Shown here one piece after another: positions 1 through 64,000 of a DNA stretch of 64,000 nt. Within the stretch, counting starts at the first letter, position 1. Every line of letters starts with the position of its first letter. A program made the position numbers and the translations under genes. Source of the DNA: Octopus sinensis (Eukaryota); assembly GCF_006345805.1 (NCBI RefSeq), contig NC_042999.1, positions 6,820,001 to 6,884,000 of the forward strand, written 5' to 3'. Under the pieces are notes generated by a model, which did not search any database, had not been told where the DNA came from, and was given only the letters and a program-made list of their open reading frames with translations.

Positions 1-299
1 TATTTAATTAAAGACATACCAGCGAAAACCACGAAGCTCCCATTGTTATTATATCCATTTTCTTCTATATAACCTAAATTCCTGTTTACCAACCGAACCA
101 CCTGCAACCGTACTGCTTTACAAAAGACTGTACCTTTCCAGCGAATAGCCAGGAGCGACTCTGGATTTAATTACCCCATAGAGATATGAGACCCCTCTAA
201 ATTGATACCTACAGAATATATGTATGTATATATATATATATATATATTATATTATATATATATATATGATATATATATATATGATATATATATATATAT

Positions 300-332
<33 letters not shown>

Positions 333-679
333 ATATATATATATAAGTATGTGTACTCATGCATACATGTGTATGTCTTTGTGTCTCTGTTTCCTACCAC
401 CACTTGACATCCGATGTTGGTATGCTTATATCCTCTTAACTTAGCGGTTCGGTAAAAGACACCGGTAGAATAAGTACCAGACTTTAAAAAATAAGTGCTG
501 GATGTGATGCATTCAACTAAAAATTCTTGAAAACTGTGCTCCAGTATGGCCGTAGTCTAATGGATGATACAAGTGTAAGATAAAAGATAAAAAAAAGGAA
601 GAAAATGTACGGAGAGAGAGGGTGTCTTCTTGGATAATAATTCTTCTAATGGAGATATATTTCCCTATTTTGTCTTCAT

Positions 680-1106
680 TTTACTCTTTTACTCTTTTAC
701 TTGTTTCAGTCATTTGACTGCGGCCATGCTGGAGCACCGCCTTTAGTCGAGCAAATCGACCCCGGGACTTATTCTTTGTAAGCCCAGTACTTATTGTATC
801 GGTGTCTTTTGCCGAACCGCTAAGTGACGGGGACGCTTGACAACCAGCATCGGTTGTCAAGCAATGCTAGGGGGACAAACACAGATACACAAACACATAC
901 ACACACTCCTATATATATATATATACACATATATACATATATACGACAGGCTTCTTTCAGTTTCCGTCTACCAAATCCACTCACAAGGCATTGGTCGGCC
1001 CGGAGCTATAGCAGAAGACACTTGCCCAAGATGCCACGCAGTGGGACTGAACCCGGAACCATGTGGTTGGTTAGCAAGCTACTTACCACACAGCCACTCC
1101 TGCGCC
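680..1106 (-). mobile_element. tRNA-derived SINE family A (CORE-like), full length, with internal TA/CA microsatellite
   Basis: Minus strand begins GGCGCAGGAGTGGCTGTGTGG (A box) ... GGTTCAGTCCC (B box), then CORE-like CTTGGGCAAGTGTCTT, an internal (TA)/(TG) tract and a (GAGTAAAA)n tail; near-identical to copies at 7325, 27868 and 30841. Confidence 0.9.
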
Positions 1107-1777
1107 TATTTTAATATTGTTTACCGTTTATTCATTCCATATTTAACATATCTGCTTACTATGGGTGCTATTTTAGTTATGGTGAATATTTCCAGGAACC
1201 ACGTATGACGATATTTTTGAAAACCTTGGATTTACTGCGCTTTAGCCTTAGGCCTTTCTTTATCTTTCTAGAGTCTTCGTTGATTAATAATTAATCTTTA
1301 TACTGTTTTGAACCTTTTAACATCGCTTCTACTCCTCTGGTTACGAGCTGTTGCTTTCTAGATTCTTAATTACTTTCTGCGATATGATTGCAATTAAGCC
1401 TGGAATGCTGTAAGGCGACAGCTCAAGAATCTGTAATCGTTATGGCTTGCTGTGTTTTTCCAGTTTTTGTACTCTAAGATAGCTTTTGCCTGAGTCAGCT
1501 TTTTGCCTTCGGGGTCATTAAAATCACAGCATTTAAAACTTACCTGTGAAATGTTGCAACGAAATATAACACAGGGAGTAACTTTAATACGAACGTCTGA
1601 AATAGAACCGCTTGTTAGGTTTGTTATGTTCCTCTTTGACATAGAAGAAGAAAGTCTGAATTCCTTCCAATAAGAATTTCTTTCTAGATTGGTCGATTGT
1701 TTTGTACTTTTGTATCTTAATTCTCATCCATGACCTGAATTCATAGTAACAATGATGATGATGATGATGATAATGAT

Positions 1778-2096
1778 AAGACTAAAACAATACCTGTTGT
1801 CAAAGGTGCCCTTGGATTAATAGCGAAAGGGGCTCATTCCTACCTAGCTCAGATACCAAGAAACCCCAAAATGGTAGAGATTCAAAAGATAGTGCTCATG
1901 GGAACTGCTCATATCCTACGCAAAATACTTTCTATGTAATCTCAAATTTTAAAACAAACATTCTCTAGAACAATACTGTGTACAAAACCAAACTTATGAC
2001 ACCCTAAGCATAACACCAACATGAACTTCTAACTTGTTGTCTCTTGAGGTCTCTAGGTGAGACTTGGAGCCAACTTGTACAAAGGAAAACTCAAAC

Positions 2097-2099
<3 letters not shown>
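1778..2099 (+). mobile_element. R4/Dong-like non-LTR retrotransposon 3' end (RLE C-terminus + 3' UTR), 5'-truncated
   Basis: Translates KTKTIPVVKGALGLIAKG...EIQKIVLMGTAHILRKILSM*; flanked by (ATG/AAT)n on both sides. Confidence 0.8.
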
Positions 2100-2146
<47 letters not shown>

Positions 2147-2159
2147 GTAATAATAGTGA

Positions 2160-2588
2160 TAAAAAATGATACCAGAAAATCACAAAATGGGTAAAATTAA
2201 AAAAAAAACAGTGCTCATGGGAACTGCTTATATCTTAAGAAAAATATTGTCTATGTGATTCCAAAAACATTTTACTCTGTAAGCATTATCAAAAGTACTT
2301 TTAAATGTGCCTAACAGGAAACACCTTTCGCTGTCATCTTACATCACACTTTCGTCTTATCTTAAACACATTTTACTGTCATCTTAGATCACGCTTATCT
2401 TCTTTTGAAACAAACTTTTAATTTTCTTATGTTTTATGGACATTTTCCAGAACAATACCCTGTGCAAAAACCAAAAGTAGGATATCCTAGTCATAACACG
2501 AATTTGAACTTCTAACTTGTTGTCTCTTGAGGTCTCTCGGTGAGACTTGGAGTTAATTTGTACAAATGTAAACCAAAAGTAAAACATA
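2160..2588 (+). mobile_element. R4/Dong-like 3' end, second copy
   Basis: VLMGTAYILRKILSM* followed by a 3' UTR sharing GAACTTCTAACTTGTTGTCTCTTGAGGTCTCT...GACTTGGAG with the 1778 copy; AAT repeats on both sides. Confidence 0.75.
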
Positions 2589-2629
2589 TGATGATAATAA
2601 TGATAATAATAATAATAATAATAATAATA

Positions 2630-3172
2630 ATATGCCAACATTATGGAATAACAACAGAAAAAAGATGGTATAGGCACACACCAGAAAAGGTCACAGAGAA
2701 CGAGAAAGCAACCGTACTCTGGGATATGCCGATACACACAGATAGAGAAATTAAGGCCAACAGACCAGTTGTTATAAATCATGAAGAAAAAAATGCTTTC
2801 TAATCGATGTATCAATACCGGCAGATGACAACGTGTCTCTAAAAGAAATGGAGAAACTTTCAAAATACAAAGACCTGGAAATAGAGGTAACCAGAATGTG
2901 CAATCTAAAAACAGACGCAATTCCTATCATAGTAGGTGCATTAGGCATGATAAAAAAATATTCAGTAAAATACATCAGAAAAACACCAGGACTTACAAAC
3001 ACATATAACATACAGAAAATTGCACTACTAGGCACTGCACACATCCTACGCAGAACACTTTCCATACAATAACCATCAGAGCATCACAACAAATCACAGC
3101 ACATACCCAAGGCACACAGAGCTGCGCTCGGTAGTGAAGTGAAAGCACGCTATAAAAATAAAAATAAAACTA

Positions 3173-3175
<3 letters not shown>
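2630..3175 (+). mobile_element. R4/Dong-like 3' end with restriction-like endonuclease (PD..D..K) domain
   Basis: CQHYGITTEKRWYRHTPEKVTENEKATVLWDMPIHTDREIKANRP / IDVSIPADDNVSLKEMEKLSKYKDLEIE...IPIIVGALG...QKIALLGTAHILRRTLS; one frameshift near 2770-2800; ends CTACTG then (AAT)n. Confidence 0.88.
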
Positions 3176-3269
<94 letters not shown>

Positions 3270-3275
3270 CAGTAG

Positions 3276-3814
3276 CAGGCAGTGGCTCTCATGGCTTCTG
3301 ATCTTAACTGATTGGAAGTGTCATCATGTACATTGTTTTGTCTTGGTATAAAAGATGGGCTACAGCAAATATTCTGCTCAATACCACAGATTTGCTTGTC
3401 AGTTGTTTGACCTTAACCAGTTGAGCATGTCCCTTAGTGGCTGACGATATGTGCATCTCTGGTCAGGAGAAGAAGTAGTTGGGGAGCATCATAGCCATGT
3501 GATGAGAGGGATTCTTTGGGGTTCGAATAATTCACCTCTGGAAACATGGGTGGTTCGTTCAACATCCTTAAACAACCCTTATTCAGGTTATTTTGAGTGG
3601 GATGGGTTACTCGACCAGAAGAAAATTCTAACTGGGCCCCACCTGCAAGATCATGCGCTGTTTATCTTCATATGAGATCACCATATCACGCACATATGTT
3701 TGTGATGCATGTGCCTCTATTCTACCCTTATCAGACGGGTAGTCATGATGGGTATACTGGGTATCGTATATATTACCCCAGTGTCACTTCGATGGCATGC
3801 ACTGCTCTCTCACT
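3276..3814. mobile_element. Unclassified ~530-bp interspersed repeat (family D), copy 1
   Basis: Near-identical to 49562-50089 with the same two ends (CAGGCAGTGGCTCTC ... GCACTGCTCTCTCACT); flanked by trinucleotide repeats. Confidence 0.75.
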
Positions 3815-3845
3815 ACAACTACTACTACTACTACTACTACTACAA

Positions 3846-3890
<45 letters not shown>

Positions 3891-3892
3891 AA

Positions 3893-3972
<80 letters not shown>

Positions 3973-4322
3973 ATAATAATAATAATATGAATTTGTGTGT
4001 TGAAACAGATTTTGTTGTATCTCGGGAGGGTCATTATGTCAAAATAAACACACGCACCACATCTATTTCACTTTTTATTATCTATTTGTCAATTGTTTAA
4101 CATTTAACCAATTAATTAATCGATAGTTAAAATTAATCGTTCGGCCAGTCAATTAATCATTCAGTTAGTTTGGCTTGTCAAAGTTTTTCGTCGCCATTTG
4201 CGACCTCATCAATAACATGGCTTCTCTACACCGGGTCTGCTTCGCGTCTGTTTGTTGGCAGTCTCCTACTTCTATATTAATAATTATATGTATGTGAATG
4301 GGAATGTATGTGAGAGATAGGA

Positions 4323-4365
<43 letters not shown>

Positions 4366-4699
4366 AGGAGTAAAATTGGGAGTGTGTGAGTGTGAGAGAG
4401 AGAGAAAGAGGAAAAGTGGAAGCGCGCGCGCGTGTGAGGGAGAGAGAGAGAGGGAAAGAAGGAGTGTATGTGTGTATCTGAATTTTTATGAATGCAAATA
4501 GTTTTGATTTTCTTACCTCGGTATTTAATCTGCCAAAGGCAACCTCCAGTTTCTGACGGTAAATCATTAGATTTAGTAGGTACTGTTTGTGTATGGAAGC
4601 ACTCCGTCGGGGATATTCAGCGTGACACAGAGAGTGACAAGGCATTGATGAATAGTAACTAAAGCGTCTCGATTTTGATCTGCTTTGATCTTGTTTGGA

Positions 4700-5100
4700 T
4701 TTTTTTTTATTAGGAGCACTCCGTCGGTTACGACGACGAGGGTTCCGGTTGATCCGAATCAACGGAATAGCCTGCTCGTGAAATTAACGTGTAAGTGGCT
4801 GAGCACTCCACAGACACGTGTGCCCTTAATGTAGTTCTCGGGGATATTCAGCGTGGCACAGAGAGTGACAAGGCCGGCCGGCTCTTTGAAATACAGGTAC
4901 AACAGAAACAGGAAGTAAGAGTGAGAGAAAGTTGTGGTGAAAGAGTACAGCAGGGATCACCACCATCCCCTGCCGGAGCCTCGTGAAGCTTTTAGGTGTT
5001 TTCGCTCAATAAATACTCACAACGCCCGGTCTGGGAATCGAAACCGCGATCCTATGACCGCGAGTCCGCTGCCCTAACCACTGGGCCATTGCGCCTCCAC
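4700..5100 (-). mobile_element. tRNA-derived SINE family C
   Basis: Minus head GTGGAGGCGCAATGGCCCAGTGGTTAGGGCAGCGGACTCGCGG...GGTTTCGATTCC (A and B boxes); homologous copy at 28265-28627; 3' half shared with 41453-41775. Confidence 0.85.
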
Positions 5101-5319
5101 TGCTGTTTGTGTATATTGTATATAGTAAAAGTACAGACAATATACTTATGGGGGAAATGTTTGCGCAAAAGAAATGCATAATTAGCCACATATACCTTCT
5201 TTGAGTTGCTCTGGATAGCTGGTCTATATTCTAGAGCAATGGTTTCCAATCTGGGGTCCGCGGACTCCTGGTGGCCTGCAAAATAGTACTGGGGGTCCGT
5301 GAACTGAATTCAAAATTTC

Positions 5320-5378
<59 letters not shown>

Positions 5379-5383
<5 letters not shown>

Positions 5384-6005
5384 TTAAAATTACTAAGTCT
5401 CTCTAAAAGAGAACAACGGCAGCGTTCCCGGAAAATATTAGTTATCGCCATACTAATATGGCATTCTTATAAAAATAAAAATAAAGCTGACCGCTTATTA
5501 GCTCCATGAGGCCATCGCCTTAAGTTAGCTATTTGATACCCAAACTGTATCCATATAACCTTTGAACAAGGGAGGTCAGTCGCTCCACACTACTTGGCCG
5601 GCAGCTGCAGACGCGTTTCGGGGTATTGCCCCTTTTCAATATTTTCCGGGAACGCTGCCGTTGTTCTCTTTTAGAGAGACTTAGTAATTTTAATATTTCT
5701 ATTATTGAAAACAAGTGGATGTATTCCACCGAAGCTAGGTAAATAAAACCTTTGAACAGAGATTGTCGGAAGCGACACCTACTGGTTTGGCTACGCTGCA
5801 TTGAAAAGGGGCAATACCCCGAAACGCGTCTGTAGCTGCCGGCCAAGTAGTGTGGAGCGACTGACCTCCCTTGTTCAAAGGTTATATGGATACAGTTTGT
5901 GTATCAAATAGCTAACTTAAGGCGATGGCCTCATGGAGCTAATAAGCGGTCAGCTTTATTCTTATTTTTATAAGAATGCCATATTAGTATGGCGATAACT
6001 AATAT
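5379..6005. mobile_element. Penelope-like element relic with interlocked inverted repeats
   Basis: 5379-5439 is the exact reverse complement of 5638-5698; 5435-5640 is the reverse complement of 5800-6005 (about 3 mismatches); contains a hammerhead fold; flanked by (TA)n. Confidence 0.6.
5795..5836 (+). ncRNA. Minimal type-I hammerhead ribozyme, U3-A8 core variant
   Basis: GCTGCA-TTGAAAA-GGGG(CAATA)CCCC-GAA-ACGCGT-C-TGTAGC: stem I 6 bp with one G.U, stem II 4 bp, palindromic stem III, GUC cleavage triplet ending at 5830. Confidence 0.72.
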
Positions 6006-6077
6006 ATATATATACATATATATATATATAAGTATATGAAAGAATGGACTTGAACGACTAGTTAACAAATATCCTTT

Positions 6078-6162
6078 ATTCTCGACATATGTTTCGAAGG
6101 CTGCATATTCCTAATTCCAAAAGAATAAGGAGTACATTATGCAGATTTCTCATCAGGAAAAT
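6078..6162 (-). ncRNA. Type-I hammerhead ribozyme with canonical core and extended stem II
   Basis: Minus: ATTTTC-CTGATGA-GAA..CTGCATA....TATGCAG..TTC-GAA-ACATATGT-C-GAGAAT; all core nucleotides present, G10.1-C11.1 pair, palindromic stem III, GUC triplet (C at 6084). Confidence 0.8.
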
Positions 6163-6295
6163 CAAGGAACTTATGTCGACATCGAAATGCACAAAAAACT
6201 TTTAGCTGACCACTCTCAAGGAGCCCATGGCGATAATGAGTGTCTCTTTATAAGGAGTGACGTCAGAGTGGCTGAAAGTAGAAGAATCTAGAAGG

Positions 6296-6334
<39 letters not shown>

Positions 6335-6480
6335 CATATTAAAAGGAGTCCGTGGAAAGACTCATTTAAATAAACGGGGTCCTTGGTAGTGAAAAGGTTG
6401 TGAACCCCTATTCTATAGGGATGTATTTCTACGTAACAAAATATTACCACCTAAGTAATAATAATGATAATAATAATAAT

Positions 6481-6779
6481 AAAAGGATGAAAGGCAACGT
6501 CGACCTCGGCGGAATTTGAATTCAGAATGTGGCAACGGGCGAAATACCTATTTCTTTACTACCCATAAGGGGCTAAGCACAGAGAGGACAAACAAGGACA
6601 GACAAACGGATTAAGTCGATTATATCGACCCCAGTGCGTAACTGGTACTTATTTAATCCCACCCCGAAAGGAGGAAAGGCGAAGTCGACCTCGGCGGAAC
6701 TTGAACTCAGAACGTAACGGCAGACGAAATACCGCTGAGCATTTCGCCCGGCGTGCTAACGATTCTGCCAGCTCGCCGT

Positions 6780-6780
<1 letters not shown>
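6481..6780 (-). mobile_element. SINE family B: head + B2 body + truncated second body
   Basis: Head GACGGCGAGCTGGCAGAATCGTTAGC; central GTCGACTTCGCCTTTCCTCCTTTCGGGG; tail AAAGAAATA joined to GGTATTTCG at 6548/6549. Confidence 0.85.
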
Positions 6781-6843
<63 letters not shown>

Positions 6844-6854
6844 TGATGATGATG

Positions 6855-6904
<50 letters not shown>

Positions 6905-6907
<3 letters not shown>

Positions 6908-7275
6908 GTGCTGGATCATAGATATAGCATGCCCAGCTGACAACAAGGTATGCGATAAGGAAGAAAGAAAAGTCGAGAGATATGACTGGTTAGCTTGGGA
7001 AGTTAAGCAGTTGTGGTGGATGAAAAGGTAGCAGTAGTACCACTAATTGTCGGAGCCCTGGGAACAGTGAGCAAAAATCTCGAGAAGTACGTGGAACAAA
7101 TAGGGGCTGCAATAAGGGTGGAGCACTTGCAGAAAACAGCACCGCTTGGAATCGCTCGAATACTCCGGAAGGTGCTCGAAAAATAAGAGGTGTTACCTTA
7201 GTTCACTGGTAGTGGGCAGCTGACACTGTAATATATCTCCAGCGTTAGAAGCTGTGCAAAGGCAATGATTAAATA
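6905..7275 (+). mobile_element. R4/Dong-like 3' end (distinct subfamily)
   Basis: IDIACPADNKVCDKEERKVERYDWLAWEVKQLWWMK / VAVVPLIVGALGTVSKNLEKY...LQKTAPLGIARILRKVLEK*; between (AAT)n tracts. Confidence 0.82.
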
Positions 7276-7278
7276 ATG

Positions 7279-7324
<46 letters not shown>

Positions 7325-7730
7325 GGCGCAGGTGTGGCTGTGTGGTAAGTAGCTTGTTATCCAACCACATGGTTCCGGGTTCAGTCCCACTGCGTGGCAT
7401 CTTGGGCAAGTGTCTTCTGCTATAGTCCCGGGCCGACCAATGCCTTGTGGATTTGGTAGACAGAAACTGAAAGAAGCCTGTCGTATATATGTATATATAT
7501 ATATATATTTATATGTGTGTGTATGTCTTTGTGTGTCTGTGTTTGTCCCCCTAGCATTGCTTGACAACCGATGCTGGTGTGTTTACGTCCCCGTAACTTA
7601 GCGGTTCGGCAAAAGAGACCGATAGAATAAGTACTGGGCTTACAAAGAATAAGATTTGCTCGACTAAAGGCGGTGCTCCAGCATGGCCGCAGTCAAATGA
7701 CTGAAACAAGTAAAAGAGTAAAGAGTAAAG
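7325..7730 (+). mobile_element. SINE family A, full length
   Basis: Same A/B-box head, internal TA/TG tract and GAGTAAA tail as the other A copies. Confidence 0.9.
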
Positions 7731-8954
7731 AATAATAATAATAATAATAATAATAATGATAATAATTCCATTGTCTCTATAAACAACAGATTAGAAATAT
7801 GTTTTTCAGTCAGTGTAAACCGCTACAGAAAACAACTTCATTTTTGCTGAATTTGTTTAAATCGTGATTTAAAAAAAATGTATTTGTCGGCAAAATTGTG
7901 ATAAAGTTGCTCTGTTTTCTTTGTAGTAGTAGAACTGTTCGTTTTTATCCTGTACTGTTATTTGTTTTAAATTTCCATTGCATATTCATATCTTTATTCC
8001 TTTAATATTAGCAGTTAAATAATAAGAACAAAGGCTCTGAAGCGATGACGTCAACCACAAAACTGTTCAAACACACACAAGATAAAGTAGGAAAATATGA
8101 AACATTGTAACCAATAAAAATTACTTTGTTTCCATCACAGCTAGATTCATAAAAATCACTCGATATCACTCACTAATATGAAATATTTCTCCCTCTCTTT
8201 TATCAACAATAGAATCAATAAGATGAAAACCTAGCAACTCGCTGCTTGTCATGGCTGACTATAAAACGAAACCCATAACTTGCTCCTCCCCCCACCACAC
8301 AGAAACGTAGATAAATTATTGTAAAATGTTGTTATTGCAGTTTTCTTTTCATCGGCCATTTCTGATGAGTGTGTGTGTGTGTGTGTGTGTGTGTAGTGTA
8401 TGGTGTGAAAACAACCAATTGGTCACTTTAGTATAACCCCGTCAAACTAACTCTCTCGATATTCCCCATCCCCTCAGTCATTTTAAGATGTTACAAGGTT
8501 TTACATTTTCAACAATAAAAGTTATTTTGTTATACCGAAAGGAAATATATACATTTCAGACATGCTTTTACTCAAAGAATTCATAAAATCTTCCTCCAAA
8601 ATGAGACCAAGGAAATTCTAATACGGAATTGGTGATCGCTACCAAACAACGGTAATCTCCTGGTAAAAGAAATTTCTGGTTGAACGTACAATGTCTATTA
8701 TAACAATTTACATTTTGAATATCTTCTACAAAAGCAGGAACACAACCAGGATTGTCTCTAGCCTGGAATGGCGTTATTTGTAATTACGAAGACATTGATA
8801 TGACCGCAGTTTTGTCTAAACAGATCTCAGGACAGGAAAAAATAATGGTCTTTTTCAGTCACTTATGAAGTAAATAAATAGGTAAATAATGAATAATGAT
8901 AGCTTACTAGCAGGACTAGTGAATATTTCACGGAGCTAATTGTAAACTTATTGT

Positions 8955-9815
<861 letters not shown>

Positions 9816-10019
9816 GTTATTTCTGAAAACTTTGTCCCAAAACCTGAAAACGTAGCCTGTGTTATGTCTATACCGAAAGATAATTGCTCATCTGCTAATG
9901 ATTGAAAAGTGAAAGAAATTGAAATACTATGATTACTTAATGCACTTTATATATACACTTTATATACTTTATACATGCTGACTCTTTCACCACGACTTTC
10001 TCTCACTGTTTTCTACTGC

Positions 10020-10132
10020 ATCTTGCAGCTCACCTGCGGCGGACTGGCGTCCCGTCCAGGTGTGGAAGCTATACGCCAAGGAAACCGGGAAACCGGCCCT
10101 TATGAGCCAGGCATGGCTCGAGAAGGAACAAA
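10020..10132 (+). mobile_element. SINE 3' fragment with V/Nin-like central motif
   Basis: CCTGCGGCGGACTGGCGTCCCGTCCAGG resembles the conserved central motif of several animal SINE superfamilies (recalled, not searched); ends GGCTCGAGAAGGAACAAAC. Confidence 0.45.
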
Positions 10133-10844
10133 CATATACTTTATACACAGCATTCTCCTTCTTTCTCTCTCACTCTTCGCCGTACCCTCTTTTTCTTTCA
10201 CTCTTCGCATTTCTCTTCACCTAATCACGTGAACACGTTACAGACGGGCTAAGTAACGGAGGAAAATAAACTTAGTCAACAAAAAAAAAAGCACGTTTCA
10301 CTCACCACATTCGTCGTCTAATACTGTTACTTCTTTTATTATCCATCAATCTATGCATCTTCTCCATTCACCATTCCTGGGAGGGTCAAAGTAGAAAAGT
10401 CCTCAACTAAAGCCTTCATTGGTTCCTAACAGAAGCAACCGTTATTAAACCTTCCGGTTGGATTCCCAAGCGTGACCGACTAAGACTATGGATACTATCT
10501 AACCATTACATTCTTGATCTACTCCTAGGTCTCTTGCCGATTGGTTCCGCTTGAAGAATCCGCCTTGTGATTCTTTCCTGCAACATTCTGATCACACTCT
10601 GTCAATATAAGAACCATCGTATCCCCATTTTCACTGGTTGCTTCAACATTGGTTTTAATAAAAGCTCATATCAAACAAGAGATCACAGCATCCCTTATCC
10701 TTTCCATCGATACAAAGTGTGTAAATGGATTGGAACGTCTTCATCCAGTTATAATCTGGATGATATCCTTCGTTCACTTCCAGCTATTTACTCTTTCCGC
10801 TACAACACTCTGCAAACACAATGTTATAATATTTCTTTCTGATC

Positions 10845-11690
10845 ATGATACAAGGCTTGCAGTTGTCAGGGGAGGGAGCTAGTCGATTACATCAATCCGA
10901 GTGCTCAATAGGTACTTATTTTATCGATCCCGAAAGGACGAAAGGCAAAGTTAACGTCGGCAACATTTGAACTCAGAACATAAAGAACCTGAGAGAGAAG
11001 TCGATGAAATAATTGTTTTGAATGCTGGCACAAGGTAGGACTTTTAGGTGGTGGGGAGGATTGTCGATAACGTCGACCCCAGTACATGACTGGTTCGTAT
11101 TCAGTTGATCTTGAAACAATGAATGGCAAAGTTGAGCTCGGTAGAATTTGAACTCAGAACACAAAGACGGACGAAATGCTGCGAAGCACTTTGTTCGGCG
11201 TGGTAATGATTCTGTCAGCTCGTCGCCCTTAGAGATAGTTAAAAAAATAATGGTTTCAAAATTTGTCTCAAGGTCAGCAGTGTCGAAAAAGGGGGAAGTA
11301 GGTTATATCGACTCCCAGAACTCAAATGGTCCTTATTTTATCGACCCCGAAAGGATGAGAGGTAAAGTCTACATCGGCAGAATTTGAACTCAGAACGAAA
11401 AGACAGACGGAATGCTGCTAATCATTTTGTCTGCCGCAGTAACGATTCTCATTTCTTTACTACCCACAAGGGGCTAAACACAGAGGGGGCAAACAAGGAC
11501 AGACAAAGGGATTAAGTCGATTATATCGACCTCAGTGCGAAACTGGTACTTTATTTATCGACCCAGAAGGGATGAAAGGCAAAGTCGACCTCGGCGGAAT
11601 TTGAACTCACAACGTAACGGCAGACGAAATACGGCTACGCATTTCGCCCTGCGTGCTAACGTTTCCGCCAGCTCGCCGCCCTTAGAGATC
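10845..11690 (-). mobile_element. Cluster of SINE family B copies (old B1 copies plus a B2 copy inserted in a B1 head)
   Basis: Repeated GGTCGATAAAATAAGTACC core; B2 copy 11450-11690 joined to AGAATCGTTA of an older B head at 11449/11450. Confidence 0.8.
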
Positions 11691-12967
11691 GATAAAATAA
11701 TGATTTTAATTTCCCGACGTATATGAAATCCCCACCAGCCTCCTCTTCACCAATTCACATCGTTCGTAAGAGAGAAAGAATTACTTTTAAAAAATATGTA
11801 ATGAAAAATAAAAATTCTTAATTGTCAGCTAAAACTTCTTCAACAGTTTTGTGTTCTGAAAATTGTTTTATTCTCAACAAAATAATGCCTATAACATGTT
11901 TCTAAAATTAAACTTCACGAATAATATTGGTAAAGCAGTTTTAAAATATTGGCGAGAGTGTTTTAATATTCATTAGATGTCGGATGCGCTATGTGTCGTC
12001 GACCTTACGTTAGCTTTATTTGAAGAGGTCATTTGTATGAGATAATGATTTCAAATTCAAAATAGATGATTCCTTCCCCTCCCCATTTATAATAGCAGAA
12101 GAACGCTATTAAAAGAACGAATATGTCAAAGGTGCCAATTCTAGTGGTGAAATTAAGTAGCCTATCATATTGCTTAGAGAATGATTATAAGATGACCACC
12201 TAGCTAAGCAAACTACTAACGTCTACTATATTATTGCACAATAACCAACACAATACCGAAATTGGTATTAATGTGTGAATGAAGTATCAAATTAATCACA
12301 GCTTGCGACTGCACATATCTCTGCTAGACGCTGCCATGTTAGCGATGCCATATTATTCAATTAGCTGCATCTCAGAACTAAGAACATGAAATAAATTTCA
12401 TGCTATTCATCTTCTTATCTTTTTTTTTCTTCTTATTGTTTTGTTTTGGTCTGTTTTATGTTTTGAGTAATTTACTCGTCGCTGCTGATGAGAAGAATTA
12501 CTGAATTAGCATCAAATAATGGTCTGGCATGAGTTTCAACAACTTTCAGAAGCCATAAACATAGAGAAAGTGCCAGATGATAGTTAGACCATTGTCGCTG
12601 ATGTCGCCACTCCTCTTTATATTATGGAATTAATTATAGTGATGAAGATAATGATATCATAATTAAATCTAATTACAATTCTCTAAGTTGAAAAACTTCC
12701 AATACTCCCAGCTGAAGAATTTATTATTCCATTTCAATCAACAGAATCGTTTTGTCAATAAGAAACCCAAATACGATTGATCCTTGAAAAATAAAATTGC
12801 TTTATTTGAAATATGTTTAATTGTTATTTTTGATGAAATGGTAAATAAGATTTAGGAACTATCTTTCGACTTGCGGATCGATTTAGACAACCAGTTGGAT
12901 GCTTATTAGATTTCGATGGCCTATTCATCTTGGTATATTTGTAAATCTATGCATGCCTTGATATTGG

Positions 12968-13445
12968 CATTAAAATTTGGCACAAGGCTAGCAGTTTCGT
13001 GGCAGAGTGTAAGTCGATTACATGAACTCCAGTAATCGATTGGTGCTTTGTTTATCGCCCAAAAGGGTGGAAGTCAAAGTCAATACCAGTAGTATTTGAA
13101 CACGGAACGCAAAACCGAAAGAAATGCTGTTAAACATTTTGTCCGGCGCCGAAACGATTCTGCCAGCTCACCGCCTTATGTACAGGGTGGTCCGAAAGTC
13201 TTGTCACTCCGCTGCCGAAAAGTAATAAGAACAATAGAGGGATAATATAGTAATTATTTCTTTATTGCCCATAGAAGGCTAAACATAGAGGGAACAAACA
13301 AGGACAGATAAAGGGATTAAGTCGATTATATCGACCCCAGTGCATAACTGGTACTTATTTAATCGACCCCGAAAGGATGAAAGGCAAAGTCGACCTCGGC
13401 GGAATTTGAACTCAGAACGTAACGGTAGACGAAATACGGCTAAGC
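12968..13445 (-). mobile_element. SINE family B copies (old B1 at 12968-13178; truncated B2 at 13255-13445)
   Basis: Family B core and tails on the minus strand. Confidence 0.75.
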
Positions 13446-13449
13446 AAAA

Positions 13450-14880
13450 GTATTCCCATATTTATCTATTCAAAATGTACAAGCAAAAGTAGAAAAAAAG
13501 TGCTGAATACCTACGATAAATGTGTAAAACAAGGAAAATACGATTGATTGACAGGAATTTTTGACATCACAAAGGAAAACGGCGAATGGCTGTGCAGTGA
13601 GGATGGAAGGTTATATTATCTTCAAATTGAAAGCAAGGGACAGGTTGGGTATGCAACTAGAAAGGCAGCCAGTTCCAAAACTACCCATCCGTCCAAAAGA
13701 AGATAAGTGTCCTTAATGCCAACTTCAACCAGAGCACCCCCAGTGTCATCGTCAGCGTCTGAAGTAGAGACTGAAAGTGAATATCAAGAGTCTGAAAAAT
13801 CAGTTGAAGAATTCACACAAACAAGGAGGAAATGTAGCAAAACTGGAACTCCAACCAAGTTAGTAATATCCTCCAAGCTATCCAACTAAAAAGCAGCAAC
13901 ATTTTGTCGTCAATTATCAGAAGATGGAATCAATGTCGAGGCTCCTTCCCAATCTGGTATTTACAAATCGACCATCAAAGAAGTTGTTAAACTAAAAAAG
14001 AAAATGAAGAAAACACTACATTTAGAAAACTGGTCATTGCATTTTGATGGTAAACGTATTGATGACCAAGAATACCAAGTGCTAGTTTTAAAGAATGAAC
14101 AGAAGGAAGTTAAGTTAGAAGGACTCCAATTATCAAAGGGTAAAGCCGAGATACTGTTGTGCCAGGAATAACAGCTGTTTCAGATGAATACAATTTATTG
14201 AACTGTGTAAAGATGATTGTCGCTGATACAACAAGTGTGAACACTGGGAAAAGAGATGACATTGTCATTCAGTTGTAAAGACTGTTTGCTCAAAAGGGTT
14301 AGAAAGAACCGCAATTTATTGGTTGTCAGGATCAGATCATTGATAGAGTTCTTCGTGTTGTAATGGATAACGAACTTGGAGAAAAAGTCATCTCCCAATA
14401 TTGAATATACATTCATCCCAGAGCCTCTAAGTAATTACGAGAAACACCTGGCTAATTTCAATAATGGCGAAGAAAAGATTACTGAGTCAGCGGAACAGCG
14501 AGATGACATGAAGTTTCTATTTCATTTGACCAGAGTTTTTCATTTCTTTGAAGAAACCGGCAAATTTCCTACTGTAAAGTTTCAAAAAATATCCAACATA
14601 AGAAGTAATGCAAGATGGAATTCTCGAGCAATGCTAGCTCTTTTGGTATTTATTCTTCTGTCGATTCATCTCTTACAACTGGGTAGATTTTTGTCTTACT
14701 GACCAAATGTTCAATGCACACGGTTATCAGAAGTTATGTGGTAGGCTGCAAGTTCATAAGAAAGCATTGGACTCTGTAAAAAGACGTTTTTGGAGTCGAG
14801 AACAATCAAAGCTGTAAATTCTAAGAACAAATCAGTGCAGAACGGGCAATCAAGTGGCTTCGAGAACTTTATGATGTTTA
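13450..14880 (+). pseudogene. Degenerate DDE transposase, hAT superfamily (hATm-like)
   Basis: Across stops and frameshifts: WSLHFDGK (LHFDGK at 14037-14054), MIVADTTSVNTG (~14215-14248), FIGCQDQIIDRVL, NARWNS (~14607-14624), AERAIK (~14838-14856). Motif order matches the LHxDGK / DTTxxNTG / CxHH / ARW / AER pattern of hATm-type transposases. Confidence 0.72.
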
Positions 14881-15697
14881 TAAAAGGGAGAAACTTCAGC
14901 TTCGATTTATTTTATCTAACAAAACATATTAATTCTTTGTTTTGTTTAAAAATTTGCTTACATTCAACACCTTTTTTTATATAGTTATTTAAAATTAGAA
15001 TTAAACCCATAAAGTTAAAAATATGTTTTATTTTTAATTTTGTATCTTATCGAATGCTTGTAGTGGCATCTGTCTTAAAATAGCCTTGTTTTGAACCTTT
15101 GCATAGAGCAATTTCAAATTCAGTAATCTTAAAAATGCATAAATACACTTTTATTTCGCATCTCTCTTGAGTTTACAAGAATTTAAGCAGCGGAAATTTA
15201 GTGCCACCAAGTGATTATAATTTTAGAAGCCCATAACTCGGAAACTAATTCAACTAGAAAGCTGAAATTTCAGATATACTATTTCTGCATTGCATTGAGT
15301 CAGCACAACAAGTTTGCTAACATTTTGAGCTGGGGTTATGAAAACCCCTAGAATTTTGCATGATTTGGGTGAAAAGTGGTGATTGATTTCTTAAATTGGG
15401 GTGACGCTTTTCTCAAATAAAGCGAAATAAATGTTAGTTTTGTGACTTTTTTGAAATTTTTCATAGAATTAAAGTATAGGGTTATTAGGTTCTGAAAAAG
15501 TCATGTGCATGTGTATGTATGTATGTGTGTGTGTGTCTTTGAGTCTGTGTTTGTTACTCTACCGCTTCAAGAGAGGAATATGTATTGGGGTCGATCGATT
15601 TGTTCGACTAAAAGCTTTCAAATAGGGGCTCCAAAATGGCCGCAATCCAATAATTAAACCAGCTAAAAGAAGGAAAAGGAAGATAATGTAAATATCA

Positions 15698-16135
15698 TGA
15701 GAGAGGGAGAGAGAAAGAGGAGAGCGAAAAAGAGAAAATGGGAGAGAGAGAAAGGGTGAGAGAGGAAGAGAAAGAGACTGAGAGAGAGAAAAAGAGAAGG
15801 AAATGGAGAGAGAGGGGAAAGAGAAAGAGAGGGGAATGAGAAAGAGAGGGAGAGAAAAAGAGAGAAAGGGAGAGAGGAAAAAGAGAGCGAAAGAAAGAGA
15901 AAGAGAGAAAGAAAAGGAAAGGGAGATGGAGAGAGAGGGGAACGAGAAAGAGAGGGAGAGAAAAAGAGAGAAAAGGAGAGAGGGTGAGATAGAAGAAAAG
16001 AGAGAGAGGGGAAAGAGAAAGAGAGGAAGAGAAAAAGAGAGAAAGGGAGAGAGGGTGAGAGAGAAGAAAAGAGAGAGAAAGAGAATGAAAGGGAGAGAGA
16101 TATGGGGAGATGGTGAGAGAGAGAGCGAGAGAGAG
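15698..16135. repeat. Degenerate purine-rich (GA/GAA) tract
   Basis: About 440 bp of almost only G and A on the plus strand. Confidence 0.9.
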
Positions 16136-16452
16136 CTTTTGTTGTGTTTTCACTAGACATGAGTAGCCAGTTACGGTGAGTAGAATAGTCCTGTGTTGTA
16201 TTTTCCTTTGTGCTTCATTGATTAACTTTCCGGAAACGGCTGATCTCGGACAAGTTATCGAGCCAACTCTTTTCCAACTTCTACTGTCAGGGCTTCGTGA
16301 CCTTACCGAAATTTTCCTGAATCGTATCGCTTCTAGTCTTCCTACTGCAAATCCATACTCAACATAGAGAAGCTGGATTAGTGGATTAGCCCAGAATATA
16401 TTTTAATATCTGCATAATAATAATAATAATAATAATAACAACAACAACAACA

Positions 16453-16486
<34 letters not shown>

Positions 16487-16769
16487 AATAATATATATAT
16501 ATATATTTATATATATATACACACATGTTATGTATTCTATGTGTTTCAGCCCACGTATATATAAGTCTATGTGTGTATGTATGTATATATGTATAATAGT
16601 TATTACTAGTGTACGATTTATCTTATACCATGTGTTTTTGAGAAGCTGGAGATAGTGAAGCTGCTTACACAACGATTGAACTTTCTTCAAATTGATTCTT
16701 TGATGTTCTGCTTTTTCTTTCAAAAGATTTTTTAATGTAGTTGATAATATTTAATTTAAATAATCCATA

Positions 16770-17172
16770 GGCGCAGGTGTGGCTGTGTGGTAAGTAGCTT
16801 GCTTACCAACCATATGGTTCCGAGTTCAGTCCAACTGCGTGGCACCTTGGGCAGATGTCTTCTTCTATAGTCTCAGGCCAGCCAAAGCCTTGTAAGTGGA
16901 TTTGGTAGACAGAAACTGAAAGAAGCCCGTCGTATATATATATACATACATACATACATACATACATGTATGTATGTATGTATGTATGTATGTATGTATG
17001 TATTATGTATGTATGTATGTATGTATGTATGTATGATTGTATGTATGTATGTATGTATGTATGTATGTATGTATGTATGATTGTATGTATGTATGTATGT
17101 ATGTGTTTGTCTGTGTTTGCCCCACCACCATCGCATGACAACCGATGTTAGTGTGTTTACGTCCCCGTAACT
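16770..17172 (+). mobile_element. SINE family A, 3'-truncated, internal (TA)/(TATG)n
   Basis: GGCGCAGGTGTGGCTGTGTGG head; stops after CCCGTAACTTA. Confidence 0.85.
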
Positions 17173-17331
17173 TATAAATAGTCCTGGATTGACTGAATTA
17201 TGATTTATTCTTCAGTTTCAATTTTATGAATAATTTCACGGGCATATGACATAGTGCACGGGCTACTAATCACAAGTTTCCGAGTTCGATTCCAGGCAGG
17301 GACCTGAATGATGATGATGATGATGATGATG

Positions 17332-17366
<35 letters not shown>

Positions 17367-17609
17367 TTCTTAGGAGATCTGAAGATATTGCAGCCTGTTA
17401 CAATGTTGCTGGCGATGTTATACTTAACACTGCATTCGGCTTATTGTCTCAACTGTTCAGTGGACATTATTAGAATTGTTTATTAACAGAACTTTCGTTC
17501 CATCATGACTTAAGGTTTTCTTTCTTCTTCGATTTATCTTCTGCAATTCTTACTTGTTTTTTTCCTCTGATAAACACTGTTCACTATCAAATTCCAATAT
17601 TTAAATGGT

Positions 17610-18040
17610 GTAAAGCGGGGAACTGGCAGGAACGTTGCCGCTCTGCGGCATTTCGTCCATCTTCATGTTCTGAGTTCAAATTCCGCCGAGGTCGACTTTG
17701 CCTTTCATATTTTCAGGATCGTTGAAATAAGTACCAGTTGAGCACTGGGATCGATGTAATCGACTTAGCCCCTCCCCCGAAAATTGCTGGCCCTGTGCCA
17801 AAATTTGAAATCAATATTTACCAATAATAAGGCGATGAACTGACAGAAACGCTACCATGCCGGGCAAAATGCTTGGCGGCATTTTATCCATTTTCTCAAT
17901 CTGTGTTCAAATTCTGCCGAGTTCGACTTGCTTTTCATCCTTTCAGGGTCGATAAAATAAGTACCATGGTAGAACACCGGGGTCGATGTAAACGACTTAA
18001 CCTCTTCCCTCAACTTTGTTCCAAAATTTGAAATCAATAT
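17610..18040 (+). mobile_element. Two adjacent SINE B1 copies
   Basis: Both carry the family B head and core and the B1-type tail (AGCCCCTCCCCCGAAAATTGCTGGCCCTGTGCCAAAATTTGAAA-like). Confidence 0.8.
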
Positions 18041-18227
18041 TCATACGGTGTCTTGTTTGAGACATTTTGAAACCTCACGTGATGTTTTCTACCCGTAATT
18101 ATTTCCAACGTCGAATTCTTGAGAAAATTTTAATCTGTCGAGAAAACTTGAAAGTTGTGGTTCTTAACACTTCTCTTATACACTTGTAAGTAACAGAGTT
18201 CTTGTATTTTATCAGCCAAGTTCTACT

Positions 18228-18395
18228 AGGCGCAGGAGTGGCTATGTGGTAAGTAGCTTGCTTACGACCCACATGGTTCCGGAATCAGTCCCACTGCGTG
18301 GCTCCTTGGGCAAGTGTCTTCTACTATAGCCTCGGGCCGACCAAAGCCTTGTGAGTGGATTTGGTAGACGGAAACTGAAAGAGGCCCGTTGTATG

Positions 18396-18484
<89 letters not shown>

Positions 18485-18747
18485 GCAAGATTTTTTATGT
18501 CAAGTCGTGTGTTGAAACAGATATTGTTATATTTCGGAATGGCTGACGGTTAGTAAGGAGAGACACAAATAAGTGGGAAGAAAGCAAAGGACCACTGATG
18601 CGGTCACAGGCGTGTGACGAAAGAACTCTGGCCGAAATAAGATTAAGATTAATGTAAAGAATAAATAACACTGAAGCAAAGTAACACCAAATATATAGTG
18701 CGTGTGTTTTTATTGGCTAAACTGGCAATATGACCATTCCGAAATGT

Positions 18748-18795
<48 letters not shown>

Positions 18796-18985
18796 ATATG
18801 TTTGTGAGTCTGTGTTTGTCCCCCCAACATCGCTTGACAACCGATGCTGGTGTGTTTACGTCCCCGTAACTTAGCGGTACTAGGCTTACAAAGAATAAGT
18901 CCTGGGGGGCGATTTGCTCGACTAAAGGCGGTGTTCCAGCAGGGCCACAGTGAAATGACTGAAACAAGTAAAAGAGTAAAGAGTA
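18228..18985 (+). mobile_element. SINE family A with a Penelope-like insert (18478-18755) in its (TA)n
   Basis: Head 18228-18395, tail 18790-18985; insert has 22-bp inverted arms (18521-18542 / 18734-18755) and a degenerate hammerhead at 18589-18633. Confidence 0.75.
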
Positions 18986-19476
18986 AGAGTAGTATGCCTG
19001 TGGATCTGAGGTTTGAATTTCCCTTTTTTTTGAGGAAGCTTACAGTCACTAAGGGATCTTATTTCTCGACAGTGTCACCATTGTGAGGTAAGTTTATTGT
19101 TTACAATCATCATTTGTTTACAAAGATAGATTTTGCCGATGTTAATGTGGAGATTCATATCTTGTTAGGGAAATCGCATTGAAGATCTTAGTCCATGTAA
19201 GGCCTACAAAACGTGATAGTTATATCATAGGATCAACAAAGGCCTCGAGCTGGCTGACAAAATACTTGGCAGAATTCATCAGTCTTTATGTTCTGCGTTC
19301 AAATTCCAGTGAGAGCGACTTTGCTTTTCATCCATTCGTTTCGGGGTCGATAAAATAAGTACCTGTTGAGTAATGGAGTCAATGTAGTCGTCTTAGCAAA
19401 ATGTGAAACCAATATCATAGTATTAACAGATACCTAACTTTAGCTGAAGTCATGTGCGCCTGCGTAAGCAGAAAAA

Positions 19477-19625
<149 letters not shown>

Positions 19626-20763
19626 GTAAAATAGGAAGAGAAAGATAGGCCCAGTGAGTTCAGAAAAATTGGATGTAAGATTCAACTCTGAAAACGCAAA
19701 CTTAATTGCTAAAGATTTGAGGAAATCTTTGAGCGTCTGAAATTTTTAAAACAATGTCTCACAATTTGACCAAATATTTTCATCATAGTTTACACCCAAG
19801 GGGGCACGTTTGAGTAAACTTGTGCAGCATAGGATTCTAACTGCTGTCATTTTGTTTTTCTGTATACCAGGGATCACATTTTTTAAAGCGTACTTCCTGT
19901 TGTATGATAATTAGAGCATTGAAAAAGTATTTGTTAGACAGCGCAATAATAATCTCGCTGTATGCGATTCTATTGTTGTATTTAAGAAAGCTGGCTTGGT
20001 GTGATAGCGTAAATGAACAGCCGTCTGTTTCCATTTAAAACACTTCACTATCAATGCCCAGGACTAGCAAGCTATGTATAAGTGTAACAGATCTTAAAAC
20101 ATTAACTCCTAACTTCATATACAACATAGTATCACAGAGCTGCATCAATTAGCCAATTCTGAAACGCATGATATCACAAGAGTCTTACTAACCTTGTCGA
20201 CAAAAATTTTGAAGCAAGTGTCTAATGTATTCTGTATCAGAATCATTACAAGAGAGGTGTGTTTGATTTAGATTTTCGCCATAATATTGGTTTCAAATTC
20301 TGGCACAAGGCCGGCAATTTCGGGGGAGGGGTTAGTCGATTACATGGACCCAAGAGTTCAACTGGTACTTAATGTATCGACTCCCGAAAGGATTAAAGGC
20401 AAGGTCAATTTCGTCGGAATTTGAACATTTCTGACAATATTTAGAGTTAAGCAATACTGTAGACATTCCAAGGACTTGCGCGAGGCTGCTGTAACTGAGT
20501 TCGAGTCTAGTTGTGGGTCTTGGCTTTTTCCAATGAGAGATCAATCATTTTAAGTCTTCTCTTGAATTATTGCATGGAAATCGATTCTTCAAAGTAGTTC
20601 CAATGCCTCAGGCGGATAACAACATCGATTGATGTCACACAGCTGGCATAAATCTTTAGCCTCCTTCATTTCTTTTTTTTTTTGCACGATGATGATGATG
20701 ATGATAATGATGATGATGATAATGATGATGATGATAATGATGATGATGATGATGATGATGATG

Positions 20764-20795
<32 letters not shown>

Positions 20796-20897
20796 CAACA
20801 GCAGCAATAAAAAATATTGTGAACACCGTAACCGCAATGCACAAAATAGTGAAATATGACAAATCACCCCTTCATTTATTTACCTCCCTCCCTCCCC

Positions 20898-20932
<35 letters not shown>

Positions 20933-21138
20933 CCCCCCCACACACACACATATACACGCGCTCGCGCACACGCACACAGACGTACATACAAAGCGGGTGA
21001 GAAACTTCAAGTTTAAAATCGATTGCAAGTCACGAACTCAGCTCAATGTTGAAGTGATTCCTGTTTCTACTGAATCGGTTCCTTACATATACAGGGCATA
21101 TCACACAAACACACACATACACACACACACACACAACA

Positions 21139-21182
<44 letters not shown>

Positions 21183-21343
21183 ACTCAAAACACCCATAAT
21201 GATGATGATGATGATGATGATGATGACGATAAAGAAAACGAAAGTGAGAAATGAATCTTCTATGCCTGAGACCGGAACCTCCTTCATTTTTCAATGGCGG
21301 TGCCCCAGCATGGCCACAGCCTCAGAGATGAAACATATATAAG

Positions 21344-21757
21344 GCGGCGAGCTGGCAGAAACGTTAGCACGCCATGTGAAATGCTTTGCGGTATTTCGTC
21401 CGCTGCTGCGTTCTGAGTTCAAATTCCGCCGAGGTCGACTTTGCATTTCATCCTTTCGGGGTCGATTAAATAAGTACCAGTTACGCACTGGGGTCGATAT
21501 AATAGACTTAATCCATGTGTCTGTCCTTGTTTATCCCCTCTGTGTGTAACCCCTTGTGGGTAATAAAGAAATAGGTATTTCGTCTGTCTTTATGTTGTGA
21601 GTTCAAATTCCGCCGAGGTCGACTTTGCCTTTCATCCTTTCGGGGTCGATAAATTAAGTACCAGTTATGCACTGGGGTCGATGTAATCGACTTAATCCGT
21701 TTGTCTGTCCTTGTTTGTCCCCTCTGTATGTAGCCCGTTGTGGGTAATAAGGAAATA
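21344..21757 (+). mobile_element. SINE B array: head + 2 bodies
   Basis: Junction AAAGAAATA|GGTATTTCG at 21573/21574; second body 184 bp. Confidence 0.88.
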
Positions 21758-21929
21758 TATAAAAGAATAAGGGCACAGGTATAGTTTTATCAACAGAGGA
21801 GGGATGAAAGGCAAAGTTGTCCTTAGTGGGATTTGAACCGACAACATAAAACAGCCGAAATAAACACGACTGGGTACTTTCCGGCGTTCTACCGATTAAA
21901 CCTGTTGTCCCTGCACTAAAATTGAAAAT

Positions 21930-22510
21930 AATATTGATTTCAGGTTTTGGCCAACTATTTCGATGGTGTGGATAAGTCGATTATATCGACCCCAGTGCGT
22001 AACTGGTACTTAATTTATCGACCCCGAAAGGATGAAAGGCAAAGTCGACCTCGGTGAAATTTGAACTCACAACGTAACGGCAGACGAAATACCTATTTCT
22101 TTATTATCCACAAGGGGCTACACACAGAGGGGACAAACAAGGACAGACAAAGAGATTAAGTCGATTACATCGACCCCAGTACGCAACGGGTACTTAATTT
22201 ATCGACCTCGAAAGGGTGAAAGGCAAAGTCGACCTCGGTGAAATTTGAACTCAGAACGTAACGGCAGACGAAATACCTATTTCTTTATTACTCACAAGGG
22301 GCTACACACAGAGGGGACAAACAAGGACAGACGAAAGGATTAAGTCGATTACATCGACCCCAGTGCGTAACTGATATTTAATTAATCAACCCTGAAAGGA
22401 TAAAAGGCAAAGTCGACCTCGGCGGAATTTGATCTCAGAACGTAACGGCAGACGAAATACGGTTACGCATTTCGCCCGGTGTGCTAACGTTTCTGCTAGT
22501 TCGCCGCCCT
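21930..22510 (-). mobile_element. SINE B array: head + 2 B2 bodies + terminal B1-like body
   Basis: Junctions at 22093/22094 and 22277/22278 (184 bp apart). Confidence 0.88.
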
Positions 22511-23344
22511 AAAACAGAAAATGTATTCATCGTAAGTGAGTTAATGTTGATCAAATTATCGATCAAAATTTGATGATGGCGGCCGTAACAAGAAATACGA
22601 AGAGAGTAATAAATGATGATGATGATGATGACGATTGTGATGATTATGATGATGAGAACGATGACGACAACGACGATGATAACAATGATAACATTTCTTA
22701 AACCACAGAAAGAAAAAAACCCACATCGCTTTCAGAGGAAAATATCATCGTGTTAATCACAGTTGATCGATTAAATAAAAATGCCTTTTGAAGGGGAAAT
22801 AAAATAATTACCTAAATTAACAGATTTCAAAGGAAAAAATAAATAAAAATAATTGGGAAAATAGAAACAAAAAGAAATGAAAACCCATTGAAGACTAGGT
22901 TCGATTGAAACCCTGTCATCTAGATTATTACGGCATCAAAGATAATGGAGATTCACAACCGAATTCCACAAAGGTGCTGACAAAATAATCAAACCAAATT
23001 TAGTAAAGATCGAATGCTTGGTTTTTAGAATTACATTGTATTTTAGTTTCAATCATTGGAAATATAATTGCTTTGGCAATTATGTTCCGATTATCGTTTT
23101 TCATTATTTTACGAGAGAGGGCGCTTCTGAAGGATAGATTCAGCAAAGCGTCAGACAAATGTGCATCAAGTGAGTGATGCCTCCCCCATTTTTGTTTTTT
23201 TTCTTTGGTTACGTTTCTCAGTTCAAATACTTCGAAGGTTAATTCTTGTCTTTCATCATTCCTGGGTCGATAAAATAGTACTTGTCAATTATTAGGGACA
23301 TTTTTATCGACTGAACCTTTCCTTTAAAATTCCTGACTTGTATT

Positions 23345-23915
23345 GCGGCAAGCTGGCAGAAACGTTAGCACGCCGGGCGAGATGCTTAGTGGCATTTCGT
23401 CTGCCGCTGCGTTCTGAGTTCAAATTCCGCCCAACGTCGACTTTACCTTTCATCCTTTCCGCGTCGATAAATTAGTACCAGTTACGCACTGGGGTCGATG
23501 TAATCGACTTAATCCGTTTGTCTGTCCTTGTTTGTCTCCTCTGTGTTTAGCCCCTTGTAGGTAGTAAAGAAATAGGTATTTCGTCTGCCGCTACGTTCTG
23601 AGTTCAAATTCCGCCGAGGTCGACTTTACCTTTCATCCTTTCGGGGTCGATAAATGAAGTACCAGTTACACACTGGCGTCGATATAATCGACTTAATACG
23701 TTTGTCTGTCCTTATTTGTCCTCTCTGTGTTTAACCCCTTGTGGGCAGTAAAGAAATAGGTATTTCGTATGTCTTTATGTTCTGAGTTCAAATTCGACTT
23801 TGCCTTTCATCCTTTTGGGGTCGATAAAGTAAGTACAAGTTACATACTGGAGTTGAGCTAATCGACTGGCCCCCTCCCCACCAAAACATTTCGGGCCTTG
23901 TGCCTACAGTAGAAA
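23345..23915 (+). mobile_element. SINE B array: head + 2 B2 bodies + terminal B1 body
   Basis: Junctions at 23574/23575 and 23758/23759 (184 bp apart); last tail GGCCCCCTCCCCACC..GGGCCTTGTGCC. Confidence 0.88.
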
Positions 23916-24224
23916 AGAATAGTTTTTAATTGTGACTTAGGCAGAAATTATTTCTCTAATGTGACGGCGAGAAACAGAATATAGAAGTCTTTTATTATTC
24001 ATATTATCATTATTAATATTTGATCTTTCATTCTTTCAGGGTCGCTAAAATATTATCAGCTGTGTACTGGGGCGATGTAATCAACTTAGCCCCCCCCGAA
24101 ATTGCTGGCCTTGTGCTAAAATTTCGTTCGTGCATGCTAATTTGGTTGGCAAGTATTTTTACCTTGAGGTTTGCTGACAATAAATCTCCTCAAATCTCAA
24201 GAATCTTTCTCAGAATTCTTGCAG

Positions 24225-25500
24225 AATATAGAATGGTATTTTTCTGCATTTCAACAATGCGAGTTTTAATTCCAACCTCTTTTAGTCTTTCAGGCAGCAT
24301 TTTGGTCGTTGTACTTACTAAGTGCACCAATTACTATAGGAATCATTGTCTCGGTCTTCCACAGTCTCCTTAGTTCTCTTGCAAGATCCGGATATTTCTA
24401 AATCTCTTCGGTTTCTCCGGCATTGACTCTGATATCACAGGGAATTATTACAAAACCTGATCTTACATTTCTTAGTTTCTCCTCTACAATCATATCTGGT
24501 CTCCTTGCATCAATGGTTAAGTCAGTCTTTATGGCGAAGTCCCACATGTTCTTGTGATCCTCATTTCCTATCACTGTCTCTGGTTCGTGCTCAAACCACT
24601 TTTCTGTTGGTTTCAAGCTACACACTCGGCTAACGTTCCAACACACACACACACTCTCTCTCTCTCTTGCCTACACACTCATGCCTGTATATATATATAT
24701 TCCTTTTGTACTAGCACACTCCACTCTCGCAAGAGACGATTGATACCCTCGTCCCCTTTCCTCCAGATTCTACATTCGTTGTCTGAGTTTTGTCGATCGT
24801 TACCTTTATCAAATTTGTTTTGTCTCTCGTTTCAAGTTCCATCCGCCAACCAAAGTCAATTATCTTCACTCCCAACATGCTCGGTTTTCGCATGAATTGG
24901 CCATGCCATCCTTTTCTCTTCTACTGTTTTAGTCACTTTTTGGGCATCTCTGGTTGCCGAAAGTTTTCTTTCTCTACTCTGCACAACACATTTTCTTCAG
25001 ACCCACCATTAACAGTGCCTTCCACCTCTAGTAATCCTCCAGCACCTTCCCTTCTTGACTGCAAGAGTCGGCAGGTATTACTTTTAGGATTGTGTTGCGT
25101 TGTGTATTATGAGCAGCAGCTGTCTGATTCTTATATCCAAGTTCTGTAGCTCAACTTTTGTCCATTTAAAAAAGGGAGCAGAGTATCTCAATGGCTTTAA
25201 TGATATTCCCTTCATTTAATTCTCTCTCCAACTCTTTCCCAATTCTCTTTTTATTCTTTAGCGACTTTCTTTTCCATTTCCCTTTCCATCATCCTATAGT
25301 TTTGCAGGCATTTGAAATCCTCATCATTTCACAGCGATCTAATGATGTCGTCTTGTGCCATCAGAATTTATTTCCCAGCCTCTCTTCACAATTAGTTCTG
25401 TGCACTTTCCTGCTCCAAACAGAATTCCAGTGTCTTCACTGAATATTCTCAGTTCGTGTTTTAGGTCCCGATGTTCTATTTTCTCACTTTTTTCTACCAC
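24225..25500 (-). pseudogene. Degenerate R4/Dong-like LINE ORF (RT C-terminus to RLE)
   Basis: Minus fragments ELRIFSEDTGILFGAGKCT, LQNLDIRIRQLL, SRREGAGGLLEVE, WHGQF, EKWFEHEPETVIGNEDHKNMWDFAIKTDLTIDARRPD, KYPDLARELRRLWK, in R4-clade order. Confidence 0.75.
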
Positions 25501-25599
25501 TTTTGTATCAAACAGACTCCTTACAGCAATTAAGAAAAAACAATCTTTATTTAATATACCTCTATTTGGTTGAAGTTTCGTAAATCACAATACATCTAC

Positions 25600-25878
25600 A
25601 TGGGCGTTTTCAAGGACGTAGCCTGGTTTATGGTCAAACCATGTTTCCATATATTTAAATCCATATTTTGTAAAAAGATATTTCAAATCTATTATTTTAG
25701 TGACCTCCACTTCTTAAAGACCGTCTGACCACCCATAAACATTCAGAGACTATATGCGCAACTTCACATTCTACATTCAATCAAGATGTCTAATTTATCT
25801 AGGTTCTTCCTCATATAACTTATTTTGATTGCTTGATTACTCGCAGCTGGTATTAAGGAACAAACTTTATCCTCTTAA
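25600..25878 (-). pseudogene. R4/Dong-like zinc-knuckle region fragment
   Basis: NQAIKISYMRKNLDK...ECRM, HIVSEC, KYGFKYMETWFDHKPGYVLEN. Confidence 0.6.
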
Positions 25879-26271
25879 CTAGCAGTATCACCCGGCGTTG
25901 CTCGGTTTTGTTTCGACATTTTAGAATTGGAATTTTTGAAAAGTAAACATTTTGCATCATGTAGCTTGTTATTCTCTTTAAGTGAACATTTTTCTGGTTG
26001 AAATACACCGAAAAATGGCGACGCAGCAGTAAAAAAAATCTTTAAAAATTAGGATTTTCATAGAAAAAAAGCACCTTTTTGATGCAAATAATTTTTGGTG
26101 TTAACATGGTCCGATTTGAATTTTATCTTCTACGGAATGAAGAGCAAGCCTTCTTCTATCATACTTTCCATTTTGGTCAACTTGCGCCGCAGGGTTTCGG
26201 AGGAGATAGTGTTAGTTGAAGGCTACCAAACCTGCCACACACAGACAACTTCAGCTTTATATATAGAGAGA
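25879..26271 (-). mobile_element. Non-autonomous Helitron (~393 bp)
   Basis: Minus: A|TCTCTCTATATATAAAG ... CCGAGCAACGCCGGGTGATACTGCTAG|T; homologous over its length to 57776-58172. Confidence 0.85.
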
Positions 26272-26284
26272 TAGATTGAGTAAC

Positions 26285-27430
26285 AGCTAGGCCTCAGCGC
26301 TTTATTTGTATTCTGGTTGAAGATCAGCATCCCATAATACCTTTAAATGTCCTTTGCAAGGATGCGTTCTATTTGATGGTCATGCCATTTTCTCATATGT
26401 TCAAATCCATATTTTTTTTACAGATTCACCAATATATTATTTTACCAATCTTCTCATGCCTCCAGTGCTTATAGACTGCCTGACTAAGCATATATACTCA
26501 AAGACTATAAGTGCGACCATCTCTTCTCTTTCCTCACTCATTCTACATTCAACCGAGTTGTCTCCTTTATCTATGATCTTCATGATGTACCATATCCTGA
26601 TTGCTTAATTCCACACAACCAGAGTCAAACCCTTTGTCCCTTTCTTTCTTCCTTTACCCATTGCAATGACTTCTGATTATGATACCCTTCACTGTTTTGA
26701 AAGGAAAACTTTCCATGTAAACTTTTCTATGCATGTCGTTGTAACGAGATCTTCACTTTTCTTTTCTCTCAACCAACACATTCTCTCTTCTTGCTGCTAT
26801 TAAAAGCTTCCTTTTGCTGCCAGCTGAGCACTTCTTTAATCTTTCTATTTCTACTCATACACAGTCTTCTAAACTTATCAGTCTTCTAAACTTGTCATTC
26901 TTCTTTCGTCGTTCTTTCTCTTCAAAGTCAATCTGTCTACATCTGCTTGCGGTGTGAAGTGCAATAAACCATCAGTAATTTCTTTGGTTTCTATTTACGT
27001 TCTCAAAAACTTTTTATCCATTCGGTTATTCCAGCGCTGTTCCCAATGTTAGCTACGGTTCTTGAGTTTATGGCAGTGATGGTATTTATTCCATTGAGTT
27101 TGGAATTTAGTATTTCCTTCATCCTTCCAAAATATTCTCCTCATAATTTATCTTTCATCGTCCTTCTTTTATACCAGCATCTTCCAAGACTCTCACATAT
27201 TCAAATCCATCGTCTGCATCAATCTTTGATATCTTCTCATTGTTCAGTAAATTTAATCCGTCACTTTTATGGTATTACTGTTTTATTCCTCACAAAGATT
27301 CCATCCTTGGAAACGCACCATTTCATTCTGACGTCATTGCTCAACACTCTCACCTTATTGACAAGGGTCTCCGATTCCATCTCAGTCTTGCAGCAGAAAT
27401 TTAGATCATCCATGAATAACAAAATCTTTT
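26285..27430 (-). pseudogene. Degenerate R4/Dong-like LINE ORF including the RT catalytic motif
   Basis: LLFMDDL at 27422-27402, then ETLVNKVRVLSNDV, MKEILNSKLNGINTITAINSRTV, QADVDRL, KSLHGKF, ECRMSEEREE, KWHDHQIERIL..KVLWD. Confidence 0.8.
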
Positions 27431-27558
27431 AACTATCTCTTGATCTTTTCCAAGGCTATTTCTAGTGGTGGGAAACAAACACAGACCTTAAGACACACAC
27501 GCAAAAACACACACAACACACACATACACACACAGACACACATACACACACACATACA

Positions 27559-27598
<40 letters not shown>

Positions 27599-27867
27599 AC
27601 GGGATTCCTTCAGTTTCTGTCTATCAAAGGTTTCCACGCAGTGGGATTGAACCCGGAACCATGTGGTTGGAAAACAAGCTACTTACCACACAGACACGCT
27701 TGCACCGATGTAAATATGTGAACAGTTTCAGAAAAACTGAAAAAAATCTGTCTTTTGTAAAAAGTCCCGCTAGGGATGTCTCCGCTTCTCGCAGCATAAG
27801 GAATGGGTTTTTGTTTTTAAAATTGTGGAGCAAAACTGCTTTCCTCAGTGAATGGTAATAAAATCCT

Positions 27868-28262
27868 GAGCAGAGTGGCTGTGTGGTAAATAGCTTGCTT
27901 ACCAACCACATGGTTCCGGGTTCAGTCCCACTGCGTGGCACCCTGGGCAAGTGTCTTCTGCTATAGCCCCGGGCCGACCAATGTCTTGTGAGTGGATTTG
28001 GTAGACGGAAACTGAAAGAAGCCTGTCGTATATATATATGTATGTGTGTGTGTGCGTTTGTGTGTCTGTGTTTGTCCCCTTAGCATTGCTTGACAACCGA
28101 TGCTGGTGTGTTTACATCCCCGTAACTTAGCGGTTCGGCAAAAGAGACCGATAGAATAAGTACTGGGCTTACAAAGAATAAGTCCCGGGGTCGATTTGCT
28201 CGACTAAAGGCGGTGCTCCAGCATGGCCGCAGTCAAATGACTGAAACAAGTCAAAGAGTCAA
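27868..28262 (+). mobile_element. SINE family A, near full length
   Basis: Matches the other A copies; directly abuts a family C SINE in the opposite orientation. Confidence 0.9.
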
Positions 28263-28264
28263 AG

Positions 28265-28627
28265 ACGAAGAGGGTTCCACTTGATCCGATCAACAGAACA
28301 GCCTGCTCGTGAAATTAACCTTCAAGTGGTTTAGCACTCCACAGACCCGTGTACCCTTAACGTAGTTTACGGGGGAGATTTATTGTGACACAGAGTGAGA
28401 CAAAGCTGACCCTGTTGAAATACAGGTACAAAAGAAACAGGAAGAAAGAGTGAGAGAAAGTTGCGGTGAAAGAGTACAGCAGTGTTCGCCACCCTCCCCT
28501 GTCGGAGCCTTGTGGAACTTTAGGTGTTTTCGCTCAATAAACATTCACAACGCCCGGTCTGGGAATCGAAACCGCGATCTCACGACCGCGAGTCCGCTGC
28601 CCTTGCCACTGGTCCATTGAGCTTCCA
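28265..28627 (-). mobile_element. SINE family C
   Basis: Homologous to 4700-5100 along its length. Confidence 0.85.
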
Positions 28628-28632
28628 TTCTA

Positions 28633-28716
28633 TCTGTGTGTGTGTATGTATGTATGTATGCATGTATGTATGTATGTGTGTGTGTGTATGTATGTATGTA
28701 TGCATGTATGTATGTA

Positions 28717-28747
<31 letters not shown>

Positions 28748-28874
28748 ATGTATGTATGTATGTATGTGTGTGTGTGTGTATGTATGTATGTGTGTATGTA
28801 TGTATGTATGTATGCATGTATGTATGTATGTATGTATGTGTGTGTGTGTATGTATGTATGTATGTATGTATGTA

Positions 28875-28909
<35 letters not shown>

Positions 28910-28975
28910 ATGTGTGTATGTATGAATGTATGTATGTATGCATGTATGTGTGTGTACGTATGTGTGTGTGTGTAT
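28633..28975. repeat. Compound (TATG)n/(TG)n microsatellite
   Basis: Directly visible. Confidence 0.95.
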
Positions 28976-29019
28976 GTCTTTGGATATGGTTATACGTGTG
29001 GGCATCTTTTAACCTTCGT

Positions 29020-29253
29020 CTTTTACTTTTTCACTTATTTGACTGCGACCATACTGGAGCACCGCATTGAAGAATCTTTAGTCGAACGAATCGATCGATT
29101 AATTGTTTTAATCCTGGTACTTGTTCTATCGATCGTGTTTGTCGAACCGCTAGGTTACAGGGACATAAATACAATAACACCGGTTGGTGGTGGGGGCAAC
29201 CATAAACACAAAGACACATACACACATATGCATACGCACACACATATGCACGT

Positions 29254-29316
<63 letters not shown>

Positions 29317-29430
29317 CGACGGGCTTCTTTCAGTTTCCATCTACCAAATCCACTCAAGTCTTTGAACACTTGACAAAGGTGGTGCTGAAACCGGTATCAT
29401 GAAGTTGGGAAGCAAACTTTTTACCACACT
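29020..29430 (-). mobile_element. Older SINE family A copy
   Basis: Diverged tail (GACTGCGACCATACTGGAGCACCGC on plus), internal CA/TA tract, ACGACGGGCTTCTTTCAGTTTCC. Confidence 0.75.
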
Positions 29431-29712
29431 GCCGCGTCACACCTGTGTGTGTGTGTGTGTGTGTGCATGTTTGTACAAACTTGTGCTCACGCTCACAGAC
29501 TCGCGCATGCGTTATAACAATTAAGAACGAGTTATTGAAGGAGCGTCTGCCTGGTGCTTAAAACTGTCTCAAGATGACAACTTAATACCCCGCCGCCCCC
29601 TCATATGATGCCACTGTCATCTCTGAAAAAGAAATGATTCAACAAATTGTGGGATTGTGACAGTTGGATTGTCTTTGATGAGGGTTAAACAATAACTACC
29701 ATATGTATATAT

Positions 29713-29792
<80 letters not shown>

Positions 29793-29927
29793 TATACATA
29801 TATATATATATACATATATATATATATGTATATATATATACGCACGCACACATAAATACATACATACACACATACATATATATATACATACATACACACA
29901 TACTTACATACACACATACTTACATAT

Positions 29928-29976
<49 letters not shown>

Positions 29977-30840
29977 GTATACACGCACACATAAAAACAC
30001 ACACAAACACGCACATAGACTCATATACACATACGCACACATCACACACACATACACCTGCACGCACATATGCACACACATACACACATATATAGCCATG
30101 CAAGTATACATAGGTACATTCAGGCACGTAGCTACAGCATCTCCCGCACCACAGTCTTTGATCAACTTAATCAAATTGTTTGTATGAATTGAGATCAATA
30201 CGAAGGCTGTACTGGATCCGTGTGCAATCTTAATAGACAATATAATTTTCAACTAATTTAATTAGTAATTAAAATGGCAGCAATGTAACACTTTCCCGCC
30301 ACACTCTTAAACTCACACACACACACACATACAAACACACGTGTGTCTATATAATTATATATGAGAAAGTTTCCCCAATAATCTAATTAAACCGAAGCAA
30401 ATGTACACAGATTAAAGGAATGTTGCTGTGGTTTGGAGTCTGTTGTTTTTGACATAGTTAAAATTTGGTGTTAATTTGGTGAAATTAGTAACTGTGTTAA
30501 TTAAATTCAATGTGAACTTTGTCGTCTATCAGAAGTGACATACAAACTTAAATCATTTAAATCAATTATTTATTTATTTATTTACTTTTTATCAAAATTC
30601 TTCGTCTTTGTGTGTTTGTTTTAGAATTAGAAACGGTTCGTGTATTTCTTTTCGTGTTTTTGTTATTTTTTTGTTTTGAATCTAAACAAGTTGAGTTCAC
30701 GAAGGTCTGAAAACGTTAGGAAAACAGAATTATATACGTGTGCGAATTCTGCATGAATTAAGAAACGGCGGCGGCGAATGAAGTTTTTGTAAATGGAATT
30801 ATAAAACTTCTATTTACAAAATATATATTGTCTATATATA

Positions 30841-31011
30841 GGCGCAGGAGTGGCTGTTTGGTAAGTAGCTTGCTAACCAACCACATGGTTTCGGGTTCAG
30901 TCCCACTGCGTGGCATCTTGGGCAAGTGTCTTCTGCTATAGCCCCGGGCCGACCAATGCCTTGTGAGTGGATTTGGTAGACGGAAACTGAAAGAAGCCTG
31001 TCGTATATATG

Positions 31012-31044
<33 letters not shown>

Positions 31045-31275
31045 CTGTGTTTGTGTGTCTGTGTTTGTCCCCCTAGCATTGCTTGACAACCGATGGTGGT
31101 GTGTTTACGTCCCCGTAACTTAGCGGTTCGGCAAAAGAGACCGATAGAATAAGTACTGGGCTTACAAAAGAATAAGTCCCGGGGTCGAGTTGCTCGACTA
31201 AAGGCGGTGCTCCAGCATGGCCGCAGTCAAATGACTGAAACAAGTAAAAAGAGTAAAAAAAAAAGAGTAAAGAGT
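30841..31275 (+). mobile_element. SINE family A, full length
   Basis: Complete head, internal microsatellite and tail. Confidence 0.92.
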
Positions 31276-31537
31276 ATAGGAAACAGTCTATTCTTATGGC
31301 ATATAAGCAAGCACCAGTAACGGAAACAAAAATGAGCAGGAGTACGCGTGGGAACGGAACCCACATCTCTTATTTTTGCGATAAGTCTGCTACCCGATTA
31401 CCACCAACATACCCAACCATATTTTCTCTGCTAAGTTTCATGGCAGTAAATATGTAAACATGTGCGAATCCTGCGTGAATCTGGAAACGGCAGCGAATAA
31501 AATTTTTATAAACAGAATCATAAGCCTCCACCGTATA

Positions 31538-33251
31538 TCTTTATATATAAAAGTGAAGTTGTGTGAGTGTCTGTCCCCTTCGATTTAGATTCCTAACTAC
31601 TCCTACATTTTGCGGTGCAGTTTAACCAGAACCGGGTATCTTATAGTCGTGATTCATATCGAGCCCTCTGGGTATTAGCGTGCGTCTACGATGAGTCTAC
31701 GATTTTAAAAATAATTTAACATCATTTTTTATTCCATTTTTAATGCATAATTTTTCGTTTGTCGATGGCGGCGGAGTTGGCGTCCATGGTCACACCTGCA
31801 CCTGTTTGCTTCTCCCCCTTCTTCCCTCCCTCATGAAGCTGTGGGGAAGGGAGTTTAAGGAAATCAACGTCGTAATGCGTTGTCAAGGAGACCAGCGTTC
31901 TTTTAGAACAACGACTTCATGGCTTGAAGACACCAAAACAAAAATGGCTAAGAAAGCCCGAATTTATAAGGGAAGTAACTCTCTAAAAATGCTTATATAA
32001 TTATTTCCCTTACAAACCCGAGCAACGCCGGGCGATACTGCTAGTCTTTATATATAAAAGTGTAGTTGTGTGTCTGTCTCCTACGATTTAGATTCCTAAC
32101 TACTCCTACATTTTGCGGTGCAGTTTAACCAGAACCGGGTATCTTATAGTCGTGATTCATATCGAGCCCTTCTGGGTATTAGCGCGCGTCTACGATGGGT
32201 CTACGATGAGTCTACGATTAAAAAAAAAAATTACCATCATTTTTTTCCATTTTAATGCATTTTTTTCGCTATTATATAAGGGAAGTAACTCTCTAAAAAT
32301 ATCTACGATGAGTCAACGATTTAAAAAAAAATTTACCATCATTTTGTTTTCCATTTTTAATGCATTTTTTTGCTAATTTTTGGCTATAACTCTCTAAAAA
32401 TGCTTATATAGTTATTTCCCTTACAAACCCGAGCAACGCCGGGCGATACTGCTAGTCTTTATATATAAAAGTGAAGTTGTGTGTCTGTCTCATACGATTT
32501 AGATTCCTAACTACTTCTACATTTTGCGGTGCAGTTTAACCAGAACCGGGTATCTTATAGTCGTGATTCATATCGAGCCCTTCTGGGTATTAGCGCGCGT
32601 CTACGATGAGTCTACGATTTAAAAAAAATTTACCATCATTTTTTTCCATTTTAATGCATTTTTTCGCTATTATATAAGGGAAGTAACTCTCTAAAAATAT
32701 CTACGATGAGTCAACGATTTAAAAAAAAATTTACCATCATTTTGTTTTCCATTTTAATGCATTTTTTTGCTAATTTTTGGCTATAACTCTCTAAAAATGC
32801 TTATATAGTTATTTCCCTTACAAACCCGAGCAACGCCGGGCGATACTGCTAGTCTTTATATATAAAAGTGAAGTTGTGTGTCTGTCTCATACGATTTAGA
32901 TTCCTAACTACTTCTACATTTTGCGGTGCAGTTTAACCAGAACCGGGTATCTTATAGTCGTGATTCATATCGAGCCCTTCTGGGTATTAGCGCGCGTCTA
33001 CGATGAGTCTACGATTTAAAAAAAAATTTACCATCATTTTTTTCCATTTTAATGCATTTTTTCGCTATTATATAAGGGAAGTAACTCTCTAAAAATGTCT
33101 ACGATGAATCAACGATTTAAAAAAATAATTACCATCATTTTTTTCCCATTTTTAATGCATTCTTTTGCTATTTTTTTGGCTATAACTCTCTAAAAATGGT
33201 TATATAGTTATTTCCCTTACAAACCCGAGCAACGACGGGCGATACTGCTAG
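31538..33251 (+). mobile_element. Four-unit head-to-tail concatemer of a non-autonomous Helitron
   Basis: Units 31538-32044, 32045-32455, 32456-32852, 32853-33251; each starts TCTTTATATATAAAAGTG and ends with a CCCGAGCAACG(C/A)CGGG hairpin then GATACTGCTAG; outer flanks A| and |T. Confidence 0.9.
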
Positions 33252-36200
33252 TTGACTATATAAAATAGTCTGGATAACTCATGTTTGCCAACATGGAAAA
33301 GTCAATCGCCTTCTACTTCAAGAGTATAATACTCAGAATTGCAGGTTCGTATTCCATTGGTTTATATGTGTTATCCAATATATTTCCTTTCGGGGTCGAT
33401 AAATAAAGCACCAGTTTCGCACTGGGGTCTATGTAATCGACTTAATCCCTTTGTCTGTCCTTGTTTGTCCCCTCTATCTTTAGCCCCTTGTGGGTAGTAA
33501 AGAAATATATATATATAATAGTCTATTAGGGCATATAAGGGAGGGTGTAGGTTCGGTTCCCACATTAGCCTATTTCCTATAGTCAGCATACAGTAAATGT
33601 TTATAATTCTATTTTCATAAATAATGAAATTCATTTTAGATATAAGTCAATATTTCATGACTTTTGTACAACTCTTATTTCTTCTTGTTTCAATTTAAGA
33701 ATTTTAATGGTCGTGTGGATAAAATATGAGTCCTTTTACGGCATAAAGAGGTTTTAGTATTGTAAAGAGCGCGGCAGAAAACTCACACATTGTGCCGCTT
33801 AGCAAACTTTTCAACTGTAAACGCACGTCGTGAACTGACATAATCAAAAACCCTATGGACCACACAAACGGTAAAACATTAACGGAGACACAGGCAACGA
33901 CACCACCCACCTACTACCTCCTCTACCATATGTGCGTCAAGGTAACAGCAATGGAAGGTTCTGTATTCGTTTAGTCTTTTAATGGTTTCAGTCACATGAC
34001 TGCAGCCATGCTGGAACACCGCTTTGATTTATTTTCTCTCAGTTCTAATGTCTCTTTATGGCTGGAAGCTGGTCTCTGATTGAGTTTGTGGCATCTGATC
34101 TTCCCTGAGTGCATCCTTGAATGGTTGGCTGGTCCCGTATCGACAATAGTTTATCCAATGATTTTGTTTTTGAATGCTTCAGCAGATGTTCGTTTTATAT
34201 TCCTGATTTCTTTCGGAAGGCAGTTGAACGGTTGAGGACCTCTAAATATCAGACTGGTACAGGAGAGCGATTTTGCTCGTGGCTTCGAAGGTGTCTACGT
34301 TTGCAAGCTGACAGTCTCTGTCTGATCGTGCATTGAAGTTCTCTGCCGCTCTTTGTAATAGGAGAGGTGTGTAGAACTTGGGTGAAAGTACTTTCCAAAT
34401 TGTATGAGTTACAAATAATTGGTAACTAAAAAAATAAAAAGACAATGGAAAGAGCTTCATTAAATGCCAGACCGTTTAACTAATGTGAAGAATAAATACG
34501 AATGATCTTAACCAATCAGTTGATCAGTCTGACATGATATCGTAAATATCAGTCCAGCCCAATAAACATGTTTTCCCCCATGCACGAATTGATATCAGCT
34601 ATTAAATATTCGATAATGGACTCATGGCCATCATCAAAGAATTTATGAGAATCGTACATAATATAAAATAAAAGAAGACGATTTAACTTTTAACGACTGC
34701 AACTTTAACAAGTGCAATAAAACGTTATTAAAACTGAAAATTGTAGAAAAGTAAGAAAAAATTATTCCAGTAAAATGAAAATAATGAAGAGGACGACTAT
34801 TAAAATTTTATGTTGAAAAATGAGCCGAGTTAATTCTTCTGGTGTTTCTGCTCAAATGATTAATCTTGTTTCAAGTCCTTTTACACGAGGGATTAAGGTT
34901 TCATTAAAGCTGAAACATACTTGCTACCTATTAAAGGCAAGAAATGTAGAATTAGAATAGGAAGATAAAGAACTATTCATAGCTTTGCATTTTATTTTGA
35001 TGTTACGAATAAACTGTCATATTGAAAGCAGCGATTGAAGTTTTAAGAAGCAAAAGAAAATGAAAAAGAATTCATATATAAAATAACAAACAAAAACGAA
35101 GAAAAACACAGCAAACGATTTGATAAAATAAATAGCAGAGAAAATGGTGGACATTTTTCTGTAAATGACAAGTCTTATCAGAGTTTAATGTTCGAACTCT
35201 ACTTTTTGTCTGTAATCGAATATCAAAATGAAACACATTATATTTGTAAAAATTAATAAAAATAAAATAACAATAACAATACTAATTTCCCAGCTTCTTT
35301 GAAATTTGGTTTAAAAAATAATATTGCATTAAAAAAACATGTTTATGGTAAAAAAATAATAAATATTACAAAAATCATGTTTTATGGTAATTTTTGCGAA
35401 TATTTTGATTTGAACGTATTTTCTTTGCTGTAGGAAAATATTTTCCTATCTTGATGAAATGAAATAAAATAAAATAGTACAGTAATGAGAGAGAAAGTGA
35501 AGAGGATAGACAAAGAGACAAAGAGACGGAGAGGGAGAGAAACAGACAGAAAGAGTGAGCCACAGAAAACGAGAGAGAGGGAGAGAGAGAGCATAATAGG
35601 ATAGAATAGTTAGTGGAAATAGATAAATAAATAGATGCATAGATAGATAAATGGATAGATAAGTAAGGTGATAGATGATTAGATAAATATATGGATAGAT
35701 AGATAGATAGATAGAGAGGTTGATTGGTAGAAGGAGAAATAGATCGAATGGATGGAAAAATTAAAATTCGAGAGAGTGGGACGGAGGTGTGTGTAGAAAT
35801 TTAATTGACACGTTTGTAGAAATGTGTTTAATTATGAATGTATGTAGGTATGTATGTATGTGTGTGTGTGTGGGGGGGGGTGAGTGAGAGAGACAGGGAG
35901 AGTAAGAAAGAGACAGGCCGAGAAAGAAGGATTAGTTATTTTAATCAAATAATTTGTGCAAGATATTCTCAAGGAATAATTTTTGAGTTTTGAAGAAATT
36001 GCGCCAGAGGAAGAATGGAATCCCTTACAACCCTCTCTGACACTAAGGAATAATCCCCAGACCAGGAGGGACCTGATTGCATGCAGTTAAATAGAGTTCG
36101 TTCAAGATACTTAGGGGCCAGTAGCTCGTGTTAAAGTAGACGCCATATTAAAATGGTGGACATGAAGCATTCTGAGAACTTCCCCAGGGTGAGTGTATAA

Positions 36201-36553
36201 TCAGCTGTTCGTTTTGAGGAGTTGAAGCCAGCTCTTAGCCACTGTTGTTCCAGGTCTACTCTGTTATGAGCTAATTAGCATGTTACAGACTTACCTCCGG
36301 AAGAAGGTCCGCACTCCCCAAAGGCCCCTTTAGTTGCCCATCTAAGAGAAGGTAACTCCAAGCAAATCTTGGATCCTGGTAACGACTGGGCTCATGGCAT
36401 TTGTTACAACAGACCAATACAAGTTTGGAGGACAAGAAATTGAGACTGGTTCGGCACAAACCATACCTGCTATAATAATATTTATTGTGCTGGTTGTTCA
36501 GCAAAACCAGACACCAACACCATCATTCTTTTTAAGTCCCGTAGTGATAAGAG

Positions 36554-36625
36554 GCGACTGTGACAGGCAGACGTTGCGACAGTGACAGGCAGACGATGCG
36601 ACAGAGACAGGCAGACGATGCGACA
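36554..36625. repeat. 21-bp minisatellite, about 3.4 units
   Basis: GCGAC(T/A)G(T/A)GACAGGCAGACG(T/A)T repeated. Confidence 0.9.
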
Positions 36626-37005
36626 AGAAGTGTTCAGCCTTGACTCTGGATCCAGACGGCCATTGGGAGACCGTCGTTTTCAATAGTCTTACACTGTAGA
36701 GCTGTGTCTTGCGAAACCTTCATTCACAGAAGTGTTGAGTGAGTAAGTCCATCATTATATCACCAGCTAGACAAAATGGTAGGCTACCATGTTTAAAATA
36801 CTCATTTCTCAACCGAACCAATTCACCTAATCTTAAACAGGGTCTGTACAGAGGACTCCAAGAACCACCAAGAATTGTGTGTATATTTCAAACGTATTTC
36901 GCGATTGGCGAAGAGTTTTAGATTAAAATCCATCATAAGAAAGTCTCTTGGAAAACGTTGGTTACTATAAGCCCGAACCGTAGCAACGATATACAAGTTA
37001 TGATT

Positions 37006-37055
<50 letters not shown>

Positions 37056-38222
37056 GTTGTTGCTGCTGTTGTTGTTGTTGTTGTTAAGCAACAAGACAGG
37101 TAAGGGTGATTAGGTGATGGTCTAGGGCTTAGGGGTAGGGGACCCCAGACCTTGGAAAAAAAAACTTTGGTCGTCTTGTTGTAGTCGAAGGCTCTTCGTC
37201 GACACCTGACACCACTGGGAGGTGGCCCTCGAAGACGCTGGAAATGGAAATTCTTGAACGGCTGCTGCTGATGCTATGATATAGTGAGAGGTAGATATGC
37301 TCGAAGTTCATATCCTGCTATATTATCTTTGTCTTCAATCTCCCCAGAGACGGAAAGCAAAGATAATACTGGTACTTCGAAAGCGGTACCCGGTTTGATT
37401 CAATCTTCTCTAAACCTATACGTTTATTAAAAATCAACATTGCTTATTCTTTTTCTAGGAACAAATGATAATAGCCTGAAAAGAATACAACTCTGAGATT
37501 ATCATGACATTTCCATGTTATTGTTGGAATAATCTTAAAATCAGTAAATATAGAAAAACCCAATAATCTCAAACAACTGCTTTACACAATAAATATCATA
37601 TTTTGCATAATTCTTTGTTTGTTTCCAATTGATTTAAAAACTACTTAGTTTGGCTTTTGTTTTCCAGTTGAAAAATCCATAGGCTTTGCAGAATATGGCT
37701 GATGTTTAACGGAACTTTCTTTACCCATTTCTTTAACTAGATTTACATTACATGGTTGCGAACAAAAACATCAGAATTCAAAGGACAGCTTCCTCGCAAA
37801 AAAAGAAATCACTGCTTCTATGACAAATATGTTTATTATTTATTTTTTTATGATGTTCAACCAGTGTCTTTGGCTAGAGATTGAAGAATGTTTATGAAGC
37901 GGAGGATTTTAGCGCTGACAAAAAGATGTTACAAACTATTATGCAATTTGGTTTTATTCCTTATTATTTTCATAATTATTATTTGTTTGTTCCTTTAAAT
38001 ACTGCAAAAAATAATCGATAGATCAATAGATCAATATTGCTTCGAACTGCATTGTAATACGTGCACACACATACAGTTGTGTATTTCAACATAATTATAT
38101 ACAATATGCACACACACGCGCAGTCTGACATAAACACACACATACACACACACACATACACACACACACATATATATATATATATCCACAAATGCAAACG
38201 TGCATTTGTCTTTGTCTGTCTG

Positions 38223-38254
<32 letters not shown>

Positions 38255-38300
38255 CATAGCTTGAATAAATTACACATTCCACTCGGATTTCAAACTCACC

Positions 38301-38395
<95 letters not shown>

Positions 38396-38453
38396 TGCTA
38401 TGTATTGAGTACCTTATTTACTGTGGTTAACCCCGAATCAACCCGGGACCTAC

Positions 38454-38549
<96 letters not shown>

Positions 38550-38564
38550 ACATGTACATATATG

Positions 38565-38596
<32 letters not shown>

Positions 38597-38751
38597 ATAT
38601 AATATATTATATATATATATATATATATACATACAAATGCAACCAAACACACACGCTCTCTCTCTCATACATACATACATACATATATATAAATATGTAT
38701 ATATATATATATATAATAATATATATATATATATATATATTATATTATATA

Positions 38752-38784
<33 letters not shown>

Positions 38785-38840
38785 CTGGATTACAAAATTT
38801 TTTAATGCAAAACCGTGTATTCAAAACAAATTTTGTTGTG

Positions 38841-39038
38841 TCATATTGCCTTAATATTTAACACTCTCACCGGTTCAATTTCTACTCCTTTATTCAAATT
38901 TTCTCTTCTTTGTGCCTTCCAAAATTTTCGTTGCTTTCGCAACTTTGTCAATGGATGTCAACATCCATTGACAAAGATATAAATAACAAATGAGTGGAAA
39001 TTGAACCCGTGAGTGTGTTCGATATTAAGGCAGTACGA
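38841..39038. repeat. Foldback element: 47-bp imperfect outer arms plus an inner perfect hairpin
   Basis: 38841-38887 vs 38992-39038 are 40/47 complementary; 38943-38957 vs 38962-38976 form a perfect 15-bp stem. Confidence 0.75.
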
Positions 39039-39081
39039 TTCTCCCCAGATTCAATTATATATATGTGTGAGTGTGTGTGCG

Positions 39082-39125
<44 letters not shown>

Positions 39126-40120
39126 CGTGTATTTACATGTGTGCATGTGTTTATGCCTGTATGTATGTATGTATGTATGTATGTATGTATGTATGTATGT
39201 ATGTATGTGTGTGGTGTGTGTATATATATCTTTAGACACGCTTATACATGTATCTATGTGGGTATGTGTATGTGTATCCATGTACGTTTAATGGTTATAG
39301 TTAATGTTTTACTTTACTGCTGTGGGCGGATTATATTTTTTTAACGATCTTCATTTGATCTCAATAAAGTTTACAACATTTTGCTAACGTAACAAACTGT
39401 TTTATCCCGATATTTTTGTTACTAAACACAGAACAAACATAGATGTTGAGTCTGTAATTCTTTTCATTGTAACATTTATAACCGATGTGTCAAATTGTTT
39501 AATATTCTAAACGTTAATTATTGCCGATTTTTATTAATTATTTCGCCTGTTTATAGCTTCGGAGAAATACATGTGAGCGATTCTTCGAACGAACAGAAAA
39601 CCGTTTGAATGAGTGTTCCACAAATGTACACACATACACGGTTATGCATACAGCCTGCTGCTCCATCATCCATTAATTATAAGTGTAAATTGCTATATTA
39701 GTAACTAAGGAATTCGTTAAATGGTTAATTCACCTTTAACTGTCATAAAGATTTTACAATATTCTTGTAGTATTCTTTCAGGTTAAATGCTATTCGTAAT
39801 TCCTAAACCCATTTTTAATCCGTTGTCCATTATCCTAATTTTCATTGAAAATCGATTCCAATGTGGTCTCTGAGAGTTCTAAATAACGGCATTCTAAATT
39901 TATGCTTAAATGCCATTCTTTCTGCTCAATCAATTGGAATATTTAGCTTTGTGGAAGAATTAATCTTGGAAATATGCAGAACAATGTGTCCATTAGTCTG
40001 AAGTTAGGAGAATGTGACAGTTGGAAACAGGAGAGAAATAATGGTCATTGGGGTGGAGGATATGTTTGAGGAATCCTGGGGAGGGACCAATTTCCATTTT
40101 GTGAAGGTGGAGTTTAGTTT

Positions 40121-40706
40121 TAAGGCGGCGAGCTGGCAGAAACGTTAGCACGCCGGGCGAAATGCGTACCCGTATTTCTGAGTTCAAATTCCGCCGAAGT
40201 CGACTTTGCCTTTCATCCTTTCGAGGTCGATAAATTAAGTACCCGTTACGCACTGGGGTCGATATAATCGACTTAATTTGTTTGTCTGTGCTTGTTTGTC
40301 CCATCTCTGTTTAGCCCCTTGTTTGTAGTAAAGAAATAGGTATTTCGTCTGCCATTACGTTCTGAGTTCAAATTCCGCCGAGGTCGACTTTGCCTTTCAT
40401 CCTTTCGTGGTCGATAATTTAAGTACCAGTTACGCACTGGAGTCGATATAATCGACTTAATCCCTGTGTCTGTCCTTGTTTGTCCCCTCTGTGTGTAGCC
40501 CCTTGTGGGTAGCAAAGAAATAGGTATTTCGTCTGCCGTTACGTTCTGAGTTCAAATTCCGCCGAGGTCGACATTGCCTTTCACCCTTTCGAGGTCGATA
40601 AATTAAGTACCCGTTACGCACTGGGGTCGATATAATCGACTTAATGCCTGTGTCTGTCCTTGTTTGTCCTCTCTGTGTGTAGCCCCTTGTGGGTAGTAAA
40701 GAAATA
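40121..40706 (+). mobile_element. SINE B array: head + 3 B2 bodies, with flanking TSD
   Basis: Junctions 40338/40339 and 40522/40523, end 40706 (184-bp period); TSD GGTGGAGTTTAGTT (40106-40119) / GGTAGAGTTTAGTT (40707-40720). Confidence 0.9.
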
Positions 40707-40769
40707 GGTAGAGTTTAGTTGCAAGTAGGAGTTTGTGAGAGGTGGAATTCCCCGTTATATAGGGTCAGG

Positions 40770-41120
40770 AATACTTTATCCTTTGTTTCAGTCATTAGAC
40801 TGTGGCCATGCTGGGGCACCGCCTTGAAGAGTTTTTAGCTGAATGCCTCGACCCTAGTATTATTGTGTTTTTGTGAAGCCTCGTACTAAATCTATCGGTG
40901 CCTTTTGCCGAAGCGATATGTCACGGGGGCGTAAACACACTAACACGGGTTGTCAAGCTGTGATGGAGGACAAACACGGACACAAAGACAGAGTCACACA
41001 CACACACACACACGCGCGCGCGCGTATGCGGCGGGCTTCTTTTAGTTTCTGCCTACCAAATCCACTCAGAAAGCTATGGTCGGCCTGAAGCTATAGTAGA
41101 AGGCATATACTCAAGGTTCC
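40770..41120 (-). mobile_element. Older, headless SINE family A copy
   Basis: Plus strand TTTCAGTCATTAGACTGTGGCCATGCTGGGGCACCGCC ... GGGCTTCTTTTAGTTTCTGCCTACCAAATCC. Confidence 0.75.
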
Positions 41121-41452
41121 CAGTATTGTACACGGAACATATTACCAGTAAAAATGAAAGAGAGATAGGGAGAGAGAGAAAACAGGGTTGGGGGATTTGC
41201 TGATGAGTTTAGATTGGGTAGGAACTGTCATGTAAGCTAATGTTTAAAATCCTTTTACTTAAGAATAACAAATAACAATTGAACAGAAGCATTAAATAAA
41301 ACTACATTCTCTGGCGTGTATGGACATGTTATTGCATTTATCAGGGAGAACGGCATAGATGTAATTACAGATTCAGTCATTGAGCTTTCTCTAGCTTCAT
41401 AGATGCAATACAATATATACATAGAGACATGAATGTATATATATATATATAT

Positions 41453-41775
41453 AAAGACTCCGCCGGTTACGACGACGAGGGTCCCAGCTGATACGATCAA
41501 CGGAACAGCTTGCTCGTGAAATTAACGTGCAAATGGCTGAGCATTCCTCAGACACGTGTACCCTTAACGTAGTTCTCGGGGATAATCAGCGTGACACAGA
41601 GAGTGACAAGGCTGACCCTTTGAAATACAAGTACAACTCAATTTTGCCAGCTGAGTGGACTGGAGCAACGTGAAATAAAGTGTCTTGCTCAAGGACACAA
41701 CGCGTCGCCGGGAATCGAACTCACAACCTTACGATCATGAGCCGAATGCCCTAACCACTAAGCCACGCGCCCTCC
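41453..41775 (-). mobile_element. SINE family C variant with CORE/V-like central domain
   Basis: tRNA head GGAGGGCGCGTGGCTTAGTGGTTAGGGCATTCGG...GAGTTCGATTCC, then GTGTCCTTGAGCAAGACACTTT; 3' half shared with 4700-4900. Confidence 0.82.
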
Positions 41776-41956
41776 ATATATATATATATATATGAATGTA
41801 TGTATGTTCGCACCCAGGCAATATGTGATGTGAATTTAGATTTATTTATTTATGTATCATACGTTTAGCATCAGCAGTAGTCGAAACTAGTATTCGTTTT
41901 GCACTCGTCGTATTCGTTTCATTACCTACCTACCTACATACGTACATACCTACCAC

Positions 41957-42043
<87 letters not shown>

Positions 42044-42058
42044 CTCTCTCTCTATCTA

Positions 42059-42095
<37 letters not shown>

Positions 42096-42099
42096 CTAT

Positions 42100-45066
42100 C
42101 TTGGTTTGCCCTCAAGAGAGCAGTAAAAGCAGAAGCGATTAGGTACAGCAAAGCACTAGCCATAGATAGAAATAGAGTAGAGGGTGAGCTAGTTAAGAAG
42201 CTAGAAGAGGCAATTAGAAGCGGCATCGCATCCGACGTTTTGGCGGCGAGGTTGGCCCTCGACCAACACTTCAACGCCAAACACGAAGGATGTGCTGTCA
42301 GAGCTAGGATGCGTGCTCTAAGGAACGAAGGTGTTGGAGCCGCGAGAGAGGCCCGGTGGCAGAGGCGCAACAAGGCAACAAAGCCACCATTCGGTCCCTG
42401 GTAGATGAACAGGGGCGCGAATTGCTCGAGCCAAGTAAAATGTGTGAGGCCTTTCAGCAGCATTTTGCCCGACTGTTCGGAACGAGTGGAGGGCAAGAAC
42501 GTAGGGTGGACTTCAGTGCCTACCTACATAGCCTACCACGACTCTCGACAAGAAAGGCAGGGTGCTGCGAAGGTGCCATCACGGCGGCGGAAGTGCAGAA
42601 GCGATGGCAGAATGCTCGAGGGACAAATCACCGGGTTTGGATGGTCTAGCCTACGAGCTTTACAATTGTATGCCAGACTTGTTTGGAGATCTCTTGGCGG
42701 CGGTGTACTGCAACTGGCAGCAAAACGGGAGCATTCCTGGTTTTGTGAGCCGAGGAGCCGTAACACTGCTGAAGAAAGATCTAAACAAAGGAAATGTAAT
42801 AGATAACTTTAGGCCCATCACTCTGCTTAATGCAGACTTGAAAATTTTGGCCAAGGTGCTAGCCAAGAGGTTGGCGCTTGTCATCGAGAAACTGGTCGAC
42901 AAGGCGCAAACGTGCGCCGTGCCAGGCCGGACCATCCATGACAACCTCCATCTCATGCGCTACACCATAGACAGGGTAGTTAACGAACCTGGCATGGGTG
43001 GGGCCCTGATCAACTTGGATCAATCGAAAGCCTTTGATAGGGTAGACCATCGATACTTGGAGGCAGTCCTGAGAGCGGCTGGTTTCGGTCCCGTCTTCCG
43101 CGGCTGGATAGCTGCCTTGTACAGAGGCATCCGTTCGGTAATTCGCGTAAATGGACATCTATCGAGACCTTTCGACATTGCACGTTCGGTCCGTCAGGGA
43201 TGCCCCCTCTCGGCGCTTCTATACGTATTGACTCTTGAGCCACTACTGCGGAAGCTGGCGACTCTGAGGGGCATCCCGCGAGAATTGGGATGCGGGACGA
43301 GCGTGTCTGCATACGCGGACGACGTCACCGTCATAGTGTCTACCCACGAGCACATCGAGCTGGTCGGCGAGACACTGAAAAACTACGAAGCGGTGACAGG
43401 AGCGAAAATCAACCGGGAAAAGTCAGTGGGCTTGCGACTAGGCACCTGGAGAAGCAAGCCCATGCCGTCCACCAGCGCCTCCGTCTGGGGACGCTGGACC
43501 GACGGCCCGGTTGAGTTGCTCGGGGTCTGGTTTGGTCCGGACCTCCAAGTGGAGAAGAACTGGAACGAGATAACGAGTAGGGTGGTCACTCTCGCCCGGC
43601 AATGGGCCGAGAGGAAACTGTCCCTAAAAGGTCGAGCGGAGGTGGCGAACACGTACATCGCGTCCGTCATCTACTACCGCCTGACCGTCGTACCTTGTCC
43701 CGACCCTACCATCACCAAACTACAACGCATTCTCTTTCGCTTCTTGTGGAAAGGATGCGTCCCGATGGTCAGGCGATCCATTTGCTCTCAACACCCGTTA
43801 AAAGGAGGGCTGGGCATGCCGTGGTTGATGATGCGCAGATACGCGCTGAGACTGCGACATCTCTGGCTCTATGTAGACGACGGTGAACAGGTGTGGTCGC
43901 CGTTTGTGAGGCACGCTTTCCCGCAGCTCGTCTCCATGACCGAACTGCAGTCGTGGATCAAAAAGAGGCCGAGGAAGGGCGAATGGCACCGCGAGTGTCG
44001 CGTTGCTCTCAAGCAACTCTGCCGTCCTGGGTCGACCTTAAGTGACTTCAACACAACCATAGCATTCTATAGGGGTTTAGTGGAGGGGAGGTACGACGAC
44101 GAGCTCGGGGCGAACCTGGACGTCGACGAGGAGTACCTGACCCCCTGTTCAGGACGACTTTCGGGCCAGGGCCCATGGACAACTTCCAGAGATCCCTGGC
44201 CTGGCAGTGCTACCGAGAAGCGCTACCCGTTCGGGATAAGCTCTACAGACACGGCTCGAGAAACACGGGCCGACCTGCCCGAGGCGGTCAGAGCGACGAA
44301 ACCGTTCTGCACGCACTCGTTCAGTGTCCAACAATTTCCGACCTGTGGGCTTATGTCGAACAACTGCTGTCACGTGTGGGACGAGTCGGTTTATCAGCTG
44401 AGTCTATCGTCAATATTGTCACGCCTCCTTCCTTCAAACGGGAAGGAAGAGCTATTTTCATCATCCTTGTGGCTATGGCGAAAGAATGTATCTGGTGGAC
44501 GCGTCTGAAAGGATTGGAGACAAACACTTTCCTCTCTAGTCAATCTCTCATCAACTTCTTCAAGTACCACTTGAAAAGGAAAGTGAGAGTAGAGAGGCAA
44601 GTTTTGTCTAGCGAATGTTTTAAAAAAAGATGGGTGAATGTAGCAAGAATGGCACGTATGAATGACGAAGCCACCTTGAGCATAATCCTATGAACCCAGA
44701 AATTGAAAACAGAGATTTGCTTATTTGCAAAAAAAAAAAAAAAAAAAAAAAGAAATATAAAATGTGACTTCATTGACCGAGGTTACCGTGGTCTTTTCCG
44801 TAGGCTTTTCTTTCCACGGGTAAACCTCACCTGTCCTCCCCTTTACACTTCATATTGACATTTCTGTGATAACGATCCCTATTGATCAATTTTTTTTCCT
44901 CTCACCCCTTTTTTTAACCCCCCCTTTTTTGTCCTCTTTCTCTCCTTTTACGATCCCTTTTGATCGAAACTCCCCCCTTTCCCTTTTTTTTAAACCTTCA
45001 AAAGAAAAGCTCTACCTTGTAATTTGTTCTATCTGTGTGCAGCCCTGTGTGGCTAATAAAGAAACA
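42100..45066 (+). mobile_element. 5'-truncated Tx1/L1-clade LINE (ORF2 remnant + 3' UTR)
   Basis: RT ORF followed by a T/C-rich UTR ending CAGCCCTGTGTGGCTAATAAAGAAAC; (TCTA)n on both sides. Confidence 0.92.
42102..44693 (+). pseudogene. LINE ORF2 (linker + reverse transcriptase + C-terminal zinc knuckle), frameshifted, endonuclease missing
   Basis: KSPGLDG, NFRPITLLNADLKILAKVLAKRL, LDQSKAFDRVDH, VRQGCPLS, AYADDV, LGVWF, ETVLHALVQC; frame changes near 42356, 42590, 44140 and 44270. Confidence 0.92.
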
Positions 45067-45131
<65 letters not shown>

Positions 45132-45136
45132 CTCCT

Positions 45137-45198
<62 letters not shown>

Positions 45199-46229
45199 CT
45201 TCCTTTTCTCTCTCTCTCTTGCCTTTTCTATCTCTATATGTGTCAATGAAATATATGCCCACGTTTTTATATGATATTCCCACATTCATCGACCCCCTCC
45301 ATCATAAATACAATCATCCACAATTCCATCCACCTTTGTAATAATGAAGGCAAAACACAGAAATGAAATCGTCGACAAAAAAGGTGGAGGACGTCATCAT
45401 AAATTGCGCTGCTAAAAATTTGTGCAGCGAACGGAAATATTTATATATGCCTTGATATGGTAAAATACTTCAATCGTTTGATGGCAACTGCGACCAAAGA
45501 AAATATTAAAAGATCAAATATTTTAACATGGTGTATCGTGAAAATTACATTGATGCATAAAAAATGTGATATTATGGAAGTTACTTTTATAAATTTAGAA
45601 TTAAATTGATGTTCAAAAATTTTACTGATTGTCAGAAAGAGAAAGAAGATAGAGAGATGTCTAAACGTCGTAGCTATTAAATGTGATGAATGGATGCTTA
45701 AACATTGACAGGCGGAGCTCTGCAACATTTTACGATTTACAATTGTGAGCGTTTTTCTTTGCTTACGTCATCGAAAACACTAAGCGAAAAACAAACATAA
45801 AAAAAACCCACCCAACATCACAGCATCTCCGCTCTTCTGTGGATATATGAAAGGAAAATCTCTCTGAAAGATGCTCAAAACTGTAACGGAGAAATTACAT
45901 GTTCAGACTTTTATCAGTTCCTCAACAGCCGAAGGTGTGGTTACGTGGAAAGATGTTTGTTTGCAAACCACATGTTTCAGGGTTCCGTCCTTGTGCGTGG
46001 AACTTTGGTCAATGTCATCTACTATAACTTCGGGTTGACCAAAGCCTTGTAGGTAGATTTGGTAGACAGACACTAAAAAGGAACCCTTCATATATATATA
46101 TATGGTTTATAACTTATCATCTAAATTACGCAAAAATGAAAATAACACTGACATCTCATTTTAACTTATGTATTTGCCAAAATTGCATTAAAATATTTTG
46201 AAATGATAAAGGTTAAAGTTATTCAATAA

Positions 46230-47215
46230 TATCGCCATTGGCGTCAGCCACGGACCCCAGGCAACTCTTCTGGTCGGTCCCCTTGTTTAAGTTGTGAAGG
46301 CTGCCATAATTCTTGCTTTCAGTTCATCTTTGGTATTACAAGGAGTTTTGTTGATCTCTCGCTCAACTGCACCCCACACATAATAATTAAGGGGTGGCTA
46401 GATGTTAGGGGTGATGTGGTGGCAGAAATTGTCCGACAGCCATGAGAGACATGGTGCAGAGTCCTGTTGCCAGACATAGGGTCTTCCAGTGACCCTCTTG
46501 TCCCAGAGCAGCACTACCTCCTCCAGGCACTTGATGTAGGCCTCCATGTTGAGTCTGAGGCCGTGTGGGAAGATGAAGGGAGGCATAATGCTGTCATCAC
46601 TAGTGATCACTCCAGACACCATGATGTTGACTGGATGTTTGATTTTTATCCCTCTTGGTACATGTTTTGGTGACACTGCAGCCCAACAGTTGTTCTTTAT
46701 GTTCACCATTTGATCCTGGCAGAAATTTTTCTCGTCTGAGAAAAACCAAATCATGTTCGGTTGGAGGGGATGTTTGAGTTTAGTCAAAAACTTTGCAGTG
46801 CGGTCTTTCCTCTTGTCCTTGATGGCTTGTGATAAAAACTGGCCCTTTCTCATCTTGAACGTGGAATACCGAATGTCTTCATTCACTACCTGCCTGATAA
46901 GAAACTCAGACACTCCCTTGTCCCTGGTGATAGACCTGACTGACTTGGAGGGATCGTTGTCAATCATGGCCTGGATCTCACCAACAAATTCAGGATTCTT
47001 TTCTTATCAGAGCTGTTGGACCTTCTTAATCACCATTAGACTCATCCAACTCTTTCCGAATCCTCTGCACTGTCCTCAGATTGACATCCAAACATTCTGA
47101 AATGTTCGTATGGGAGCTTCCGGCACAAATGCTAAGCAGTATAGCATGTCGTCTCCAAATTTCTGGCAGAATGAATTATATCATGGTGCTGTTCTTTTCA
47201 CAGACGGTGCCCAAC
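46230..47215 (-). pseudogene. Degenerate Tc1/mariner-superfamily transposase, DD37D (maT)-like
   Basis: IWFFSDEKNF, YVWQQDSAP, then *PPLNYYVWGAVERE where the SPDxNPLD segment is deleted; N-terminal HTH-like SVRSITRDKGVSEFLIRQVV. Confidence 0.82.
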
Positions 47216-47306
47216 TGACCCTACTGTGTTGTGTACTCAACAAAATCAAAAACATTGTGCATGCGCGAAATTAAAAATATAAAATGGCAACGATTTACTT
47301 CTCGCA

Positions 47307-47343
<37 letters not shown>

Positions 47344-47883
47344 TATACATATACATGTGTGTGCGTGTGTGCGTGTGTTTGTATGCGTGATTGTCCACCC
47401 ACCACCGCTTGACAACCGGTGTTGACATGTTCACGTCCTCATAACTTAGCGTTTCGGCAAAACACTCAATAAAACAAATAACAGGCTTGACGAAAAGGAA
47501 AAAGTAATAGCTACTAGGGTCATATCTTCCCACAAAAAATATTCAAGGCGGTGCTCCAGCATTGCCGCAGTCTAATGACTGAATCAAAAGGTAAAAAAGG
47601 TATTATCTTCCTATCGATCACCCTCTGGTTTACCTTCGATTGGTCTTCGTATGTTTGATTAGTTGAAATAAATCGATCGCTGTCAATTTAGGGTTGGTAT
47701 TGATTCCGGTGACATCACACAGTCATTGATTGTCGCCCATTTACTGCGAGGCGGGGAAAGTCGATATTTTGACGGCTAAAAATTGTAACACTTGAATTAC
47801 TCTCAAAGGTTTGGGCCGTGACTTTTCTTTGATGTTTTTGTTTTTAACTTTCATTTGCTGTAGATTATTATTGATTTTTGCTG

Positions 47884-47906
47884 TCATCATCTTCATCATC
47901 ATCATC

Positions 47907-47973
<67 letters not shown>

Positions 47974-48016
47974 CCATCATCACCACCATCATCATCACCA
48001 TCACCATCATCATCAC

Positions 48017-48075
<59 letters not shown>

Positions 48076-48091
48076 CCATAATCACCATCAC

Positions 48092-48124
<33 letters not shown>

Positions 48125-48125
48125 T
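47884..48125. repeat. (CAT)n/(CAC) trinucleotide tract
   Basis: Directly visible. Confidence 0.95.
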
Positions 48126-48134
48126 ATAATAGAA

Positions 48135-48330
48135 AGGCAAGGCGAGCTGACAGAATCGTTAGCACGGTGGGCGAAAAGGCTTGGCGGTATTAAGCCCGTC
48201 GCTACGTTCAAATTTGACTTTACCTTTCATACTTTCGGGGTCGATAAATTAAGTACCAGTGAAATACTGAGGTCGTTGTAATTGATTTGCCTCCTCCTCC
48301 AAAATTTCAGGCCTTGTGCCTATAGCAGAA
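48135..48330 (+). mobile_element. SINE B1 copy
   Basis: AAGGCAAGGCGAGCTGACAGAATCGTTAGC head; B1 tail CCTCCTCCAAAATTTCAGGCCTTGTGCC. Confidence 0.8.
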
Positions 48331-48413
48331 AGGTTTATTATCGTTATTATTATTGAGTGAGAGAGCAGTGACATTGGGGTAAAATATACGAAGCCCAGTA
48401 CACCCAGTATAAA

Positions 48414-49110
48414 GATGAAGGTGAGAGTAGAGAGGGAAGTTTTGTCTTGTGAATGTTTCAGAAAAGATGGGTGAATGTAGCAAGGATACCTATTTCTTTA
48501 TTACCCACAAGGGGCTAAACACAGAGGGGACAAACAAGGACAGACATAGGTATTAAGTCGATTACATCGACTCCAGTGCGTAACTGGTACTTAATTTATC
48601 GACCCCGAAAGGATGAAAGGCAAAGTCGACCTCGGTGGAATTTGAACTCACAACGTAACGCAAACGAAATACCGCTAAGCATTTCGCCCGGCGTTCTAAC
48701 GTTTCTGCTAGCTCGCCGCCTTTGTAGCAAGGATACCACGTGAGAATGACGGAGCCAGTTTGAACATAATCCTATGAACAAAAAGAAAAAAAAAACGAAA
48801 GGAAAAAAGAAACCCACTTACTGTAATGTGTTTTCCTTTTGAATGACTCTATTGCCCAAGGTTCCCGTAGTCTTTTCCGTAGGCTTTTCTATCCACGGAC
48901 AAACCTAATCTGTTTTCCCTTTTTACATTGACATTTCTATGATACACGATCCCTATTGATCGTCCCCACCTTTTTTCTTTTTTTTTCACGAATCCTTTTC
49001 ATCGGATTTCGACCCCTTTTTTTCTTCCCCTCTTCTTCCCAAGAAGAAAAGCTCTACTTTGTATTTTGTCCCGTCCGTGTTCAGCCCTGCGTGGCCAATA
49101 AAGAAATCTA
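48414..49110 (+). mobile_element. Second, diverged Tx1-like LINE 3' end, interrupted by a SINE B2
   Basis: Aligns to 44575-45066 (KVRVER.V..ECF..RWVNVAR and UTR); ends CAGCCCTGCGTGGCCAATAAAGAAATCTA. Confidence 0.85.
48491..48722 (-). mobile_element. Full-length monomeric SINE B2 with 15-bp TSD
   Basis: TGTAGCAAGGATACC at 48476-48490 and 48723-48737. Confidence 0.93.
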
Positions 49111-49454
49111 TTTCATTTTTGTATTTGGTTTGCAAGATACTTGATGTGAATTCGTTTGTTGAAACAATTCTTGTCTCTTGGGAGTCATAACGTGGAATCG
49201 AACCTGTGCACGTATTATTGTTATAGGCGTAATGACTTTTCCAAGATACAAAAAAAAAATGGCAATATTACCTACGGAGGAGAGGCCCTTGTCGAGAGGA
49301 AATTCTAATTTCTGCTGAGTCTACAGAAGACTTCTATGAAGACGCTCAAAATTGTCTCGTTATTATACCTTTAAAATAAGTATTTGTATTTTGGCAGAAA
49401 AATAAGATTATTTAGGCAATCCACTGAGATTATTCTGCCGATCCACTACATTTA

Positions 49455-49543
<89 letters not shown>

Positions 49544-49561
49544 ATAATGATGATGATAATA

Positions 49562-50089
49562 CAGGCAGTGGCTCTCATGGCTTCTGATCTTAACTGATTG
49601 GAAGTGTTATCATGTACATTGTTTTGTCTTGGTATAAAAGATGGGCTACAGCAAATATTCTGCTCAATACCACAGATTTGCTTGTCAGTTGTTTGACCTT
49701 AACCAGTTGACCATGTCCCTTAGTGGCTGACGATGTGTGCATCTCTGATCACGAGCAGAAGTAGTGGAGGAGCATCATAGCCATGTGTTGAGAGGGATTG
49801 TTTGGGGTTTGAATAATTCACCTCTGGAAACATGGGTGGTTCTTTCAACATCCTTAAACAATCCTTATTCAGGGACCTTTTGAGCAAGATGAGCCACTCG
49901 ACCAGAAGAAAGTTCTAACTGGGCCCCACCTACACGGTCATGCGCTGTTTATCTTGATATGAGATCACCATGTCACGCACATATGGTTGTGATGCATGTG
50001 CCTGGTGTACCCTTATCAGACGGGTAGTCATGATGGGTATACTGGGCTTCGTAAGTGTCACTTTGATGGCATGCACTGCTCTCTCACTC
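49562..50089. mobile_element. Family D repeat, copy 2
   Basis: Near-identical to 3276-3814; (AGT)/(AAT)n flanks. Confidence 0.75.
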
Positions 50090-50144
<55 letters not shown>

Positions 50145-50307
50145 TAATAATAATAATCCTTTCTACTATAGGTACAAGGCCTGAAGTCTGGGGGTAGGGG
50201 GTTAGTCGATTATTTAGGCAATAACAAAGTTGAAACTAATTTTACCATAATTTCAAAAATGTAAAGGAAAAGGGTTCTGTTACAAAATAAATCGCAAGGA
50301 GAGAGAA

Positions 50308-50363
<56 letters not shown>

Positions 50364-50644
50364 GAGAGAGATTTTGGTATTATACTTCTGGAACTATTTT
50401 CTCCGTCTTAAATGAAATGGAACTACAATATCGAAGCTATGAAATTTTACGATAATAAAAACGAAATATGCGCGCGATCGTTAAATTCCACTTAGTCCCA
50501 CATTTTACATTTCTGGTGTTTTAATAACTATTACTCTTCCAGCTAACTGGTTAATTGATGTTAATTGGTACCATACGCAACTATAGAGAATGGTTTTATT
50601 AGGTATCTTGGAAGCAAGAATCTATACAAATAATATACATAAAC

Positions 50645-51157
50645 AGGCGCAAGCGTGGCTGTGTGGTACGAAGCTTGCTTCCCAACCTCATGGTTCCGGG
50701 TTCAATCCCACTGCATAGCACTTTGGGCAAGTGTCTTCTACTATAGTCTTGGGCCGACCAAAGCCTTATCTGTGGATCTGGTGGACGGCAACTGAAAGAA
50801 GCCCGTCGTATATATAAATACAGGGTAGGCCAAAAAGTCAGCACCAAAGCATTTGACATATTCTTCTTCTTCTTCTTCTGATTAGGTATTTTTTCTGTAG
50901 AAATTCTACTGGCCATCCCATTCCATCCCAATCTCCAACCATTTCTCTATATCTTTGCTTACGGTTCCCAATGCGCCAACTATTACAGGCACAACCTTTA
51001 CAATTTTCTTGCTTGGTTTTGTCTTCTTTTTTACGATCCTGGAATCAAACGGACATCATCATCATCATTCAGTATTATCTTTATCACGTGCTTTCACTAC
51101 ACTACCGAGCGCAGCTCTGTGTGCTTTGGGTACGTGCTGTGGTGTGTTGTGCTACTG

Positions 51158-51195
<38 letters not shown>

Positions 51196-51241
51196 CATCA
51201 TCATCATTATTATTATTATTCTCATTATTATCATTATTATT

Positions 51242-51276
<35 letters not shown>

Positions 51277-51296
51277 TATTATTATTATTATTATTA

Positions 51297-51335
<39 letters not shown>

Positions 51336-51738
51336 TTCTTCATCATATGCGTGTGTATTCATTATGTATTTTATTTATTTTATTCAATTTTAGTAAACTC
51401 GACAATGTCTGACAATTCCGGAGCGCATCGATCATATTTTGTGCGTGACGTTTGGCCCACCCTGTATATTTATCTGTGTGTGTGTGTGTGTGTGTGAGTG
51501 TGTGTCTGTGTGTGTGAGTGTGCGTGTGTCTTTTTTTCTGATTGTTCTCCACCATCGCTCGACAAGCGGTGTTTGTTTAAATCCCTGTAACCTAGCGGGT
51601 CGGCATAAGAGACCGACAGACTAAATACCAGTCTTTTAAAAAAAAGTACTGGGGGCGATTCGTTCGACTAAAAATTCTTGAAGGCGGTTCCCCAGCATGG
51701 CCGCAATCTAATAACTGAAGCAATTAAAAGATGAAAGA
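50645..51738 (+). mobile_element. SINE family A split by a MITE
   Basis: Head 50645-50818; tail 51467-51738. Confidence 0.75.
50821..51464. mobile_element. Tc1/mariner-type MITE containing R4/Dong fragments
   Basis: TIRs CAGGGTAGGCCAAAAAGTCAGCAC / GTGCGTGACGTTTGGCCCACCCTG with TA on both sides; internal minus-strand VKVVPVIVGALGTVSKDIEKW and a copy of the 3085-3175 3' UTR. Confidence 0.75.
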
Positions 51739-53039
51739 TAACTCACATACTCTTACGCAACCAATGTGGAGCCCTCTAAGCAGCCACATGTCGTGCTGGA
51801 ATTAGCAACAAAACAGCTTTCTTGCGGTAGGAGCGCGAAAGCAACATTGCAAATCAACAAAAATTTCGATCACTTCAAATATATTTGGGGTTCATTTGAT
51901 CTGCACAAATTTTCTGTGGATTCCATTGCAAATTTTCTGTGGATTCCATTTTCCAACGCTTATTGCCTAAAGCGAGAAAAGATCTCCACACATCAAATCC
52001 AACGGTAATTACGGCTTTTGTACAGATTAAACATGTCGCAAACACATTTGAATTTATCTAAACGTTTGAAATAAATCAATCTCTTGGATAATGTAGCAAT
52101 CAAATGTTGAGTTGTTTGCCCTTGAGGCATATTGGCTAAAGGTAAATAAACCTTTGGTAGGTTAGTCTATACGAATTCGATCAGTATATGAAAAACAACA
52201 GAAACGCCAAAAGGATTAACTTAAAATCTTGATAACGAGAGTGTGAAGTTCCAGAAACCTCGGATATACATTTAGGAAATCTACAGTTTTAAACCAACTG
52301 TAAAAGCTAATAAGAAAATATAAATAAGTATATAATATATATACAAAAAAAAAGACAAAACTTGATTATAGTCGTGTATTTAATGAGACATGGCTGAAAG
52401 AAAATTTGTTCTCCATATGTACGAATATATATATTTGTTTGTTTGTTTATGTGTTTGTGTGTGCGTGCGCATGATTGTGTGTATACACACACATATGTAT
52501 GTATGAATGTATGAATGTATGTATGTATGTATGTATGTATGTATGTGTGTATGTATGTATGTGTGTGTGTGTATGTATGTATGTATGTATGTATGTATGT
52601 ATGTTCTTAAAAAACATTTTAGAAGTACTAAAAAACTTCTTTGGTTGACGAAATAAATATATGTAGGAATTGTTTTAGATTTTCTTTTATGATTTCTATT
52701 CCGAATCCCATATTCTTATTGCTAGACGTCAAAGTGAAATTTTGGTGAAATATTTCTCTCAAGTTTACAGCCATTCACTAATAACTAAAAGTTCGATATA
52801 GTATTTTGTGATCTGATTGATCTCCTCCAATGATTGATGGGTCTTCGAGCAGTAACAGTTGCATGTAATAGTTTGTTGTCTATGATGTATTTCTGTGAAT
52901 ATTGAACTTCAGTCAATAAATTACTTCGCACCTAACAGATTTTGTCGCCCAACTTTTGAAATGTTTGTCGACTAAAATATATTTACCGTAATAAAGATGT
53001 CAATTTAAATGTTATGTAATCGATAAAAATATAAAGAAC

Positions 53040-53105
<66 letters not shown>

Positions 53106-53283
53106 GAGGAAGTGTCTGCTAAAACAAAAAGGTTGTTTAAGTTTTATGGTTTTAATCAATTTTGTGATACTGTAGCTTCTAGCATCAGAAGGATTACTGT
53201 TGATATCGATTCTCTCTTAGACGAGAAACGCTGCAAAATGAACGGATCATGGCTGTCGTCGTGACAGAAAACACGTGTACACA

Positions 53284-53332
<49 letters not shown>

Positions 53333-53698
53333 ACACAAATATACACACACACCACACACACACACAAATATGACACACGCACAGATATACAGCTATTTCA
53401 TATTTAATGCATACGTGCGTGTTCATACACACACCTGCTTAATGTACATCTAACGTTAAACCGGAAGATAATGGTGTTACACACACACACGCGCATGCAC
53501 GCACACATACATACCCACACCAACACCCATACACATACACACGCATCCGCGTGCGTACTTATGTATATTTAAAAATATGCTTATCGATATATTACAATAA
53601 TTTCATTGCGGCAAAATTCACATGAATATAAGTATACTTACTTTTATAAGTGTATGTATGTATGTATGCATGTATATATATATATATATATATATATA

Positions 53699-53797
<99 letters not shown>

Positions 53798-54104
53798 CAT
53801 ACACATTAACGAATGCATGTATATATTATATATATATATATATATATCTATATATATATATATATATATATATCTATATATATCTATATAAATATGGATT
53901 CAGGTTATATGAATACACACACACGCATATACATACAAAATAACAATAATAATTCTTTTTTCATCCAGGAAAGAACTGGAAACAAATATAAAATAAAATA
54001 CGATATTTATGCCCGCAGAGAATTTGATTCACTTCAAATTCTTCTCTCTTGCGGTTTTTCAATGAATTAAGACATGCCAACGCACATGTGTAAGCATGTA
54101 TACA

Positions 54105-54156
<52 letters not shown>

Positions 54157-54544
54157 TACATATTTACACTATACACATACAAATGCAGAGCATTTTCCCC
54201 GACAAGACAAATGTGTTTAGAAGAGCAATTCACCATTAAATCAGATAGATCTCAGAATGCAGTACACTTCTTTACGAGTTGTCTGTCCCTATACAGCAGC
54301 GCAGTTCATCATTGCCACCTGGAAGCCACAGCCCTTTCGAAGCATATTTGGAAATCTAGAGACTAAGGAGAAATCCCAGCATCTCCTACGCAGCGATCTC
54401 TGATTTTCAGTGAAGTTTAACATTATCCTACTTCAATCTCTAAGAAAGCGAGCTAATTTCCACTTACCAATAATGAGCCAACCATTCCAAGTCATGGCCA
54501 TCCTGTCTTTTATTTAGTCATGTGTCCTTCCTGCTGTAAAGCAG

Positions 54545-54866
54545 TACGAGGACTGGTCAAAAAGTATTAGGGCTGTTGCAATGGTAACGTAGCAATTTCT
54601 TCCAAATTGAAACCGCTTGGCACAGATTGATCTTGAAATCTGCCGCATATGCACACTGGGTTATATGTTCTCGCTCACTTCCGTTGTTCAGAGCAGCGCT
54701 TCGAAGTAAAGTGTATAGAGTGTGGTCGTTTGGAAAGGAAGATCAGGCTCAGCTGCGCAGGATCTCAATGATTGTGCTGAGGAAGACGAAAATTCTTTGA
54801 AAACGGTCCTAATAGGTGAGGAATCGTGGGTCAATGGCTACGACCTCAAATGACCCTGAAATCAAG
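54545..54866 (+). pseudogene. Mariner transposon remnant
   Basis: TACGAGGGACTGGTCAAAAAGTAT terminal-like sequence; DENSLKTVLIGEESWVNGYD resembles the mariner TGDExW..YD motif. Confidence 0.55.
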
Positions 54867-54884
54867 GTTTGAAAGGAATCTTTT

Positions 54885-55700
54885 TTTTCTACTCTAGGCA
54901 CAAGGCCCGAAATCTTTTTGGGGAAGGCCAGTCAATTAGATCTAGCCCAGTACGCAATTGGTACTTAATTTATCGTGCCCGAAAGGATGAAAAGCAAAGA
55001 AGACCTCGGCGGAATTTGAACTCAGAATGTAAAGACAGTCGAAATACCTATTTCTTTATTACCCACAAGGGGCTAACACAGAGGGGACAAACAAGGACAG
55101 ACATAGGTATTAAGTCGATTACATCGACCCCAGTGCGTAACTGGTACTTAATTTATCGACCCCGAAAGGATGAAAGGCAAAGTCGACCTCGGCGGAATTT
55201 GAACTCGGAACGTAACGACAGACGAAATACCGCTAAGCATTTCGCCCGGCGTGCTAACGATTCTGCTAGTTCGCCGCTAACGCTTCTCTCCTACTCTAGG
55301 CACAAAGCCCGAAATTTTTGGGGAGGGGGCCAGTAGATTAAACCGACTCTAGTACGCAACTGGTACTTAATTTATCGATCCCGAAAGGATGAAAGGCGAA
55401 GTGGACTTCGGCGGAATTTGAACTCAGAACGTGAAGACAGACAAAAATATCGCTAAGCATTTCGTCCAGCGTGCTAACGTTTCTTATTTCTTTACTGCCC
55501 CCAAGGGGCTACACACAGAGGCGACAAACAAGGACAGACAAACGGATTAAGTGCGTAACTGGTACGTTTTTAATCGACTTCGAAAAGATGATCGGCAAAG
55601 TCGACCTCGGCGGAATTTGAACTCAGAACGTAGCGGCAGACGAAATACGACTACGTATTTCGCCCGGCGTGCTAACGCTTCTGGCAGCTCGCCGCCTCAA
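54885..55700 (-). mobile_element. Two composite SINE B arrays (B2 inserted into B1)
   Basis: Junctions AAAGAAATA|GGTATTTCG at 55048/55049 and AAAGAAATA|AGAAACGTT at 55484/55485; terminal bodies carry B1 tails. Confidence 0.85.
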
Positions 55701-55850
55701 GGCTTGAAAGAAATCTTGAAAAGAACAATATTTCAAGACGTCGACTAAATCCAAGAGAAGGCAACGAGACAGCTACTCCGTATACGAAAAATGAAGTACT
55801 AGGAATGCTTCCATCAATGAAAATGTCGCTGGAGAAAGTGCGTTGCTCCA

Positions 55851-55917
55851 GAAGGGGACTATTTCAAAGGGGACTGCTTCGAAGGGGACTATTTCGAAGG
55901 GGACTGCTTCGAAGGGG
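55851..55917. repeat. 15-bp minisatellite with alternating variants
   Basis: GAAGGGGACTATTTC and GAAGGGGACTGCTTC alternate. Confidence 0.9.
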
Positions 55918-56904
55918 GTTAAATGCTGAATTGATATGTGTTGTTGTTTTATTTTTATGGCACCAATCCCGATATCACGTAGAAGCTCCTTTCCGGGATT
56001 GTCAGTGAAATTGGGAAGATATTCACTTATCAGACGGTGTTGTTATGTTTGTGTAATGAAATCCAGGAAATGAGATGTTTCGTTTGCAATATGAATGGTC
56101 ACATGCGTCGATAAGACTGATTTAATATTCGCAATCTCTCATGTCAATGTAAAAGTGTGAGATCATACATGTGCACACACACACATGTGGATGTATAGAT
56201 GTATACATTCATAGATATATATATGTGTGTGCATAAATATAAACAATATAATTCTATGTAATTCGTATTTTAAACATTCTAAAACATACGAATGACAAGG
56301 CTATGCAAGCTTTCGGTCAAATTGCCCCACATCAGATGATCTTGTCAGCATCCACAGCGAAACTATGTATGTATGTATGTATGTATACAACATACTAATC
56401 ATATCTGTCAGGCATGTGGAAGAGAGTGTAATTCGGCAGGAGGACTTAAACGACATGCAAAGGTACATGAAGCCCAGTTACAACTTCAACCGGCTATTGC
56501 CGGTAAAGGTTTTATCATTTTAGACATTGTAGATCTTTAGCTGGGTTAAACAGTCACATTCGATCACAGCATCAATAACAGTTAAGCTTCGTGCAATGGC
56601 CATATTCGATAACGAGGGGGCAGCCATCATGTATGTATGTATGAAGATGACAGTTCTGGATTCATAATGCAAGTACTAAAAAAAACTTTACAGATACTGG
56701 TCCATAACTGCCGCATTTCCAAAGTCCATCTCTTGTATAATTCCTGCAGGATGTATGAGAGAACTACTTTAGGCTAGTATTCTGTATAATTATATAACGA
56801 TACAGTAGGATGTCACATTTGGAATGGTTTTGTTGAAAATGTCATTCAACTAAGATTATCCACGTAATTAATAAACAAACTATCCCTACAGTAAGCAAAA
56901 TCTT

Positions 56905-57457
56905 TCTGCTTGCACTTTTAATAGAATTCCTAGCATGACTCTTTCCGTAGCCCTTTTTGTTGTAACCAATCGATGTTCGATCCTCTTCGAAGTCGTCTAC
57001 TTCTTATTTGCGTATAAGAGCGCAAGTAAGATGGTGCTGTTGAAGAGTCTGGCACCTATGGCATCGCCCGGCTCTGTTTATTGAGTTGAATGCTTTTATT
57101 GAGTTAAATGGCTTCCAGCCTGCCCTTGCTCTCTTTAAGATTTCAGCATTCATATCTTGGTGCATGAGATAGTTCGAGAACGACGTTATCGAAGAGTACC
57201 AAAAGCACAAGATTGACTGGTCCGGACAAACCGCAGGACTCACACACAACAGGTGGACCCGTGAAGCTGCCGAGCGGCATTCAAGAGATCGGAAAAGAGG
57301 ACTCTGAAGGCCTCTACGACGATGTAAAGACGATTTACTCAGGCAATTCGTGTCAAGATGGAAAACAAATGATGTAATTACGATAGAATTGGAAGCGCAT
57401 TGTGACCAGCGGTGTATAACAGCATCTGATGGTCTGATCGATACCGTGATACTGTGA
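56905..57457. mobile_element. RTE-clade LINE 3' fragment with inverted 5' part
   Basis: Plus 57165-57457: NDVIEEY..KIDWSGQTA..RWTRE..KR..RP.RR.KDD, tail GATACCGTGATACTGTGA. Minus 57165-56905: AEILKRARAGWKPF..LFNSTIL..KRATERVMLGI. Confidence 0.78.
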
Positions 57458-57775
57458 AATTTGAAGCACACCCAACAGGAGATCTTATCTACTAAATTTG
57501 TACCAATTAATCGCAGTGTTTCAACTCACCAAATTATATTTTTGAGACACAACTGTAAATGTATGTTGTTTACTGACATACCGCTTCACACACCTGAATT
57601 AGTTCTTCTTACCTGGAAAACGACTACTGTTACTTATGGCATAAGATAGTACCTGATACCTTTTCCAGTCAAGCTATAGAGACAATAATCCACCAATGCT
57701 GTTCGTCATAACACAACAGAAGGGCTTGTCGGTAACAATGTGTTCCTCCAAACTATTGGATAATGTTCTTTCGTA

Positions 57776-58172
57776 TCTTTATATATAAAGCTGAAGCTGT
57801 CTGTGTATGGCAGGTTTCGTAGCCTTCAACTAACACTATCTCCTCCGAGACCCTGCGGCTCAAGTTGACCAAAATTGAGAGTATGATAGAAGAAGGCTTG
57901 CTCTTCCTTCCGTTGAAGAAAAAAATTCAAATCCGACCATGTTAACACCAAAAATTATTTACATCAAAAAGGTACTTTTTTTCTATGAAAATCCCTATTT
58001 TTTACGATTTTTTGACTGCTGTGTTGCCATTTTTCGGTGTATTTCAACCAGAAAAATGTTCACTTAAAGAAAATAACAAGCTACATAATGCAAAATTTTT
58101 ACTTTTCAAAAATTCGAATTCTAAAGGGTCGAAAAGAAAACAAACCCGAGTAACGCCGGGCTATACTGCTAG
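57776..58172 (+). mobile_element. Non-autonomous Helitron (397 bp)
   Basis: A|TCTTTATATATAAAG ... CCCGAGTAACGCCGGGCTATACTGCTAG|T. Confidence 0.88.
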
Positions 58173-59036
58173 TATTTGATAAAGGGAATCTTTCTCGAAA
58201 TATAATAGATCCCTTAAACAAATTATGTAATGCAATGTAGTAACTTCTCTTTTGTTATTTATTGACATCACCTTGCATATTTGCTTAACTTCTCACCTGT
58301 ATTAATTAAAATATTTTTAAAAATTCGCATCGTTACATTAATCATACTCAATCCTTCCACATGAGTATAATATTTGTCGTGAAACAAGTTTAGTAAGACC
58401 GTTGCTTCCGCCATTTTGCTCTAATGACCAAAGTACGTTCATTCTATGGTTTCATACCATCGACCCAGATCGAACCGCTATTCCTCCGCTTTGCGTGATC
58501 TCAGCTCTGAAACTACGGATATGTGATTGACAGAATGCCACAGGAAAAATCGCAAAACAAATTCTCGACAGGAGACCTCAGGGTAGACCCCGAACGAGAT
58601 GGCTGGCCAATATCCATTATTTAGCCACACTTGGGAATTCAGTCGTTAAGTACAATGACGGTTGCTTCTGATATGTCCCTAAGAAAAAGGTATTTGAGAA
58701 CTCCACATCCGCGACCCTCCCATCATTAGTGAGCGGAGAAGGTGAATGGATGGTTAGATGATCTCAGTAGACATAGCAACCGTGTTTCGTGGTCTGCTAG
58801 CACAACAACTCCTTTATAGGATCCAGTTAGCTCAAGACATCACCAGGAGGAACCACGTCCGATTTCGGCCCCTACTCCTCTACCGTTTTGACGTGGCGGG
58901 GCCCCACCTTTCGGAGGTGCCTTCAGCTCTGGTGTTGGGTGCATGTTTTCTTTCTTCTTTCTTCTGTTCCCTGTCCTCTTCGGTATAGCGTCAACGAGTG
59001 TCAGCCGGCGACTGACTGACTTGTCAAATTCTTCCC

Positions 59037-59093
59037 TTTAAATACCTGCCGCTAGGCTCCAGCAGACAGCCCCAGGAAGTTGTCACGTGACAA
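59037..59093 (-). promoter_or_regulatory. Possible promoter: palindromic E-box plus TATA-like motif
   Basis: TTGTCACGTGACAA (59080-59093) 36 bp upstream of TATTTAAAGGG on the minus strand, in a locally GC-richer non-repetitive stretch; no transcript evidence. Confidence 0.25.
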
Positions 59094-59452
59094 TATCTCA
59101 ACTTTAACTGACCAACGAAGGTGCGTAGTCTTAGCCCACGCATTCTCTAAACAGGTACAGAAAAACCCCCCGCCCAAAAAGCCATTTGCGTGGGATGATC
59201 TAAGCTGAATAAAGTTTTTAACTCGTCCAGGATGACATACGTGTAATATTATCGTATTTGTAGTTGGTTTGTGTTTGATGTAATTAGTTTTCATAGGTTA
59301 TGAGTTCTTTTGTCATTTTTATATATAAATATGCAGAGAGGCAATAACAATTGAATCTAATACATATACAGCATATACGACAGAATTAATACGCACACAC
59401 ACAACACTCATACACAACACACACATGTATAATCAATGGACGTAGTATATAT

Positions 59453-59486
<34 letters not shown>

Positions 59487-59491
59487 GATAT

Positions 59492-59547
<56 letters not shown>

Positions 59548-59580
59548 TACTATATATATATATATATATCTATCTATCTA

Positions 59581-59629
<49 letters not shown>

Positions 59630-59631
<2 letters not shown>

Positions 59632-59807
59632 TTTTTTCCTCTCCCCCTTTTTAACTCCCCCCTTTTTTTGTCCTCTTTCTCTCCTTTTACGATCCCTTTT
59701 GATCGAAACTCCCCCTCCTTTTTTTTTTTTTTTAAACCTTCAAAAGAAAAGCTCTACCTTGTATTTGTTCTATCTGTGTGCAGCCCTGTGTGGCTAATAA
59801 AGAAACA

Positions 59808-59808
<1 letters not shown>
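59630..59808 (+). mobile_element. Tx1-like LINE 3' UTR-only copy
   Basis: Near-identical to ~44890-45066; (TCTA)n on both sides. Confidence 0.9.
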
Positions 59809-60112
<304 letters not shown>

Positions 60113-60621
60113 TTAGATATGTGTATAATCTCTAAGTTCATTTACATCTGTTTGAAGTATATATACATGTTTGACATATACACATAAATACGTACCTCTA
60201 TATATGTATGTGAGTTTATATATGTATGCATATATATATTCGTATATGTACAAATGTGTGTATAGACATATATATATATATACACACATTCGTACATATA
60301 CACTCAGAGATGCACACACACACGTACACATACACACACGCACGCACACGCACATACGCTCGTGCATGTCTGTGTATATATATATAGAAATGAAAACTTC
60401 GCATAACAGCGGATGAATTCCAACGTTCAGTGAAACAAGTTCTTCATCGCTTCTAAAAGCCATGCGAGAACGCATGTGATTACTTTTATCCTCCATTGTT
60501 ATTTGGTGAATAACAATTTTTGAAAACAAAGCAAATTTAATAATATTTCGTCCAAGTCCAAAGCAGCTGGTTTGTGCGGTAATTAATCGCTGTAACTATA
60601 GTCAGTAGGCAATTGATTTCA

Positions 60622-60737
<116 letters not shown>

Positions 60738-61063
60738 AACATCAGCACATATTGTTATTAGGTAATGTCCATAAAAGAAGAAAAAAATAACTATACGAGC
60801 ATTCATTTGCTTCACAGACAGCAATTCATGTTCTAACAAATCCTATTACATATTCATTACTAATATCGAAGTAGATTTGATAGTTTGCGATCGCAAGAGC
60901 TCATGTGATGTGTATGTATGTATGTATGTAGTATGTATGTATGTATGTATGTATGTATGTATGTATGTATGTATGTATGAATGTATGTATGTATTTATAT
61001 ATACTCATACATCACATGAGCGTTTGCGATATATATATATATATATATAATATATATATATAG

Positions 61064-61096
<33 letters not shown>

Positions 61097-61424
61097 ATAT
61101 ATGTATATATACATACATACATATTTATGTATACATATATATATATATAAACATACGTATACGCATATTTACACGCACACACAGAGACACACACGCATAT
61201 ATACACATAGAGATAATAGATAAATAGATAAATAGATTGGCAGATAGATACGTATAGATATACATAAATATGTATGTATGTACATATATATATATATATA
61301 TATATAATATATATATATATGATATATATATATTATATATATATATATATGTATATATACATACATACATATTTATGTATACATATATATATATATATAT
61401 ATAATTATATATATCTCTTAACTC

Positions 61425-61652
61425 TTTTTCTTTTTTAGTCAATTGACTGTGGCAATGCTAGAGCATCGCCTTGAGTCAAGGAGATCGATCCCAGGATTTA
61501 TTCTTTGTAAGCCCAGTACTTATTCTATCGGTCTTTTGCAGAACTGCTAAGTTACGGGGACGTAAACACGCCAGCTTCGGTTGTCCAGCGATGTTGGAGG
61601 ACAAACACAGACACACAAACACACACACACACAAATACACACACATACACAC

Positions 61653-61683
<31 letters not shown>

Positions 61684-61832
61684 TACATATATACGACGGG
61701 CTCTTTCCGTTTCCGTCTACCAAATCCACTCACAAAGCTTTGGTCGGCCCGAGGCTATGGTAGAAGACACTTACCAAAGTGCCACGCAGTGGGACTGAAC
61801 CCAGGACCATGTGGTTGGTAAGCAAGCTACTA
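61425..61832 (-). mobile_element. SINE family A, 5' end slightly truncated
   Basis: Matches the family A body and tail. Confidence 0.85.
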
Positions 61833-62125
61833 AAAACGAGGTAATGAACCTCTTACTTCAGTTTTACAATTTTTGAATAACATCAGTGGCATGGAGAGGG
61901 GAGGCTGGTATGCAGGGTGACTAATGGTCTTCCGTAAACAACCTTGCCTGGACTTGTCCTTCGTAGGAGGACTTTCTCGGTGCAATGCCCTTGCCTTTCC
62001 TGACCGAATTGGCGTCTTGACCTTTTAGAGATGCAACTATAAGCATGAGATTACATACATAAGACAAATTATACGAATCTGCAAATGAACTGACGCCAAA
62101 TACTGCACATACATGCAAAGATACC

Positions 62126-62335
62126 TATTTCTTTACTACCCACAAGGGGCTAAACATAGAGGGGACAAACAAGGACAGACAAACGGATTAAGTCAATTAC
62201 ATCTAACCCAGTGCGTAACTGGTACTTAATTTATCGACCCCAAAAGGATGAAAGGCAAAGTCGACCTCGGCGGAATTTGGACTCAGAATGTAACGACAGA
62301 CGAAATACGGCTACGCATTTCGCCCGGCGCGCTGA
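62126..62335 (-). mobile_element. SINE B2, 5'-truncated
   Basis: Tail AAAGAAATA joined to GGTATCTTTG at 62125/62126. Confidence 0.85.
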
Positions 62336-62414
62336 TGTTGAAATTCCAATGAATCTAGGTTAGAAACCGGCTCTTACTCTATTGGCAAGACATCTTGAAA
62401 GAAAACTAAATAAT

Positions 62415-62483
<69 letters not shown>

Positions 62484-63024
62484 AGCAAACGGCAAAGGAA
62501 AACTTTAATACATCTTTAATGATCTATTACAATTGTTGGTGTAGCATCTCTGCTTGCAACCCCTGTAACTGATCATTATAGATGTGTTAAAGTCTTTCTT
62601 TGTCGTGTGTGTGTACATACGAGTACGAATCTATGTGTGTGGTGTGTGTTGTGTGTGTGTGTGTGTGTCTAGGCACATGTATGTTTTCACCGATCTTTCA
62701 CTTCGTTCATTGTATTTTAATGAGATTTCGAGATCCCTCGCTGTTTATAACAACAGCGAAGCTTTTAACGCAAATCAATCTCTCGAGTGTTGAAGGGAAT
62801 CTATATCAGATTACGAGTACCTTTCCTTGAAACTTTTGTTTTAAACTTATAAAATTAAATCTTAAATACTCAATAGGAAATCATTGTTCTTTAAACATAC
62901 ATCTTTGATACACAATAAACAAATTGTCAACGATATCTTTGGCTTTCGCCTCAAAACTCGCTCCTGCAAAATTTTTATGATTTTACTTTAAAACATAATA
63001 AAGACCAATTCTTACCATTTTTAG

Positions 63025-63207
63025 TTTCCTATTTACTCTTTTACTCTTTCACTTCTTTCAGTCATTTGACTGCGGTCATGCTGGAGCACCGCCTTTTGTC
63101 GAACAAATCGACCCCAGGACTTAATTCTATCGGTCTCTTTTGCCGAACCGCTAAAGTTACGGAGACGTAAACACACCAGCATCGATTGTCAAGCAATGTT
63201 GGAGGGA

Positions 63208-63262
<55 letters not shown>

Positions 63263-63283
63263 GACGGGCTTCTTTCAGTTTCT
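63025..63283 (-). mobile_element. SINE family A 3' half, cut by a B2 insertion
   Basis: Family A tail and CA tract; sequence switches to B2 at CAGTTTCT|TATTTC. Confidence 0.85.
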
Positions 63284-63520
63284 TATTTCTTTACTGCCCA
63301 CAAGGGGACAAACAAGGACAGACAAACGGATTAAGTCGATTACATCGACCCCAGTGCGTAACTGGTACTTATTTAATCGACCCCGAAAGGATGAAAGGCA
63401 AAGTCGACCTCGGCAGAATTTGAACTCAGAACGTAGCGGCAGACGAAATACTGCTGAGCATTTCGCCCGACCTGCTAACCTTTCTGCCAGTTCGCCGCCC
63501 TTCTGCCAGTTCACCGCCCT
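63284..63520 (-). mobile_element. SINE B2 with reiterated 5' end
   Basis: B2 body plus head; head start repeated at 63482-63533. Confidence 0.85.
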
Positions 63521-63976
63521 AACTGCCAGCTCAGTCTAAATTTGTGTATTGTCCTATAGTATTTATATGAGATCGTGGTATGAAGAGAGTATTTGAACTC
63601 AGATCTTAGAGAACCGGAAAAGATGCCGCTAAGCGTGTTGTGTGGCGTGCAAACGACTCTGTCATCCTTTTAGATGCTTCAGTAAATTTCGAAGGCCGAG
63701 TCCCTCTTCTTCCAACTGTATTTGTACTACGATGCTTCAGTAGAACAGTACGGTTTCAATAGAACAATAAGAACAGTTCTATCATACGCTTATGGCTTTT
63801 TTTCGATGTTTTGTGTCCCCAATATTTTGTATTGTCCCATTCTGTGTATAGCCCCTTGTGGGTAATAAAAAATGAGAACAATAGGAACAGTACGGTTTTA
63901 ATAGAGTAAAACACAAATTGAGACTGTCACCAAATGAAAGCCATCACAGAGAAATGATTTTTATTCCCTTACTAAA

Positions 63977-64000
63977 CAAGGAGTGGCTGTGTGGTAAGTA
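63977..64000 (+). mobile_element. Start of a SINE family A copy cut by the window edge
   Basis: AGGAGTGGCTGTGTGGTAAGTA. Confidence 0.7.

What the first reader, a model, noticed from the sequence alone, without database searches (positions are those of the whole stretch)
21344..23915. SINE B2 builds one-head, multi-body arrays by inserting into its own family
Seen: arrays at 6481, 21344, 21930, 23345, 40121 and 54885 have one head followed by bodies with an exact 184-bp period, always joined AAAGAAATA|GGTATTTCG (9 junctions). Two more B2 copies join a B head at |AGAAAC or |AGAATC (55484, 11449). In three arrays the last body has the older B1 tail. Non-family targets also begin GGTAT, GGTAG or AGAAAC (48490, 62125, 40706, 63283). 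Inference: the endonuclease prefers RGWA, which occurs twice in the SINE head; after TPRT the cDNA anneals to the homologous target strand, so no second head appears. This is a self-targeting route from SINE to tandem repeat.
Basis: partly seen in the sequence, partly recalled or inferred. Interest (0 to 1): 0.78.

Follow-up and report, generated by a model that had tools for sequence, protein, structure and literature searches.

The report
Self-targeting SINE builds one-head tandem arrays
In this octopod-like genome a 232-bp SINE has repeatedly gained extra 184-bp bodies at one exact spot in its own head; repeated insertion into resident copies is the best but unproven explanation, and it offers a transposition-driven route from dispersed to tandem repeats.

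Summary
The 18-mer AAAGAAATAGGTATTTCG occurs 9 times (0 expected) in six arrays, each with one 48-nt head followed by 184-nt bodies. Two more copies join a relative's head at AGAAWC.

New anatomy:
- The unit boundary lies at the 3' edge of the tetraloop of a conserved 12-bp hairpin.
- The SINE's last ~45 nt match an L1-like LINE in the window. That LINE sits inside a (CTAT)n microsatellite.

Evidence for insertion into resident copies:
- Units within an array are no more alike than units from different arrays, so local duplication is excluded.
- Whole arrays are flanked by a single target-site duplication.
- The upstream partner always has the young 'B2' tail, and older-type units are always downstream (5/5).
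- 3 of 7 non-family insertions have duplications starting GGTA, and a paralogous empty site confirms this is target DNA.
- All 9 internal units start with G49, against 1 of 6 solo copies.

Weak points:
- GGTA/RGWA alone is far too loose a target.
- 'Last body oldest' fails among the B2 units.
- The homology-based loss of the second head is inference.
- No further genome sequence could be retrieved.

One-event template switching and multimeric source genes remain rivals. One-head SINE arrays are already described in clams and squamates.

The parts
21342..21757 (+). Array: head 21342-21389, body 21390-21573, body 21574-21757. The second body has a B1-like 5' region and a B2 tail.
   Evidence: junction 18-mer at 21565-21582
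21930..22509 (-). Array: head 22509-22462, body 22461-22278, body 22277-22094, last unit 22093-21930. The last unit has a B2-like core and an old-type tail. The array is flanked by the duplication ATTTTC..TTTTA.
23343..23922 (+). Array: head 23343-23390, body 23391-23574, body 23575-23758, last unit 23759-~23922. The last unit is B1-type and more decayed.
6482..6780 (-). Array: head 6780-6733, body 6732-6549, 67-nt fragment of an older-type body 6548-6482. It lies inside an (ATT)n microsatellite.
40123..40706 (+). Array: head 40123-40170 and three B2 bodies (40171-40338 with a 16-nt deletion, 40339-40522, 40523-40706). One 14-nt duplication GGT[G/A]GAGTTTAGTT flanks the whole array.
54885..55696 (-). 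Four-unit composite inside one 20-nt duplication (2 mismatches). It comprises a full B2 55696-55485, a B1 lacking its first ~15 nt 55484-~55280, a head plus B2 body 55279-55049, and a B1-type body plus tail 55048-54885.
11262..11680 (-). Full B2 (11680-11451) joined at AAAGAAATG|AGAATC to an old-family copy lacking its first ~15 nt (11449-~11262).
48491..48720 (-). Solo B2 with a perfect 15-nt duplication GGTATCCTTGCTACA. It is inserted in a LINE fragment, and the paralogous empty site is at 44600-44700.
42102..45064 (+). 5'-truncated L1-like LINE (RVT_1 and zf-RVT). Its last ~42 nt (45023-45064) match the B2 tail. It is embedded in (CTAT)n on both sides and is the probable partner family.
59631..59805 (+). 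175-nt 3' fragment of the same LINE family, also inside (TATC)n.
23375..23402 (+). Example of the head hairpin (consensus 33-60): 12-bp stem and 4-nt loop. The body begins at the first base of the 3' strand.

Best explanation
The element is a 232-nt SINE with a 48-nt head and a 184-nt body. The last ~45 nt of the body are shared with an L1-like LINE present in the window.

Proposed mechanism: new B2 copies were repeatedly inserted by target-primed reverse transcription into resident family members at one exact bond, between nt 48 and 49. There the resident reads GGTATTTCG, just 3' of the tetraloop of a conserved 12-bp hairpin. A minor site is AGAAWC at nt 16. Because the DNA upstream of the nick is itself a SINE head, the 5' end of the new cDNA is resolved on that homologous sequence instead of being joined with a duplication. 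Each hit therefore adds one 184-nt body and no second head.

Shown:
- the precise, recurrent junction
- the unrelatedness of neighbouring units
- a single duplication around whole arrays
- the young-upstream, old-downstream order of subfamilies
- the same GGTA start in duplications at non-family sites
- the requirement for G49/T51 in the hit copy
- a partner LINE family with sequence-biased (TAT[C/T]) insertion sites

Inferred:
- that the nick is made by the partner's endonuclease
- what gives the extra specificity beyond GGTAT (a longer motif, the inverted repeat, or RNA/DNA homology)
- the homology-dependent 5' resolution
- that growth is mostly at the head-proximal site
For: 1. Recurrence and precision. 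There are 9 identical junction 18-mers against 0 expected. All 9 units that start at position 49 are preceded by a B2 tail.

2. The junctions formed independently. Downstream units belong to at least four types: two B1-like forms, a unit with an old-type tail, an early B2, and B2.

3. There was no local duplication. Within-array identity is 90.7% against 89.8% between arrays, and rare shared variants give p = 0.09.

4. Polarity. In 5 of 5 mixed junctions the B2 tail is upstream and the older family downstream (P ~0.03). B1-type last units are about 81-84% identical to each other, against about 90% for B2 units.

5. Target motif outside the family. 3 of 7 non-family 3' flanks start GGTA (P ~7e-7). 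GGT lies inside verified duplications (15/15 at 48490; 13/14 at 40121). A paralogous LINE copy supplies the empty site.

6. Site requirement.
- Internal units start with G in 9/9, against 5/12 head-attached units (Fisher p = 0.007).
- Array sites are G in 13/15, against 1/6 solos (p = 0.006).
- Old copies reading AGCAT or GGCAT at this site were never hit there.

7. Partner LINE.
- It shares its 3' end with the SINE.
- Its RT is closest to human L1 ORF2p among solved structures (E 1.6e-37).
- Full-length relatives carry an APE-type endonuclease.
- Two of its three copies sit inside (CTAT)n.
- In Argonauta hians the related LINE and SINEs share the tail, and one duplication begins CTAT.
Against: - No 'two-head' product and no internal target-site duplication is seen in 11 family junctions, so the homology resolution would have to be nearly 100% efficient.
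- GGTAT alone cannot explain the bias towards family copies (18 sites inside, 85 outside). The GGTA at consensus position 218 is never used.
- Two arrays (21930, 40121) have heads of the G44-C49 type. That type lacks the GG target and matches its own first body. This fits 'head and first body come from one RNA' unless the heteroduplex is co-converted.
- Among B2 units the head-proximal body is never the least diverged. The last unit of array 21930 is the least diverged.
- Only 1 of 4 mixed junctions (55048) shows the expected ~15-nt carry-over of resident sequence into the new body.
- The sample is one 64-kb window with 18 B2 3' ends.
Confidence: 0.5

Rival explanations
1. One-event template switching. 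During a single retrotransposition the reverse transcriptase, having copied a SINE RNA down to nt 49 (or nt 16), moves to the 3' end of another B2 RNA and continues. It copies a head only on the last template. The array is born whole.
For: - A single duplication surrounds whole arrays, including the four-unit composite at 54885-55696.
- Head and first body have matching hairpin types in 6 of 6 arrays.
- B2 units within an array have similar divergence.
- The 19-nt triple partial head at 63479-63533 is what re-alignment of a reverse transcriptase at the RNA 5' end (AAGG microhomology) would give.
- Mosaic units exist: a B1-like 5' region with a B2 tail, and a B2 core with an old tail.
Against: - It does not explain why genomic target duplications at non-family sites start with the same GGTA motif as the supposed RNA switch point.
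- It does not explain why the first-copied unit so often has a non-B2 tail while every later template has a B2 tail (5/5 polarity).
- It does not explain why only G49 templates switch (9/9), although about half of the heads are C49.
- No solo copy or array ends headless at nt 49, and there is no microhomology between acceptor and donor at the junction.
Confidence: 0.2
2. Multimeric source genes. A junction formed once or a few times, and head-plus-several-body elements are then transcribed from the single head promoter and retrotransposed as units. The GGTAT in targets would reflect pairing with the downstream GGUAU carried in array transcripts.
For: - One duplication surrounds each array, and there are no TTTT terminators in the consensus body.
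- The junction 18-mer is invariant in 9/9 although units differ by about 5% from the consensus (P ~0.02 even at the low local rate).
- Arrays are as common as solos (6 and 6).
- Array 6481 ends at CATCCTTTT, a possible Pol III stop.
Against: - Arrays differ in number and type of units, and their last units belong to at least three families, so several independent junction formations are still needed.
- There is no position-specific similarity between arrays.
- Array units and solos do not form separate clusters: solo 48490 is 97.3% identical to the first body of array 54885.
Confidence: 0.13
3. Post-insertion tandem duplication of the body by unequal crossing-over or replication slippage. This is the default explanation in the literature on SINE arrays.
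For: - Proposed for clam and squamate SINE arrays (PMC11481361, PMC10702118).
- Units 2 and 3 of array 40121 are 94.6% identical, and two neighbours in array 21930 share a rare double variant.
Against: - Neighbours are on average as different as random units.
- Different subfamilies sit in one array.
- The repeat unit ends exactly at the SINE's 3' end in all nine junctions. Slippage would not hit the same bond repeatedly.
Confidence: 0.04
4. Rolling-circle copying of a circular 184-nt RNA or DNA intermediate.
For: - The period is exact and the junction constant.
Against: - Units of one array would be identical at birth and of one subfamily. Instead they are about 10% different and often of different families.
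Confidence: 0.02

Closest known systems
TSD1-(SINE)n-TSD1 arrays of tRNA-derived SINEs in the blood clam Scapharca broughtonii (Mob DNA 2024, PMC11481361)
   Same: Both have one complete head, several head-truncated repeats, and one target-site duplication around the whole array. Both are in molluscs.
   Different: - In the clam the inner units are also truncated in the 3' tail and are highly similar, and unequal recombination was proposed.
- Here every unit runs to the exact 3' end of the SINE.
- Here units are unrelated and of mixed subfamilies, and arrays are short (2-3 units).
SINE-derived satellites of squamate reptiles (Vassetzky et al. 2023, PMC10702118)
   Same: Both are tandem repeats of part of a SINE, with a longer terminal unit that reaches the SINE terminus. 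In both, independent origin at many loci suggests a non-random process.
   Different: - The squamate arrays reach up to ~1000 units, become homogenised and are subtelomeric.
- No specific junction-forming mechanism was shown for them.
- Here the arrays are at an early stage and are not homogenised.
Double-insertion model for tandem transposable elements (McGurk and Barbash 2018, PMC5932611; R1 in rDNA)
   Same: In both, insertion-site preference makes a second copy land at the same site as a first, giving head-to-tail tandems that can seed satellites.
   Different: - In that model the target lies outside the element, and whole elements are separated by the duplicated target. The old-family cluster at 10840-11720 looks like that.
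- Here the target lies inside the element, no duplication separates the units, and the head is not repeated.
Sequence-specific L1/Tx1-type and R-type LINEs (own knowledge: Tx1L in Tx1D, microsatellite-specific Kibi/Koshi, Dong in (TAA)n, R1/R2 in rDNA)
   Same: Both have a partner LINE with sequence-biased insertion. Here the copies sit in (CTAT)n and the duplications start CTAT or GGTAT.
   Different: - The clade and endonuclease of the LINE copy here are not determined, because the copy is 5'-truncated.
- The specificity is partial: 7 of 18 B2 ends lie outside the family.
Dimeric and multimeric SINEs (own knowledge: Alu; also the Dip/B1 multimers of jerboa cited in PMC10702118)
   Same: Both involve several SINE-derived modules in tandem.
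   Different: Those amplify with a fixed architecture or are chains of full-length elements. Here the number of bodies varies and only the first has a head.
Microhomology-mediated 5' end joining of L1 insertions (own knowledge)
   Same: This is the proposed way in which the new cDNA is attached upstream.
   Different: Here the homology would be tens of nucleotides of SINE head or body rather than 1-3 nt. It has not been demonstrated.

Membership tests
SINE (LINE-dependent non-autonomous retroposon) | Short, non-coding, dispersed, many diverged copies | tested here: met
   The consensus is 232 nt. About 40 hits cover 9.6% of the window.
SINE (LINE-dependent non-autonomous retroposon) | Flanked by target-site duplications | tested here: met
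   Duplications of 13-20 nt occur at 48490, 40121, 21930 and 54885-55696. An empty paralogous site was found.
SINE (LINE-dependent non-autonomous retroposon) | 3' end shared with a LINE | tested here: met
   Consensus positions 189-231 match the 3' ends of the RT-encoding element at 42102-45064 and of two further fragments. The same holds in Argonauta locus L002.
SINE (LINE-dependent non-autonomous retroposon) | Head derived from a small RNA (tRNA, 5S or 7SL) with an internal Pol III promoter | tested here: inconclusive
   ARAGORN finds no tRNA, and Rfam gives no match at E <= 1. Only a B-box-like GAGTTCAAATTCC was seen by eye, and it lies in the body, not the head.
Tandem elements formed by double insertion | Neighbouring copies are independent insertions, not duplicates | tested here: met
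Tandem elements formed by double insertion | The duplicated target is preserved between the tandem copies | tested here: not met
   No duplication separates B2 bodies, and only GGTATTTCG is common to successive units. The feature is met by the old-family cluster at 10840-11720.
SINE-derived satellite / one-head SINE array | Tandem repeats of part of a SINE with a longer terminal unit, inside one duplication | tested here: met
SINE-derived satellite / one-head SINE array | Long, homogenised arrays | tested here: not met
   There are at most three bodies, with about 90% identity between neighbours.
Multimeric SINE amplified as a unit | Fixed number and order of modules, with position-specific diagnostic differences | tested here: not met
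   Arrays have 1-3 bodies of varying type, and there is no position-specific similarity. The sample is small.
Sequence-specific LINE/SINE pair | Insertions concentrated in one defined sequence | tested here: inconclusive
   11 of 18 B2 3' ends are at two family sites, 3 of 7 others start GGTA, and the LINE copies sit in (CTAT)n. Too few events are available to draw a logo.
Sequence-specific LINE/SINE pair | Endonuclease with demonstrated sequence or structure specificity | not testable with these tools
   The LINE copy lacks its 5' part. Relatives P0005 and P0011 have an APE-type domain.

The most novel reading that the evidence does not exclude
The SINE is a self-homing retroposon. Its partner's endonuclease recognises the loop/stem edge of the inverted repeat in the SINE's own head, which reads GGTATTTCG and arose from ancestral GGCAT by a C-to-T change. 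Each hit is completed by long-homology annealing of the cDNA. Transposition itself therefore converts a dispersed SINE, body by body, into a tandem repeat with no recombination step. This would be a defined molecular route from SINE to satellite.
Probability: 0.3. Interest if true: 0.7.

Novelty: new variant of a known kind. Interest (0 to 1): 0.5.

Why it matters
How dispersed elements turn into tandem repeats is an open question. One-head SINE arrays have been reported in clams and squamates without a demonstrated mechanism.

This window gives unusually clean clues. There is an exact junction at the element's 3' end, units of mixed age in a fixed order, a matching target motif outside the family, and a candidate partner LINE. 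Together these make a transposition-driven mechanism testable genome-wide and in a retrotransposition assay.

There is also a practical consequence for annotation. Arrays and mosaic units of this kind inflate the number of apparent SINE 'families'. For example, 893 unclassified SINE families are listed among the recently active elements of Octopus vulgaris (PMC13282606).

Tried and rejected
- **More copies from the same genome.** Exact-pattern scans of metagenome, prokaryote-genome and viral collections found nothing. A protein search with a SINE-encoded ORF found nothing. The LINE protein search gave only relatives of 72% identity or less from other cephalopods. All statistics therefore rest on one window.
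- **Head as old as the last body?** Array heads (89-96% to consensus) are indistinguishable from solo B2 heads, and also from the two B1 heads available. The test is inconclusive.
- **tRNA origin of the head.** There was no hit with ARAGORN or Rfam.
- **Microhomology between the tail and the junction.** None would explain priming or switching. The weak GAAATA/TATTTC pairing at the junction is not significant.
- **Rolling circle and local duplication.** Both are rejected on unit heterogeneity.
- **Assembly artefact.** Rejected, because units within an array differ by about 10% and arrays have unique flanks with duplications.
- **The four-unit composite at 54885-55696.** It can be read either as nested hits (a B1 landing in the A-rich tail of another B1, then two B2 hits) or as serial template jumps. 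It does not discriminate between them.
Full report
**What the window is.** The sequence is eukaryotic, AT-rich (28-54% GC per 2-kb window; about 30-43% outside the LINE) and full of microsatellites. An RT-encoding LINE in it has its best database matches in cephalopods: Argonauta hians at 64% identity, and also Acanthosepion pharaonis. The source is therefore an octopod-like cephalopod, but the species could not be named. They are not the rodent elements.

**Checking the observation.**
- TRF reports 184-bp periods at four of the six places.
- BLAST and a profile HMM built from ten copies map about 40 family fragments, covering 9.6% of the window.
- The consensus is 232 nt.
- Every unit that starts at consensus position 49 (nine of them) is immediately preceded by a complete B2 tail.
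- Each of the six arrays has exactly one head, at positions 1-48.
- The junction 18-mer AAAGAAATAGGTATTTCG occurs nine times without a mismatch, and never in 100 shuffles.
- Two further B2 copies abut position 16 of an older relative, reading AAAGAAATA|AGAAAC at 55485/55484 and AAAGAAATG|AGAATC at 11451/11449.

Only arrays 23345 and 54885 end in the B1 tail. Array 21930 ends in another old-type tail on a young-looking core. Array 6481 ends in a 67-nt fragment cut by (ATT)n. The 'non-family' AGAAAC target at 63283 may be a decayed family remnant.

**Anatomy not noted before.**

1. The boundary 48|49 is the 3' edge of the tetraloop of a 12-bp hairpin, GGGCGAAAUGCU-UAGC-GGUAUUUCGUCU.
- It folds at -14.1 kcal/mol, with a z-score of -4.9.
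- Across 15 young and old heads, 91.7% of cells pair, against 37-56% when the partner is slid.
- The closing pair 44-49 is always paired, as U-G, G-C or U-A.
- The repeated body thus begins with the 3' strand of this stem.

2. Older relatives read AGCAT or GGCAT where B2 reads GGTAT.

3. The last ~42 nt of B2 match the 3' end of a 5'-truncated LINE at 42102-45064, which has RVT_1 and zf-RVT domains.
- Its RT is closest to human L1 ORF2p among solved structures (E 1.6e-37).
- Full-length relatives carry an APE-type endonuclease.
- This LINE, and a 175-nt fragment of the same family at 59631-59805, are embedded in (CTAT)n on both sides.
- A third copy (48417-49107) ends GAAATCTATTTC.
- In a 22-kb Argonauta locus the related LINE and several SINEs share the tail ..GGCCCTTGTGGCTAATAGAGAAATCTAT, and one duplication starts CTATTTC.
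- The partner machinery therefore has a sequence bias with a TAT[C/T] core.

**Local duplication is excluded.** Mean identity of bodies within an array is 90.7% (six pairs), against 89.8% +/- 1.9 between arrays. Rare shared variants are only weakly enriched (permutation p = 0.09). Units of different subfamilies sit in the same array. Rolling-circle copying is excluded for the same reason.

**Arrays lie inside single target-site duplications.**
- Array 40121: GGT[G/A]GAGTTTAGTT (14 nt).
- Array 21930: ATTTTC..TTTTA (13 nt, 2 mismatches).
- The four-unit composite 54885-55696: 20 nt with 2 mismatches.
- Solo 48490: a perfect 15-nt duplication, GGTATCCTTGCTACA. A paralogous LINE copy at 44600-44700 shows the uninterrupted site.

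GGT(AT) is therefore target DNA, not part of the tail.

**Evidence favouring insertion into resident copies.**
- Three of seven non-family 3' flanks start GGTA (P ~7e-7). This is the same motif as at position 49 of the SINE.
- In all five junctions between different families the B2 tail is upstream and the older family downstream (P ~0.03). No B1 or old-type tail is ever followed by position 49 or 16.
- B1-type last units are about twice as diverged as B2 units: about 82% pairwise identity against about 90%.
- The hit site must read GG. Internal units start with G in 9/9, head-attached units in 5/12 (p = 0.007), and solos in only 1/6 (array sites against solos, p = 0.006).
- None of the copies reading CGTAT, AGCAT or GGCAT was hit at this site.

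A template-switch model would have to explain why genomic target duplications mimic an RNA switch point. It would also have to explain why only B2 RNAs are acceptors, and why only G49 donors switch.

- RGWA is too loose. The consensus has six such sites, including a second GGTA at position 218, but use is 9, 2, 0, 0, 0, 0.
- GGTAT is about five times commoner outside the family (85 sites against 18), yet 9 of 11 GGTAT-type junctions are inside it (P ~6e-6). Some further determinant is needed. It could be the full GGTATTTCG (0 copies outside the family), the inverted repeat, or homology.
- 'Last body oldest' is true only for B1-type units. Among B2 units the first body always has the most differences from the consensus. 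The last unit of array 21930 has the fewest (3/121, P ~0.02). Divergence from a consensus is an imperfect clock if diverged copies also serve as sources.
- Two arrays have G44-C49 heads, which lack the GG target. This is easier to explain if head and first body come from one RNA, unless the heteroduplex in the head is co-converted.
- No two-head or duplication-bearing product is present among the 11 family junctions.
- The test of whether the head is as old as the last body had no power.

**Rivals.**
- One-event template switching (0.2). It is supported by the single duplications, the matching hairpin types of head and first body, the mosaic units, and a 19-nt triple partial head at 63479-63533 that looks like RT re-alignment.
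- Multimeric source genes (0.13). They would explain the invariant junction and the equal numbers of arrays and solos. They still need several independent junction formations, because the last units belong to at least three families.
- Unequal crossing-over (0.04) and rolling circle (0.02) are largely refuted.

**Comparison with what is known.**
- One-head SINE arrays inside one duplication are described in the clam Scapharca broughtonii (PMC11481361).
- SINE-derived satellites with a longer terminal unit are described in squamates (PMC10702118). Unequal recombination or repeated insertion was suggested there but not shown.
- The double-insertion model (PMC5932611) is the closest mechanism. 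It places the target outside the element and leaves a duplication between whole copies, a pattern seen here in the old-family cluster at 10840-11720.
- The present case differs in three ways. The target lies inside the element, units end exactly at the SINE's 3' end, and only bodies are repeated.
- I therefore rate it a new variant of a known kind.

**Verdict.** Interest is 0.5. Genome-wide junction logos, a search for intermediates, and comparison of orthologous loci would decide between the models.

Noticed in passing
window 42102-45064 (also 48417-49107 and 59631-59805): L1-like LINE, 5'-truncated, with RVT_1 and zf-RVT domains. Its 3' end matches the B2 SINE tail. Two of the three copies lie inside (CTAT)n microsatellites on both sides, suggesting a microsatellite-targeting or microsatellite-tailed LINE family.
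   Followed up: partly
window 10840-11720 (- strand): Old-family SINE copies only about 70% identical to each other are separated by three copies of the same ~25-nt spacer (..ATTATTT..ATCGAYCTCTCTMAGG). This is a TSD-(SINE-TSD)n pattern, as expected from repeated insertion at one regenerated site.
   Followed up: partly
window 63479-63533 (- strand): The 5' end of the B2 copy at 63284-63499 carries three partial heads with a 19-nt period, each ending AAGG or TAGG. This is compatible with the reverse transcriptase re-aligning at the RNA 5' end, or with a multi-head intermediate of insertion at position 16.
   Followed up: partly
nine junctions (6540, 21565, 22085, 22269, 23566, 23750, 40330, 40514, 55040): The 18-nt junction is invariant in 9/9 although units differ by about 5% from the consensus. 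It includes a CpG. P is about 0.02 even at the low local substitution rate. Possible causes are constraint, recent origin or low mutability.
   Followed up: partly
window 21973-22093 versus 21930-21972 (- strand): The last unit of array 21930 combines the least-diverged core in the window (3/121 differences) with a decayed, partly deleted old-type tail. It is either a mosaic (recombinant or converted) unit or a member of an unsampled subfamily.
   Followed up: no
window 31976-33252: A 397-bp tandem repeat of 3.2 copies at 96% identity, with an internal ~100-bp sub-repeat. It is unrelated to the SINE. A 5'-truncated B2 lies just downstream (33385-33507).
   Followed up: no
window 41025-41105 and at least 10 other places (e.g. 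940-1020, 9036-9115, 16841-16936, 18304-18388, 27952-28032, 30927-31007, 50732-50812): An ~81-bp dispersed repeat (78-84% identity) that usually adjoins TA/CA-type microsatellites. It may be another short retroposon or a microsatellite-associated element.
   Followed up: no
locus L002 (Argonauta hians) 14878-15310 and 1474-1800: The Argonauta SINEs that share the LINE tail also occur as a head-to-tail pair of full-length copies, and as a truncated-tail-to-head junction. Tandem arrangement of these SINEs may therefore be general in octopods.
   Followed up: no
window 21342-24092: Seven family elements, including three arrays in both orientations, are packed into 2.8 kb. This indicates strong local clustering of insertions.
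   Followed up: no

What the first reader, a model, noticed from the sequence alone, without database searches (positions are those of the whole stretch)
48476..49108. SINE B2 shares its 3' tail with the Tx1-like LINE: a candidate SINE/LINE partner pair
Seen: the last 44 nt of B2 (TTTGTCCCCTCTGTGTTTAGCCCCTTGTGGGTAATAAAGAAATA, minus 48534-48491) align without gaps at 35/44 to the LINE 3' end at 49065-49108 (TTTGTCCCGTCCGTGTTCAGCCCTGCGTGGCCAATAAAGAAATC). Both can form a short GC stem-loop before the AATAAAGAAA. This SINE copy sits inside that LINE with a 15-bp TSD. Established: SINEs of stringent LINEs borrow the LINE 3' end; L1-clade partners usually rely on poly(A), and tail-sharing Tx1 partners are uncommon. 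Inference: an older SINE (B1) acquired a Tx1 tail (B2) and with it a sequence-preferring endonuclease, which would explain the RGWA targets and self-arrays.
Basis: partly seen in the sequence, partly recalled or inferred. Interest (0 to 1): 0.82.

Follow-up and report, generated by a model that had tools for sequence, protein, structure and literature searches.

The report
Octopod SINE borrows LINE 3' tail
A short parasitic repeat (SINE) in this octopus-like genome ends in the same roughly 48-base hairpin-containing tail as a target-specific L1/Tx1-type LINE, so the SINE is most likely copied by that LINE's machinery; this is a well-known kind of partnership, but it does not appear to be described for these elements.

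Summary
The last 44 nt of SINE B2 (minus 48534-48491) match the LINE end at 49065-49108 at 35/44 without gaps. This B2 copy interrupts that LINE and has a 15-bp TSD.

The match is not chance. The same module ends every copy of this LINE family in the window (45066, 59807, 49108) and a 97-bp element at 63777-63875. It also ends related LINEs in Argonauta hians and in a JGI contig, and all B2 copies. Homology covers B2 positions 186-233 and always runs to the 3' terminus.

The core is a 4-bp stem with a constant CUUGU loop. The stem shows compensatory flips between lineages (GCCC/GGGU, GGCC/GGCU, GGGC/GCCU).

In Argonauta the SINE tail is about 97% identical to the local LINE tail, and both insert in front of TAT.

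The LINE belongs to the L1 superfamily (RT plus zf-RVT, with an APE endonuclease in full-length relatives). It has no poly(A) tail and inserts into (TATC)n or (ATT)n. That is Tx1-like behaviour, but I could not test Tx1 membership against reference sequences.

- The LINE copy at 49108 is not the closest partner. The 63777-63875 element is (43/47).
- The "older" B1 SINEs already carry the same hairpin, so B2 arose by a tail swap within one LINE clade.

Verdict: a new member of a known kind.

The parts
48491..48722 (-). SINE B2 copy, 232-233 bp (the base at 48723 could belong to the SINE or the TSD). It has a tRNA-like head with a B-box-like GAGTTCAAATTCC, a shared body, and a LINE-like 3' module.
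   Evidence: It is 95.7% identical to the window B2 consensus.
48491..48540 (-). B2 3' module: lower stem, GCCC-CUUGU-GGGU hairpin, then AAUAAAGAAAUA terminus.
   Evidence: 35/44 to the LINE. (homology covers B2 positions 186-233). (best hit of covariance model R1, 63.4 bits). (fold).
48476..48490 (.). Target-site duplication, left copy (TGTAGCAAGGATACC). In SINE orientation it starts with GGTAT.
48723..48737 (.). Target-site duplication, right copy.
48397..48475 (+). LINE copy b, part 5' of the SINE insertion. It is a remnant of the ORF2 C-terminus, and its 5' limit is approximate.
   Evidence: (48417-48487 aligns to 44579-44650 at 89%) and reading.
48738..49108 (+). LINE copy b, part 3' of the insertion: the last ORF2 codons plus a 3'UTR of about 335 bp.
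   Evidence: aligns to 44639-45064 of LINE a1.
49059..49108 (+). 3' tail of LINE b (…GTGTTCAGCCCTGCGTGGCCAATAAAGAAATC), followed by TATTTCAT.
   Evidence: (39.3 bits).
42104..45066 (+). LINE copy a1, 5'-truncated and without an endonuclease domain. It carries RT (PF00078) and zf-RVT (PF13966), has at least 3 frameshifts and a 373-bp 3'UTR. It is flanked on both sides by (TATC)n.
45017..45066 (+). 3' tail of LINE a1 (AGCC-CUGUGU-GGCU hairpin, AAUAAAGAAACA), followed by (TATC)n.
59631..59807 (+). LINE copy a2, only the last ~177 bp, inside (TATC)n on both sides. It is 93% identical to a1.
63777..63875 (+). A 97-99 bp 5'-truncated element ('LINE c') with the B2-type hairpin (TAGCCCCTTGTGGGTAATAAA identical) and LINE-like TTGTATTGTCCC upstream. 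It has a 15-bp TSD GAACAATARGAACAG. It is the best tail match to B2 in the window.
   Evidence: (43/47, score 60). It has no ORF, so its LINE nature is inferred.
48133..48333 (+). SINE B1a copy. It shares head and body with B2 (73%) and has a different 3' module that still ends in an AGGC-CUUGU-GCCU hairpin plus AUAGCAGAAAGG. ATT-rich sequence follows.

Best explanation
B2 is a non-autonomous SINE with a pol III-type, tRNA-like head. Its last ~48 nt are a copy of the 3' end of an L1-superfamily, Tx1-like LINE family that is also present in this window.

The module consists of an interrupted hairpin followed by (A)AUAAAGAAAU(A/C) at the very terminus. The top of the hairpin is a 4-bp G/C stem closed by a constant CUUGU loop.

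Inferred mechanism: the LINE ORF2 protein (APE endonuclease, RT, C-terminal zinc-binding domain) recognises this module on its own RNA ('stringent' recognition, with no poly(A) tail). It recognises the same module in trans on SINE RNA. It then nicks a preferred target (in front of TAT or GGTAT, or in (TATC)n or (ATT)n microsatellites) and starts target-primed reverse transcription exactly at the end of the module. This leaves 12-16 bp TSDs.

Different SINE subfamilies (B1a, B1b, B2, and the Argonauta SINE) carry stem variants that match different LINE subfamilies. The SINE lineage has therefore repeatedly exchanged or co-evolved its tail with LINE subfamilies of one clade. The actual driver of B2 is a subfamily with the GCCC/GGGU stem, like the fragment at 63777-63875, rather than the copy at 49065-49108.

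What is shown: the homology, its terminal position, the stem covariation, the TSDs and the target motifs. What is inferred: trans-mobilisation and protein recognition.
For: 1. Homology. 35/44 ungapped. Local alignment scores are 40-60 against a null of 17 ± 2.5, always ending at both 3' termini.

2. The tail belongs to the LINE. It lies 373 bp after the ORF2 stop of the RT/zf-RVT copy at 42104-45066. It recurs at 59807 and 49108. It also recurs in Argonauta LINEs at L003:8261, L003:8650 and L005:11191, and in the JGI LINE L006:2019.

3. Covariation on 31 tails chosen by homology.
- The top stem is 90.3% paired, against 73.6% in shuffles (0/500) and at most 49% when slid.
- Pair 28-38 is GC in 20 rows and CG in 7. 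Pair 29-37 is CG in 22 and GC in 6.
- The covariation score is 0.39, against 0.12 shuffled and at most 0.10 slid.

4. A covariance model built from these tails finds 29 hits in the window at E of 0.01 or below. All are 3' ends of SINE or LINE copies.

5. In Argonauta the SINE tail is about 97% identical to the LINE tail at L003:8650. 15 of 16 Argonauta tails with a scored 3' junction, SINE and LINE alike, are followed by TAT (in two, the TAT starts one base after the scored junction). TAT lies inside the one TSD found.

6. Targets in the window.
- LINE a: |TATC(TATC)n, twice. LINE b: |TATTTC.
- B2: |GGTAT at two of seven non-SINE targets, where the background frequency is 0.0008, and at every insertion into SINE position 51.

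7. TSDs. B2 14 and 15 bp, LINE c 15 bp, Argonauta SINE 12-13 bp.

8. Similar age. B2 copies are 90-96% identical to their consensus, and LINE a1 and a2 are 93% identical.

9. L1 superfamily. The full-length relative P0005 (EN+RT+zf-RVT) matches human L1 ORF2p at 240 bits over EN and RT, against 91 bits for R2.

10. Literature. L1-Tx1 is the only L1-type class listed among active octopus LINEs (PMC13282606). Microsatellite targeting is typical of the Tx1 clade (PMC4494074).
Against: - No LINE copy with both an ORF and the exact B2-type tail was found. The best match is a 97-bp fragment without coding sequence.
- The LINE copies that do have coding sequence (a, b) match B2 at only about 80%. In the B2 register their top stem is broken or shifted by one base.
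- The hairpin is short, and its folding energy is not unusual (z from -0.03 to -3.9). The lower stems are poorly supported in B1.
- The compensatory changes amount to only 2-3 independent events among related sequences.
- Target motifs of B2 (|GGTAT) and of LINE a/b (|TATC, |TATT) overlap only in TAT.
- The sample is one 64-kb window plus about 40 kb of Argonauta sequence.
- Tx1 membership rests on behaviour and on other authors' RepeatMasker labels.
- ARAGORN and Rfam do not recognise the SINE head as a tRNA.
Confidence: 0.78

Rival explanations
1. The shared tail is a relic of an old capture. B2 is, or was, mobilised by a different LINE clade (RTE, CR1 or Dong/R4 are abundant in octopus), and the similarity to the L1/Tx1-like LINE has no present function.
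For: RTE, CR1 and Dong-R4 are the most active LINE classes reported in octopus (PMC13282606, PMC9115989). The match to the LINE copies that have ORFs is only about 80%.
Against: - The module sits at the exact 3' terminus in both element types.
- It co-varies between SINE and LINE within each species.
- Target motifs and TSD lengths are shared.
- No other LINE ORF is present in the window to provide a better match.
Confidence: 0.1
2. The transfer went the other way. The LINE lineage picked up its terminal module from the abundant SINE, for example by template switching during reverse transcription, so the LINE 'tail' is a SINE fragment.
For: SINE copies vastly outnumber LINE copies (about 25 against 4 in the window). 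Template switching onto SINE RNA is known for LINE reverse transcriptases (general knowledge).
Against: - The module is present on every LINE subfamily seen. These are 60-77% identical at protein level across two species and a metagenome contig.
- Each subfamily has its own stem variant and LINE-specific upstream sequence (TTGTAT…).
- Only the last ~48 nt are shared, and no SINE body is ever shared.
Confidence: 0.05
3. The partnership is real, but the LINE is not a Tx1-clade element. It belongs to another branch of the L1 superfamily.
For: No reference Tx1 sequence could be compared. None of the named relatives carries a TX1 label. zf-RVT is also common in plant L1-type elements (general knowledge).
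Against: - It inserts site-specifically into microsatellites and has no poly(A) tail.
- Full-length relatives have a long ORF1 of about 705 aa.
- Its closest relatives are invertebrate and fish elements that score well above human L1 (340-500 against 240 bits).
- L1-Tx1 is the L1-type class that others report in octopus (PMC13282606, PMC8967140).
Confidence: 0.2
4. The 35/44 match is a chance resemblance of two A/T- and G/T-rich ends.
For: The match is short (44 nt) and contains low-complexity AATAAAGAAA.
Against: No other place in the 64 kb reaches even 28/44. The z-score is about 9-17 against shuffles. The match recurs in independent loci and species.
Confidence: 0.01

Closest known systems
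Stringent-type SINE/LINE pairs with a common 3' tail (e.g. eel UnaSINE1/UnaL2; Ohshima and Okada reviews; Kajikawa and Okada 2002, cited in PMC3472496)
   Same: A tRNA-like SINE whose last ~50 nt are homologous to the 3' end of a LINE. The terminal stem-loop has a conserved loop and a covarying stem. There is no poly(A) tail.
   Different: The partner here is an L1-superfamily element, not L2, CR1 or RTE. It is also target-specific.
L1-clade tail-sharing pairs: maize ZmSINE2/3 with LINE1-1_ZM, and Chlamydomonas SINEX-3_CR with L1-1_CR (PMC3472496, PMC3747384)
   Same: An L1-superfamily LINE with a conserved ~45-50 nt 3' end that forms a hairpin with compensatory changes and is shared with SINEs.
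   Different: Those pairs are from plants and algae and end in poly(A). This pair is from an animal, has no poly(A), and targets microsatellites or a sequence motif.
Crocodilian SINEU mobilised by Tx1-Mar (Kojima 2015, PMC4494074)
   Same: The SINE and a Tx1-type LINE share a target preference, and the SINEs pile up in particular repeats.
   Different: SINEU has snRNA-derived heads and a poly(A) tail, and no LINE with a shared 3' tail was found. Here the SINE and LINE share both the tail and the target motif.
Microsatellite-specific Tx1-clade LINEs Kibi ((TC)n), Koshi ((TTC)n) and crocodilian (TTCC)n/(TTTC)n families (PMC4494074)
   Same: LINE copies are embedded in a microsatellite on both sides.
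   Different: The targets here are (TATC)n and (ATT)n. Clade membership was not tested.
Tandem dimers formed by double insertion of site-preferring transposable elements as seeds of satellites (McGurk and Barbash, bioRxiv 10.1101/158386)
   Same: Repeated insertion at the same internal site gives head-to-tail arrays of element-derived units.
   Different: Here the target lies inside the SINE itself (position 51). The 5' junction appears to be resolved by homology, which gives clean 184-bp units.

Membership tests
SINE/LINE partner pair with shared 3' tail (stringent type) | Homologous sequence at the extreme 3' end of both the SINE and the LINE | tested here: met
   The ~48 nt of homology ends at both termini.
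SINE/LINE partner pair with shared 3' tail (stringent type) | The tail is part of the LINE: contiguous with ORF2 and the 3'UTR, and present in independent copies | tested here: met
SINE/LINE partner pair with shared 3' tail (stringent type) | Conserved terminal RNA stem-loop supported by compensatory changes | tested here: met
   Searches support the top stem. The lower stems are weak, and folding energies are unremarkable.
SINE/LINE partner pair with shared 3' tail (stringent type) | Same integration signature (TSD length, target motif) for SINE and LINE | tested here: inconclusive
   TSDs are 12-16 bp for both. The shared motif is |TAT in Argonauta (15/16) and partly shared in the window (|GGTAT against |TATC). 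Numbers are small.
SINE/LINE partner pair with shared 3' tail (stringent type) | Overlapping periods of activity | tested here: inconclusive
   B2 is about 6% from its consensus, and LINE a1 and a2 differ by 7%. Only two LINE copies are comparable.
SINE/LINE partner pair with shared 3' tail (stringent type) | Trans-mobilisation of the SINE by the LINE protein | not testable with these tools
   Needs a retrotransposition assay.
SINE (pol III, tRNA-derived) | tRNA-related head with A and B boxes | tested here: inconclusive
   By eye, B-box-like GAGTTCAAATTCC at positions 73-85 and A-box-like TAGCACGCCGG. ARAGORN and Rfam give no tRNA call.
L1 superfamily LINE | APE endonuclease + RT + C-terminal zinc-binding domain, closest to L1 ORF2p | tested here: met
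   The window copy has RT and zf-RVT. Full-length relatives P0005 and P0011 have EN+RT+zf-RVT. PDB: L1 ORF2p at E 3e-70, against R2 at 4e-25.
Tx1 clade | RT domain groups with Tx1, Keno, Kibi and Koshi in a phylogeny (RTclass1) | not tested
   No Tx1 reference sequence was obtainable, and no source name mentions TX1.
Tx1 clade | Target-specific insertion (repeats, microsatellites, multicopy genes) | tested here: met
   (TATC)n on both sides of 2/2 LINE a copies. (ATT)n follows the LINEs in L006 and L005.
Relaxed (poly(A)-dependent) L1-type mobilisation | LINE and SINE end in poly(A) | tested here: not met
   All copies end in …AAAGAAAT(A/C) directly followed by target sequence.

The most novel reading that the evidence does not exclude
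The large octopod SINE expansion may be driven by target-specific Tx1-type LINEs that read a co-evolving CUUGU hairpin, a stringent recognition mode so far documented in the L1 superfamily only in plants and algae. SINE subfamilies would switch tails to follow new LINE subfamilies, and each switch would also change the insertion target. The B2 switch created a target inside the SINE itself (GGTAT at position 51). Homology-assisted 5' joining during TPRT would then turn repeated self-insertion into clean 184-bp tandem arrays, which would be a direct route from SINE to satellite DNA.
Probability: 0.35. Interest if true: 0.7.

Novelty: new member of a known kind. Interest (0 to 1): 0.55.

Why it matters
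SINEs make up about 12% of octopus genomes, and roughly 40% of their repeat content (PMC13282606, PMC8967140). Their expansion is a defining feature of the lineage, yet none of the papers I could search names the LINE that drives them. Discussion there centres on an RTE element (PMC9115989).

A tail-sharing, target-sharing partnership with an L1/Tx1-type LINE would:
- identify the driver;
- add an animal example of stringent 3'-end recognition in the L1 superfamily;
- give a small, mutable RNA element (4-bp stem plus CUUGU loop) for testing how such a reverse transcriptase picks its template;
- offer a concrete mechanism for how SINEs seed tandem arrays.

Tried and rejected
- **Metagenome scans.** A search for relatives of the LINE C-terminus found no confirmed relative. 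The B2-type tail pattern gave 0 hits.
- **Genome-contig scan for the B2 tail.** Three hits, all chance matches in bacterial genes with no SINE body.
- **Naming the clade.** I looked up source names for 10 distant representatives and ran a search seeded with a 1304-aa relative. They returned only 'hypothetical', 'pol-like' or 'exonuclease III' labels and no TX1 name, so Tx1 membership stays untested. The supplement of Kojima 2015 is not held.
- **LINE C-terminal ORF search.** It has only 5 homologues in the protein collection, so I could not collect a large set of same-species LINE 3' ends. P0102 is not on record.
- **tRNA origin of the SINE head.** ARAGORN and Rfam give no tRNA call.
- **Other LINEs in the window.** Other ORFs of at least 130 aa have no RT or EN domain, so I could not test in the window whether a non-L1 LINE matches better.
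- **More distant LINE relatives.** L010 and L011 (46-49% aa) are not hit by the tail model. L010 has only a look-alike GGC-CUCGU-GCC hairpin.
- **Label correction.** I first labelled the tail at L005:11859 as a LINE tail. It belongs to a SINE. The true LINE end in L005 is at about 11191, in front of (ATT)n. The first alignment A1 contained this mislabel, plus five rows found with a hairpin filter (circular). I replaced it with A2.
- **Recent local duplication as the origin of the arrays.** I rejected this because units within an array are no more similar to each other than any two copies are.

Full report
**What the window is.** It is eukaryotic, AT-rich and packed with repeats. The only long ORFs with domains encode a reverse transcriptase and a zf-RVT domain. 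Their closest relatives are from Argonauta hians and other cephalopod assemblies, so the window comes from an octopod-like genome.

**Checking the observation.**
- The reverse complement of 48491-48534 aligns to 49065-49108 at 35/44 without gaps, exactly as reported. Similarity stops abruptly 5' of this block.
- The SINE copy spans 48491-48722(3) on the minus strand. It is flanked by a perfect 15-bp duplication, TGTAGCAAGGATACC, at 48476-48490 and 48723-48737.
- The sequence on both sides is one LINE fragment. 48417-48487 and 48723-49106 align in order to 44579-45064 of the LINE copy at 42104-45066. The SINE therefore sits about 40 bp upstream of the ORF2 stop of a 5'-truncated LINE ('LINE b').
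- In the whole window, 44-mers with at least 28/44 matches to either tail occur only at 3' ends of SINE or LINE copies.
- Local alignments of the B2 consensus to LINE ends score 40-60, against 17 ± 2.5 for shuffles.

**What the LINE is.**
- Copy a1 (42104-45066) encodes RT (PF00078, E 5e-31) and zf-RVT (PF13966). It has several frameshifts and no endonuclease domain because it is 5'-truncated.
- Its ORF2 stop at 44693 is followed by a 373-bp 3'UTR that ends …CTGTGTGCAGCCCTGTGTGGCTAATAAAGAAACA.
- Full-length relatives (P0005, P0011) have Exo_endo_phos + RVT_1 + zf-RVT, preceded by an ORF1 of about 705 aa with a weak CCHC knuckle.
- Against the PDB, P0005 matches human L1 ORF2p over the endonuclease and RT at 240 bits (E 3e-70), against 91 bits for R2. 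Many invertebrate and fish proteins of 1145-1300 aa score higher, at 340-500 bits.
- There is no poly(A) tail.
- Copy a1 and a second, 177-bp copy (a2, 59631-59807, 93% identical) are each embedded in (TATC)n on both sides.
- A related LINE on a JGI contig (L006) and one in Argonauta (L005, ending at about 11191) end directly in front of (ATT)n.

Microsatellite-specific insertion is the hallmark of several Tx1-clade families (PMC4494074). L1-Tx1 is the L1-type class reported as active in octopus (PMC13282606, PMC8967140). I could not obtain any Tx1 reference or name to test membership. 'Tx1-like' is therefore a well-motivated label, not a tested one.

**The shared module.**
- Homology between B2 and the LINEs covers B2 positions 186-233 and the last 44-52 nt of the LINEs. 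It ends at the terminus in both.
- All tails fold into the same interrupted hairpin: UCU/AGA, then UGU(U)/(A)AUA, then a 4-bp G/C top stem with a CUUGU loop, followed by a few unpaired terminal bases.
- The individual folds are weak (z from 0 to -3.9). The LINE b copy named in the finding keeps only 3 top-stem pairs.
- The case for structure comes from comparison. The top stem is:
  - GCCC/GGGU in B2 and in the fragment at 63777-63875;
  - GGCC/GGCU in Argonauta LINE and SINE;
  - GGCC/GGCC in the JGI LINE;
  - (A/G)GGC/GCCU in B1a;
  - UGGC/GCCA in B1b;
  - AGCC/GGCU with a 6-nt loop in LINE a.
- On an alignment of 31 tails chosen by homology, not by pairing (A2), the four top pairs are 90.3% paired. 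Shuffles give 73.6% (0/500 reach the observed value), and slid controls give at most 49%.
- Pair 28-38 is G-C in 20 rows and C-G in 7. Pair 29-37 is C-G in 22 and G-C in 6. The covariation score is 0.39, against 0.12 shuffled and at most 0.10 slid.
- These rows are related, so the flips represent perhaps 2-3 independent events. The lower stems are much less well supported.
- A covariance model built from A2 finds 29 hits in the window at E of 0.01 or below. Every one is the 3' end of a SINE or LINE copy, including a previously unnoticed 5'-truncated B1a at 50158-50213.

**Evidence from a second species.**
- In two Argonauta hians loci (L003, L005) a SINE with a homologous body (74% to B2 positions 99-232) ends in …CTGTGTTCGGCCCTTGTGGCTAATAGAGAAATC. 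This is about 97% identical to the end of a 5'-truncated Argonauta LINE at L003:8650.
- So the SINE tail follows the LINE tail of its own genome: GGCC/GGCU in Argonauta and GCCC/GGGU here.
- 15 of 16 Argonauta tails with a scored 3' junction, SINE or LINE, are followed by TAT (in two, the TAT starts one base after the scored junction). The one clear TSD (TATTTCAAGGAA) includes it.
- This is the strongest single argument for a real partnership.

**Which LINE drives B2?**
- LINE a and LINE b match B2 at only about 80%. In the B2 register their pair 2 of the top stem is broken.
- The element at 63777-63875 is a better match. It is 97-99 bp, has a 15-bp TSD (GAACAATARGAACAG) and the LINE-type motif TTGTATTGTCCC upstream. 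It matches B2 at 43/47, with TAGCCCCTTGTGGGTAATAAA identical.
- It has no coding sequence, so calling it a LINE fragment is an inference. I could not find longer relatives.

**Target preference and arrays.**
- B2 3' junctions read …AAAGAAATA|GGTAT at two of seven non-SINE targets (48491, 62126), plus GGTAG at 40706. The background frequency of GGTAT is 0.0008 per position.
- The same junction occurs at every insertion into another SINE at position 51 (GGTATTTCG). The other junctions are |TATA (twice), |ATTAC and |(G)AGAA, the last at SINE position 18.
- LINE junctions are |TATC(TATC)n (twice) and |TATTTC. The shared element is TAT.
- Four arrays of period 184 bp consist of one full B2 followed by units of positions 51-233.
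- The array at 40122-40706 is flanked as a whole by a 14-bp TSD.
- Units within an array are no more alike (91.3%) than any two copies (90.2%). The arrays therefore date from the time of amplification.
- My reading, which is inference, is as follows. B2 inserts at its own GGTAT (position 50/51). The 5' end of the new cDNA is joined through homology with the resident copy's first 50 nt. This leaves 1-233 followed by 51-233. The same logic explains B2 followed by B1 from position 18 (11450, 55485).
- This resembles the double-insertion route to satellites (bioRxiv 10.1101/158386).

**The B1 to B2 story.**
- B1a and B1b share head and body with B2 (72-85%) but have different sequence between body and hairpin.
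- They still end in the CUUGU hairpin with compensated stems.
- B1a is followed by (ATT)n at 48333 and 50158, like the (ATT)n-associated LINEs of L006 and L005.
- So B1 was already a client of this LINE clade. B2 arose by exchanging about 65 nt of 3' sequence for that of another subfamily, and the target preference changed with it.

**Comparison with what is known.**
- SINE/LINE tail sharing is textbook for L2, CR1 and RTE partners.
- In the L1 superfamily it has been reported only for maize and sorghum SINEs with LINE1-1_ZM and for a Chlamydomonas pair (PMC3472496, PMC3747384).
- For the Tx1 clade, the one documented SINE relationship (crocodilian SINEU and Tx1-Mar) rests on shared targets without a shared tail (PMC4494074).
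- Five full-text searches (four listed results) found no description of an octopus SINE partner. Repbase and Dfam could not be consulted, so curated entries may already note it.

**Verdict.** This is a genuine SINE/LINE partner pair, and a new member of a known kind. It is of moderate interest because of the clade involved, the clean covarying hairpin, the coupling of tail and target, and the size of the octopus SINE expansion.

Noticed in passing
window 21341-21757, 21973-22508, 23345-23867, 40122-40706: Four head-to-tail B2 arrays with a 184-bp period: a full copy, then units of SINE positions 51-233. The junction is always AAATA|GGTATTTCG. The 40122-40706 array is flanked as a whole by a 14-bp TSD. 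Units within an array are no more similar to each other than dispersed copies are.
   Followed up: partly
window 41930-42103, 45067-45200, 59570-59630, 59808-60000: Both LINE a copies lie inside (TATC)n microsatellites, which implies (TATC)n-specific integration. Related LINEs elsewhere (L006:2019, L005:~11191) end in front of (ATT)n.
   Followed up: partly
window 11450-11683 with 11296-11449, and 55485-55697 with 55332-55484 (minus strand): B2 copies are directly followed by a B1 copy that starts at SINE position 18. The upstream flank looks like a B1 flank. This suggests B2 inserted into B1 and the 5' junction was resolved by homology.
   Followed up: partly
window 50158-50213 (-): A 5'-truncated B1a SINE end, found only by the covariance model, followed by a long (ATT)n tract.
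   Followed up: yes
L005:4994-5357 (Argonauta hians): A tandem array (period about 157 bp) of another short element carrying the same tail. The junction is GAAATC|TATTTGTCC, so self-arrays also occur in Argonauta.
   Followed up: no
window 40783-41105 and ~15 other places (e.g. 701-1020, 7411-7709, 27952-28249, 30927-31243, 61433-61783): An unrelated repeat family of about 320 bp, at 68-83% identity, dispersed on both strands.
   Followed up: no
window 41457-41637, 4718-4903, 28264-28431; 41700-41765: Another dispersed repeat. Its neighbourhood (41700-41765) reads like the reverse complement of a tRNA-derived head (…GGGAATCGAACTC…).
   Followed up: no
window 31976-33252: A 397-bp tandem repeat of 3.2 copies at 96% identity, just upstream of a 5'-truncated B2 copy (33385-33507).
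   Followed up: no
window 47868-48130 and 49455-49545: A long (ATC)n/(CAT)n microsatellite and an (AGT)n microsatellite flank the LINE b / SINE cluster.
   Followed up: no
L010:~7230-7290: A more distant LINE (49% aa identity) has …TTTAGGCCTCGTGCCATATTTG… near the end of its 3'UTR. This is a GGC-CUCGU-GCC hairpin resembling the octopod tail, but the covariance model does not score it.
   Followed up: no
Patella caerulea proteins KAK6191799-KAK6191823: Relatives of the LINE ORF2 in a limpet are annotated as more than ten consecutive genes on one contig. This suggests tandem or clustered site-specific insertions.
   Followed up: no
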